Of a stretch of 64,000 nt of DNA, positions 1-64,000 are shown in pieces (positions within the stretch are counted from its first letter, which is position 1; every line of letters starts with the position of its first letter). The translations under genes and the position numbers were made by a program. The notes below the pieces were generated by a model, which did not search any database, was not told the origin of the DNA, and saw nothing but the letters and a program-made list of their open reading frames with translations. Origin of the DNA: Vermamoeba vermiformis (taxonomy: Eukaryota); contig JBEWZL010000284.1 in the NCBI GenBank assembly GCA_045837725.1, positions 1 through 64,000 on the forward strand, given 5' to 3'.

Positions 1-877
1 TACTATTAGAGCCGCCGCTTATATATGGAAATCATGCTTTAATACCTGACGTGGCGATTACTGCGCCTGAAGAACTGACCACGATCCACTCGTTCTCCCT
101 GTCTTCGGCGATCTTTAGAGCTCAGTACAATAACGACATATCTACGTACTATCGGGCATTAAAGTCACATTGGCAACTTGATTGCTATCCACTAAAGGCC
201 ACAGAATCTGACCGTCTAGCACGGGCACTTCAAAGACCGGAATAGCCAAACTTGCTACGGTGACTTCGTCATTGACACGGTAGACTAAAAACCCAGGTTC
301 ATCTAAATATTCAACGGTCAGTATCAATAAGGATCAGATAAGCCATTTAGTTGACGGAGCAATTGTTTCACTTTGAAGATCCGATCTTACAAAAAGTTGT
401 GGAAATTACGATTACTGCCACCGCCCCGTTTTTCTCCGCTTCAAAAGCGTCCTTTTCTGCTGGTAAATTCGAGTTCATGATGTATATTAAGCCATTCGCT
501 TCATTAAAATTTGTCGTGGTGGCAAGTGTCACTGCTTCCGCTAACGGAAGGTTGGATTACCTAACGTACATTAAAGATTATTAATATACAATCTAATACA
601 CTTATTACTTGTATTTGTTTAGCGAGAAGTGGATTTTGGGTTATTTCTTTTTCAGATGCGTTTTATTCGAACTGATTTGAAATCTCTTTATAGATCCATA
701 ATATCATTGGAAAATACTGCAATTATACTTACCGCGATAAATAATCTGAATTGCGTCGATTTCGTATTTGGTTCCGTTGACACTCTGTACAATTAATATC
801 GCTTCAGCGCCTATTATATGGCATAGGACATATATAAATACGCTAAAGTAAGATAGGTTCCCAACGGAAAAATGCAT
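1..877 (-). CDS. PA-domain + 7TM receptor-like protein, paralog 1 (5' part; continues off the left edge)
   Basis: ATG at 877 begins MHFSVGNLSYFSVFIYVLCHIIGAEA (signal peptide), then ILIVQSVNGTKYEIDAIQIIYR. Later exons give AEKNGAVAVIVIS and IPVFEVPVLDGQILW (PA-domain-like), then EWIVVSSSG. Exon structure matches paralogs 2-5. Confidence 0.8.
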
Positions 878-1216
878 TTTTGCGTCGGCTGAAATTTGTA
901 AATAAGCGTTGCAACGATCTGCTCGCTACTAGTAGTAGTTCTTAAGGATTGTGGTTTAGAGCCGAAAATAAGTTGAGTACTACCTCAACCGGTGAACCTT
1001 GGAGTCTTTTGGACCATGGATGTCAACCGGTGACATCTCAAGTCCTGTTGTGATTCGAACATTTAAAAAAATTTTTACGCGGTTTTCTAAAGCCACTGTT
1101 TTGCGCTTAAAGATCAAATCCAAACATCGGCACTTGACTCTGACTCCTGGGTTAGGGTAATAGAAATTTAACTTATTTTACATTTACTAGCTTGATCCGT
1201 ATCACAAATTACATTA

Positions 1217-3290
1217 TTATACAACGGTTGATGGAGGCTCGGCATTGGTATTAGTGTTCGTATTAGTGTTTATCGAGTCTCGCTTATTCGACGATCGATG
1301 CGAGTTAGTCTTTGAGGACTTAACAGAAGGTATTTCAAAGGCCAAAATATTCATCATCGATGCCGCATTGAACACGGAAATATACAGCGTCCAAATAACA
1401 ATATGACCTAATGATGCCGTTAATATTAAGAAGACGACAGTCGCGAAGCAATAAGGTGCTTATGAGGACTTACCGATTGGTCTGTAGGGCAGGCCAGTAA
1501 TGAAAAACACGGCCATTAGCGTGAACAGCAATAAAAAGCTGCCGCCAACTAGAATTTTTGTGGTAGCCTAATACAAGTAATTAAGTAAAGACTGATATTA
1601 TCTATCTTATTTGACGTACTCTGTTCAATCTGACGTTTCTGCCAGACTCTCGGCTCTCTTTCAATCGCTTCAACACTCTGACACCTGTCACCATGTAAAA
1701 GATGAACAGTGCAAGTACGACGACAAGGTACACGACAGCTATATGATTGTATTAGTACACATTGAAGTATTGAGTAGTAACACGCACCTGTGATAACGTT
1801 GAAGTTGAACTCGAGGTTCGTCGCGTTTCTGATAATCGTTCTGATGACTTGAAGAATGACCAACACCACTGCCAACAAAAAGAACGGAATCTTCATCTTG
1901 GTGATGAACGGATTGATCAAGACCGAGGAGTTGTTCATCATTTCGTGCCAGTACAACGTGAACAACAAGTACGATGAGATTGCAAACGGGATCGAGAGCT
2001 CCATCAGTGTTTGACCTGCCCACTCAGGGTACAGCGTGTAACCGCCTTGCGGATCAAAACACGCGAGAAGACGGACTGAATGAGCGTTAGAAAGTGCGGA
2101 GTGAAAAAAATTATTCGTGTCAAGTGTCACTTACCAAGGTTGGAAAAGAGCTCTATAGAAAGGACGTACAAGGCCATGGATGATTGAAAGCCACCGTAGT
2201 ATTGCACGTACGAGACTACTTTCCAAATCCCCAGCGCGAGATTCGTGCCCGTAAAAGCGCATAAAAATACTATAAAAGGAAATACATTAGGTGTCAAAAT
2301 CAATCAATAAAAGTATTTTTTAACGGTATTTACTTGAATCGAATATGGCACCTCCTGATTCGAGTACAAGTACCCACGGGTTATCAATCACTAAATAATA
2401 GGCATTAATTAATCATTTCATTAACGGTGCAAAAATTGAACGCAAATTGGACACGAGATACATTCGTGATTAATTAACGTGCAAAAGATTATAAAGACGT
2501 GGGATTTAGCCCTAAAGCATTATTTAACATACCGTCAGGCATTATAGTGACATTAGTAATTTGGCCACTTGTCACTAACGACCAAAGAATTCTTCCGTCT
2601 TCGAGAGGCACCTCAAAAATTGGGATCGAAATGTTTGCAGCTATTTTTTTATCGTTCATTCGATAGCCTAAGTACCCGGCATCGTCTTATAATAAAGAAT
2701 TATTATCGTATATTCAAGAAAAAGTTGTACTTACAAAACGTCGGACTGACGACAATAACGCCCTTCGCACCATTAATCTCCGCAATTGAGATATCATTTT
2801 CAACAGGTTTGCTCGATTGAATGACGTAGACGAGACCCTGAACTTGTTCAATCGATGTCGTCACCGTTGAAACAAGTGAGTCGGTGATTGGCTGGCTCGG
2901 ATTGCCTGTATAACATTGTTTAGTGCACCATAAGTTTTTTACTAAAAAGGCAATGACATCGGATCCATTGATTCAATTCGAGTATAATAAGGATGCTTAT
3001 TGGTTAAATTATCGAATAAAGTGTCAATTTAGGATAAAAAATTCGAAATTGAACCCGATCGGGAAAACTATTCCGATTCAATCGAATAGTCTCTATTAGC
3101 AATACCTCTTTATACTATCAGAGACTATTGTTATAATAACGATGTCGTTATTCTTACCTTTGTAAATAATTTGAAGCGATTTGATGTCATATTGAGAACC
3201 GTTTACAGCTTGTACTACCAGATCTGCCTTCGTGAGGGTACTATGCCATAGAACTACTATCAATGTGATACTAAGTATTGATCGGAGCAT
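1217..3290 (-). CDS. PA-domain + 7TM receptor-like protein, paralog 2 (multi-exon)
   Basis: Starts MLRSILSITLIVVLWHSTLTKA (signal peptide). PA-like exons follow, then NPW, the TM core ELSIPFAISSYLLFTLYWHEMM...KMKIPFF, and a last exon MMNILAFEIPS...PPSTVV-stop at 1217. Confidence 0.85.
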
Positions 3291-3904
3291 TTGTTTAAGT
3301 TGGGTTGTGTTTCGCGTTGTGGTTGTTTTGTGGATCTGGGTATGAAATTAGCAAAGTCACCAACCGACCTCATTTTTGGAGCCGGACGGTTTGGGAATCC
3401 AGTGGCTTAGTTATGACGCGTGACTAATATGTGTTATCTATCGTAAAACATCGCAAAGAAGTCGATTCGTATACGGGACTCGCGAGTCCCGATCTTTTCT
3501 CGTCTCGAATCTGTCAGACCGAATTGCAAGCGAGGGAAATGGCAGAGATCTCCAATAGTCATATTCTCTTTCGTTCGTACATTGAGGACTGCTAAAACGA
3601 TTATCAATTCTGCGGGGGTTAAAAAAATTGGAATATTTGAAAAAATAAAAACGACGATGTAGCGACTTTTATCTACCGTATTACTGTTAATAATAACTCA
3701 CCAATGCTATTATTTTGCGCACCACAATTTCCTAAACCTAGGAAACATTAAATAAAGTTCACCACCTTCCCGGGTATTCAAGCGTCGCTGAATGAGCTAG
3801 ACTCTTCTGTTGCCTAAGTTCGTTACATTAATAATATAATTTGTTGTTTATTGTGGCATTTGTACATTGTTGAAAAATAAAAATTTGGAACGTTACCGCT
3901 TTCG

Positions 3905-5893
3905 TTAAAGTGCGGTGGATGCGGTAGATGCAGCCGAACCCGAGCCCGTGTTACTCGCGCTGTTGCGCTTGATTGAGGTTGAACCACCAGATCTCGATGA
4001 GTGACTTGCTGGCACTTCGAAGGCAAGAATATTCATCACCGAAGCACAGTCAAAGATGACCATGAAAAGAGACCACACGATTGGAAGAGCTAAATGGAAC
4101 ATTAGACAGTGAATTAATTATATATGGCACGAAGGTGACGTACCGACTGGTTTATAAGGAGCGCCAGTGATAAACAGAATCGCTAAAAGGATAAAAAGCA
4201 ACAAGCAAGCGCCGCCAACGAGAATTCTTCGCGTGGTCTAGTACAAAAAACGTAATTAGACCAAAGCATATAAGTGACTAATAGGCGCCTTGACTCACTC
4301 TATTGAGTTGTCCTGGGTGTTTGCTCGTGTGCAGCCTCTTCAACACTTTGACACCTGTCACCGCGTAGAAGATCATCAGACCGACCAACACGGCGAGATA
4401 CACAGCGGCTACGATGTTATATTATTAGACATCGCATGGTATATAAGAGACTAGTAACTTACCTGTCACAATGTTGAAGTTGAACTCGAGTGTCGTTGCA
4501 TTTCGAATAATAGATCTGATCACTTGGAGCGCAACGAGAACGGCTGAAAGAACAAAGAACGGGATCTTCATCTTGGTGATGAATGGATGCACGACAATAG
4601 TAGCATTGGTCATCATCTCGTGCCAGTACAGTGTGAACAATATGTACGACGAGATCGCAAATGGGATCGAGAGCTCCATCAGTGTTTGAACAGCCCATTC
4701 AGGATAAAGCCCAAATGTGCCTTGATTATCCATGTATGCAATAAATCGGACTAGAATCATGCGTTAGAAGTTAAAGCAATAAATGCCTCGTTCACTGAAC
4801 GCTTACCAAGGTTTGAAAAAATTTCTATCGAGAGAACGTACAAGGCCATGGACGATCGGAAGCCGCCGTAGAATCGTACGAACAAAGTTAATTTCCAAAT
4901 AGCGAGTCCGATATTCGCCAACGCGAATAAGCAAAGAAATACTAAAAAAGGAAAAATTCAAATCTATTTTTGGCTCGGGAAAAACGTTTAACCTACCTGA
5001 GTTGAATATAATTGCTCCTGATGAGAATACTGTTGTCCAGGGGTTCACAATTTCTACAAATAAGATTATTTTAGTGCTCAAGTAACTTGGTCGGATCATA
5101 AAACCGAATCAATTTGCGATTACGTACGATTGGGCATTAAAGTAACATTCAGAATTTGATTGCCATTAAACATAGACCATAGCTTCTTGCCATCTTCCAC
5201 GGGAACTTCAAACACAGGGATTGAAATGTTTGCCGCTAACTTTTTATCGTTCATGCGATACATTAAATAGCCTGGGACGACTAGTGATGCCATTATTAGT
5301 CAATACCGTATGGAAGGAGCGAACTTACAATATATCGGCGAAATAACGACAGCTGCAACGGCTCCATTTTGCTCGGCAGATGTGATCTGTTTTTCGACAG
5401 GCAAACTGGAACGAATGATGTAAATCTTGCCTTGAACTTGATCTACAGCGTTCGTAACTACGGAGGTTAAAGAGGCTTCCATGAGCGGAGTTGGGTTGCC
5501 TGAGCGACATTAGATGTTAGTTACTTCCATATTTGGTAAACGCTTTACCGAAAGCAAATAATAATAATTACGTCGGTAATCACTAATTCACTATACAGCA
5601 TTGGAATATTGTAGAAAATTAATACCAAGTCAAGATTCTAGAGTAATTTTGTGCGTTTTTTTAAGTAAGTCAATTTAAAATTGCGTGCCGAAAAGAAATT
5701 GGGGCCGAAATGGTTGGATGTCGCTATAATTCTAGTATAGTGCTAGCTAATAATACGTACCTGAATATACTATTTGCAAAGCAGTTATGTTGTACTGAGT
5801 TCCATTGACGGCCTGTACGAGCATATCCGCTCGTACGCTGTCGGTCCAGCTTAATAGGACTAGTGCGGTTAATAAAATGATTGAACGGAGCAT
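3905..5893 (-). CDS. PA-domain + 7TM receptor-like protein, paralog 3 (multi-exon)
   Basis: ATG at 5893 begins MLRSIILLTALVLLSW. PA-like motifs SAEQNGAVAAVVISP and IPVFEVPVEDGKKLW, then NPW, the TM core ELSIPFAISSYILFTLYWHEMM, and a last exon VMNILAFEVP with a Ser-rich tail. Confidence 0.85.
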
Positions 5894-6952
5894 CAGTTGT
5901 GGTGAATGGTAGGTGCGGAAAGTTAAATTGACAATCTCGACTCAGGATTATTCTTAACGAAAAACCACGTGATTCCATTTAAGTCGAGTATTCGTTGGGG
6001 TGGTTTATCAGACTGGAAACAAGAGAATTGATTATATTATATTATGCGCAGCTTACTCAAGTATAACGAGCGATATTCTATGGCAGTCAAGTCCACGGAG
6101 GTGATGTGAGGCACTAACTTCCCAGATCTGTCAATCTCGGTATACGGCGGTTTTCTGGATCAACTCTAGCTTGCATGAACTCAAGCGCAGTAAGAGTGAT
6201 GCGAAACGCATGCATTGAACATGTCATATTGTTTGGAAGCTAATCACGCTTTCGGGTCTACACGGAACAACTAGCGGTTACGTAAAGTCGATCGAAACGT
6301 TCGAAATTTACTTACAAATTTGGTGTACTTCGCATTCATGAACAATGGGACAGGTGCATCTGTAGATCTTCAACACGGAATTTAAGTAGCGCTTGTTGCT
6401 TGAGAAACCACAGAGCAGGATAAATGAACTAATCTGGATCTCACTTGGAGGAGCGAGGAAATTTTTTTGTTGTATGAAATAAGTCATTAGTAATTATGTG
6501 CTTTTTGCTGAATAAAGCAACAAAAAGAAAAATTATGCAAATATTTTTGAATCTTATGCAAAATTGGATCAAGGCCGGGTAATTTACGAGCTTAATATGT
6601 GCCTCAATTACCATTCTAGAATATGAATTTGGCTTGAAGTGTTTTGCAAGGGCAGCCGCAGTTTTGTATTCAATGCACCGCTTGCTCTTGGATTCGAATT
6701 ACTGGTCCTGCGGTCAAACGCCTGAGCGCTTCTATGGCATGCAGCTCCTCGCAAGATTGTATATATATCAACAGTAGCTTTGCGATGAAGAGGGCTACTA
6801 ATAATAAGAAACTTGATTTGTGCACTTTTTTCTTTTGCGAACATTCGCACAATAGAATCTTCTTTGAGCTTCGCTGCACGTGTCAGCGACAATGATATCA
6901 ATGACATTCGTTATTGCGAAAGTTATTTTCTGTTTTGGATACCAAAGACACG

Positions 6953-8052
6953 ATGGCCAGTGCAATACTACCTGCATCTGAATACACGATCCGTGTAATG
7001 ACAATTGAGGATCACGCAGCAGTAAAAGAAATTGCCGCTGCAACGTGGAAAGGGCATGTACATGATTATGATTACGTAATTGATGCTTTTCCTCATTGGC
7101 TGAACACGAGCGAGGTACGTTCCGTTTAATTAAATTAAACGAAACTAATGTATATGGTAAATTGGGCCTCTAAGCCTAAATTAGCAATTAACTAATAATA
7201 GTGATATTTATGTAATAATTATTTTATTTTTAGAGCGTGCCGTTGGCTCTGCTAGATCAAGATGCGAAGGTTTTGGCTTTTACGAACGTCAGATTTATTG
7301 ACGAAGGTCAAACCGCGTGGATTGAGGGCACTAGAGTGCATCCTGATCATAGAAAGAAGAATTTAGGCGTAAGCAGAGAAGTATAAATTACACCATGCGA
7401 TCTGATGTTTAACGAAAACTGTCAGAGAATGGCGGAAAAATTGCTATTAAAGAACGCTGATTATCACTACTGCGTATTTTTGAACATGGAGCAAGCACAG
7501 AATTTTGCCTCCCTTCTCGAGATCTCGCAAGCAGATGCCGATCGAGAGTTTGAACGCGTGTCAGCCTCAGATCTGTTCGCACTGATACAAAGTCATCCTG
7601 TATTCTCTAAACACAAATATTTCGTTGCTGGATGGTCAGTTTACTTGCCACAACTGGATGCGCTACTAGCCGAAGAAAAAAAAGGTGCCGAGTTCTACGT
7701 CAACAAACGAGCAGATCCGAACCAACCCATAAGTACCTACGCTTATGGTAAACGTGTGGAGATCATTAGCTGCTCGAGAGGAGACTCTACAAGCAAATGG
7801 TATGTGATATAGATGCTTTGTAATATTGCTGCAAATGCGCTAACACGTGGGATCTGAAGGGTTATTGGCATCAGATCTATTAGCCCAGATCTGCTCTACC
7901 GAAGTATTGCCCATCATTATTACATTGCCAAAGAGAAAGACTGTGCACTTGTCGATATCAAATTCGATACGGAGTATGGCGAAGAATTTCACAAGAAGAT
8001 CCAGGCACCGATCGAGAAATTCGGAATGTACGTCTTTGAAGCGGATCTGTGA
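6953..8052 (+). CDS. GNAT acetyltransferase, NAT16/histidine N-acetyltransferase-like (multi-exon)
   Basis: YTIRVMTIEDHAAVKEI...DYVIDAFPHWL followed by DEGQTAWIEGTRVHPDHRKKNLG, which is the GNAT motif A acetyl-CoA loop. Ends YVFEADL-TGA. Confidence 0.7.
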
Positions 8053-8336
8053 CAATGACCTTTTAAAACAATATAAAATTTCATATTATAGTCGTTGTAT
8101 GGTATACAACACTTACTGCGTGCGGTTTAATTTTCGTCGGACAAATTTCAAGGAGTTTTGAACGAAAATTTTAATTTCTTTTGAAAAGGACGTAGGACAA
8201 TACGGCTCATTCATATTTATTTATTTTTAATACGATCAAACACACTTCTTGCAAAAAAACAGGTTTATGAAATCTGATCGAAGCAAGTTTCGATAGCACA
8301 GCAAAGGATCCAAAATTTCAACCTTATAATCACACC

Positions 8337-11026
8337 ATGAATACTATGAAGTCTTTAATAGAAGATTTGCCGAAGGAGATAAACGTGCAGATCTGTAAAT
8401 TACTAACTTGCCTCGAGGCATTCGATTTCGGATGCACTTCAAAAACGATGCTCAATGTCATAAAAGACAATACATTAGGCTTGGTGAGTATTTAAATAAG
8501 CGTATACGGCTAAAATTAATTGATTAGAACTAATTATTTTTTTTCATGAAGCGCTCGATGCTTTTCTCGGCCGCCCTCAATGAAGTTTATCAGCAAAATT
8601 GGTCCACTGCAAAGGTATTTATAAGATTTCAATTTCACTCGCCAAGATCGAAATAATGCGAAATTATAAAGTCGAAATTTATTAAAATTTAAAATAATTC
8701 AGGAACTCCTCTCAAAAATTATATTTCTATGGCCAAACGATTACATTGCATTAGAAGAACGTGCTTTTTGCTATTACAGCTCGAAACAAAAAGTTTGTGC
8801 ATTGTTAGAATTGCGAAGGACCGAAAAGGTAATTTTTAATTAACAAGCAAACCCTTATTAATGTCATTAAAATATTATAGACAGTGCCACCTAATTCAGG
8901 TTACCTTCATTTTATTTATTCGCGGCAGTATTGGATGAAAAAGAATTTTCCTGCCGCAGTTAGAGAAGTCGAAAAGGCGATCGAATTAAGCCCTAACGAG
9001 CCAAGATTTCGACATTTCCGAGGATTTTTAGAACGAGAGCATTCAGGAAATATTGAGGCTGAATTATCTATTTATGGTGCGTAGCAATATGAGATCTACA
9101 TCCGGACCTAAAATGGAAATTAAACTTTAATCTCATTTATTGATAAAATTACTGATTATTTATCATACAGATGACTTAATAGTTAGATTTCCTAACTACA
9201 TTCGATTGCACGTCACGTACAATAATATGGGATTTTTGAAGTATCTTAAAGAAGATCTGCCGGGCGCTATTGCCGATTACAAAAAATCAATAGAAATATG
9301 CCCTAAACATATAAGGTAATTATATATACGAATAATGCCTAAGTACTCACCTGCTTCATATTCAGAGCGTTCTATAATTTGACGCTTGCATTGACGGACG
9401 AGCGAAGATTTGACGAAGCGTTAGAAACGATTGAAGCAGCGGGATTAATTAATCCTAATCAACGCGACTCTTATCATTCACTGAAGGGCTGGTAAGCAAT
9501 CGAGAACTGAGATCTCACTTCTGCATTTAATTTTTAAAAATGGTGTCGGTACATCAGGATCTCGGATCGAATTTGCAACGTTGAAGTCAAATATGGTTTT
9601 CTTAGTTTGTATAATGCATATGTAATAATCGTATTGTTAGGGTGTTGCAACATATTGGCCGGTACGACGAAGCGAGTGAGCACTACAAACAGGCCCTCGA
9701 AGCAGATATCACGGACTTATCGACGACTACTGATGTGCACCAAGTATGGCTCTACCAGGGCCGTGCAGTGTTCATGAATCAGTTCTTGGCAGAGTCTATT
9801 AACAGAATCAATTCTGAGCTCGAAAGGTGTCGTATCACGCGACTTAAAATCGATGCAAGATTACAGTCTGAACGGTACAGAAATTTCAATTCGACGACGG
9901 ATCAATCATCGCACGATTATATTGATGCTTATATGGACGTCAATCAAGAAGAACGTGCGCTGAGAAAGGCATGGAGATTGAACAACAGGTAAGAATTCAT
10001 CTGAGGTCGTTAACTTATTCCACAAAGGCAACAATTATACCTTAATTAGATTTTACAATTATTATAACAATGTGTAGATATTTTTATTGACACGACTGTG
10101 AAAAAATCAAAACGACACTTGGACACCAAAAAATCGATATAAAATACTAATAATAAATGACAGAATAAATTAGTATTGTTTTGGCAACGAGACTAATGTG
10201 ATATTTAGATATTATGCAGAAAGTATGATTATATTGGGCAAGTTAGCAGAAGCACAAAAGATCCACCAAGAGATTAAAACGCGAATGCCGAGCAGCGACC
10301 CTGAAGAAGTCAAAGATGATTTTTATTTGGATTTTTTCTTCGAACAAATGCACGACAAAATTAATTCAATAGCGCCAAAGACATTAGAATTCGTCGTAAG
10401 ATAACAAATACCAGATGAAATTGAATTTTTTTGCATTTACCTGATTATTTTCTTTTATAGAAACTGATGGGCTTGTCCAAATTCGAAAAATTTCCGTTTA
10501 TTTTACCGCAGATCAAGGCGACTTTGCCTGGTGACGCGGATCAGGCGTATTTTATGTACAGCTATATTTATAAGATGGAAGAGCTTGGTGAACCTGCTCA
10601 ACCTGAAGACGAGCACTTATTATCGACCATGGAAAAGTGCAAACGATATTTAGAGTCTATTGAGCGGCACAAAAAGGAGTCAGGCAGATCCGATGTAAGA
10701 TCCAACAACCACCGAATGATTGAATAGAATACAGCTCGTATTAATACGAATTATAATTAGGCTACACAAGGCGCCTTTAGTATTCCTGGAGTGTTGGTTT
10801 GGCAAGCCAGAAAAATGTGGAGTAACGTACGTTGGATCTAGCAACAAAAAATTTAATTAATAAGCCACGTATTAATGTATCGTTATTATTATAGGCTATA
10901 TATGATATCCCACAGCAGTTTATTAACATCGTGGTCCAATCTTACGATGCCTGCAAGACAGACACTGGTGAGGCAGATCTCGTTAAACTTCGTGATGTAT
11001 TAGCAGCGGCGATTAATGAAACATAA
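8337..11026 (+). CDS. F-box + TPR-repeat protein (multi-exon)
   Basis: N-terminal LIEDLPKEINVQICKLL...FGCTSK (F-box). TPR units include AAVREVEKAIELSPNEP, GAIADYKKSIEICPKH and GRYDEASEHYKQALEAD. Confidence 0.75.
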
Positions 11027-11455
11027 AAATTTCATTAAATACTGCAAAGATAATACCAGATCCGGGGGTAGGAGCTGCTCGGTGACCCGCATCTGATGTT
11101 TGCTCGAATTCAGCCAGAAACATTTGGTGTCACTACGCGTTCAGAGGATTGGTTAAATATGCATGTTTTATGACAACTATATTGCTACAGGTACCTACTC
11201 TGGCAGTTGAACAAGAATTCCAAGATTTCCAAATATGGCAAGTATCCTGCATGTCATAAATGTAAAACGAGGTCCCATGGTTTGGACACTTTGAAATTTA
11301 CTTTAGTCTTTTCTTTGAACGTATCAGCACCCTTCTCCAGCGATACATCAAGCTTCTCCTTCGTGGCGCGGTGATCTGGATCTGGTATGATTTAACATAG
11401 CAGATGTATCTCAGTATTAACTCGGATAATTACAGGTAGCACCCATATTTACACA

Positions 11456-13337
11456 ATGCTACGGAGAGGATATGCACAGCTTTTAATCTACTTTGGATTA
11501 ATAGCGCTCGTAACGTTTCAGATCGAAGCGACGATAGTAGTGCAACTGAATAACGGCACGCAAGTAGAGATAGAAAGCGTAGAAATTATTTATATAGGTA
11601 TGTTATTATTTTAATTACAATAGAAGAGTTAAATACGATGCAAGTCTTCGGTCGCGACGTTTGTAAAATCAAGTATAAAAACATAAATAGGGCTATGAAA
11701 TAATTTTATATATCTTTATTCATAGGATCATCGATATCCGATAATTAATTATTCATTAGGAACCTCGAAGGAACTTTTGGCGGAACCGATCTCGCTTGAA
11801 GTTACATCAGATACGACTCAGGTTACCGATCGAATATATGTTATTAAAAGTCCTTTGGCTATTGATGAAATAGCGTTTCAAGTTCAGCAATCAGGAGCCA
11901 GAGCCGTTATTTACATTTCGCCGCTTTATTGTAAGTCTCTTATAGACCTTTTAAGCCTAATTATTAATGACCTTATTTATTATAGATGTTGGAGGCTATT
12001 TAAGAAGTCGAATCAATGATAGACAAGCTGTCCGCGAGATCAAGATCCCAGTTTTTGAAGTGCCAATTATAGATGGTCAAAAACTATGGTCATTTGTTCA
12101 AAATAATCAAATCGTAAATGCTACTATTCTTCCTACTGGTAAGTCCGAGAGTTAGCCTCCAAAACGTTAAATGTCATTTTTTTGATCTGGTCAACTCTAC
12201 AGGCAATGAGAATCCTTGGGACGAAGTGTTTAGTAGTCCTGCATACTATTTATGGCCGAGTACGTTGCCTATTAAACCTTTTATATCAAACTAACGGTAT
12301 CGATAGTCTCCTTAGGTCTATTTTGTATCGCGAACTTGGTACTTTGCTTATGGAAAATGTCAATTTTTCTGCGACACTACGGAGGATTTAGAGCCTCAGT
12401 ATCTCTCGTGGTACTTTCTATAGAGCTCATATCGAATCTAAGTAAGTCTTATGGATGTACCCTTTGATTCACACGTACCCAAAATGTTTATTGTGATTTT
12501 TCCAGTTAGGTTAGCTGCCTTCGTTGACCCCTTTGGAACGTTTGGCTTGTACACAGAACAAGCATACGCTGCACTACTCGAGCTCTCGTGGCCCTTCTCG
12601 ATAGCCTCGTACTTACTGTTCACGCTGTATTGGCACGAAATGATGACCAGTTCAACGGTGGTCGTGCATCCGTTCATGGTGAAGATGAAAATTCCGTTCT
12701 TCGTGCTCAGTGCATTCCTAGTATGCTTGCAAATAACGCGTACTATCATCAGAAACACTTCACCATTTGATAGCTTTACCACGGTCACGGGTATGTGGAT
12801 TCTCATTTTGACATTCATCGTTCTAACTTTAAATGTAGCATCTGTCTATTTGGTCGTAATAACTGGACTATTAGTCTTCTATGGAATTACTGGCACAAAA
12901 TTATTGATCAGACTGAACAAAAGCAAAAATCTTGGTCGTGCCGTCAATTTACGAAAGGTTCGTAAGAAGGTTTATTACTGTTATTCAAATATTGAATTGA
13001 CCTTTATATTTTAGAGTACCATTCGTATTCTTATTTGTGGCGGTATGCTTGTAGGATTCGTTATCGTGGTCATTCTTTTCGTCGCTAAAATTGCGTACAA
13101 AACTCCGCTCGGTAAGTTACAGGCGTTTGATTAGGCTCCCTAGCTAATTTTTAAACAGCATTTGTACTCGTATGGTATTTTCTGCAATTGTTATTAAATG
13201 CCATCTCTATTATGGCGATCTTAGCATTTGAATTGCCCTCGAAACATTCGTCGGCTTCGGGATCAAGTAGAACTAACACCAGTTTGCACGAACGAAAAAA
13301 CAGTATTACTACTTCAAGTGTTAGACCTGATAATTAA
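11456..13337 (+). CDS. PA-domain + 7TM receptor-like protein, paralog 4 (multi-exon)
   Basis: Hand-spliced in frame from start to stop. Signal peptide MLRRGYAQLLIYFGLIALVTFQIEA, then PA-like VQQSGARAVIYIS...IKIPVFEVPIIDGQKLW, ENPW, seven hydrophobic segments and a Ser/Thr-rich tail. Confidence 0.85.
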
Positions 13338-13495
13338 TGTAAATACGTTCAAAAAATAAAATTCAGAAAATTTAGTATTATTCAATTCCGATTCTGAAAT
13401 CTCATAAATACAATTAATAATAATTTTGTTGTTTATGTAGGTAAATTATGAAAAAATTAAATAGACTGGAATAGAAAAGAATTGCAGATCTGCTG

Positions 13496-14681
13496 TTACA
13501 AAGTGTAGCCCTTGCTAGCGAGCATTTCGACCGATTTGTCCCATAACTTCAATGCATTAGGAAGACTATCAGCTTGCTTAGTAATAGTCACCACTTTGTT
13601 CGTGTCCCAGTACTGGCCCGTTCTCAAATCCGTTGGCGCTGCCATCGCGACATTGACCGTAGGTTTAGCAGCTAAACATAAGAATAAGCATGAATAAATA
13701 CGTCTCCTATGATATTGGTTTGACTTACCTTCAGTAGGAGAGATAAAAAAGAGCTTGTAAACCAGATTCATAATCGGTCGCATAGCGGGAGAGCCTTCCC
13801 GACCCAGCTCCGTTTTAACAGCGCCTGGATGCATCGTAGCAATAGTAATATTGTTGATGCCTACATTAGAGGTCTTTAATATTCAAATTTCTGTCGTAGT
13901 AAGTGTTTTGTAGCGTACCTTGTTCTTCGAGTTTTTTTCGTAGGGCGATCGAGAACCACAAATTGCAGAGCTTGCTGCTGCCGTAGAGCTTCAATGAAGT
14001 AATGGTCCATAAACTCTTCTCTTTCTCAACTTTAACGGGTATTTCATCCACAGCGCTCGGATGTGCGACTGCAATTAAACAGTTAAATTAATTTTGCCTT
14101 ATAAGGAAAGTCTCGTGACAATTAAAGAAACGTACATTTGTATGCGTTGCTACCAATGTTAATAATACGTGCTGTGCTTGGACTGCGCTTTAATGCGCCG
14201 AGCAAGCGATCTGCAAGATTAGATCGCGATTAGAGGTTTTCCAATTTACCTTAGTCGCCTTTACTTACTAGTAAGCAAAAAGTGGCCCAAGTAGTTCACT
14301 TGGAACATTTTTTCAAAGCCATCGCCGGTCTTCTCAAGTTTTGAGGCGAACTAGAAGTCTTAAGAAAAATAATTCAAATCTTAAGTTGTAAATACTTACC
14401 ACACCAGCATTGTTGATTAATACGTCCAAGTGCTTGTGCTTTGCATTGAAATTTTCGGCGAATTTGTTGACGGACTCCAAGTTAGAGAGATCGAGCTGAA
14501 TAAATTCAAGTCGCTCGTGGCCTTCGCTACCGCAGATGGTCTTAATAGCCTCTTGAGCTTTCTTCTCGTCTCTGCAAGCGATGACAACGTGGCAGTGGTG
14601 ATCCTTCCACAAAGATGTTGCTGTCGCGAGGCCTAATCCGCAGTTAGAGCCAGTGACGATGGCGACTTTAGAGTTCTGCAT
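13496..14681 (-). CDS. Short-chain dehydrogenase/reductase, retinol-dehydrogenase/WWOX-like (multi-exon)
   Basis: Contains VAIVTGSNCGLG (TGxxxGxG), LDLS, LINNAG, catalytic YGSSK and HPGAVKT. Confidence 0.9.
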
Positions 14682-15839
14682 GGCTATTGTAGGTAGTAGG
14701 TGCGTTGTACGTTGTGGTGATGATAGCAATTTAAAGATTTTGTTTAATCTGTGTCATCTCGTTAGCGCCTGATCCACGTGGTCAGTCCTTTGCCAAAATA
14801 AGTCTGCGGGTCATTTCAAACTGTTCCAATATTTGCCGACGGAAGAGCACACGAAAATCAGTAAATTCACCAAGGATATTTCTTATTTGTCGTTTTCAAT
14901 GCTTCATTCAGTTGATCCCGTCAGACGATGCTTGATACCGGGCAAAGGCCAACCAGATCGAAGGCAAGCAACACTGTAATCAAGTGAGATGAGCAATTGA
15001 GCGAGGGAAGAGTTCGCTAGCAAGGCCTCAAGTTTTGTTAAACCTCCGAGTTGATGTGCTGAGATAACGGTAACGTGCGTTAAAATTTATCATTTACCAA
15101 TTATAAATTATGTTTCAGTTTTTGAAAATTTACTGCGCTATAAATTAATGCAATAATCCTTTGATTTTAATTACCTTTTCAAATCCAGATTAATTTCGTT
15201 TTTGATTAAATGTATCGCTACAGCTGTAAATTTGCAATAGTACATATTATTACCTTATTACTTTCATAATTACTTCGAGGCAACGTAACTTCCACTTGGC
15301 GTGTTGCGTTTTTCTTCGTTTTCAAAATTGAGGACCTCGAAATTATCAATCAACGCTAATTATAGCCGTTATTCTTTTCCGTGCCCTATTTAATTACATT
15401 GACAACGTTTATTTTTGCCGTCAGCGTGTTTCTTCAGCGCTTTTTACCATTTATAGTAGTAGATCTGGTTTTGGCGAGATATTGTGCACCTATTGTCACT
15501 TAAAAGCTCAGTAACGCCCTATTGTCATTTAATTCTTACTTGCGCTCGTCGTCACTAGTCTTTGAGCACAAAGACCAGTGAAAAGAGAATTGCTGCCGAC
15601 TCACACCAAGTCCGGTCTTGCCTATTTTTGACGCGTAACAACAAGACTGCGTGTCACGTCTTCGGGACATTCGAGCATTCGCAACGAACAAGAGCAACAG
15701 AGCTGGTGCATCGATATCGACAACCGAACCAACTCGTACTACCTAAGACATCTTTCGTTAGTGAATGTAAGTGGACTTGGATCCAGGCCGGTGACTCTAA
15801 CTAACTAACTGACTTCCTTTCGAAAGAATCGAACTAATC

Positions 15840-17890
15840 ATGAGACTAAGGCAATTAATACTATGCGTGGCTATATTGGTGCTAGGACACTGCAGCCTAG
15901 TCGCTTCAAACCTGCTCATCCAAACTAAAAATAGTACTCAGCTTGAGTTAACGAGCGTTCAGATAATCTATATAGGTACGTATAGAAACTTTCAACAATC
16001 AGTAAATTAGAACGTTGCAGTGCGATTTAAGTTTGTTTCTCCGACTGGGATGCACCCATTGATTGTTCCCGATTATTGATGCTCTTCATCAGGAACACAA
16101 GGAGAACTCATCGTTGAGGCATTGAATGTAGACACGCTATCAGATGATATTAACAACGTTGCGGGAGCAGTTTACGTAAGCAAGGCAAACTTGCCGATCG
16201 ACGAGCAGATCCTCGCAGCTCAGAACAACGGCGCTGTAGCTGTCATATATGCTACTCCTACCTACTGTAAGTATAGTCTCATCCGCGACTTCAACCGTTC
16301 ACAGCCCCATTCAATCAGAAAAGCATCTGCGTTTGACGAATGACAGGATCTGTTTTAAGTATAAATTTACAACAATGGTAACTAAAAATTTTTCTTAGAT
16401 ACTCCTGGTTATTTAAGATATCGTTGGAATAGTAAAACCGCTAGAGATCAAATCATAATCCCGGTCTTTGAACTTGGACTTTTGGATGGACGAACTTTCT
16501 TCTGGCTGTTTAACAAAGGAGACTACGCAAATGTGACTATATTGCCTAATGGTAAATACGGTTGATTCATTTTCGTTCTGAAGCTTGATCTAACCTCCGT
16601 AACTCGAGAATCCGTTAATGAATGGCAAACCGTTCTTGAATCACCGGGAAACTACGTCTGGCAAGGTAAATATTATTATATATTCATGACTAATTCTAAG
16701 GATCTTTGCCTAATCATAAAATTCGTCAAATAGCGTTTCTTGCTGCGTTTTGCGCGGTCAACATTGGTCTTGCCAGTTGGAAACTTCATAGCTTTTTGAA
16801 ATATTATGGAAAAGTACGGAGCTCAATATCGGTTTACGTTCTACTCATTGAGATCCTGTCTAACGCAAGTAAGTATTAATTTACGATTTTCTGGCGCCAA
16901 AATACAACTCGATCCGTTACGAATTAAATAATCGTTTTTTTTGATTTGGCAATGATTGGGCTTAATATTGTTACGCGCCTCAATTCAATTCTAATTTTTT
17001 AATTTTTCGCAGTCCGACTTGTACTGGCGATCGATCCGATGGTATCAAACAATTTGTACCCCGAGCCAGTATCCGTTGCATTCGGCGAGCTCTCGTTCCC
17101 CTTTGCACTATCCTCGTTCATGTTGTTCACACTGTACTGGCACGAAATGATGACCAAGTCCTCGGTGGTCGTGCACGCCTTCATCACCAAGATGCGCATT
17201 CCGTTCTTCATTCTTTCAGGTGCACTGCTTGCCCTGCAAATCATTCGCATTCTCTTGCGCAGTTTCACGACATTAAGTCAACTGCCCTTAGTGACTGGCA
17301 AGTACCCATGTTCATTACGATATCAATGGCAAGTCCTAATAGTCTCTTCGCGCAGCCGTTGCGTACTTGTTGGTGATCGTGGGCATGACTGCGTTCTACA
17401 TTGTGACTGGCGCCAAGTTGCTCAAGCGATTGAACAGAAGTAAAAATCTCGGCCGCGTCGTCAGATTGCGACAGGTAAGCCTTACTAATTAGTACTAGTC
17501 GGATAGCCCAAACTAATATCTTTGTTCCATGCCTATTAGAGCACTATTAAGATCCTCGTCAGCGCTGGCTTCTTGCTCTCGTTCGTCGTTTTTGCAATTT
17601 TGTTCGTGTCTGGCATCGCTTATTATCCCACATGTACGTCATTCATCATATTCATTCAGTATTATATGTACTCACCATGGCGATATTTAGCTTATTTGAT
17701 CGTGTTCTACGCACTTTGGACCGCGATCTGTGCCGCGTCAGTGATGAACATTCTCGCGTTTCAAGCGCCTACTGGCAAGTCCTCGGGATCTAGCAACAAA
17801 TTTTCGAGCGGCACTGCTGCTAGTGCGACGAGTTTGGCGCCGATGGAAAGCAAACGTGAGAGCATGCACATCCAATCGGCCCGTTTGTAA
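15840..17890 (+). CDS. PA-domain + 7TM receptor-like protein, paralog 5 (multi-exon, one GC-AG intron)
   Basis: Signal peptide MRLRQLILCVAILVLG. PA-like AAQNNGAVAVIYA and IIPVFELGLLDG. TM core ELSFPFALSSFMLFTLYWHEMM. Last exon VMNILAFQAP. Confidence 0.85.
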
Positions 17891-18103
17891 ATAGAAAGAT
17901 GAAAATGTACAGTAGTCTCGAATAATCAGAGATAAATTATTTATTATTAATGGTGTGGCACGTGCGTAATATTTGCTATCAACGGAGATACAGGTGTTCG
18001 TTGAGCTGATTCAAAATTTCCTATTTTGGTAATTCGCTTGGAGTGGTAAGTGTCAAAGTGTCAATTTCAAGAACGTTCGTTAAACGTGATCGATATATAT
18101 TTG

Positions 18104-18248
18104 CTTATTTGTATGCTGGTTCTCGTTGTTTACTGTGCTCAATGGAGCGTCAATGATGAATATTTTGGCCATCAGAGTTCCCTCGGGCAGTTCTGGCGGT
18201 ACTAGCAATCAATCTCGCTACCGGTCACGATCTGTCAACAGCTACTAG
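18104..18248 (+). pseudogene. Orphan copy of the terminal (TM7 + tail) exon of the PA-7TM family
   Basis: Reads CWFSLFTVLNGASMMNILAIRVPSGSSGGTS, homologous to the family's ASxMNILAF. The acceptor is atatttg-cttatttg versus atatttag|cttatttg in paralog 5, and there is a 1-nt frame defect. Confidence 0.65.
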
Positions 18249-18450
18249 CCGCTCTAGAAGAAATGCCTTGAAAAGCAATTCCCATGCCCACCAAATCCGA
18301 AAAAAGTGTCACATCTGCTGAAACCGAAGACGAACCTAACAGTGCAACGCTGGAAATTGTGAATAATCATACAAAGACAATGTAAATAATGTGTAAATAA
18401 TAACGTAAAATCGAAAGAAATTGGATCGCTTGTCTTTTGAATTATTCAGT

Positions 18451-20350
18451 TTAGTAGCTTTCTTTAATAAACCGAGAGGTTAGTGGACCATATAATGTTA
18501 CAAATAGAACAGATACAGTATTCCAAGCGAGAAATTCGACAGTGTTCTTCTCCCATCTGATCAGCGCCGCCACATCCAGTTTCAAGTTTTGCGCGCAATG
18601 ACGCAAGAAGTTGATTATAATAGCAAATAATACTATCGCTGCATATAGCACGAAGTTTCTAATAAAAGTGAACAAAATTGCACCAGATTTGAACGCATCC
18701 ACTGTCAATCGCCAATCGTTCATCGTCAAGACCAGACAATAGGCCACAAATAATACGAACATTCTAAATTCAAACCCTTCCTTCTTATAATAATCGTGCG
18801 CTAGTCCCGAATAAATAAAGCAGCCAGCCACTAACGCAGTCAAATAAAAAACTTCGCGGGCCCAACTTGAAAAAATAAATAATAGGCCAATAGTGAATAA
18901 TACTGCTGGTAAAAATATCGCTGCTGCTCTTTTCCTATAGTTGGGCTCGTTCACGTGGTCCCATATGACAATTGAGCCGATAAATCCTTGTCCTGCTGCG
19001 CCAATCAAACTGAGCAGCAGATCGACCCAAAATTTGTTTGGATTAGTGCTGGCCCAATAATCGACTAATACGCATGGTGTGTACCATAGGAAGAGTATAT
19101 ACAATAAGTTCGTATTAAGTCTAATAAGCCCTTAAAAAATTAAAAAATTAGTTTTTGCGCATCCGCGTAAACACGACAATAAATATTAATAAGGATATAA
19201 TACAGCATATAAATAAATACGTATATATATTCTTACCGGCAAGCTTAGGCGCAGGGTCCATAACTCGATAGCTATAGAAGCACGGGAACTGCGAGTAATG
19301 TTGCTGAACATAGGGCAGATCCACGATGATTTCTACGACGCTGCCAGCAGAAAATCGCCAATGCGGGGCAATAGTCTCTTTCGGCACTGTAAAGTAATTG
19401 GACTCGTTGTTGCGGAACAACCAGTCTTTGTCGTTTTGATGGCTAGTTTCTAGTCTCAGCTTGGCTAAATACCTGCGAAGCAAAATATTAATTAAATATC
19501 ATTAATATGGATATTATATTGCGACAAATATATTCTATATGAATATTAGACCATAGGAAAGTTCGTGACGCGCCGTTACAAATCCGGATTGGATCTTACT
19601 TTGAAGCATTTCCAGAGTTATGATAAGGTCCGTATGCAGGAGCTCCTAGTGCTACTTTTAACTTGACTAAGCTCGCTGAGTCAGCATCAATAAGCGTTTT
19701 TCCAAGTCGATCTGCAATGAGTTTATCTTCAATGTGCCATTGCGCACTGTAATCCTTCTAAATAAGGAAATTTCCATATTAATACCGAAATGATAGATTA
19801 AATATATAGACGTACGGGATAGTTCAGCCATTTTAGCTTCGCTAAGTCAAAAGGTGTTCTTAGATCTGCTCCCAATTCTTCAATAGTTGCGCGTGATTGG
19901 CCACTATAAATAACGTATGTTAATATATGACTACTAATATACGTTTCAAATTTACGATCAATTCTGAGCTCGATCTGCTTACATTTTTGAAAACACGACG
20001 TCGCGGATCTGTTTCTTGTTGGCGTGATAACACCAATATTTACTCACTGAAGAACATGCCAATATTGTTTTATAATCACAGTTCATAAGCACCTCTTCGA
20101 GAATTTCCTACGAGTTTATTTGAAAATTAGAATCCGAGTCTTTTTCAGTTAAAAAAATATCCAATTTCACCCTTAAAAATTATATGATAATATAGTACTA
20201 ATATATACATACCGGTGGTAGTGTTTGATCAATTACTGCTTCAGATGGATAAACATAGGCTGACTTTTTAATTTTCTGAATTGTTTGGTGCATAAATGCC
20301 ACAAAGAATATTGCAGGCAATATCAGCGATAATGTTAATGTCCATGACAT
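18451..20350 (-). CDS. N-terminal TM + F-box + polytopic membrane domain protein (multi-exon)
   Basis: ATG at 20350 begins MSWTLTLSLILPAIFFVAFM. The spliced sequence TLPP|EILEEVLMNCDYKTILACSSVSKYW is an F-box. The last exon (about 217 aa) has roughly seven hydrophobic helices. Confidence 0.7.
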
Positions 20351-20608
20351 AGTGTGATAGTGTTAAATACAATATATTTCGGAATTCTAATTTCGTTTAA
20401 TCAAATCCACCTCTCATGCCAGCTGAATTAGGCTTTAATAATTTGCCTGATATAGCTAAATATTAGGCTAATGTGAGGTGTGTATGTTCATAATAATATT
20501 AACGGTTAAAATGACGCGGACAAAGTTTTGATTTTTTTGTCCGTTGATCGAAGACACAGCAACAGATCAAGCCCTTAATTAATAATATTAATATATAAAT
20601 AGCTTATT

Positions 20609-23600
20609 ATGGATTCGGACGATGAGGCCGCACGAGAGCTCGAGCGGAAAAGAGAAGAAAGACGCAAACTGCGTGAGCTCGAACTGAAAAAAGAAGAAGA
20701 GGAGCTTGAGCGTAGAAAACAGGTACATATAAGCTTAAATTACTATTTATTTTATTATGATTGTAAGGCAGAGTTTTAAAGCTTCGTTAGAAAAATATCA
20801 AATTAATGCTGAAAAAAAAATCTTCGTTAGATATTCTACCAAATGGCAAATTTTAATAAATTTGGAACCCTAGTTAATAGTCCGTATTTTTCGTAAAGAT
20901 AGTTCATCGTTAATCGAATTATTTCGCGAAGAATCTTCGTGATCTAGATCAAATTTTGCTTTTACAGTTATAGCCTTCCTCACGAAAAAATCATTCTAAT
21001 ATTACTATAAATATTACATTTTCCCTAAAAAATTAAATAGGAGCGTGAACGATTGCGTAAAGAGCGCGAAGAAAAATTGCGTCAAGAAGAGGAAGAATTC
21101 AACAGACAACTCGAAGAACGACGCAAACAACGCGAAGAAGAGCGAAAACGACGTGAAGAGGAAGAAAAACGCGAAGAGGAGGTAATTATACTGGCCTAGT
21201 ATATAATAGGAGGTTTTTAATAACAATTCTAATGGCTTCGTACAGCAACGTCAAAAAGAACTTGAAGAGCGAAAGAAAAAGCGCGAGGAAGAGCGACGTA
21301 AGCGTCAAGAAGAAGAGGTATGTATATATATAACGTTAATAATAATAAAATTAAGCTTAAAATTAAGCAAATCTTGGAAGATTGAACTATTATAAATTAT
21401 TTATTATAGTAGAGTTTTTCTGACGAATAATTTATAGGAACGTCAAGAAGAAGAGCGTAGAAGACGACGAGAAGAATTCAGAAAACAATTGAACGTGACT
21501 GCCGACACTGTTGTAGCGACGAGTGACTCGATCGGTTCTGTGACTAGATCTCTTTCGCAGACTCATTTAAATGCTGCTTCGCCTTCTGCCGATGATGAAG
21601 TGAGTACTCAGCAATAATATTTTGAAACTCATGCAGGCAATTTGTATTGAATTTAAGCATTTTGGATCTGATTTCAAAAACTAATGTGTCCTGTGCTTAA
21701 AGGCAAAAAAGCAGGAAGAAGAGCGCGAATTAAAGAGAAAACAACGCGAAGAAGAGCGATTAAAACGTGAAGCCGAAGAAAAACGAGCGGAAGAGGAACG
21801 ATTAGAAAAACAACGCATCCGCGAAGAAGAACGACGAAAGCAACGAGAGGCCGAAGAAAGAGAAGAGGAAGAACGTAAGAAACGTCAGGAGGAAGAGAGG
21901 ATAAAGCGAGATGAAGAAAGAAAACGAATTCGAGGTAAGATCTGAAATTGGATCTTTTTAAAAATCGTTTAAAAATATTAATTTAATATTATATAGAGCA
22001 ATTAGAACGCGAAGAAGAAGAAAAGAAACAACGCGCTGAAGAAGAGCGCAAGAAACGCATTGAACAACGAGAACGCGAAGAGCGCGAAGCTGAAGAGCAA
22101 CGTAAACGAGAAGCAGAAGAGAAAAAGAAACAAGAAGAAGAGAAAAAGAGATTAGAAGAAGAGAATAGAAAGCGAGAGGAGGAAGAAGAGCAGTTAAGAC
22201 AAGAAAAAGAAAAAGTGGATCGAGAAAAGAAACAACGAGAAGAAGAAATTAAAAGACGAGAAGAAGATGAACAAATTCGACAAAAATTGACTGCTAATCA
22301 AAGACAAGAAGAAGAAGAACGAGCTCGTATTGAATCTGAACGAAATCGCGAGCAGGAAGAAAAAGAACGGATCCGACGCGAAGAGGAGAATAAAAAGAAG
22401 GAAGAGGAAGAGCATAAGCGTAAAGAAGAGGAGAGGAAACGATTAGAAGGTAAGTCAATATCAGATCTGCGCCAGTACAAATTATTTCCAAAAAGGAAAT
22501 AATCTTCAACTCTTTTATTTAGAGGAAGAAGAGGAGTTAATTCGCCGAGAATTAGAAGAAGAAGATAGAAAATTAGCCGAGGCTAAGAAAAAGCGCGAAG
22601 AAGAAGCCGCTCAGCGATTAAAAGCTCTTCAAGGCAAGTTTTGGATCGGATCTTTCTATTAGAAATTCTAAATCTTACCTTCTGTTCTATTTAGAGGAAG
22701 AAGAACGATTAATGCGCGAGATTGAAGAAGAAGATCGACGCGCAGCTGAAAAGAAAAAGAAAGAAGAAGAAGAGCGAAAACAAGCGGCTGAAAAGAAACG
22801 CATTGAAGACGAGCAGAAAAAGAAAGCTGAAGGTACAATAATAATATTGATATAATATATATTGTCTTATATCTATATTTAACCTTTGTTATATAGAGGA
22901 AGCAAAAAAGAAAGAATTAGAAGCCAAGAAAAAACAAGAAGGTAATTTGAATTTAAATTCGTATTTTACGGCTTTAATTCATATATTAATATTGCCTATT
23001 ATAGAAGAGGCTAAAAAGAAAGCAGCGGAACAACAACGTCCTCGTGCCAATACCGTTGCGGAACCAACTCCGTCGCCTAAAAAAGGAGCTGTCGCTGCTG
23101 CCGCTAAAAAAGGAATCTCCAATACTCCCGGTACGTCACACAGCGATATATTTCCTAATTAGGAAATTAATGAAACTTACAATTATTTTTTTTGCAGCGC
23201 CAAAGCCTGAACTTAAAAAGCGAAATTCCCTCGAAGAATTGCGTGCCAAAGCTGAAGCAGAACGTGCGCAATATCATCAAGCACGTGGTGGTGGCAACAG
23301 TGGTGGAGGCATGCCTGGTGATCCTACTGCTCCCAAAGAATACGGGCCTGAAGAGATCCAGATCTTGTTCAACTACGTCAACAACACGCTTGCCAGTACG
23401 TACTAACATTGCGCATAGTATGTACTATATTAACAATATATATAGATGATGCGCAAGTCAAGGCTTTGGGCCAATTGCCCCTCAAAGCCAGTTCAGTCGA
23501 TAAACACGTGGCAGATCTGACCGACGGAATCGTCATGTGGTACGTTTATTAATATCAGATATTACAATATATGGATAGTATACTTATTATGGTTACTATC

Positions 23601-24454
23601 GTAGCAAATTCTTCGATAAAATGATCCCAAACACTTTGGATGTGCGTGTCATCAATTTTAAGATCCAAGTCAAACCACGTGATCAAATTGAAAATTGGAA
23701 TCTTTGCGTGAATTCTGGCCGCGCTGTCGGATGCAGGATGAACGACATTGATACAAAAGAATTGGTCAAAGGAAACAAAGAAATGTTGTTCAAAGTCATA
23801 TGGCAAGTTATCAAAGTCGGCTTGGAGACCAAAATGAAGAAAAATCAAAACTTAATCAAGAAATTTATGGACAGTGGCGATGACATGGAAAATATGGTGC
23901 GATTGGCCTCGGACAAGTTAATCTTGAAGTGGGTAAGTGACACGAACTGACACTTTGACACGTGTCACAAACAAATTTACCTTGTTTCGACAACCTTTCT
24001 TTAAAACCAACCACGAGATGCCATAATTAATGGCCCTATTAATTTTAGGTCAATCACACTTTGCGTGCCAATGGCGTGTTAAAACAAGTAGACGACATCA
24101 CCAAGGACTTCAAGGCACGTGTTACACGAGTCTATGCTACCATATTGATCCTAACTATAATGATTACTTAGGACTCGTCGGCCTATGCGACTATATTACA
24201 TCAATTCGCTCCTAGTCTCATTGACAAGAAGAAAATTTTGAACGAAAATGACATGTCTAAACGAGCCGCGATTATTGTAGATCTCACTGAAAAATTCAAA
24301 ATTCCGGGCTTGATTACTGCCAACGGTATTATTGATGTAAGTATGATAGTATACGACAATATACGAACGGTAAATGTTAATACTAGTTTTTCTGCAGGGC
24401 TTGTACTGGCAAAACTTTATGTTGTTGGCAACGTTGTTCTTAGCCTCCAATTAA
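20609..24454 (+). CDS. Long ER/K-rich helical rod + C-terminal fimbrin-type tandem calponin-homology (actin-binding) domain
   Basis: About 10 exons of E/R/K-only sequence. Then CH1 (LFNYVNNTL...DLTDGIVM...MIPNTLDVRVIN...IENWNLCVNSGRAVGC...VIWQVIKVGL) and CH2 (LILKWVNHTL...DFKDSSAYATILHQFAP). Confidence 0.8.
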
Positions 24455-25007
24455 ATACTGTTTTGTAAAATATAGCTGCTGCGTGCTAAATTAGGCCTAA
24501 TAAGTATTATTAGTTCGTTGAAGCCGCGGATGCAACATGCGCGCTCCACATCCAAAAAAATAAGGCTTGATTTCGCGTCAAGTAGATTCTTATAATAGCC
24601 AGTATCATAATTTTGCGTGTTTTTGGGGTATTCATTTTCGAATTCGATGATTCCGGTGGATCTGCATGAAATTACTAAAATTAGCTCCGGCACACAATAA
24701 TACATTCTTAGATTTCGAAACATTGAATTAAGCGAAAGTTAACAGCTGACCACAGACGAAGATGATGCGCGCTGTTGTATATATGGCTTACAAAGCCTAC
24801 AGCGGATCTGCTCGTCCAGTAAGTATTTTTTAATTGTGAACAGTTTCAGATGTGGAATTTGCAACAACAAAAACAAGCTTTTAGTACGTCTATAAGATTA
24901 TTAAATTACTTATATTAAATTTTCCATGCTTTGTAAAGAAAAGATCTTGATTTTCAATTTTTTATTAAAAAATATTTCCTTATATTTAGGTATTTACGGC
25001 TACTACT

Positions 25008-27038
25008 ATGGACCAGATTAATAAGCTTATGGCGCGTCATGAAAAATTCGTAATAGCACAAATGAAAGAGTTAAATTTGAAAATTCCCATGAAAGCCACC
25101 AAATATTTTCAACGCGCCATCAAAGCTAGCAAATCGCTAGAATGCTTGGAAATTAGTGAACAAGAATTTCATATGAACGAATGGGAATTCATCTCTCTTG
25201 GAATCATCGGCAACGAATCCATTTCAAGATTACGATTTCATAACATGGAATTGAATGAGCGCAATATTGGATACATTACTCAAATACTGCGTCAAAATAG
25301 TCGAATAACTGCAATAAGATTCGATCAAATCATATTTGAAGGCAACACTTTTCAAATTTTGATTGAATCCATCAGATCGATGAAGAAACTTGAATCAATC
25401 GAATTCTCAACGAGCGAAATATCCGTTGAAGAAGTCCATATGCTTAAGAATGCCCTATCTGATTGCAAAAGACTCATGACAACGACATTGATTCAAGATC
25501 CAGTAAGTTCGTTCAAAAAATTGATCAATCTCAATTGAATCTCGGCTCTAATTATAGCTCTATTTCAGATTTATATTACAACGAACGAATCAGACGTCAA
25601 GAAGTTTACTAAAGAGAAGAAGAAGTTCATTATCGCTGGTTTAACTGATCTTTTGATCCGATCGGATTTGCCAGCAAACGAGATCTTCAAACGAGCATTG
25701 ATAGCGACATTAACGCTATCACGAGTGCATATTTGTGCTGAAGGACTGACTACCAAGCAATGGGAGATCATTTCTGAAAGTCTGATCAAGAACCAATCCG
25801 TTACTGAACTTACAATCAAAAAAACAACTATTACAGAGCATAGCATTAAATTCATTATCAAAATAATGAAAGAAAATAAGAGAATACGAACGCTTAGAAT
25901 AGAAGAAACGAAAATTGAATCAGATCTGGTCATTGAATCCTTAGGCGAGATGATCTGCCATAACAAGAACATTCAACGGCTTACCTTTTTAGGAAATAAG
26001 GTCTCACCGGATCACATGATAGCTTTGCACGAATTTATCAAGTCAAACACGAGCATTACAGCCTTAGAATTGACTTTTTTGGAAGTCACGCCAAAATTGT
26101 CGCAAAGTTTTCAACAATTACTCCGCCAAAACAGAAAAATCTCGTCACTGAGATTGCGTCTCGGAGTTTTTCCGTGGCCGAGAACGAAGCGGTACACATT
26201 AGGAAATTTGACTAAATTGGAGGTGGATTGCGTTCAAATTGATAATTCACGCGCGCAACGGTTCTGTGAAACACTAAAAAAGAACAAAAATATTCATGAA
26301 TTGAAATTGCAGTGGTCTCTGTCAGAAGAAGATAACGAAGTGCAATTACTAGCGGATCTGTTGGACGTCAATTCAACACTGAAAAAATTGACCATTGTGG
26401 AGTACCTCGATGATGACGTGGCAGAGCGATTAATACGGTCTATGGCCTATAATAAGACCTTAAAATCACTGACACTACGAATCGATGAATTAGAGACCTT
26501 GAAGAAATTCTCAGAATTTTTGCAACAAAACGAATCCATCAGATCCATCGAACTCGACATTGACGATCAATACCTCGTTAACAATTTGCATGTTATAGCA
26601 CCACTATTAGAAAACAACAAGTCCATCACGCAACTCAGCACGCCGATCAGTTCATTTTGCATCGGAGATCTGTTCCATTCACTGAAACACAACACAACAA
26701 TCTCGTACTTGAGATTTACGACCTACAATCGATCGTTCTTGGCTAATAGACACTTGTGGCTGCCAAAACTGCGAGAATTAATGATGGTCAATAAGGCACT
26801 CAATACGATAATTTTGCCGGATCTGCCACAAGACATTGCACAAGTTTTAGAACGGAATTACTTGCGACAACAAATAGATATTGGAATTACTATGTGTGGC
26901 ATCAGAATGATAGCGCTAAGAAGTCATGTCTTCGCGGAACTGTTGCCGTTGGAGATCTGGTCGATGATTTTCAAGTTCATCACTTTTCCTGGTGTAGGTG
27001 TTGATTTCAGTTCTGAATTCAACAAAATGATTGTATAA
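25008..27038 (+). CDS. RNI-like leucine-rich-repeat protein with C-terminal F-box-like motif
   Basis: Repeats of about 28 aa of the type (L/I)xxNxSIxxLxL across two long ORFs joined by one intron near 25503-25568. C-terminus ELLPLEIWSMIFKFI. The true 5' end may include upstream exons. Confidence 0.75.
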
Positions 27039-27166
27039 TAATAATGAATACCTCTGAGATCTGGTACAAATGTAAAATAAAATAAACACCTGAATTCTCA
27101 AAAATATCTGGGCTTACAAAAATTAAGTTGTTTTTAAATAGTTTTGTCGAGGGTTAGGGTTTATTT

Positions 27167-30854
<3,688 letters not shown>

Positions 30855-31017
30855 TTTGAGCACTGTTGTAGACGTTAAAATAAAGTATTATGAAATATTT
30901 TTGGTTGTTTTTTCTGAATTTTCTGCCTTCGGACTACGAGCTGCGAGTTTTCTAAGCGCAAGACGCCTTCCAAAATTAGGCGACTGAATTAAATCTAATC
31001 AATTATAAGTCGTCGTA

Positions 31018-32099
31018 ATGGATACCATAAGAGTCATATATGAGGGCGTGCAAACGCGTTGGACTTCGTTTGTGGACAACCACCACGACAACTCTTTGCT
31101 GATCTGGGTTTTAATTCCTTACTTCTGCTCTTTATCAGCGAATATTATTATTTCCGTGCTTGGAGAGGTCTTGGATAGATTTAGCCCGCAGGCGTACTAC
31201 AATAAATACAAAATCGTCTATAAACAAGGTAAAACTTCGATCGGATCAATTATTTCTCCAAAATATTACACTTCAGCCTAGTCTCCCAGTAAATAGAAAT
31301 TCTAACATCCTATTAATTCTAGAGCGCACGCATTATTCTTTCTGGATGATACTTAAGCAAAGGTAATTCACATTAAACCCAATCTGTGATCTCGTTAACC
31401 AAGGGACACTTTAGTATGATCTCGCAATTTGCATTATTTGCTTCTTCGTTTGCTGGCTTAATTTTATTCCCTATGTTCATCAAGGTATGTTACGTTTGTT
31501 CGAATCCATTCCAGCGGCAAATCTAATCCAAGTTTTTCTGCTGGTAGCCGACGGACGAAATTCCCAGCTTTATCAAAATCGCGCTGACAATGTATGCTAT
31601 GAGCATCGTTGATGACTTATGGTAAGCTCTTGAACTGTCAGACGGAGAATCAAAGCTCACCATTTTATATTTCAGGTTTTATTGGAATCACCGCGCCCTT
31701 CATAACGTTAAATGGCTGTGGGAGAATGTGCACTCTTTTCATCACCAAATCAAAGAGCCTACTGGTTTATCCACGAACTACATCCACCCGCTTGAAATGT
31801 TAGCAGTCAGTGTTGGTCCTTTTCTCGCTGCTATTATATTCCGTCCTACTCTCTTCGTATTATACCTTTATATATTCATTCGTACGGGCGTCGACATTGC
31901 AAATCACACTGGCTGGGAGTTTCCATTCAGTCCGCTACGTTTCTTGCCTTTCCACACGCAAACCAAGTTCCACGATACGCACCATTATATTAGCGGATAT
32001 TACGGCAATGCTAAGAACCTGGCTACCACCTCTACATTGTGGGATAAGATCTTTGGCACGTACTCAAGCAACGAATCCCTGTTTACAAAGAAGGCATAA
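31018..32099 (+). CDS. Fatty acid hydroxylase/sterol desaturase family protein (multi-exon)
   Basis: His boxes YWNHRALH, VHSFHH, HPLE, NHTG and FHDTHH, with hydrophobic segments. Confidence 0.9.
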
Positions 32100-32221
32100 G
32101 ATCTCAAAGGAACTCGTAATTTCCAATTCGTATGTTAATTAATGACTTGTATTATTGTATTCTTATTTTGTCAATAAACCTTTTGCTAAAAAAGATTTGC
32201 GCAGTCCAAAGTAGAATCAAA

Positions 32222-32926
32222 ATGGCAGAACAACAATCAGTCGATATTTTCGAAGTATTTAAATTAGGCTCCATTAAGAAAACGGAGCTCGAAGCATTAT
32301 CTCTCGATGAAGCCAAGAAACGATTCGTCAGATTATTGCCCGTGACGTCAACAGATGAGCTCAAAAATGCTGCAGCCGTTGCTTCAGTCCCGCCACCAAG
32401 TAAATAATTTTTATTAATTTTTGCATTATTTTTCATAGCATTTGTTGATTTAATTACGCAGATCACATGGTCGTGGATCGAAATAAATTTCAGGACATGT
32501 TCAAGCAGCAATCTACAGACGCTATCAATAAGAAAACTAGCGGACTATTAAATAGATTAGATAGAACCGTTGTTAGATTAAAATCAGACTTTCAAACGGA
32601 ATGGAAGAACAGCTTGGATCTGCTCAAAGAAAATGTCACTTTCCACCAAGCAGATTGCCTCCGCTCCGTAAAGTACTACGCCCTATTTAAAAATATTAAA
32701 AAAAGACTGACAATAGTTATGCAGAGCGGCAGTGGATGGAGAATCGGATCCTGTAAAACGAGCAGAGCTGATTGAAAACGCATTTAAATCGCAAGAAGAG
32801 CAATTGAATAAGTTATTTGCATTGTTAGAGGCCAAGAAGAGTTTTATTGATCAATTAACGCTCGATGAAGACGAGTCACCGATCGACGCTGATCTTTTGC
32901 TTGGTGCCAATCCAGACCAACAATAA
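32222..32926 (+). CDS. Hypothetical helical protein (3 exons)
   Basis: MAEQQSVDIFEVF start and three ORF segments linked by GT-AG introns. No family recognised. Confidence 0.6.
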
Positions 32927-33132
32927 AGCGGCTAATATACTCCAATATCAATTGTCCTAATATTTTAGGCCTTGCAAATCTAAGAGTAAGGGCACGTGTC
33001 CAGAAACGAAAATAACTAGCATGACAAACTCTGTCCCGCAAGCCATGTAAGTCTAAGACTTTGAAAAATTCGGTGCTCATAAGAACTTAGTTCTTAGAGC
33101 TTATTTATTGAGTTTAACTAATTACATCCACT

Positions 33133-34879
33133 TTAGTTTGCAAAGCACGATTGTGGTATGAAATCAGGATCGAGATACTTTGCCATTACTTTGTCGTTGT
33201 GACCGCGTGGTGGAATTCTATTTTGCAATACGAATATTGGCTGATAATCTCCTTCTTTATTTGCATCGCATCTGATGATAATATGTAAGTAACGAAATAT
33301 TATGCGATCTGATCTGGATCCGCTACGAACTCACCCGCTCCATCTGGCTGTCATATGATTATCACCATAGACATCTAATAAGGTCCAATATTCCAATAAT
33401 CGAGGTAATCGTACTTGACCGTACACGCGGTGCATGTTCCATACGATTTTGTCCCTTTGTTTAGTGTCTTCATTAACACTTATCCATTCATAATATTATA
33501 TATGATGCACTTACATGGCGATAGGCACGGATAAAAGCAATATTCCGTCAGGTTTGAGCAAGCACTTCATTTTTTTCATCATTTCCAAATCACCGTCCGG
33601 GCGAATGGGATCTCCGTACCTTGAATACCATTAGTATTGTTATATATTTATCATATAGGTATATATATGGTCTTTACCGGCCCAGTCCATCGTGTTCAAA
33701 GCTCGAGATGGATATCGCGACGTCAAAGCGCACTGGATTCAGATCGTACTGCGCAATTGTCATTGACCTCAACCGCGGGTCATCATATTCCATAATAATA
33801 GGCTGAAAATCGATGGTCGTGCAGGTCTGAGCGCCGTACACAAGGCACACGCTCTCATAAATTGGTCGTTGACTGCCCATGATTGCCATATGCTTGCCTT
33901 TAATGGGGTGTTCTTTAATACTCCTAAATAAGGAAAAGTAAGATTAAAATACCGTTTTACAGGCACTACATAAAATTTAGTTTTCCTTTTTTGGAATTAT
34001 GAAGCGGCGTCCGAAATTTACCTGTACAAAAACAGATCTGTGTCGCCGTAATAGTTAGCACGACCCTCTTGTATGGATTGAATATATCCTTCGAACTGTT
34101 GCCTGGAGTAAACGTGTTTGGCATCGTATTTAGCACCGGTCTGACACTGGTACCACTCTGTTACTCCTATTACCTCGTTAAATTAGTTTAAATTCGCAAT
34201 ACTACAGGGGTATATATATTACCGATTGATCCGTTCATTGTGTATTCGTCAACCAGATCCAGCGGCATCCGCGTAGGGCAGCCGTCTTTGTTTCGATTAT
34301 CTTCTACATCTAAATATAATCTATTGTTAATATAAGTAGTACTGCGGGCAGCCAATCATTAATCAAAACAGGGTACTGTAAACGGCGTTTAGCCTCAGAT
34401 GGGCTTGCTGTTTTTTTAACCCTTTTGCTTGATTTTGTTAAATAGGAGGGATCAATTTATATTTATTTTTCGCGTATTTGCTGCAGGCATTGTGCGTAAA
34501 CCTAGTGCCTGAGTTAACCGATCTCGGATGCGTACGCAAAATTTGCTTGCTTATATTTGATTCATTATGTTCGAAATAGGCATATTTATAATAAATATCG
34601 CTATTGAACTGCATTTTTTCCTTTGTCCGCTCGTTTACAGTAAATACTCACAAAAAGATCTCGATCATTCTTACCTTTGTGGTCCGTGCCCCAAGTATTT
34701 AAACATGCATCTACCGATTCAAATTCAGCGTCGTGCTTCCTAATGTTGTAATGCGATTCTTTTTCGCTGTAGTCAGTCGATCGCAAATCCAGTGGCGCGA
34801 AACTAAAAGTAACCAAGGCTACTAGGGACACAAGGATTAATAAATAAATCCTTCGTCTTTTGTTAGATGTTCGCTTCAT
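33133..34879 (-). CDS. DUF268-type methyltransferase-like type II membrane protein (multi-exon)
   Basis: N-terminal TM, then NYYG, AIMGSQRPIYE, FDVAISISSFEHDGLGRYGDPIRPDGDL, LKPDGILLLS and NMHRVYG. Confidence 0.8.
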
Positions 34880-35712
34880 CTTTGGTCTTCAGCAGCTTGC
34901 GAAAATGCTTGATTAGAAGAAATAGGACGACTCGTCAAGTGACTCACATTGGGACCCGAATAAAACCAATCGACATTTTATTCTTTATCAAATTTGAGAT
35001 CGCTCATCATATTATAATGGGATTGCAAGTTATTTAAATTGACTAACGCAGGTATAGGGTTTATTATAATTATTTATTGACAAAGCGATGGAGTTTTCCA
35101 CGCTCTATTAGTAAACCGACATAAAAATCAATGATAGTTTGACGCCTTATTATATGTATTAAGGTTAACTATACGGATACTATGGTAGCGACGTTTGTTT
35201 GTAAGCAGTAATGCACGTAAGCGTACCAGATCTACCTGCTGAAATTTAACCAGCGAAAATATTTTTAATTTGGTAATAATATTTGAACTTTTACGTAATT
35301 ATGTCCGATATTAATTGAATACTATTTTTCGCTGGAGATCCAAGAATCTTTGGTTATGCGTCGTAGCAACTTAACAATTTTGGTGTTATATTATATTAAT
35401 AATATATTAAATTATTATTATAATATTAATTAATTGTATTGATTGAAGAGCACTCACGTTGACAGATCTAGTGAGGTCAACTCGAAGTTCTGTGAGAAGG
35501 AGTTCTAATGTCTGATGTTGACATGCGCAAATTTGACGAATGGGACGTGGTCTAGGCGCCAACAAGTCCGAAGACACTGAAGTGAACTAAGCTTTTGGTC
35601 AATTTAATCGCGAGAGAAAATTTGTCGCGCGACATCGGATCTTTATTTCTCAGCGCGTTATTGCAATACCAACCACTTTTGACAATAGAATAACACGTTT
35701 TACAACATAATT

Positions 35713-36935
35713 ATGGAAAGTAATTCAAGACCGGTAAGTTGCCGTTCAACAGTGCGCAACTTGTTGCTATTTGTTAGAATTTACGTATTTTTATTGTAAT
35801 TAATCTATAGTCATATTATTCATTCAGGTTGTTGTAATTGGAGCCACGGGAAGAACGGGGCTGTAAGCAATTTTACCAAAATTTCCAAATATTCCGTCAT
35901 AATTAATTAGATAAATAATAGAGAGGTCGTCAAACAATTATTAGCGAGTGGAAAACATGTTCGTGCAATTGTTCGTGATCCCGCAAAATTAGACTCGTTA
36001 AAGAATGAAAGTAAGAACCTTGAAGTTGTCAGCGGTGACATTGCCAGCGAGGAGGTAAGTTTACAACGTGATAATTATCTATCAATTCGAGCCAGATGGC
36101 AGACCCGAGCGCGTCGCTTGCCTAAATTTTCAGTGAACGAATTCGCGGGTTTTTGCAGCCGTACTAATTCACTTATTAGAGTATGGAGAAGGCTCTCAAA
36201 GGTGCCGATCAAGTTGTATTTGCTGCTGGTGGCTTCTCTTTGTTTGGAGTAAAGAACAGGTATATTGTAACTCGAGTGTCATGTCACGCTGTTTGCTAAC
36301 ATTTTTGTTCGTGCCACAGAGCCTCAGCACCTTACAATGTCGATAACTTGGGAGTCAAGCACACGGTCGATGCGCTCAAGAAGACGGCAGGCAAGGACAA
36401 CCACTTCTTGCTCGTGTCATCTGCTCTCATTACACGCTCGTGGCATCCGTTCCATATCCTCTTGAACGTCATGGGAGGCCGTATATTGACTTGGAAATGG
36501 GAAGGTACGTATCGACAGTTATCCATATTATGTTGCATAGCTCTAATGATAGACACGTCTAGGTGAGAACTACCTGCGCAAGAGTGGTTTGAACTACACC
36601 ATCGTCCGTCCTGGAGGTCTCAATGACACTGCTGCCAATGAGAAGCCTTTGACTATTGATCAAGGGTAAGTCCTAATGTGCCGTACAAAAAACAGTACTC
36701 TACAAGCCAGTGAATGACACGTGAGTAAGGCACTAACTCGTTGTGCTTCAGAGACAAGCTTGGTGGTATGGTATCACGTGCTGACGTTGCTCGTGTGTGC
36801 GTTGCAGCATTGGGCCGCAAAGAGTCCTTCAACAAGACGTTCGAAATGGTGTGGGAGAAGACACCCGCAGCAGATGCGAAACCGCAGGACTCCAAACAGC
36901 TCATTGACATCTTTGCTGGCTTGAAGACCGATTAA
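35713..36935 (+). CDS. Atypical SDR/NAD(P)H-binding protein (TIC62/YbjT-like; multi-exon)
   Basis: VVVIGATGRTG, VRAIVRDP, GDI, YTIVRPGGL and VSRADVARVCV. Confidence 0.85.
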
Positions 36936-37106
36936 GACTGTAAACCCCGCTTGGATATGTACATAAAAGATTTCCCGCCCATTTTATTAAATGGATCCCT
37001 TTTCTTCGAAGCCTTTTTCGTATTTTTATTTAACAGAACAACATGTCACAATTTTTTACCAGCAAGTTACTAATAGCACAAAGCATTGCCAATTTACAAG
37101 ACCAAA

Positions 37107-40062
37107 ATGGCAATGGAGATTGATGACGGGTCTTTGAGCTCTTTTAGTATGGACTCGAACGAATCTCCGCTTGATCTGCTCAATTCGGCTGGTAAATAAT
37201 ATTTTAATTATGAAAATAATACGTATTAATTATGATATAATCGTTAGAAATATCAGCTCGCCCCACAGGCCAAAAAGTAATAAAAAAGCATTTAGACGAT
37301 TGGATCAAGGAAAAAGAGTCCCTGGCGAGTAAAGAAAGCCCAACTAAGAAATTTAAAACTCTTCATAAAAAAGGAATACCCTCATTGCACGTTGAAGAAG
37401 TAAAATCAAATGATCCCAATTTTAAAATGCCTGAAGAGCCCAAGCGCAAGCAAGCAAAGAAGAATGTTACATTCGAAGACAAAACTACAGAAACTAGCTC
37501 CTCCAACGTTAAATCTTTTAAGCAGAAAAAACAGACGAGCCCACAAAAAGATCCCATCCGCACGAACAATACAAACGAAACCACAGAAGAAGAAAAAACG
37601 GCAAACCAAGGGACCAATGAAGGCAATGCTAGATCTCCCGGCAAATCTCCAAAGTCAGAAAACAAGGAAGAGCACACGATCTGTCCGCCAGGCTTCATTA
37701 ACGTTCTGCAATCTCGCATGGTATTTGATTGGTTCAAAGAACTAATGCGGTGTCGCGAAGACTCCATCGGCGTTGGCATGCTGCTCGAGTGCCATTCAAC
37801 TAACTTTCAAAAGAGCCTTTATTTCGTAAGGAAAACACACGTGCCCCCGATCCGCCAACTAACATCGTTTTCTAGAAAACCAAATGTGAAGCTTATGGCG
37901 GTGATTACTCGAAACTATTAATAGGCATAGGGTTCTTATCGTCCAAATCCACCAAGCCCTATTTCTTGCCGTTCCCCAGAGTTGACTCGACGGACGTTTC
38001 CAAGCGGGATGTTGAAGACTTTTTAGTAGAATTCTTTTCATCGCACGTGCCCAAGTTATGCTACAACGTCAAAGAGTGTCTCAAGATCTTGTATCAATGT
38101 GGCTTAGAGTGTAAGTTATACTCTTTGTAACATCGATCCAGGCCTAACGGATGCCGTAGTCCATGCAAAACATCTATTAGACCCGATGATTGCAGCGTGG
38201 CTCTATAACCCTGACATGGAGTCTTTCGAATTCGAGCACGTACTGCGCGTTTTCTTTGCGACACAAGAATCAGCCAAAGAAAACATTGAAAAGTTCCTTC
38301 AGCAGCGCAACCCGACGCCCACAACCATTGGCAAAGTGTTCCTTGAAGATTTGATTATCAATTTCAAATTAATGTCGCGGCTAACTGCGCATCTGAACCA
38401 GTTAGAGTGCTATCAAGTCTTCAAAGATCAAGAGATGCGTGTCGCTCCTCTACTTGCACGTAAGTGCACGAGTCGTTGCGAAGCTCTTTTTAATTATTCA
38501 TTATTAACAGGCATTGAAACTGTGGGTATATTATACAATCGAGACGCTCTTAGCAATCACAAGGCAGAGATTAACGTAAGTCCTCTTGTCTGGGCTACTC
38601 GAGTGCTAATGCCACGTGCAGGCGCGAATCGAGAAGATCAAAACAGACGCACGCAGCAGCGTCGGTTATGAAGTGCCGCTGTCTAGTCCCAAGAAATTAG
38701 CGGAGATCCTCTTTCAGAAGTTGCAATTAGCGCCTGAAGAAAATGCCAACGATGCGTCGAAGAAAAGCAAAAAGAATCACGAGAGCACCGCTGAATCTGT
38801 GTTGATGCAACTCAAAGACAAACACGTACTGCCGGGCCTAATCTTAGAATACCGACACTGGACCAAGCTGTTGTCGACCTTCATTGAATCACTGGAAAAG
38901 AAAGCTGTGTTTGACGAGCACGATAAGACTTTCAAAATCAAAGCGCATTGGGACCAACTAACAGCCACTGGTCGCTTGGCCTCATCCGAACCGGTAAGTT
39001 ACTCGTGCCTCCTGAACTTCTTACATTACTAACTGATGACTAGAACTTGCAAAACTTGCCCAAAGAAGATTATGCCATTTTTGACGGTGACAAGCCTGCG
39101 CGCATGATCAATGTGAGAAACGCGTTTGTCTCACGAGAGGGCTATACGCTCCTGTCAGTGGACTACAGTCAGATTGGTAAGTGTAACGCTTGAGCGCGTG
39201 ACCACGATATTTAACGTTCTTGTAGAGATGAGAATTCTTGCGCACTTATGCGGTGACCCCGCTCTTAACAAGATGATTGTCGCTGGTGAAGATATTCATA
39301 AGGCTGTAGCGTCCATTTGGCTTGGCAAATCTCCGGCACACGTGTCCGATGCTGAACGCGAACAGGCCAAAGAAATAGGCTACGGAATCATATATGGCAT
39401 GGGTACGTAGTCTTGGTAGTATAAGCTAATGGCTTATTATTGTTACCTGTAGGCGCATCGGGTCTCGGACAAAAGTTGAAGATTCCAACACAGCAGGCAC
39501 AAAAGTTGATCCACGACTTCCTCCAGCGGTTCTCAGCTGTTCAAAACTTCGTGCGCCAATCTGTAAATAACTGCAAGAAGAATGGTTCGGTGAAAACCTT
39601 GACGAATAGGCAAGTAGAGCAAATTCGTCTGCGTGCTCGGATCTAACCCTCCTGTTACTAGGCGACGCTTATTTGACAAGATTAACGACCGTTCGAACTC
39701 AACTCTGGCCTCCAAGCAAGAGAGACAATGCGTGAATACAGTCATTCAAGGCACTGCCGCTGATTTGGTAAGTTTACTGATCGTGTCACGCGGTGTCACA
39801 TCCACTGATTTTTCCGTTCCAGGCGAAGCGGACCATGATTGACTTGGATGATATCATATACGCTGACAAGATAGATGCGCGTTTATTAGTTCAGCTGCAC
39901 GATGAGCTTGTCTACGAGGTCAAGCTGGAAGAGGTAGATGTGCTCGTGACAGCAATCAAGAAAGTGGTCGCCAAGAGCGGTGGACTGAAAATCAGCGTTC
40001 CTACTCCTGTAAATATCTCCGTGGGCCAGAGCTTTGGTGCGCTAGTGCCTTACAACAAATAG
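37107..40062 (+). CDS. Family A DNA polymerase (Pol theta/nu-like, no helicase domain; multi-exon)
   Basis: TATGRLASSEP|NLQNLP, motif A DYSQI|EMRILAH, motif B REQAKEIGYGIIYGMG, NTVIQGTAADL, motif C VQLHDELVYE. A degenerate exonuclease-like region contains DPMIAAWLYNPD. Confidence 0.9.
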
Positions 40063-40859
40063 AGCAGATCCAAGTTTGATCCATGCCCTTTTGATGTACG
40101 TATCTTAGCTGGTTGTTAAATATGTTCATAGTGCCTTGTCAATAATACCAAAGCCATAAAGAATCAGTATTTATTAACAAAGTAAGAAGTTGCTAAATTT
40201 AGGTGCGATCTGATCAACAAATGCTGATTTTAAAGATTTTGTTTATTTATTACATGAAGGTGATTAAAATGTACAAAATGCGCTGCTAAACAGACACTAG
40301 CGACTTCGAAGTCATTATGTGGCTTCATTTACCAGTGTTCGATCCAGTTCTGGATTGATAGTTCCAGTACTTCTGAACGTTCTCAGGAGCTTTAGGAGTG
40401 CCTTTGCGTACTCGAGTAGCCTCAGGATGCATCCAGAACATAGTAGTCTTAGTTACTGCTTTGGTGGCGGAAATATTGATCGAGTTCATTGCGCGTAAGT
40501 TCAAACTGCTTCTAGTTGTTACTTGAAAGTTATTACAATTAACAGTTCTGCTTTGTATTTATTTTATTCAATTTACGATTAAATCTCATTTTATCAATTT
40601 TATTTAAGGTCCTACAATGCGAGCATGATATTTCGTGGATAACACAACACCAAAACGATACCAAAAACACCTTTGTTTTCCTAACCTCGCGATATCTCTT
40701 GGTCTCTAATATCTTTAGCCTTTTATGGTAGAATTGTATCTTCTCGACAATACGTTAATCCATCATCGCGTTATGTCCATCGCACTGCGATTTCTCATGG
40801 TACGTTAGTAAATATCAATGGCCATATCTAGAAGCTATAACCTAATACAATAGGTAGAA

Positions 40860-41511
40860 ATGAGTCTGCTGCAGTATTCCCATCAGAATTATTCGCGTAT
40901 TGATGTTGGTAGCGCCGTTGTTATCTATGTTTAGTCGTTTAGCGGTTTGCAAACATTACAGTAGTCAAATCGTACCTGTTAGTCTTATTAATCTTTGGTG
41001 TGTAGGTTGCGTTGGAGGTTCATCAGGAGGTCCGTAAATCGGATCTACAACGTAGGTAGCGAAAACATAAGGATTCGCTGCGAAATTTGGCGCGGTCGTC
41101 AAGCCAATTAGTCCTTTGTCACCTACAATAACCGTTAGTATTATTCGCTAAAATTCTGTCATATTCCGTACCTGCATTTTGAAATTCATCTGAAAGGTCT
41201 AGCCAAAGGCGTTTTTCTTTTTGCAAGTCGAGCCAGTAGATCTGACCGTCTTTGTTTCCTATAAACGCCTTTCGAGTGTTATCCGTAAACGCTACTGACA
41301 CAGGATTTCCAAGGCCGCCAACAACCAGTTCATCAACAAACAAGTTGACATCTGGATTCGCTTGCGCTGGTTTGCCAGTGCCACGAATGGCACCGCCTGG
41401 ACCATCGCTGTTATAGCACGGACACGGATAGTTAGCCGGATAATTAGCGATGTTGCAGTTTCCCGAGGCGGAGCGCTGCACAAGCAGGGGAGGAAGTGAA
41501 TTCAACACCAA
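40860..41511 (-). pseudogene. Truncated glucose/sorbosone dehydrogenase-like beta-propeller fragment
   Basis: ELVVGGLGNPVSVAFT...FIGNKDGQI...LDLSDE|DKGLIGLTTAPNFAANPYVFATYVVD. Similarity is lost after about two blades, followed by stops, and there is no clear native 5' end. Confidence 0.5.
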
Positions 41512-42015
41512 CCTTGATTATCAGTAATTACTATCACCTTGTTCCCCAGTATTAGAACCTCGTAAACCTTGCTTAAACTTGATATATTTGTCCAAGTTGC
41601 GTTGGATTCGCTGTTTTTGTTTTTGGGTAACTCGACAGTCGGGTTCATTTACTTTAGTACCGTTCCAATGTTCGCTTACTGCTTTTTCTAAAATTTTTAG
41701 CCTTCGAGAGGACTAAATAATGAACGAATATTAATAATTGGATTTCGAATTTCAATATTTTCGGAATTATGTTATTACCTTTCTCTTAGCCTTTTGTTGA
41801 TTCTCGAACTCATATAATCGAATAGTGGCATCTATTAAATTATTTTTAAGCTCGTCCTCTTTGGTTGCATCCCTATTTGCGACAAATGCATCGATCGCAT
41901 CTAGCTGCTTTATATTTATTATAGAATATTCGTCGAATGTTTTGTCGTCGAATGTTGTGTCAGCCATTGTTGCCACTTTATTATCGGTATCAATTAATTA
42001 CAACACTGGCAGGAT

Positions 42016-42439
42016 CTACTTCTCGACGAAGCACTTGGCACTGTTGAAGAACTGAGTCCAAAAACATTCCTTTTCCACAGGCTGTTCTGGTCGAGTCTCA
42101 GGAATGCGCAACATAGTACCATTTGTTACATGTTGCAGTATTCTGTTCTTGATGTTGAATTGCAGCTCCGTGTGCCATGTCGGAAGATCTTTGGGCAGTG
42201 GCATGCTCCAGAGCTCGGTGCACGTTTTCGGCATCCAAAACACGCAGCACGCTGGCTTGTGCGTAGTAATAGATGTTACGATCTGGGTCATATCTGGACA
42301 AGCTCACATCGCCACTGGATGTACTGATCGAGCCTGAAAAAGTGGACCAGTCAACGACGTGTGGACTGGTACAAGCTCTCTGTCGATGATAATCCTTTCT
42401 CTTAAGAAAAGTGAGACGTTGCAACGGCTGTTCGGACAT
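42016..42439 (-). pseudogene. Frameshifted PQQ-repeat-like beta-propeller fragment
   Basis: Two overlapping ORFs join as IYYYAQASVLRVLDAEN-G-TELWS if one base (about 42222) is removed, matching the LxALDxxxGxxxW pattern. Confidence 0.45.
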
Positions 42440-43228
42440 TCAATGCAATGGCGATGTCTTTGAAAGACCACTGTACTTTTTACTGTCCAAATTTAAAACC
42501 CTTTTACGTTAAGCAGTAGAACACAATGCTACAAGCTGTAAAATTTACTCTGCTCGGAAATAGAGCAGTAGGCAAGGTAAATACCCAAATTACATTTAGA
42601 TCTCGCGAGCTCCCGACGAGGATTTAATAATATTATTATATTTAGACGTGTTTGATCTTCACTTATAAAGATGGTGCCTTTCCAAGTGACCCTATTCAAT
42701 CGGTAAGTTATTCAGTGAATTTTTAATTTTTTAAATTCAATTTCGATAAACTAACCCATTTTAAAGGGCACAGAAGGGTACGAGGTTAAAGATGTAAGTA
42801 ATAAAATTCAAAAATAATTAGATTAATTAACGAAACCAGGTAACTTTCGCCAATAAGCCAATACATCTCACTTTGTGGGATACATTCGGAGGAGATGACG
42901 ATGGTAAGTATTAAATACCAACTTTTACATTTCTTCGAACTGTTTAATCTGAAATTTTCGATTAAGGTGTGGATCGGTATCGTCGGCTCTTTTACACTGA
43001 CACAGGCACGTATTGAACAAACTAAAAAGTATTCAAATAATGCTAAATTACTCGTTAGATGTATTCATAGTATGCTTCTCAATAATCAACCGAAAGAGCT
43101 TTGCAGAAGTGGAAAACCGGGTAATAATTATTATTAATTCCTATGCATTCGCATATTAATATTACATCATTATAGTGGGTGCCTGATCTTAAGAAGTATT
43201 GGAACGTGCCGTTCATTATTGTAGGTAC

Positions 43229-43387
43229 TGTAGTGAGTCGTCCGAGTAAATAATGAGGCGTGGTATTCAGTGTAAGATAAGGCTTAACAAGCCTGATTTT
43301 TATTTAGGTATACAAATACAGTTTATCAACCGACGGAATCACATCTGTGAATCCGCAGCACGTGGAGTGTAGATCTACTCCACTACA
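43229..43387 (-). repeat. 3' LTR
   Basis: Identical by eye to 49730-49888. TG...CA termini with a 7-bp inverted repeat, and AATAAA on the element strand. Confidence 0.97.
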
Positions 43388-43402
43388 TTCCTCCCTTCTT
43401 TT
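43388..43402 (-). other. Polypurine tract
   Basis: AAAAGAAGGGAGGAA on the minus strand, directly adjacent to the 3' LTR. Confidence 0.9.
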
Positions 43403-43432
43403 AATTGCTCCCCTATATTAGAGTGGTCAGCT

Positions 43433-46400
43433 CTATCTTCGACGCTGTGCGTCTTGAATCTCGACGTCAAATGTCTCTTCGAAATTTGCTAGACACGTTC
43501 TTAAAAAGTCAATGAACTCGTCATGATTTTTAAGAGCGGTAATTTGTCTTGCAAAATTTCTTATTCTGTTACTACCGGTAATATTAGGTGAAGTAAAGAT
43601 ATTCTTTAATTCCTTTTTGACAGGTGCTATATTTAGCGACGGATCCTTATCACGATATTGAACATAAACGTCGACAAGAGCATTATATAGCTCCTTTTTA
43701 TGTAAAGGTTCGTTCCACGTTTCAATAAACTCTGATTTCGGAATTTCAACCGGTGGATTTGGTGCGATATTTTCAGAATAGAATTGTGGTAATTTTTCCT
43801 TTACTGGTTCGACTTTATTCTCTACCTTAGGGTAGTGAATATCATGTATTCGGCGTTTAACGTCCTTAATTAGAGGTTTTAATTCGTTGTTATTCATTTC
43901 CTCCCTTCTTTTAGTTAATGATGCTTTTAACGCCTCTAGTTGATCAATATTACCAGATTCATCTATAATTTTGCGAATAATATCGCTATCCGATAATATT
44001 GGTTCATAATCTGTCATTGGAATATCGACGAAATTCGGATCTGGTACTGGAACTATGTCCTCGACCTGATTCGTAATTTCGCGCATTACTGGTAGCTCTA
44101 CGTATTGTTTCTCTCCTCTTTCAACGGCAGGGTCAAAACTGTCGTTCTCGTGTAATGAGACGAATTCTTTAGGAGTACCAAGCACTGAGGTACACGGTTT
44201 TAGGCGGTCTACGTGCACTGTCTGCTTGAGTGTCGTACCATCTGGTTTCATTAATCGATAGTTAACGGGACCTACTATCTCTTTAATCCAGTACGGTCCT
44301 GACCATGGTATACTAAGCTTTAATTTAGGTGCGTCAACACCTCGTGCCGGCCAGTAAAACCACACTCGTTCACCCAACTCGTATGAAACATCTCTTCGAT
44401 TAAGGTTATAGTACTCCGTCTGTCTTTCACGAGCGAGTTTGAGTCTATTCGAAACATCTGCGTGCATGTTTTTAATTCTTTCCTTAATGGCTTCGAGACC
44501 ATTCTTACTACTCGTTAACAATTCTAATGACACATCGGGAAACTTAAAGTCAACCAACGGGCGCGGTGAATATGTTCTTAATAACTCGAACGGCGAGTAG
44601 CCAGTTGAGGTATGTGGTGTGTCTCGGTATGCGTATTGTACGAAGGGTAAGAACAAATCCCAATCACCTTGGTTGTCATGTACGTACATCGATAGCATTA
44701 CGCACAACGTGTGGTTAAACCTCTCAGTTAAACCATTAGTTTGCGGATGATACGATGTCGAAGGAGCATGTTTCACTCCTGACGCTTCAGCTAGCGCCTT
44801 AAATACTTGACTCATGAATTGTGAACCACGGTCGGAGATTATTCTCGACATGGGTCCATATTCTAACAACACTTTCAAGAATTTCTTCGCTACTGTTAAC
44901 GCAGTAATATCTTTTAAGCGGAAGCAAATAGGGAATTTCGTAAAATAGTCAGTGAAGACTAGAATGTATCTATATTTACGTGGTGTCATCGGTAACGGTC
45001 CGAGAATATCAACTCCTACTATATCGAACGGGTGTTTCGCTTCGATGGCTTGCATTTTTCCTGCTTTCAAGACTCGTGGGGTCTTCTTAGCGATACACTT
45101 TACGCAACTGCGCACGTGATCACTAATTGATTTGTACATTTTCGGCCAAAAATATCTTGATGCGATCAAATCGAATGTCCTTTGAATACCTTGATGGGCA
45201 CCCAATGGATCATTGTGGAAATAATGCAATATTTCTTCACGATACTGTTCTGGTACTACGAGTCGAAGTCCAGCTGTCACTGAATGTTTTCGTTGCGGAT
45301 AGTATCCGTGATACAATACTCCATCAACCATGCAGTACAGTTCTGATTCAACTAGTATTCTCTTTGCGACGCGTCTATTATTGGGTAAGTGATCGTCTTT
45401 CAGATACGCAATAATTTTTCGCAATGTACGATCTTTGCTTTGCAATTTTGCTAATTCCTTCGGATCAACAGTATCAGCGAATGTATCGTAGGATTGAATA
45501 AGGTTAACGGGTAGTCTTGATAACCCGTCAGCGTTTGCGTTCTGTGCTCCCGGTCGCGCTATCACGTCAAAGTGATAATCGCTCAGTGTCATTCTCCATC
45601 GTGCGACTCTACCGTTATGATTTTTGAACGAATCAATATGCTCTAACGGTTTGTGATCAGTCATCACGACGAATTTCTGACCGTATAAGTACGCACGAAA
45701 GTGTTTAATACTCTCGACCATTGCTAAACACTCTCGTTCCATGATAGCGTATTTCCTTTCACTATCGGAGAATTTCTTTGAGAAGTACGCGATGGGATGT
45801 TCACTATTGTCGTAGTATTGAGTTAATACTCCTCCCATCCCATAGTCACTCGCATCCACTTGTAGAACGAACGAAACGTTCAATCTTGGGTACGCAAGGA
45901 CTGGTTGTTTCGCTAACGCTTTCTTTAACCTGTTAAATGACCGTCTGACATCACTATCAATACAAAAAGGTGCATTCTTACGCAATAATTCGGTTAACGG
46001 TCGACTTATGCTGGCATAACCACGAATAAATCGCCTGTAATAACCTGTCATTCCTAGAAATGCTTTGACATCAGTAACGCTTTGCCATAAATCGATATCT
46101 AACTTGTTAATCGCTTCAATCTTTGTCGGATCTGGCGACACGCCGTTGAAATCAATCTTATGTCCTAGGTACGTAGTACTATCTTCACCGAACGAACACT
46201 TGGAACGTTTCAGTTTCAAATTAGCGTTTCTTAGTCTATCAAATACACATCTAAGATGGACCATGTGTTCTTCGAAAGTTCGTGAGAAAATCAAAATATC
46301 ATCGATATATACGAGACACATTTTCCAATTCAATCCTGCTAGTACCAAGTTCATTAAACGTTGGAATGTCGCTGGCGCATTCGTTAGGCCAAACGGCATC

Positions 46401-47998
46401 ACGTTATATTCGTAAGAGCCTTCCTCCGTTATGAAAGCTGTCTTTTCTTTATCTTCTTCAGCTACTGCGATTTGATAATAGGATTGAACCAAATCGAGCG
46501 TAGTGAAATATTTCATGCCATCAAGACGTTCTAAAACATCTTCGATGCGCGGAATTGGGTACACATCTTTCTTCGTTACGCTATTCAGCTGTCGATAATC
46601 GACGCAGAATCGTTTAGTACCGTCTTTCTTTTGTACTAGCAGAATTGGACTAGACCATGGTGAACTCGATGGTCTTATAATACCAGCTTCGAGTGAGTCT
46701 TGTATATACTTCGATACGAAAGCCTTTTGACTTATTGGCATCCAATAAGCTCGTTGTTTGCGAGGTGGGCCGTCAGTATAAATTCTATGCGTAACTAGCG
46801 GCGTAGTTGATCTAATATCAACGGAAAACAGATCTTTATATTCCTCTAGGAATTCGATCATGATCTTTCTCTGTTCTTCTGTTAACCGTTTCGCAATTCC
46901 CGAACTAGAAGGTTCATCAACCGGCTTGGAATTAGAATGGGCGTCTTTGATAGAGGTTACCCTCTCATTCGAATCTTTCAAACGCATTTTCTCAATTTTC
47001 CGAGTCAGTTTCAGAACTTTGCGTCGAATCTTACGGGGCATATCATCTGGTGATTTATCACTCTTTGATGTATCTACGTAAGCAGAATCAGTATTTCTAC
47101 TATCATCAGTGGTTTTGACACTGTTCGACGAATCATTCGGCTTCGCAGCATTAGTCTTTTCTTCAAGGGCATCGAGCGTCAGAGCCTCTCCTTTCTCATC
47201 GCACCATATCTTTACATTATCTGACGCATATGCTATTGGTAGATTGCCCGAGATACTCAAACAAACGTTATGCGAAGTATTGGTGATAAAGACATCGACG
47301 TAACCATCTTTGACAGTCCGTAATTGCAACGGTACTTGTCCATGTGAGAGTTTGAACTTCGTCGATTCTATCAAATAATCACCATCTTTAACTACACCTT
47401 TAACCTTTGCTTTCACGTTCATTCCTGAAAGCGGTTTAATTACAGCTCGTTGTACTGACATTACGAGTTGACTAGGCGGTTCTACCAACGCCGTAGTCAC
47501 TCTGTTCGATGTTCCCTTTAGCACCTCGTCGGCCTTATCACTTACACCGGGTCGACTAAGCTCCTTTCGGGGCCAGATAACCTCGCCTTCGCACACAATG
47601 CGAGCTCCAGCAGCATAGAGTACGTTAGTCCCAATGATAAGTGGGAACGAAATTTCGGGTACGTACAAAGCGTACACTCTGATTGGCGTTGCCACCAATT
47701 GGATTGTGATATCCACGAATCCTTTGACGGGCATTAGCTCGTCGTTAGCGGCTTTAATCATATGCCCGCTATCAGTAGAAGTCACGACCAAGTTCAAAGA
47801 GTCAACAAGCTTTTTATTTATCACTGTTACAGCAGCACCAGTATCGATAAGAGCTCTCGGTACTGTGCTTCCATTCACGACCACTTTCGCTTCAGCGACA
47901 TTGCTAACAGTGCCTTTTGGAACAGTTATCGTTGACAAAGTCGCGACAATGAAAGGGTTGTCTTCGTCAGTTGACTCTTCTGACTCGGTCGAATCGAG
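43433..47998 (-). CDS. pol: Pol polyprotein (protease, RT, RNase H, integrase, long C-terminal extension)
   Basis: LIDTGA, VMPFGL, VYIDD, DASDYG...ERECLA...TDHKPL, HHCC zinc finger, DDE core (DILGP, SDRGSQF, NGLTERFN) and WSGPY. The frame is open from the codon after the gag stop. Confidence 0.95.
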   Translation of the reverse strand, partial: LDSTESEESTDEDNPFIVATLSTITVPKGTVSNVAEAKVVVNGSTVPRALIDTGAAVTVINKKLVDSLNLVVTSTDSGHMIKAANDELMPVKGFVDITIQLVATPIRVYALYVPEISFPLIIGTNVLYAAGARIVCEGEVIWPRKELSRPGVSDKADEVLKGTSNRVTTALVEPPSQLVMSVQRAVIKPLSGMNVKAKVKGVVKDGDYLIESTKFKLSHGQVPLQLRTVKDGYVDVFITNTSHNVCLSISGNLPIAYASDNVKIWCDEKGEALTLDALEEKTNAAKPNDSSNSVKTTDDSRNTDSAYVDTSKSDKSPDDMPRKIRRKVLKLTRKIEKMRLKDSNERVTSIKDAHSNSKPVDEPSSSGIAKRLTEEQRKIMIEFLEEYKDLFSVDIRSTTPLVTHRIYTDGPPRKQRAYWMPISQKAFVSKYIQDSLEAGIIRPSSSPWSSPILLVQKKDGTKRFCVDYRQLNSVTKKDVYPIPRIEDVLERLDGMKYFTTLDLVQSYYQIAVAEEDKEKTAFITEEGSYEYNVMPFGLTNAPATFQRLMNLVLAGLNWKMCLVYIDDILIFSRTFEEHMVHLRCVFDRLRNANLKLKRSKCSFGEDSTTYLGHKIDFNGVSPDPTKIEAINKLDIDLWQSVTDVKAFLGMTGYYRRFIRGYASISRPLTELLRKNAPFCIDSDVRRSFNRLKKALAKQPVLAYPRLNVSFVLQVDASDYGMGGVLTQYYDNSEHPIAYFSKKFSDSERKYAIMERECLAMVESIKHFRAYLYGQKFVVMTDHKPLEHIDSFKNHNGRVARWRMTLSDYHFDVIARPGAQNANADGLSRLPVNLIQSYDTFADTVDPKELAKLQSKDRTLRKIIAYLKDDHLPNNRRVAKRILVESELYCMVDGVLYHGYYPQRKHSVTAGLRLVVPEQYREEILHYFHNDPLGAHQGIQRTFDLIASRYFWPKMYKSISDHVRSCVKCIAKKTPRVLKAGKMQAIEAKHPFDIVGVDILGPLPMTPRKYRYILVFTDYFTKFPICFRLKDITALTVAKKFLKVLLEYGPMSRIISDRGSQFMSQVFKALAEASGVKHAPSTSYHPQTNGLTERFNHTLCVMLSMYVHDNQGDWDLFLPFVQYAYRDTPHTSTGYSPFELLRTYSPRPLVDFKFPDVSLELLTSSKNGLEAIKERIKNMHADVSNRLKLARERQTEYYNLNRRDVSYELGERVWFYWPARGVDAPKLKLSIPWSGPYWIKEIVGPVNYRLMKPDGTTLKQTVHVDRLKPCTSVLGTPKEFVSLHENDSFDPAVERGEKQYVELPVMREITNQVEDIVPVPDPNFVDIPMTDYEPILSDSDIIRKIIDESGNIDQLEALKASLTKRREEMNNNELKPLIKDVKRRIHDIHYPKVENKVEPVKEKLPQFYSENIAPNPPVEIPKSEFIETWNEPLHKKELYNALVDVYVQYRDKDPSLNIAPVKKELKNIFTSPNITGSNRIRNFARQITALKNHDEFIDFLRTCLANFEETFDVEIQDAQRRR

Positions 47999-49705
47999 TC
48001 AGTCATCTCTCTTTCTCTTTCCAAGGTAAGGGCGATCACGATCATCATAATGACGATCTTGGTGACCTCCGCGACCTCCTTGGCCATAGCCATCACGGCG
48101 ATCTTGGTGTCCTCCGTGACCACCTCGACCTCCTCTGCCACCTCTGCCACCTCTGCCGCCTCTACCACCGCGAGTACCGGTTCTACAGTCTCTCGCGAGA
48201 TGGTTCCTGCCGCCGCACTTGAAACAGACGCCTGCATTTCGGAGTGCGTTAAGCATCTCAACGAAGTTAGGCACTGCATCTGTCTCATCTTGTTCCGTGT
48301 AGACTTCAAGTTGCGGTTGAGGGGCTTGCACGACGTTCACCTTGGCGGGGGCTGGAGCTGGCGCGTCGATGAGCTTGAGGTTCTCGTGGTCAACGACCCA
48401 TTGTGTCATGGCCTCGTAGGACTCGAGTCGATCCAGGTTGAGTTCAGCTTGGGCACGCATCGCTGGCGGTAACTTGTCCAAGAGTAACAAGATCTTGGTT
48501 TGTTCGTCACAGTCAGCATGGTGAATGAAGCAATGGTTGAACTCGGCGATGAAGATCGGCGCAGATCGTCGTAGATCCCAACGATAGTTGCGAGCAGCTT
48601 GTTGAGCGTGCATTCTATTGCCAGGTGATGGATAGGTTCGCAAGAGCCAGTTCGCAGCTTGCGTGATTGAAGCAGTATTCACGTCATATCGAGAATTAAA
48701 TAACGCTCGTGGAGCGTCATCCAGGCATTCATGAAAGAAAACCACTTTCTGTCGATCCGATAAATGGTTTGACGTGCATATGCTCAGAAAGTTCGTTAAC
48801 CAAGTCTTCGTGTGCCCGTTGTTGGTCTCGGGGTTGAAGATTTTAAGATTCTTTGCCTTTCTTGCTTGATCAAGACTACTGGATTTCTCCGGTGGTACAA
48901 AACCTTGCGCAAAAGGTTGAGAAGCTGGTTGGGGTTTCTTTGGACTCGCTTTTGGAGTAACAGGGACAGGTCTTTCGGTTTCTCGAGTTGCATCCAAATT
49001 CGCGGTTAGATTCGCGATCTGACTGGCGACTCTACGGTCCACCAATTCTTCTAAATTTCGAGAATCAAAGGAGCGACTTTCAACATCCTCTCTCCACAAA
49101 CGTAAAACATCATCAACGGTTAAATCAGCATCGCGTGATAAATCGTCGATGAAATTTCGTACGGAGTTTGTCGGTTGGCCTGTAAATTGATTAACCGTCT
49201 GGGAGTTATCCCTTCTGGATTCACCAAATATAGGTCCTTTCTTCGCGGGTGTCTTTGGCGGAGTCACCTTCGCGTTAGGTGTTTCGGCACCAGATTTGGC
49301 CGTCGATCTGGGTGGAGTACTCGTCTTAGGTGCAGACGCTGGCGTAGTAGTTGTCTGACGATTCTCTTGTTGTTCTCCACCGGGTTGGCGACGCGTTGCT
49401 TGATCATACGTTGCTGCAAAACCTTGTTCAAGCTCCTGGCGGATCTGATTCAGTTGCTCCTGCAGTACGTTGTCGATGTTCATAGGCTGGCCGTTATTAT
49501 TGTTAACACTTGTGTTGATTGCAGCAGGCTCAACTTCCATTGACTCGATGTTGACAGGCGTGTCATCGACGTCATTGTGAACAGTTGTAGCAGTCAGTGT
49601 AGGCGGATCAGCAGTTGGTACTTCAGCAGCAGGAACGGTTCTTCTATTTCCCCTCCCTCTTCCTTTGGCGGAAGTCTTAATGTGCGGAGATGTAGCGCGA
49701 GACAT
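47999..49705 (-). CDS. gag: Gag polyprotein
   Basis: First ATG at 49705. Capsid-like region (WLTNF...), zinc knuckle CFKCGGRNHLARDC and RGG tail. TGA at 48001-47999. Confidence 0.9.
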   Translation of the reverse strand: MSRATSPHIKTSAKGRGRGNRRTVPAAEVPTADPPTLTATTVHNDVDDTPVNIESMEVEPAAINTSVNNNNGQPMNIDNVLQEQLNQIRQELEQGFAATYDQATRRQPGGEQQENRQTTTTPASAPKTSTPPRSTAKSGAETPNAKVTPPKTPAKKGPIFGESRRDNSQTVNQFTGQPTNSVRNFIDDLSRDADLTVDDVLRLWREDVESRSFDSRNLEELVDRRVASQIANLTANLDATRETERPVPVTPKASPKKPQPASQPFAQGFVPPEKSSSLDQARKAKNLKIFNPETNNGHTKTWLTNFLSICTSNHLSDRQKVVFFHECLDDAPRALFNSRYDVNTASITQAANWLLRTYPSPGNRMHAQQAARNYRWDLRRSAPIFIAEFNHCFIHHADCDEQTKILLLLDKLPPAMRAQAELNLDRLESYEAMTQWVVDHENLKLIDAPAPAPAKVNVVQAPQPQLEVYTEQDETDAVPNFVEMLNALRNAGVCFKCGGRNHLARDCRTGTRGGRGGRGGRGGRGGRGGHGGHQDRRDGYGQGGRGGHQDRHYDDRDRPYLGKRKRDD

Positions 49706-49715
49706 GTTGAGATTC

Positions 49716-49728
49716 GTCGGGCGCACCA
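49716..49728 (-). other. Primer-binding site
   Basis: TGGTGCGCCCGAC lies 1 nt after the 5' LTR and is complementary to a tRNA 3' end ...GGGCGCA-CCA. tRNA-Gly is a plausible primer, but this is inference. Confidence 0.8.
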
Positions 49729-49729
49729 A

Positions 49730-49888
49730 TGTAGTGAGTCGTCCGAGTAAATAATGAGGCGTGGTATTCAGTGTAAGATAAGGCTTAACAAGCCTGATTT
49801 TTATTTAGGTATACAAATACAGTTTATCAACCGACGGAATCACATCTGTGAATCCGCAGCACGTGGAGTGTAGATCTACTCCACTACA
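49730..49888 (-). repeat. 5' LTR
   Basis: Identical by eye to 43229-43387 and followed by the PBS on the element strand. Confidence 0.97.
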
Positions 49889-50424
49889 GTACCAAGCAAG
49901 ATCTGCGACAAGACGAAGCCCTGGTGAACCCCTCGAAAGAGCGCGAACAAACACTCGTGAGCAGGCAAGAAGGCACTGACTTGGCCCAGAAATTAGGCGC
50001 CGTTGCCTACCTTGAGTGGTAAGTACAGCGTCATCGTTCCTATTGTAATAGTCATAACTAATCAGCACGTAGCTCTTCATTGACGCAAAGTGGTGTTAAA
50101 GAAGTGTTTGAAACGGCGCTCGCTGCCTCTGTCAAGATGAAAAGGCTGACTGGACAGATCCGAGACCGAGAGTGTGCCATGATGTGAAGCTAGAGTCTCA
50201 AGGCGAGTGCTTATGTAGTTGTATGTAGAATAGTGCCTTTTAAAATCGATCTTTTTACTCGTTCGCTCTCTTCTCGATATTGCAGTTCATGTCGTTTTGT
50301 GTGAACCAACTAACGAGCGTGTGCTCGGTTGTGCAAGAAAAAAAAAAAAGCTGGAAGGAAATTACCCATTTTTAATTATCAAAATAATACGCTCTCCACA
50401 ACAGGTTGCAAATAATATAATAAA

Positions 50425-52671
50425 ATGGTAAGTTGAGCATTTAATTGTGGATTTGGCAAGTTTGAGTAGACCCCGACTAATCCGCCATTAGGAGAGGTCC
50501 TCTCGCAGCGACAGAGATAGTCAACGAGACAGTCAAGACAATACTCTGCTTGAAGAAGACGAGGAGAATAATGAATGGGAGATTGATACAGATGATGAGA
50601 AACATAAAACAACCTGTGGTGAGCGGATCTGCCGAAAGGTAAATTAATTTAATAGCTCCTATAATACCAGTTATGTACCTCGTTTCCGCTGATTAATTAT
50701 TAATTTAAATTTTTTCGATTTATTTTTCGAAATTTTGCGCCAGATCCGTACTAACTCCTTATTTACCAACCATAGAAAAGGCACCGTTATTTATTTATAG
50801 GAATTGGTGGTGGATTAGTTGTGGCTGTTATATTGACGGTATTTTTGGCCGTCACCATCCCATCGATTATCAGAAACAATCCTCAATCATCAACAAGGTA
50901 TGCAACAAATATAATAATATTTTATGCTCAAATAATTATGATGATTTAATTAATAATCGCACAATCCCTTCACTTTCAGATTCGAAGATCTGCAGAAAAT
51001 TCTAATTTCATCAACCATTGCAATTTAATTATTCATATAATATTAACTTATACAAATATTCATTATTAACAATAATTAATCTTTTATTCAATTTCACAGC
51101 AGAGATATTTTAATTTTGATCTCATTCGATGGCTTCAAATACGACTACTTAAGCAAAAAATACACGCATCCAAACTTCGATAAATTAATGTCTCAAGCTA
51201 TCACTGCCCCAATCAAGCCTGTATTTCCGACTAAGACCTTTCCCAATCATTATTCATTGAGTACGTATTGTCACCAACACGCACCTTTACAGCCATAAAA
51301 TCACACTGAATTTTCATTATAATACTCATTTAGACATAATCACGTCATTTAATACGATAACAGTGCCTATTAGATATTATATATGATATTGTTATAGTAT
51401 TAATTGTTCTTGTCTAGTCACGGGCTTGTATCCAATTCACCATGGCATCGTGGACAATTCATTTTACGCGCCAGAACTCAATCAAACCTTCTACTATCGC
51501 AATTACACAACACAAAATCCCGCGTTTTGGCTTGGAGAACCTTTTTGGAATACAGTCAAAAAAGCAAACATGAAAAGTGCTACATTATTTTGGCCCGGAT
51601 CTGAGATCGCAATCAACGGGCAACAGCCTGATTTTTGGTAAATACTCATATATAGTTATTAAAGATTGAGATATCTAACCTGCACAAGGATGGCGTATGA
51701 TGGTGCAATGACCGTGTCAGAACGCATTGAGCGTGCCATGGACTGGCTCGACAGCGATGACAAGCCACAGTTTGTGACCGTAAGACACATACGATGTGAT
51801 TATACTCGCCAGTCTAACAACCTCATAGCTCTATTTCGATGGCATTGACACTGCTGGACACATCTATGGTCCTGATTCAGTTGACATGGCGGTATGACAC
51901 GTGCATTATTTCACGCGTGATTTTTTAATGACACTTTGACACGTTAGAGCGCGATTACAAACTACGCAGATGACGCGTTGGGTAGATTAATGAGCGCCAT
52001 TGCAGTTCGTACAACTGCGTTAATGAAGTTCAAGTTGGTCGTGGTTAGTGACCACGGCATGGCTCAAATGAGCGAGTCACGTGTCGTTTTTATTGAAGAC
52101 TACGTCAACCTCACTGATGTCAACGTGTTGCGCTGGTCACCTGTAGTGCAAATGTGGCCTAAAGATATGAATATGTTAGATAGTATCATGACCAGCCTGT
52201 CCAAGTAAGTCACTTGAACCTTTGTTTGACACGTGTAATTGTTTAACTTCGAATTAGCCTCTCGAACGCTAAGGCCTACAGAAGAGAAGAACTTCCTGTT
52301 GAATGGAACTACTCTAATAGCTCAAGAGTGGCACCTATTGTTGGTATGTATGATTATAACCTAATTTAAGCTTTACTAAGCGTTGTGAAGTCGTCGCGGA
52401 TCTGGGTTGGACAATCACCACTCGATCGTATTTCAGAGCTAATTGGTTTAAATTCAACGGCGGCGATCATGGCTTCGACCCTAAGTACACAGAAATGAAC
52501 GGCATATTCATCGGCAAAGGTGAACCATTCCTGTCAAATGTGACGTACAGCCAGATCCAGTCCGTTGACGTGTACAATATTCTCGCTCACTTGCTTAATG
52601 TCACATCGTATGCGGCACCCAATGACGGATCGTTTTATTGGGACATGTTTACCAATACTACAACTCCTTAA
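50425..52671 (+). CDS. Nucleotide pyrophosphatase/phosphodiesterase (ENPP/NPP family), type II membrane (multi-exon)
   Basis: Acidic N-terminus and one TM, then LISFDGF, PVFPTKTFPNHYSL|VTGLYP..HGIVDN, DTAGHIYGP, VVSDHGM and GDHGFDP. Confidence 0.92.
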
Positions 52672-53097
52672 ATACTGATGTAAATACATATTTCTCGTTT
52701 ACAGATCTGTGCCCTTATAATTATGCCTTCGATCCTACTATTCTATTGCTTTAAAAACTAGATGGTATAAAAGCGAAATTACCAAGGGATAAAACCAAAT
52801 AATGTTTAAAAAGCTTTAAATGCAATAGAAAAATCAATAATTAGTATTTACATTTAAAATAGATTTGTAACTTCCAAGGCAAAAATACCGTAGCAAAATG
52901 ACCGAGGAATTAAGAGTTGACATCCCGAACACCGAGCCATTTGCGGAATTGATTCTCGTGTATTGCACGAACATTAGCATAATCTATTGTATTTCTTAAA
53001 TTTTTCTGCCTTGCCTGGTTGTTTTCGAAGATTGTGTCACAAATACAACCTGGGTTTAAATTCAAGGCCACTGTCTGTCCACCACAATTGCTTATTA

Positions 53098-54287
53098 ATG
53101 GACGAGAAAATTGAGCAAACGGAGGTGGAAGCGACCGTTGAATATGAGATCGGCTCCTTTTACGGAATGAAGGAGGGCACGATCGATTTTCTGCATTTGC
53201 CTATTGACGTAGTGTATATTTTGTTCGACCGATTTGATAAAATCGATTTAATGGTGTAAGTTACAAGCACAATAGAATTTAAATGCTGAAAATTTTAGCC
53301 GTTTGATTGATTAATAAATCGTTCATAGAGTGCGAACGGTTTGCCGCGGATGGAACGCCACGTACTGGACCATCTTTACGTCATTCAACTGGCGCATGTT
53401 TCCTAAAGAAAAATTCGACGGTCAAATGCTCTATTCACTCGCTAAACGGCTTGGCAGCTTGAAGCGAGTGGATCTGTCCAACTGCGAACTAATCCCGACA
53501 GCCACTACTATCGATGCATTGTCCGCAGTACCAGGTCTCACTGACCTCAATTTGGCAGGCACTCAAGTCAACAGCCCTGAAATGGTCCGTGTGTTGGATC
53601 AACTGCCGCACATCCGTCGACTGAATCTATCGTACACTGCGATCAATGACCGCGTTGTGTCAAAGATTTGCAACTTATATGGCTCAACCTTGCGCGAGCT
53701 TCGCATTGACAGCTGTCAAGTGCTGCTCGACAACTCGTCTCTGTCGCAGTTGAAGAAACTCGAGATCTTGTCGTTACGACAGTGCCGCAAAATTAAACCA
53801 GAAGCACTGGAGAACATTAAAAATATGACTAAATTGCAAGAGCTGCGATTAGTGAACAATTCCAATATCAGTTCACAGCTGTTGAGCCAAGTTCTTGCCT
53901 CGTTGCAACAGCTCCAGATCTTGGAACTCGGATTTTACGACTTGACGCCCCAACTTCTCGACGCAATACTGGACCGAAGAGCGCTCGATTCATTCACTTT
54001 TCATCAGCTGTATAAAGTAGATAACGACACGATCCTGCGCATTCTCGAGAAGATTAAAAACTACGCGCACAAAGGCAAGTTTTTCTGACCTCAGAAGGTA
54101 AAAAACAAAGTAACTTACGGTGATTTAACTAGGCATGACTATGGATCCAGAAGCCATTCAACTACTCGTGCAAAATCTTCCTCCCAATCTGCAACATGTT
54201 CATTTTGAAGGCATGGACGGATATCGTGAACTGTCCTTTACAATTAGCCCTGGCACAGAAAACGAATACCGCTGCCAGTGGCATTAA
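53098..54287 (+). CDS. F-box/LRR protein (FBXL-like; 3 exons)
   Basis: FLHLPIDVVYILFDRFD...V|VRTVCRGWN (F-box), then LRRs such as LKRVDLSNC, LTDLNLAGT and LEILSLRQC. The last exon is tentative and needs a GC donor at 54075. Confidence 0.85.
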
Positions 54288-54493
54288 ATCACATGAAACG
54301 CTCGTCTGAATTCAAGAGCTGTTTGAACATAAATAGAGAAGCCGTTCTGGAAGCTATTATGCAACCTCTTCGACGACTATGGAATTCCAATCGAAGATAA
54401 ATATTTTTATTGTATTACTACAACTGCACCTTAAGTAAGTATGCTGCCAATAATTTAAAATAAATAATTCCGACTCCGTACCAAAAACATTGC

Positions 54494-56874
54494 TTATTCA
54501 GAGGTGAATACGAACTTCAAGTAGATCTCTCCTTGAGCCTTATTGCCGCCCTTCTTATCCTTCAATGCAAAAGGCATGATGACCTCGCCTTTCTCGACGA
54601 CCAAAGCGAGGATCTCGCTCAAAGTCCAGTGGATCTGACCCAAAAAGTCATCGGTGATCTTGTCCTTGTCCCACACTTCGACTTTAACCACTTTATCAGG
54701 ATTGTAGCTACTTTTCGTGACGACTAACAGTTCTTCCCAGACAGGGTTCAAATTCTTTTTGATCACTTTGCTCTTGGCTTTGCAGTACTGCTTGTCCATA
54801 GCGCTGTCGCATAGTGACAATACTACGTAAGGGTCTGAAAATCCGTTGCTATCTGCTGCTGCGAGATTGGTGGCTTTTTCTACAAAGACGCGAACGCCGT
54901 TCTTTTTCAATGCATTCAGAAACGGTTTACGAAGGGCGCGGTACTTCTCTTGCTCTAAAATAAACCGCATTTTAATGACACTTCCAAATATGGCAGACGA
55001 GGATTGAGCGTACCTATTTCTTTTCCGGTCTTGAAGTCCCAACCAACCACTGAATACTTCAACGGATTCAATTTCCAATCAAACCAGCAGCTTAAAGTAG
55101 TCTCTGTAATGCCAGCAGAGAACGAGACTTGAGCACGACAAATGTCTTCTGCGTTCTTATCGCCGACTTGGATGTCGAACTTGATTTGGTCGGGAGACGA
55201 TGAACGGAACTGCTCGCTCAATTGTTTATGAGCTGAGTTAAGCTCGGAAGTCAAACTCGAGTCAACAAGATCCCTAATTCAACGTTAAGTACTGAGCTAT
55301 TAAAGTTCATGCTTTGTTTTTTGGCGTACTTAGCATCCTGGAGTTTGCTTGTTTGAATAAGACCGAGCAAACATTTCTTCGTTTTGGCAACCAACACTTC
55401 TTTCACAACGGCGGGGTCTACTTCAATGACATGCGTTGCGGAATCAGGCTTGACATTGAACTGAACCAAGATGCCAGAGATCCACTTGAACTCGTACAAC
55501 ATATTGAACTTCTCGTAAGCCAAACGACCGTCGACTTCCACTGACTTCATGTTGTTGGCCATAATTTCTAGAGTTTCAGTTGCTTTTTTCAAAGATTCCT
55601 CGATAGTTTCTGCGTACGTTGTTAGCAGCTAATCTTGTTTGACACGTGTCATTGTTTTCATACCAGTCATAGACCCGCCGTTCGAAAAAAATCGCTTGAA
55701 TTGTATTTGAAGGACAGTAGGGTCTATTATATCCTTTAAACTGCTGTGCATAGTTGCGACAAACTTGTCCGTTTCGAAATGCACAACTTGTTCGAGTGCC
55801 TCGGAGGCCATCTTCAGACCTATGCCACACCATTAGATATTATCTTGTCACTATAAAGCAATCATTTTTTACCATCACCCCACTGGGTATCTTTTTTGAC
55901 CGACAAGATAGTAGAGCAGAAGTCAAAGCCAATGATTTCGCCTGTCAACAAAAGGTCAGATCTGAAACAATTCCATTTTTGGCTGCTACCTTTCATCGGG
56001 GATGGGAACACCCAAGTAATCGTTCCTCGACCAGTTGCAAATTCACGTTCAATTTTGAAGTTCATCACCAATCGCGAGATTCCCTCCTCTACCGAAGAAA
56101 ATTATGATCTGTTTGGTGTACTATACTTGCCACTTACTTTCAGATGTTGATGCCACTTCGGGGATATTATCTGGGGTTACGGAAATGAATTTTCCGAGTT
56201 CTGATCGGTTGAGCTCTTCGTTGATCATTTGCTGTAGATCTTGCGAAGCCGATCAGATCTTACGCAACGTCACCCAAATTAATAGACTTACCATCCTCGC
56301 CTACTTTACCACGAAGGCCAACATGGAAGTAAGGAAAAACTCCAGAAGGGTTACCAGCGTAAAAGGCTTGAATTACCGCTTGAGATCTCTCGACATAACT
56401 CGCCGTCTCGATTTCCTTGACAAAAGCGGTAGGAGTTTTGGCAGAGTATAAGAAAAATGCCATAATCACGTCGTCAGGACCGAAAGTAACAGAGAATTCG
56501 AGAGTTCCATTAGCGAATTCAAGTTCTCCAGATCTGATCGGATTAATTAGCAATCAATCATTAATTTATATTAGTACATAGAACAATTATTACAATGACC
56601 AAACAAAAAGTTTTGATCACCCCAATACGCATCTAACTTACTGAGATTTCGTTTTGCCTTGTACGACATACGAACCAGCTGGCTTATCTGATAGTCTCTT
56701 TACTCTTACAAAAGAACCAAGCGCTTTGTTGATCGCACGGACAAAGTGGATCAACAGGGGCAGTTCGAACTTGGCTTTGAGCTCCGGATGGAAGATTTGG
56801 TAGACAGAGGGCACGTCGTTTTTTTGTAACGGCAATAAGAACTTGTTCTTAGCGGTCTCGGAGATATTGCCCAT
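54494..56874 (-). CDS. C-terminal C2-domain protein, tandem paralog A (multi-exon)
   Basis: MGN start and an unrecognised alpha/beta N-terminal region. C2 domain: VFVEKATNLAAADSNGFSDPYVVL...NLNPVW...VEVWDKDKITDDFLG. Confidence 0.85.
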
Positions 56875-57209
56875 TGCTTAGGATCTGATCTGGTTACGAC
56901 TCACGTTGAGTGGTTGAAGCCGAAGATATTTGAGTTAATGGTGGCAGCTCGAATTCCAAATTTATAGCTGACATGTCACATCGGTGTCAATTAAACCACG
57001 CGACCCGGCCTGATTGAATTTGTGTCACAGATTGCGTAATTTTGAAAGTGGAATTCATAAGCACTGCAAAAGGCAACAGTGTACCGATTGTACATAGCAA
57101 AAGAATGGCTATTCGTAGTATTTCGTAATCTAAAGGATTTAATTCATAATATAACACGCTCGAATAATTTAAAAAATAAATAGTTCCGACTCCGTACCAA
57201 AAACATTGC

Positions 57210-59667
57210 TTATTCAGAGTTGAATACGAACTTCAAGTAGACCTCTCCTTGAGCCTTGTTACCATCCTTCTTATCCTTCAATGCAAAAGGCATGATGACC
57301 TCGCCCTTCTCGACAACCAAAGTGAGGATCTCGCTCAAAGTCCAGTGGATCTGACCCAAGAAGTCGTCAATGATCTTGTCCTTGTCCCACACTTCCACCT
57401 TGATAATATCCGAAGCAAGGAACACGGCACCTTTGACATTGACACCAGCATTAAGTGTCAACATTTCGTTCCATACAGGGTTCAAGTTCCTAATTACGCA
57501 TCATTAATTACTGCTGCCTGCATAACCAAATAATGTTGCCGTCACTTACTTCTTAATGATCTTGCTCTTCGCTTTGGCAGATCGCTTGTCAGTCTGTGAG
57601 TGGAGCGACAAGACGACATAAGGATCAGAGAAGCCGTTGCTGTCTGCAGCTTCGAGGTTGACTGCCTTCTCGAAGAACACTCTTAAGCCGTGCTTTTGCA
57701 ACGCCTCCCATAAAGGAGCTCTGATTTCGTTGTACTTCTGCCACTCTGCAACACACCTGTTAGCACCGCTGTAGTAAATCTCTTTCGCCTTACCAATCAT
57801 AGCATCGCTCATTATATCCCAGTTAGTGATGTAACCGCCTTGGAGAGGGTCCAACTGCCAATCGATCCAGCCCGAGAAACTGTCTTTGCCCAGGGCGAAC
57901 TTGACGGGGACTTTCCAAACGGGGTCGTTGCTTGTCGTAACGTGAATATTGAAGGTGACTTCTTCGAGGTTCTTGGGCTTGATCTTTTCACGGATGTGCA
58001 CTTGAGTCTTGTCCAAGTGTTGAATTTGTTGCTGCAAGACTGCGGGGCTGATCAATGCTCTAACAGCGAATAGATTAAGATCAAGTAATTAATAATAACA
58101 TATCACAAGGCACGTACCTCGCTTCAGCAATCTTGCTCATCTCGATGATCTTGACAATGAAGAGCTTGGACTTGTTTTCAATGATCTTAGCCACAGACTC
58201 GAGGTCGTCCTTGATATGAGCAGTAGAGTCAGGGGACACGTTGAACTCGTAGATTTTGCCGCTGAGCCAAGAGAGTTTGTACTGCAACTTGAACTGCTCG
58301 TACGCCAAGGTACCAGTGACACTGACCATTTTGAAGCCATTTGGTGCGCTTTCAAATGTTTCAGAGGCCTTGGCTAAGGACTCATCGACGGATTCTAGTT
58401 ACCTTAATAGTTAATATCGGCTCAAATCGATCGATCGGATGGATCTTACCGGTAGGATTGCCAGGGAAGTTACGAGTAAACAAGTGCGAAAGAACGTTCG
58501 GATCAGTCTTGTCTCGCAGACTCTTCATCGTGAGATCGACGAATTTGACGGTATTCTTATCGACGACGGCTTGAAGTGCATCCTTGGACAATTTTTTACC
58601 TGAATCCGATCGGATTAGCGTTCGATCTAACGTAGTAGATGTGAGCCATGTTATTACCTTCACCTTCCTTCGGTTCGTGCTTCATTGAGATAACATTTTT
58701 ACCAAATTCGAAGGCGATAATAGTGCCTAAATAAGTTTTGTTGTAAGTAAATTTTTCCGTGATCTCAGTGGCTTGATTTTACTTACCAACCATAGATTGG
58801 AAGACCCACTTAATGGTACCGCTCATAACGGCGTTTTCACGTTCAACACGGAACTGAAGAATCAATTTCGATTCGTGATCAGCTAAAAATAAATAATTAT
58901 AAAACCGTTTTCTTTAAATTTAAAACTTACATTCGTCGTACTGGGTGTCTTGGATCGCAGGAATGTTATCAGGTGCAGTCGAAATAAATGCTCCAAGTTC
59001 GTCGCGGTGCAGTTCATGGGCAATCATCGCTTTCAAAGCTGGATCGAATTTAGCAACGTAAGATATCTTATCTTTAGAAAATAAAATCATCACTTACTTG
59101 CAGTAGGCGCAATACGACGTAAGTTAGGATGGAGCTCTGCAGACACGGTTGCGTGGTCATCATGGTAAAAGGCGTTGATCACGCGCAAAGAACGCTCCAC
59201 ATAAGTTGCTGTCTCAATTCGCTTGAGCCAAACTTGATCGAGGTTGGGAGAAAAGAGTCTAAATGCAGTAATGTGCTCGTCCGCTCCAAAGGTTACTGAA
59301 TATTCTAAAGTTCCTTTTTCGAAGATGAGCTTTCCTCCTCTATAAATTTAATTAATTACGAGCGTTTAAATTATGAAACTAATGTGCTAATACACATATA
59401 AGTATAATATCAATTTTAAGGAATAACTTACTGAGTTTTGCTTTTGCCCTTATCAGATGACCAGCCAACAGCTTTCTCAATGTTCATCGGATCCGCTTTA
59501 ACGAAGGCTCCGAGGCTTTCGTTCAACGCGTGCACAAACTGGGCAAGCACTGGAAGCTCAAATCGAGCTTTGAGATCCGGATGGAAGTTGTTGTAGAAAG
59601 TGACAACATCGTTACGTTGCAAAGGCTCCAAAAACTTGTTCTTAGTGGCTTCTCCTACGTTGCCCAT
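57210..59667 (-). CDS. C-terminal C2-domain protein, tandem paralog B (multi-exon)
   Basis: Colinear homolog of paralog A: MGNVGEATKNKFL, FHPDLKARFELP, and the same C2 motifs. Confidence 0.85.
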
Positions 59668-60141
59668 GCTTTTGTCTGTTTGGTGTTGTCGATTATTGTC
59701 TAACTGACAATGAACAACAATTGCTATTTAAAGTCGTTATCTCCACGTGCCAGATTTTCGTTCCCATCAACTTGAAAACCGAAAACGGCAAGATAGAATT
59801 GCAAAAACGAAGCGAATTCTTGACACGTCACCGATCGTTCGTTGATTTTTGGAATGCGCAAAGTGGAATTCTAGGATCTGTTCGTTTCTAACAGGAGGAA
59901 GCGGATCTGCTATCAATCAAAATTTATTGGTATTATACATGTAACAACAGATTAAGACAATAGAACATCGTGCTAATCGCGTGAGTATCCGAACACGCTA
60001 CAAACGTTAACGGATAACGAATATCATTATTGAATAATTTTCGATTAGCACGTCTATCAATATTTAAAACAAGATTTCGCAAATATAACCAGTGATAAAA
60101 AATGTACAAGGTGGAGAAAAATTGGAAGGATCTACGTTGGC

Positions 60142-63100
60142 TTACGACTGAGGGCCTAAAGCCTGGATTTCAGACTGTTGCGGATGATCCATGGAGTGAC
60201 CGTTGGGCAGATCAGATTGCGTAGTTTCAACAACGTAAGTAGTCGTAGTAGATTGTTGATGGGATCTATCCGTCAGCGAGTTTCTATCCGTTGTCACACG
60301 CGGCGAAACAAGGCCACTGGCGCCAATATCGTTCAAGTACGAGAGCCTGTCGCTAGGGAAGAACGGCGTCACGAGATTCTTCATGACTTGGTTCTTGAGA
60401 GGGGTCTCAATAGGAACCAAAGGAGCTTTAGAATCGGGTGTTGGGTTGGTCATAACAGCGCTCGTATTGTTGGTGCTCATCGGGGTTGTGCTGTTGACTG
60501 GAGTCACGGGAGCGGAGGCAGAGACTTGAGGAGACTGCACGGACAACTGAGGTACACCAGTAGGCTGCACAACTGAGATATTGGGCATTGTTTGCACAAC
60601 TTGAGGGTTGGGAGGAGCAGTCACGACAGGCTGAGGCACGAAGTGCGACGGCATGCCGACGTGAGGTTGCATCGAGACACCAGCAGCCAACAGCTGTTGT
60701 TGTTGAAGCAATTGTTGTTGCTGCAACTGTTGGAGTTGTTGCAATTGAGGGTTCTGCTGTTGCAACTGGAGTTGAGCCAGCTGTTGTTGCAATTGCGCAA
60801 CTTGCAAGGGCTGTTGCATCATCATCGGCTGTTGCTGAGGAACACCAAGTTGAAGCAACTGAGGATAGAGCTGCAACAAGGTTTGCAACGGGATCGTCGT
60901 GCCGTTGGGCAGAGTAACTTGCTGTTGCAATTGTAATTGAGGTGCCAAGAACAAAGCATTGAGCAAGTTCTGATCGAGCTGCACTTGAGGTTGCGGCTGC
61001 TGAACGACTTGTTGACCAGTGTACTGTTGTGCTTGATTGGGGTCCACAACTTGCTGAGGCACTTGTACAGGTTGTTGCACTTGCACGGGTTGCTGAGTCA
61101 CTTGCTGCGTGTACTGTTGCGCGGCAAACTGTTGGGCCTGGTTCGGATCAACCACTTGTTGGGGCACTTGTACAGGTTGTTGCACTTGCACAGGCTGTTG
61201 AGTCGGTTGTTGAACATAAGTCTGACTGTTGGATTGCATCATTCCACCAGGATTCATGAGCATTCCTGGTTGAATCACTGCAGACGACCGCCGAGAACCT
61301 TCGCCTGCTGAATGGTAAGGAAGTCCCATCAGCTGTTGGGCCAATAGATTTTGATCGATAACGGGTTGTTGAGGTATTGTCATTGGTGTCTGTACAGGTA
61401 GAGGTTGGTTGATAATGGGTTGTTGGATCATGCCAGGCTGAATCACGGGCTGTGCAATTGGCTGCGCAATAACAGGCATAGACTGGATGGGAAGCTGTCC
61501 GCCAGCCGGGTTCGAGCCACGAAGCTCGGGTGTGTTAAGGCCAGATCCAGGAACTGAAGTTGGCAAAACAGGCATTGAAGTCGGTTGTCCCATTACCATA
61601 GGCTGTTGGGGAATGTTGACTTGAGGTTGCAATACCATGCCTGCTTGCGTAGCTTGGACGGGCATCGAAGTAGGTGCCATTCCTTGATTGGAGTTCATGT
61701 ACGTGTGGAACGCGGATCTTGAAGTGTCAGGAGATCCGACGTGACTGCCACCGTTACCAGTGCCTTGGCCAGAAAACGACGTGGAGGGAAGCATCATTGG
61801 TGGGGAGTTAGGCAAGTTCATGCCGTTCAAGGCTTCGTACATCTCAGGTGAAGTGAAGAGGCCTTCAAACCTGCGATCACCTTCCAGCATGACTGACCTG
61901 CGCTGTTTCTTGCGTTCTAGCTCTTGAAGTTCGTAGTTTTGTCGCTCTAATAATGCTTGGATTTGACCTTCTAAAACCTTTCGCTCGCTGTCGTGCTTTG
62001 ATTTCAATTCTTCTGCGATTTGGCCACTGACTTCGAGCGGGGCGATAGAACCAACTACTTGGACGGACATGCGCTTGAGAGCCTTATCGTCAATGTGAGT
62101 CATGCGAGGTGTAAGAACCTGAGCAAGGCCAGCACTCAAATGCTTTTCACGCGTCGTGAGCTCGTGTTCCGGTGAGGCGGCTGTGCCAGATTCAGCGCTG
62201 CCAGTAGGCTCTTCGGGTACAGCAGGGTTGCGAGCAGCGCTATCCAGAGCGATGTTTGGCCTTGAGGGCGAGGCTGTAATATGGAAATCTGTCTTGGAAG
62301 TCTTGCGGAAATGACGCTTGATTGTGCCCTCGCCAAGTGCGCGCTTGACGCTCGCTTGTTTGCGAACCCACTCATCAACACGGTTCTGAATGTAGCTTGA
62401 TACCTTGTTAGTGTGTTGTTCTGGCAGACCGAGCTCGTGGATCAGCTCGATAGCGACTCCAGTAGCAGTGTCAGTGAGCAAGTGGAACTCGAATTCGATG
62501 TCAATAGTCTTCTCGGGTGTTGTTAATCTGAGCTTCATGGGAATAGTGAACATCGCCTCTTGCTTCTTGTCGTCGTCTCCCATGTCGGAAGCGGCGTCGT
62601 CAATGTTGTTTCTGACTTCGGTCTTGAACCGAGGAATGACAGGTTGAGAAGTCTGTCTGCGTAAGTTAGCTTGACGCTTCTTGGCCAAGCTGTCTTCAGA
62701 CTCGGGCTGAAGTGTGTCCAACGAGAGGTCATCGTCAGAGTCCTCTAAGTATGTATCCAAAAGCCGTGATGGAGGCCCACTAGTGGACAAAACTGCCGTA
62801 GCAGGATTCAGGCTTGGCAGATTAGGATTTTGACTTCGGCTAATGAAGCGCGTGCGTTTGGTTTCCTTCTTTTCAGAAGTGCCAGAGCCAACACTTTGAT
62901 TGCTTGTCTTTCTTGACGGAATATCGTCGAACTCATCATCGTAGGCTGTGATTGGCACGGGACTCTCGCCTCTGCTACCAGTCCTGCTGACTGTTCGGCT
63001 ACGCGACGCTCTGATATCCAAGTCCGCGGAACTGTTGAAGTCATCGTCTGATGTCAAATCATTGTCACTGTATTCAGAATCTACTCCTGAAGACGAGTTG

Positions 63101-64000
63101 TTTCCTCGAAGAGGCGGTGACATTGGCTTAGTCATAGACACAGGGCGCGAGGAACCCGAGGACCCTGATTGCTTTGGTGTGACCAAGAAGTTGGCTGAAG
63201 TTTTGTCGTCATCCGATGAAGGGCTCATTGGAGCTATGTCGGCAGCTGTAATTGTAGGATCAAAGGTCATAACTGCAGGATCTTGTTGAGCAAGCCAGGC
63301 GTCAATCTCTTCGTCAGATCGCATGTCCAACAATCTGTCATTTTTGTCGTCATCACTGCACGCCAGGAACGGGTGTCGAAGCAATTGTGCGGCTGACTTT
63401 CTGTCACGAGGGTTTGTTAAACAGTCCAACAGGAACTGAAACACTTCAGGGTCTTTGATTCTAGCGAGTGCGCGAGGTCTTTGGCCCTATAAGAAGTACT
63501 TTAATACCCACGCTCGGGCTATCGAAAAAATGAAATTCTTACCGAAGAAACTTTCTTGAAAATTGATGCTGGGTTCGAGCATTCGCTATAAGGATATTCT
63601 AGCGTGACCATCTCTAAGACTGCCATGCCAAAAGCCCAAATATCGACTTTTTCGTTGTATTTCTCTTCGTAGAACTCTGGAGCCATAAACTCGGGTGTGC
63701 CAATGATACTGAGCGGGGCTTGGACTGTAGCAATGGTAGCTAAGCCCAAATCTCCGATTTTAACTTCGCCGAGCGTGCCATTAATGAAGATATTGTCGCA
63801 CTTAATGTCACGATGAATAATTGGAGAGGGACGCGTGTGCAAATAATTGAGGCCTTCTAGAATTTGAATGCACCAATTTTTGATTACGCGCAGCTTCACT
63901 TTGGTTGCCTTTCGAATAAACCTACGTACGGAACATGATTAATATGATTGCAACACCGAATAATTCCACGCCAAGCTAAAAGTTGTATCGAAAATTCGCT
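60142..64000 (-). CDS. WNK: WNK-family protein kinase (5'-truncated by the window edge)
   Basis: [45 protein letters not shown]...[10 protein letters not shown], a CCT-like domain [19 protein letters not shown], a coiled coil and a Q/P-rich tail. Confidence 0.92.
61024..61200 (-). repeat. Internal coding tandem duplication in WNK (2 copies, about 105-nt period)
   Basis: [24 protein letters not shown] occurs twice. Confidence 0.85.

Follow-up and report, generated by a model that had tools for sequence, protein, structure and literature searches.

Five related genes at the start of a Vermamoeba vermiformis contig (JBEWZL010000284.1, positions 1 to 64,000, hereafter the window) raise the question of what a PA domain does when it is fused directly to a seven-helix membrane bundle, and whether such a protein is a receptor. 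Gene models obtained by spliced protein-to-genome alignment against the homologues P0004 and P0002, and then refined, place these genes within positions 1-17890, with copies A-C on the minus strand and copies D and E on the plus strand, in agreement with the five paralogues that a preliminary description of this DNA had proposed. The features of the locus are as follows (helix limits in copy D were transferred from the P0004 model through the alignment).

877 to beyond the window start, minus strand: copy A, partial, with exons 877-733, 540-391, 302-150 and 102-46
3290-1217, minus strand: copy B, complete, 446 amino acids, 9 exons by spliced alignment (3290-3158, 2905-2735, 2685-2533, 2390-2334, 2269-2135, 2075-1788, 1738-1620, 1567-1474, 1407-1217)
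5893-3905, minus strand: copy C, complete, 441 amino acids, 9 exons by spliced alignment (5893-5761, 5499-5329, 5280-5128, 5053-4997, 4941-4807, 4750-4463, 4408-4299, 4237-4144, 4089-3905)
11456-13337, plus strand: copy D, complete, 445 amino acids, 9 exons by spliced alignment
11456-11597, plus strand: copy D exon 1, N-terminal hydrophobic leader and first strands
11760-11930 and 11986-12138, plus strand: copy D exons 2 and 3, PA core
12203-12259, plus strand: copy D exon 4, N-P-W linker and start of TM1
12307-12441, plus strand: copy D exon 5, TM1, ICL1 and TM2
12506-12790, plus strand: copy D exon 6, end of TM2, TM3, TM4 and start of TM5
12839-12957, plus strand: copy D exon 7, TM5 and basic loop
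13015-13111, plus strand: copy D exon 8, TM6
13159-13337, plus strand: copy D exon 9, TM7 and Ser/Thr-rich tail
15840-17890, plus strand: copy E, complete, 9 exons, 450 or 452 amino acids depending on intron 6 (15840-15975, 16093-16266, 16399-16551, 16609-16665, 16734-16868, 17013-17297 or 17013-17290, 17356-17474 or 17343-17474, 17540-17633, 17691-17890)
18090-18250, plus strand: last-exon relic (TM7 and tail), a tblastn match to P0004 residues 390-423 at 59% identity

Intron positions match among the copies, as previously suggested, and so do their phases, with all eight introns of copies B-E in phases 1,1,1,1,1,1,0,1 and the first four of copy A all in phase 1. Introns measure 47-261 nt and have GT-AG borders, the possible exception being intron 6 of copy E, which reads either as GC-AG (17298-17355) at the paralogous position or as a shifted GT-AG (17291-17342) that is also in frame; intron 1 of copy A, once refined, opens with the canonical donor GTAAGT at the phase-1 position of its paralogues. 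The four exons of copy A encode a signal-peptide-like N-terminus, the PA ectodomain, an N-E-W linker and the start of TM1, after which the copy ends at the window start, so that its 7TM part, basic loop and tail lie outside the view. Seven TM segments, loop and tail had been ascribed to every copy; they are present in copies B-E (4 of 5), whereas copy A is cut after exon 4.

Are these functional genes? A family profile built from alignment A3, whose rows include the four homologues used in building the gene models, matches copies B, C, D and E with E values of 3.5e-107, 5.1e-113, 1.9e-116 and 1.8e-111 and copy A with 1.2e-16 over residues 13-171, a likeness that is not due to chance. Spliced transcripts of close relatives (90-99% identity) contain the joints of 11 or more of the 32 introns in copies B-E, which gives RNA-based support to the splice models. 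Introns 2, 3, 5 and 8 of copy B coincide with joints in spliced contigs of run X1, and intron 8 recurs in RNA reads of X6-X8 (2, 5 and 6 reads); introns 2, 5 and 6 of copy C are exact in X1 contigs, where its introns 7 and 8 appear with diverged flanking letters. Contigs of X1 also contain introns 2 and 6 of copy D and intron 2 of copy E. The fragment at 18090-18250 does resemble a dead exon: it lies about 200 nt downstream of the copy E stop with same-frame stops just upstream, no clean AG acceptor was found directly upstream on reading the DNA, and mean RNA depth in the surrounding bin (17921-18560) is at most 0.11. We regard it as either the degenerate product of a partial duplication or an alternative 3′ exon that is not used. 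To extend this verdict to the copies themselves, as pseudogenes or as gene models drawn from chance open reading frames, is exceedingly improbable and already contradicted: four open reading frames are complete and have canonical splice sites, they match the family HMM over their full length at E 1e-107 or better, dN lies well under saturated dS, and relatives have spliced transcripts.

The N-terminal half of these proteins had been described as PA-like, and profile and structural comparisons confirm that assignment. All five copies (5/5) have a hydrophobic N-terminus, and all five ectodomains (5/5) carry two conserved N-glycosylation sequons. Of 86 long family members, 19 match PF02225 at E<=0.01 (the best at 5.6e-13) and 28 at E<=1, and the family profile finds the PA regions of the solved peptidases 2ek8 (an aminopeptidase, E 2e-7) and 6hc6 (2.3e-5) together with the ZNRF3 ectodomain (E 7e-4) and RNF128 (0.04). 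Individual exon-2 pieces score below the Pfam PA cut-off of 23.9 bits in copies C (21.2 bits, E 3.2e-4), E (16.1 bits, E 0.013) and A (12.9 bits, E 0.12), and those of B and D have no Pfam PA match; the window proteins match the family profile (E 1e-107 to 1e-116) and therefore count as PA-domain members. An AF2 model of P0004, which is about 40-48% identical to the window proteins, was computed with 148 sequences (pLDDT 86.9, pTM 0.85). In this homologue, residues about 24-150 are mostly at pLDDT 84-97 and adopt the PA fold, a beta sandwich with flanking helices. Foldseek pairs this domain, at probability 1.00, with the PA domain of VSR1 (target TM-score 0.59-0.66) and also with ZNRF3/RNF43 (target TM-score 0.44-0.56) and the PA inserts of C5a peptidase and M28 aminopeptidase. 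We rejected a GOLD domain of the GOST class for the ectodomain, as the matches are to PA and not to GOLD.

The second half of the P0004 model contains seven helices (167-197, 205-225, 236-267, 277-304, 309-341, 347-377 and 383-406) arranged in a GPCR-type fold, as anticipated in the preliminary description. Superposition of residues about 157-415 by VIA-align gives Z scores of 17.4-19.8 across the 50 matches listed, with an rmsd on GPCRs of 3.4-4.3 Å over 213-264 residues; these matches are nearly all solved GPCRs, mostly class A, and include two class C GABA-B receptors and two de novo designed GPCR-like folds. Class A (rhodopsin-like) membership was rejected, as D/E-R-Y and N-P-x-x-Y are absent on inspection of column counts, and a 7tm_1 match was not found in 86 members among all 10 families at E<=0.01 or the best 25 of 46 at E<=1. 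Loops on the outer side are very short (4-6 residues in ECL2 and ECL3). Of the 14-17 residues between TM5 and TM6, 3-7 are Lys/Arg, compared with 0-2 in the outer loops; acidic residues in this TM5-TM6 loop number two in copy B and none in C-E. Together with the sequons, this charge pattern places the N-terminus and PA domain on the extracellular or luminal side. TM3 ends on the cytosolic side in Y-W-H-E (across the family Y in 103/144 rows, W in 136/144 and E in 112/144), TM7 reads N-x-x-S-L-L-Q/N-I-L-A-F, and the tails hold 14-16 Ser/Thr in 35-42 residues, where the 3-8 phospho-code-like patterns are an effect of composition.

Conservation concentrates at the junction between ectodomain and bundle. 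The N-x-W linker retains its Asn in 114 of 125 family rows and its Trp in 102 of 123, and N158, W160, R220, D226 and P227 on the outer face and W261 and E263 on the inner face are near-invariant. The strict conservation of the linker, R220 and D226-P227 suggests functional coupling of ectodomain and bundle, and so speaks against a reading that we consider quite improbable, namely that the PA domain binds no ligand and serves folding, oligomerization or protection of a bundle that is itself a transporter, channel or lipid handler. PA domains mediate dimerization in some subtilases, several GPCR-fold families are not receptors, and the conserved PA residues G91, G106 and P124 are core structural positions without an obvious binding site, all of which would suit such a protein. 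However, no transporter family rises above its Pfam cut-off in 86 members (among the best 25 of 46 families at E<=1), and all 50 VIA-align matches listed, solved receptors and two de novo designs, have the GPCR fold.

Which named membrane proteins does the bundle resemble? The TM3 signature had been likened to THH1/TOM1, and THH1/TOM1/TOM3 (PF06454, formerly DUF1084) is indeed the nearest named 7TM family, but the match is weak, extending to 2 of 86 A2 members at E<=0.01. P0001, a close homologue of the window proteins, exceeds the 25-bit cut-off over TM1-TM5 (32.7 bits), as does P0183, its mate within one 90% cluster (32.5 bits), and P0217 stays below it at 15.8 bits; P0183 and P0217 come on top of the A2 count. 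No other Pfam 7TM family passes its own cut-off, and the window's own exon pieces, including exon 6, match no Pfam 7TM family. The nearest named atlas clusters to the 7TM part are PRRT3 (0.88), THH1/TOM1 (0.87) and GPR137_N (0.86), values that serve as leads only. On these sequence comparisons, the 7TM part appears weakly to be a divergent relative of the THH1/TOM1/TOM3 group and is probably related to GPR137/PRRT3 as well. None of the named proteins to which the bundle is related is a proven G-protein-coupled receptor.

These relationships introduce a serious rival, tentative in our estimate and still a real possibility: PA-7TM proteins may be non-signalling cargo, sorting or luminal-content sensors that serve endolysosomes or phagosomes. 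In this view the PA domain would bind luminal cargo as in plant vacuolar sorting receptors, the bundle would be an anchor or trafficking module comparable to TOM1/THH1, lysosomal GPR137, GOLD-domain 7TM proteins and Wntless, and the output would be sorting or mTORC1-type nutrient signalling, not classical receptor signalling. THH1/TOM1/TOM3, GPR137_N and PRRT3, the families closest in sequence to the bundle, point this way. Most known PA proteins with TM segments (VSR, RMR/RNF13, SPPL2 and Pff1) are endosomal or vacuolar, and the TM domain of Pff1, a vacuolar membrane protease, is weakly matched by 2 of 86 members at E<=0.01 and 3 of 86 at E<=1 (best 3.2e-6). Wntless (8tzs) appears at Foldseek rank 34, and a phagotrophic host would be expected to profit from such receptors. 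[quoted passage not shown] Against this rival, no fold match is stronger than those to signalling GPCRs (Z 18-19.8), and the TM3 motif, basic loop and Ser/Thr tail suit a signalling receptor, although these three features are compatible with a sorting protein too.

The family extends well beyond this locus. It comprises 714 representative clusters at E<=1e-3. Wherever a source is named, it belongs to one of five amoebozoan genera (Vermamoeba, Echinamoeba, Nolandella, Rhizamoeba and Nematostelium), so that on the named sources the family is mainly amoebozoan. Among 122 rows with a full 7TM region, 82 fill >=60% of PA columns and the remaining 40 lack N-terminal sequence in the manner expected of truncated contigs; on this alignment, the PA-7TM architecture is the rule in the family. 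In a quick tree, the window copies interleave with foreign sequences, with copy D nearest to P0007 (73% identity) and copy E grouping with a Vermamoeba-containing clade, and synonymous sites among the window copies are saturated (pS 0.60-0.86). The interleaved tree and the saturated sites identify the copies as old paralogues and not a recent burst, and with the 714 clusters and five genera they leave the earlier proposal of a lineage-expanded class unsupported. The same proposal had ectodomains diverging more than the TM core; the direction is correct but the effect modest (amino-acid identity 39-59% versus 46-65%), and with pS of 0.60-0.86 the difference is not convertible to dN/dS. A search of the accessible literature found no description of a PA-7TM fusion, consistent with the initial impression that none had been characterized, and the accessible part of one survey of social-amoeba GPCRs has no mention under PA or TOM1/GPR137 terms. 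PA-7TM is thus a real, unnamed and uncharacterized architecture that is common in amoebae.

For the function of these proteins we favour, at roughly even odds (about 0.5), a mechanism in which the PA domain binds a protein or peptide ligand and acts through the linker and GPCR-fold bundle on a cytosolic partner, in an old amoebozoan-type family. The mature protein is predicted to follow a cleavable leader and to display an N-glycosylated PA domain of about 130 residues outside the cell or in a lumen, joined directly to TM1 of the seven-helix bundle by a D/E-x-N-P-W linker that hardly varies, and with Y-W-H-E at the end of TM3, the Lys/Arg-rich TM5-TM6 loop and the Ser/Thr-rich tail on the cytosolic side. 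PA domains bind protein or peptide in vacuolar sorting receptors and in ZNRF3/RNF43, and here the PA domain, the only sizeable exposed part, may likewise sense a peptide or protein. Occupancy would pass via the rigid N-P-W linker and an outer-face pair, the Arg at the end of TM2 and the Asp-Pro in ECL1, and the cytosolic face formed by the TM3 end, basic loop and phosphorylatable tail would then engage a cytosolic partner. Of this picture, the gene structure, the transcription in close relatives, the domain identities, the fold and the topology are shown, whereas ligand binding, its transmission and the cytosolic output are inferred. A bolder version, which we think unlikely, is that PA-7TM proteins form an unrecognized ancient eukaryotic receptor class in which the PA domain reads protein or peptide ends and directly gates a TOM1/GPR137-type bundle. 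If so, ligands would come from the medium around the cell or from within phagolysosomes, prey-derived material being one example, phagotrophic amoebae would possess a multi-paralogue sensor array linking food to TOR, G proteins or arrestin-like adaptors, and the TOM1/GPR137/PRRT clan would gain its first member with an identifiable ligand-binding module.

To our knowledge, the TOM1/THH1, GPR137 and PRRT3 group has no known ligands, and its receptor status is debated. That such a bundle is widely joined in nature to a PA domain, a module known for binding proteins or peptides, offers a concrete handle on this group: the PA ectodomain could be produced by itself as bait for ligands, and the strictly conserved linker and outer-face residues hint at a route by which occupancy is passed to the helices. 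Amoebozoan biology gains a multi-copy, receptor-like family that is transcribed in relatives of the window's host. Should these proteins turn out to be lysosomal sorting or nutrient sensors, they would still bring together, within a single chain, two well-studied systems, PA sorting receptors and lysosomal 7TM proteins.

Comparison with known systems places PA-7TM proteins between several established classes. Like VSR1, ZNRF3/RNF43, RNF128, SPPL2 and Pff1, they have a luminal or extracellular PA domain adjoining the membrane; VSR1, PA-TM-RING proteins and SPPL2 continue into one TM with RING or EGF modules or into a nine-helix protease, whereas here a GPCR-fold bundle follows. Membership of the PA-TM-RING, VSR or SPPL2 groups was rejected, as the C-terminal part is a 7TM bundle without RING-H2, EGF or GxGD families; neither RING nor presenilin-type peptidase was found in 86 members among all 10 families at E<=0.01 and the best 25 of 46 at E<=1. 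THH1/TOM1/TOM3, the plant tobamovirus-multiplication proteins, are likewise seven-helix membrane proteins. TOM1 is a vacuolar-membrane host factor, and we know of no domain in it outside the bundle; for GPR137, the available part of the source states that there is none. Unlike these bundle-only proteins, PA-7TM proteins place a leader and PA domain of about 160 residues before TM1 in copies B-E, and 82 of 122 family rows share this departure from the THH1/TOM1/TOM3 architecture. Class C, adhesion and Frizzled GPCRs and GOST proteins also pass directly from an ectodomain into 7TM, but their ectodomains are Venus-flytrap, GAIN, CRD and GOLD domains in place of PA, and PA-7TM proteins differ from GPCRs in their very short outer loops and in lacking D/E-R-Y and N-P-x-x-Y. 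[quoted passage not shown] Compared by that partial description only, the model here has a PA domain and a 5-residue TM6-TM7 loop without a helix, and in contrast to the RSF motif between TM6 and TM7 its conserved motif, N-x-x-S-L-L-Q/N-I-L-A-F, lies within TM7.

Proteins that join a protease-associated (PA) domain to a seven-helix (7TM) bundle are a real architecture, widespread in amoebae and transcribed, and as far as we found it has no name in the literature. The window has a G+C content of about 40% and its reading frames are split into short exons. Amoebozoan transcriptomes supply the nearest proteins of named source, and on these grounds we take the window to be amoebozoan nuclear DNA, probably from a tubulinean close to Vermamoeba. 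We list the five paralogues, copies A–E, as modelled with a purpose-written spliced protein-to-genome dynamic programme run on the window DNA, guided by two of the four database homologues P0001–P0004 (43–47% identity to the largest exon), together with the genes that lie among them:

Copy A: from 877, minus strand, partial, ending at the window start after exon 4; spliced protein alignment
Copy B: 3290–1217, minus strand, complete, nine exons; spliced protein alignment
Copy C: 5893–3905, minus strand, complete, nine exons; spliced protein alignment
6905–7812, plus strand: spliced gene with no Pfam family, between copies C and D
About 8271–10727, plus strand: multi-exon TPR-repeat gene, between copies C and D, with seven GT-AG introns that show in one spliced contig from sequencing run X1
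Copy D: 11456–13337, plus strand, complete, nine exons; spliced protein alignment
13496–14753, minus strand: short-chain dehydrogenase/reductase gene (adh_short, E = 4.7e-17), flanked by copies D and E and opposite to them in orientation
Copy E: 15840–17890, plus strand, complete, nine exons; spliced protein alignment

Because the three unrelated genes separate the copies, the arrangement of three tandem genes plus two given in a preliminary description is right, with A–C on the minus strand, D–E on the plus strand and other genes interspersed. The same description gave every copy seven TM segments, which could be checked only for the complete copies B–E (4/5), as copy A is cut off at the window start. 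Introns of B–E are GT-AG and 47–261 nt long, apart from an ambiguous intron 6 in copy E, and their phases (1,1,1,1,1,1,0,1) are identical among copies; copy A has a canonical GTAAGT donor for intron 1 at the paralogous position. At copy E intron 6 (17291–17355, plus strand), the paralogous position is kept only as GC-AG (17298–17355), with the donor GCAAGT, and a GT-AG alternative (17291–17342), whose two ends lie 7 and 13 nt away, is in frame as well; no RNA joint among those listed covers this intron. About 200 nt past the stop codon of copy E, a fragment at 18090–18250 (plus strand) resembles the last exon of the family (TM7 and Ser-rich tail). Stop codons interrupt its frame immediately upstream, it lacks a clean acceptor, and it is either a partial-duplication relic or an unused alternative 3′ exon.

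None of the sequencing runs listed as containing the stretch is recorded as RNA, and four runs were aligned to positions 1–19200 at ≥90% likeness. Contigs from X1, mostly 95–99% alike, skip exactly introns B2, B3, B5, B8, C2, C5, C6, D2, D6 and E2 (copy letter plus intron number), and likewise C7 and C8, where the flanking letters have diverged; a 9-nt indel explains the shorter loop of C. RNA reads from runs X6, X7 and X8 also cross intron B8 (2, 5 and 6 reads). These runs carry the same species label at a depth mostly below 1, and, being only 90–95% alike, they come from a relative and not from this strain itself. At least these introns are supported, as 32 further joints exist beyond those listed. 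Orthologues are thus transcribed and spliced as modelled; the data show that the splice sites are used and bear on those sites rather than on expression level. Within 1–19200, the gene at 6905–7812 has the highest RNA depth, and its GT-AG intron at 7113–7231 is crossed by 9, 26 and 16 reads (X6, X7 and X8). RNA reads and an X1 contig also cover a 226-amino-acid open frame with many hydrophobic segments at 18451–19131 (minus strand), for which a Pfam scan gave no family and only MauE at E = 0.0058.

Elsewhere in the window, the plus strand is strongly purine-rich at 20001–24000 (AT skew 0.17–0.30, GC skew 0.16), a tandem repeat with a 21-nt AAG-rich unit lies at 22111–22165, and 27850–28845 (minus strand) is a DEAD-box helicase exon (DEAD, 9.3e-24; Helicase_C, 1.4e-29). 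An LTR retrotransposon of Ty3/Gypsy type occupies 43433–49804 (minus strand), with a gag-like open reading frame of 601 amino acids containing a zinc knuckle and a pol frame of 1521 amino acids that comprises aspartyl protease, reverse transcriptase, RNase H and integrase. Its gag and the pol downstream share one reading frame and are separated by one stop codon only, which suggests expression by stop-codon read-through.

For the ectodomain, single window exons matched Pfam PA below the cut-off in copies C (3.2e-4), E (0.013) and A (0.12), and exons of B and D gave no Pfam PA match. Among 86 long family members, 19 matched PF02225 at E ≤ 0.01 (best 5.6e-13), and the family profile matched solved aminopeptidase PA inserts (E = 2e-7 and 2.3e-5) as well as subtilases, the ZNRF3 ectodomain (7e-4) and the transferrin-receptor apical domain (1.5e-3). 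An AlphaFold model of the homologue P0004 built from 148 sequences reached pLDDT 86.9 and pTM 0.85; AF2 with only 4 sequences stopped at pLDDT 52.5, which is insufficient to model the bundle. Residues 24–150 of the model form a beta/alpha domain, for which Foldseek returned the PA domain of VSR1 (target TM-score 0.59–0.66), ZNRF3/RNF43 and peptidase PA domains. Two N-glycosylation sequons are kept in all five ectodomains.

The remainder of the P0004 model contains seven helices. When VIA-align compared it with 48,161 chains, the best 50 chains listed all had the GPCR fold (48 receptors of solved structure and two folds designed de novo), with Z of 17.4–19.8 over residues ~157–415, above the level of ~13–14 that VIA-align quotes for unrelated helical bundles. 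Profiles, model and fold matches together confirm the structural part of the earlier interpretation, a PA ectodomain on a seven-helix GPCR-type bundle. Near-invariant positions (P0004 numbering) are N158 and W160 in the linker, R220, D226 and P227 at the end of TM2 and in ECL1, P248, L256, W261 and E263 in TM3, and P282 and P383; the D/E-R-Y and N-P-x-x-Y motifs are absent from the family bundle. ECL2 and ECL3 are tiny outer loops of 4–6 residues, the TM5–TM6 loop carries 3–7 Lys/Arg, and Ser/Thr make up 31% of tails versus 16% overall. A PDZ-type C terminus was rejected as a family feature, with [ST]-x-hydrophobic ends in only 18/119 tails, and we treated as hydrophobic-segment noise a UMPH-1 match to exon 6 of copy C (E = 0.044) and the single matches that members of the 86-protein set gave to Frizzled, DHHC, Tweety and other families.

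A likeness of the bundle to TOM1/THH1 and GPR137 was proposed from the window sequence, and the nearest named 7TM family is THH1/TOM1/TOM3. P0001 (32.7 bits) and another homologue, P0183 (32.5 bits), pass the PF06454 (THH1/TOM1/TOM3) cut-off of 25, a third (P0217) falls below it at 15.8 bits, and only 2/86 members match overall. The 7TM part alone led in a protein atlas to the clusters PRRT3 (0.88), THH1/TOM1 (0.87) and GPR137_N (0.86), scores that, being below 0.9, are leads only. Word-index searches with P0001 residues 130–395 (9 matches) and with the profile of the 148-row family alignment (14 matches) returned the same family throughout and no true THH1/TOM1 protein. On our reading of these sequence comparisons, the bundle is probably a divergent relative of the THH1/TOM1/TOM3–GPR137–PRRT3 group.

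An exhaustive HMMER search with a four-sequence profile against 1.84 billion representatives gave 714 family matches at E ≤ 1e-3, of which 313 reach 1e-10 and 40 reach 1e-30. Among thirty clusters looked up, all named sources are Amoebozoa: Vermamoeba vermiformis (2 clusters), Echinamoeba exundans, Nolandella sp., Rhizamoeba saxonica and Nematostelium gracile. Two of the 30 are MMETSP transcripts without an organism name, and 22 come from JGI/IMG or Logan collections only, labelled mostly 'hypothetical protein', with two 'uncharacterized membrane protein', a few automatic misnames and five unlabelled. Atlas leads extend to Endomyxa and Zoopagomycota, where every cluster is a 'hypothetical protein'. 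The 7TM region is covered by 122 of the 148 aligned rows, and PA columns are ≥60% filled in 82 of these, 30–60% in 20 and <30% in 20; the 40 rows below 60% have short N termini, as expected for truncated contigs. The 148 rows include the four homologues behind the gene models; their profile matched copies B–E at E = 1e-107 to 1e-116 and the partial copy A at 1e-16.

Amino-acid identity among the window copies is 39–59% in the ectodomain and 46–65% in the bundle. Synonymous sites are saturated in the ectodomain versus 7TM comparison (pS 0.60–0.86, many dS undefined), and this precludes a dN/dS selection test between the two parts. In a quick tree of 34 rows with SH-aLRT supports and no bootstrap, comprising B–E and 30 family members picked from the best-scoring long matches and their cluster-mates, and leaving out copy A and all other matches, B groups with C as its sister (support 100), the partner of D is the foreign P0007 (support 100, 73% identity), E belongs to a clade (support 96) that also holds P0001, P0003, P0004 and sequences of Vermamoeba, and B–E all lie inside one 16-row clade (support 98). 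This interleaving with foreign sequences indicates that the duplications predate the split from related amoebae, so the proposal of a lineage-expanded class of sensors is only partly supported.

From sequence and model, the PA domain is predicted to face outwards at the N terminus, glycosylated at its sequons and joined by the conserved linker to the GPCR-fold bundle, with the basic loop and a tail open to phosphorylation on the inner side. The PA domain would bind a ligand, either a protein or a peptide, and this binding would be relayed to the bundle through the linker and the outer-face residues. We give this signalling-receptor reading roughly even odds (about 0.5). The main alternative, held somewhat less likely, is that the protein works in sorting or senses the lumen of lysosomes or phagosomes. 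It stems from what relatives do: TOM1 is at the vacuole and PA domains occur in sorting receptors. Passages of a choanoflagellate GPCR survey describe GPR137 as lysosomal (bioRxiv 10.1101/2025.04.15.649019, PMC12716839).

A full-text literature search combining PA or protease-associated with seven-transmembrane, GPCR, THH1, DUF1084 and Pfam accessions returned no PA + 7TM fusion. Four papers contain both 'protease-associated' and 'seven-transmembrane', and their subject is LGR4–RSPO–ZNRF3, where the modules sit in separate proteins. A term search of a social-amoeba GPCR survey (PMC10445921) gave no occurrence of PA, TOM1, DUF1084 or GPR137, and the passages on PRRT3/4 in a 2026 Nature paper (PMC13581589) present them as GPCR-like 'superdark' proteins and leave PA domains unmentioned. 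The choanoflagellate survey (bioRxiv 10.1101/2025.04.15.649019; eLife PMC12716839) also describes the orphan GPCR family RSF. By that description, RSF has a weak THH1/TOM1 link and homologues in Amoebozoa, but its motif is different and it has no extra domain, whereas the proteins here carry a PA domain.
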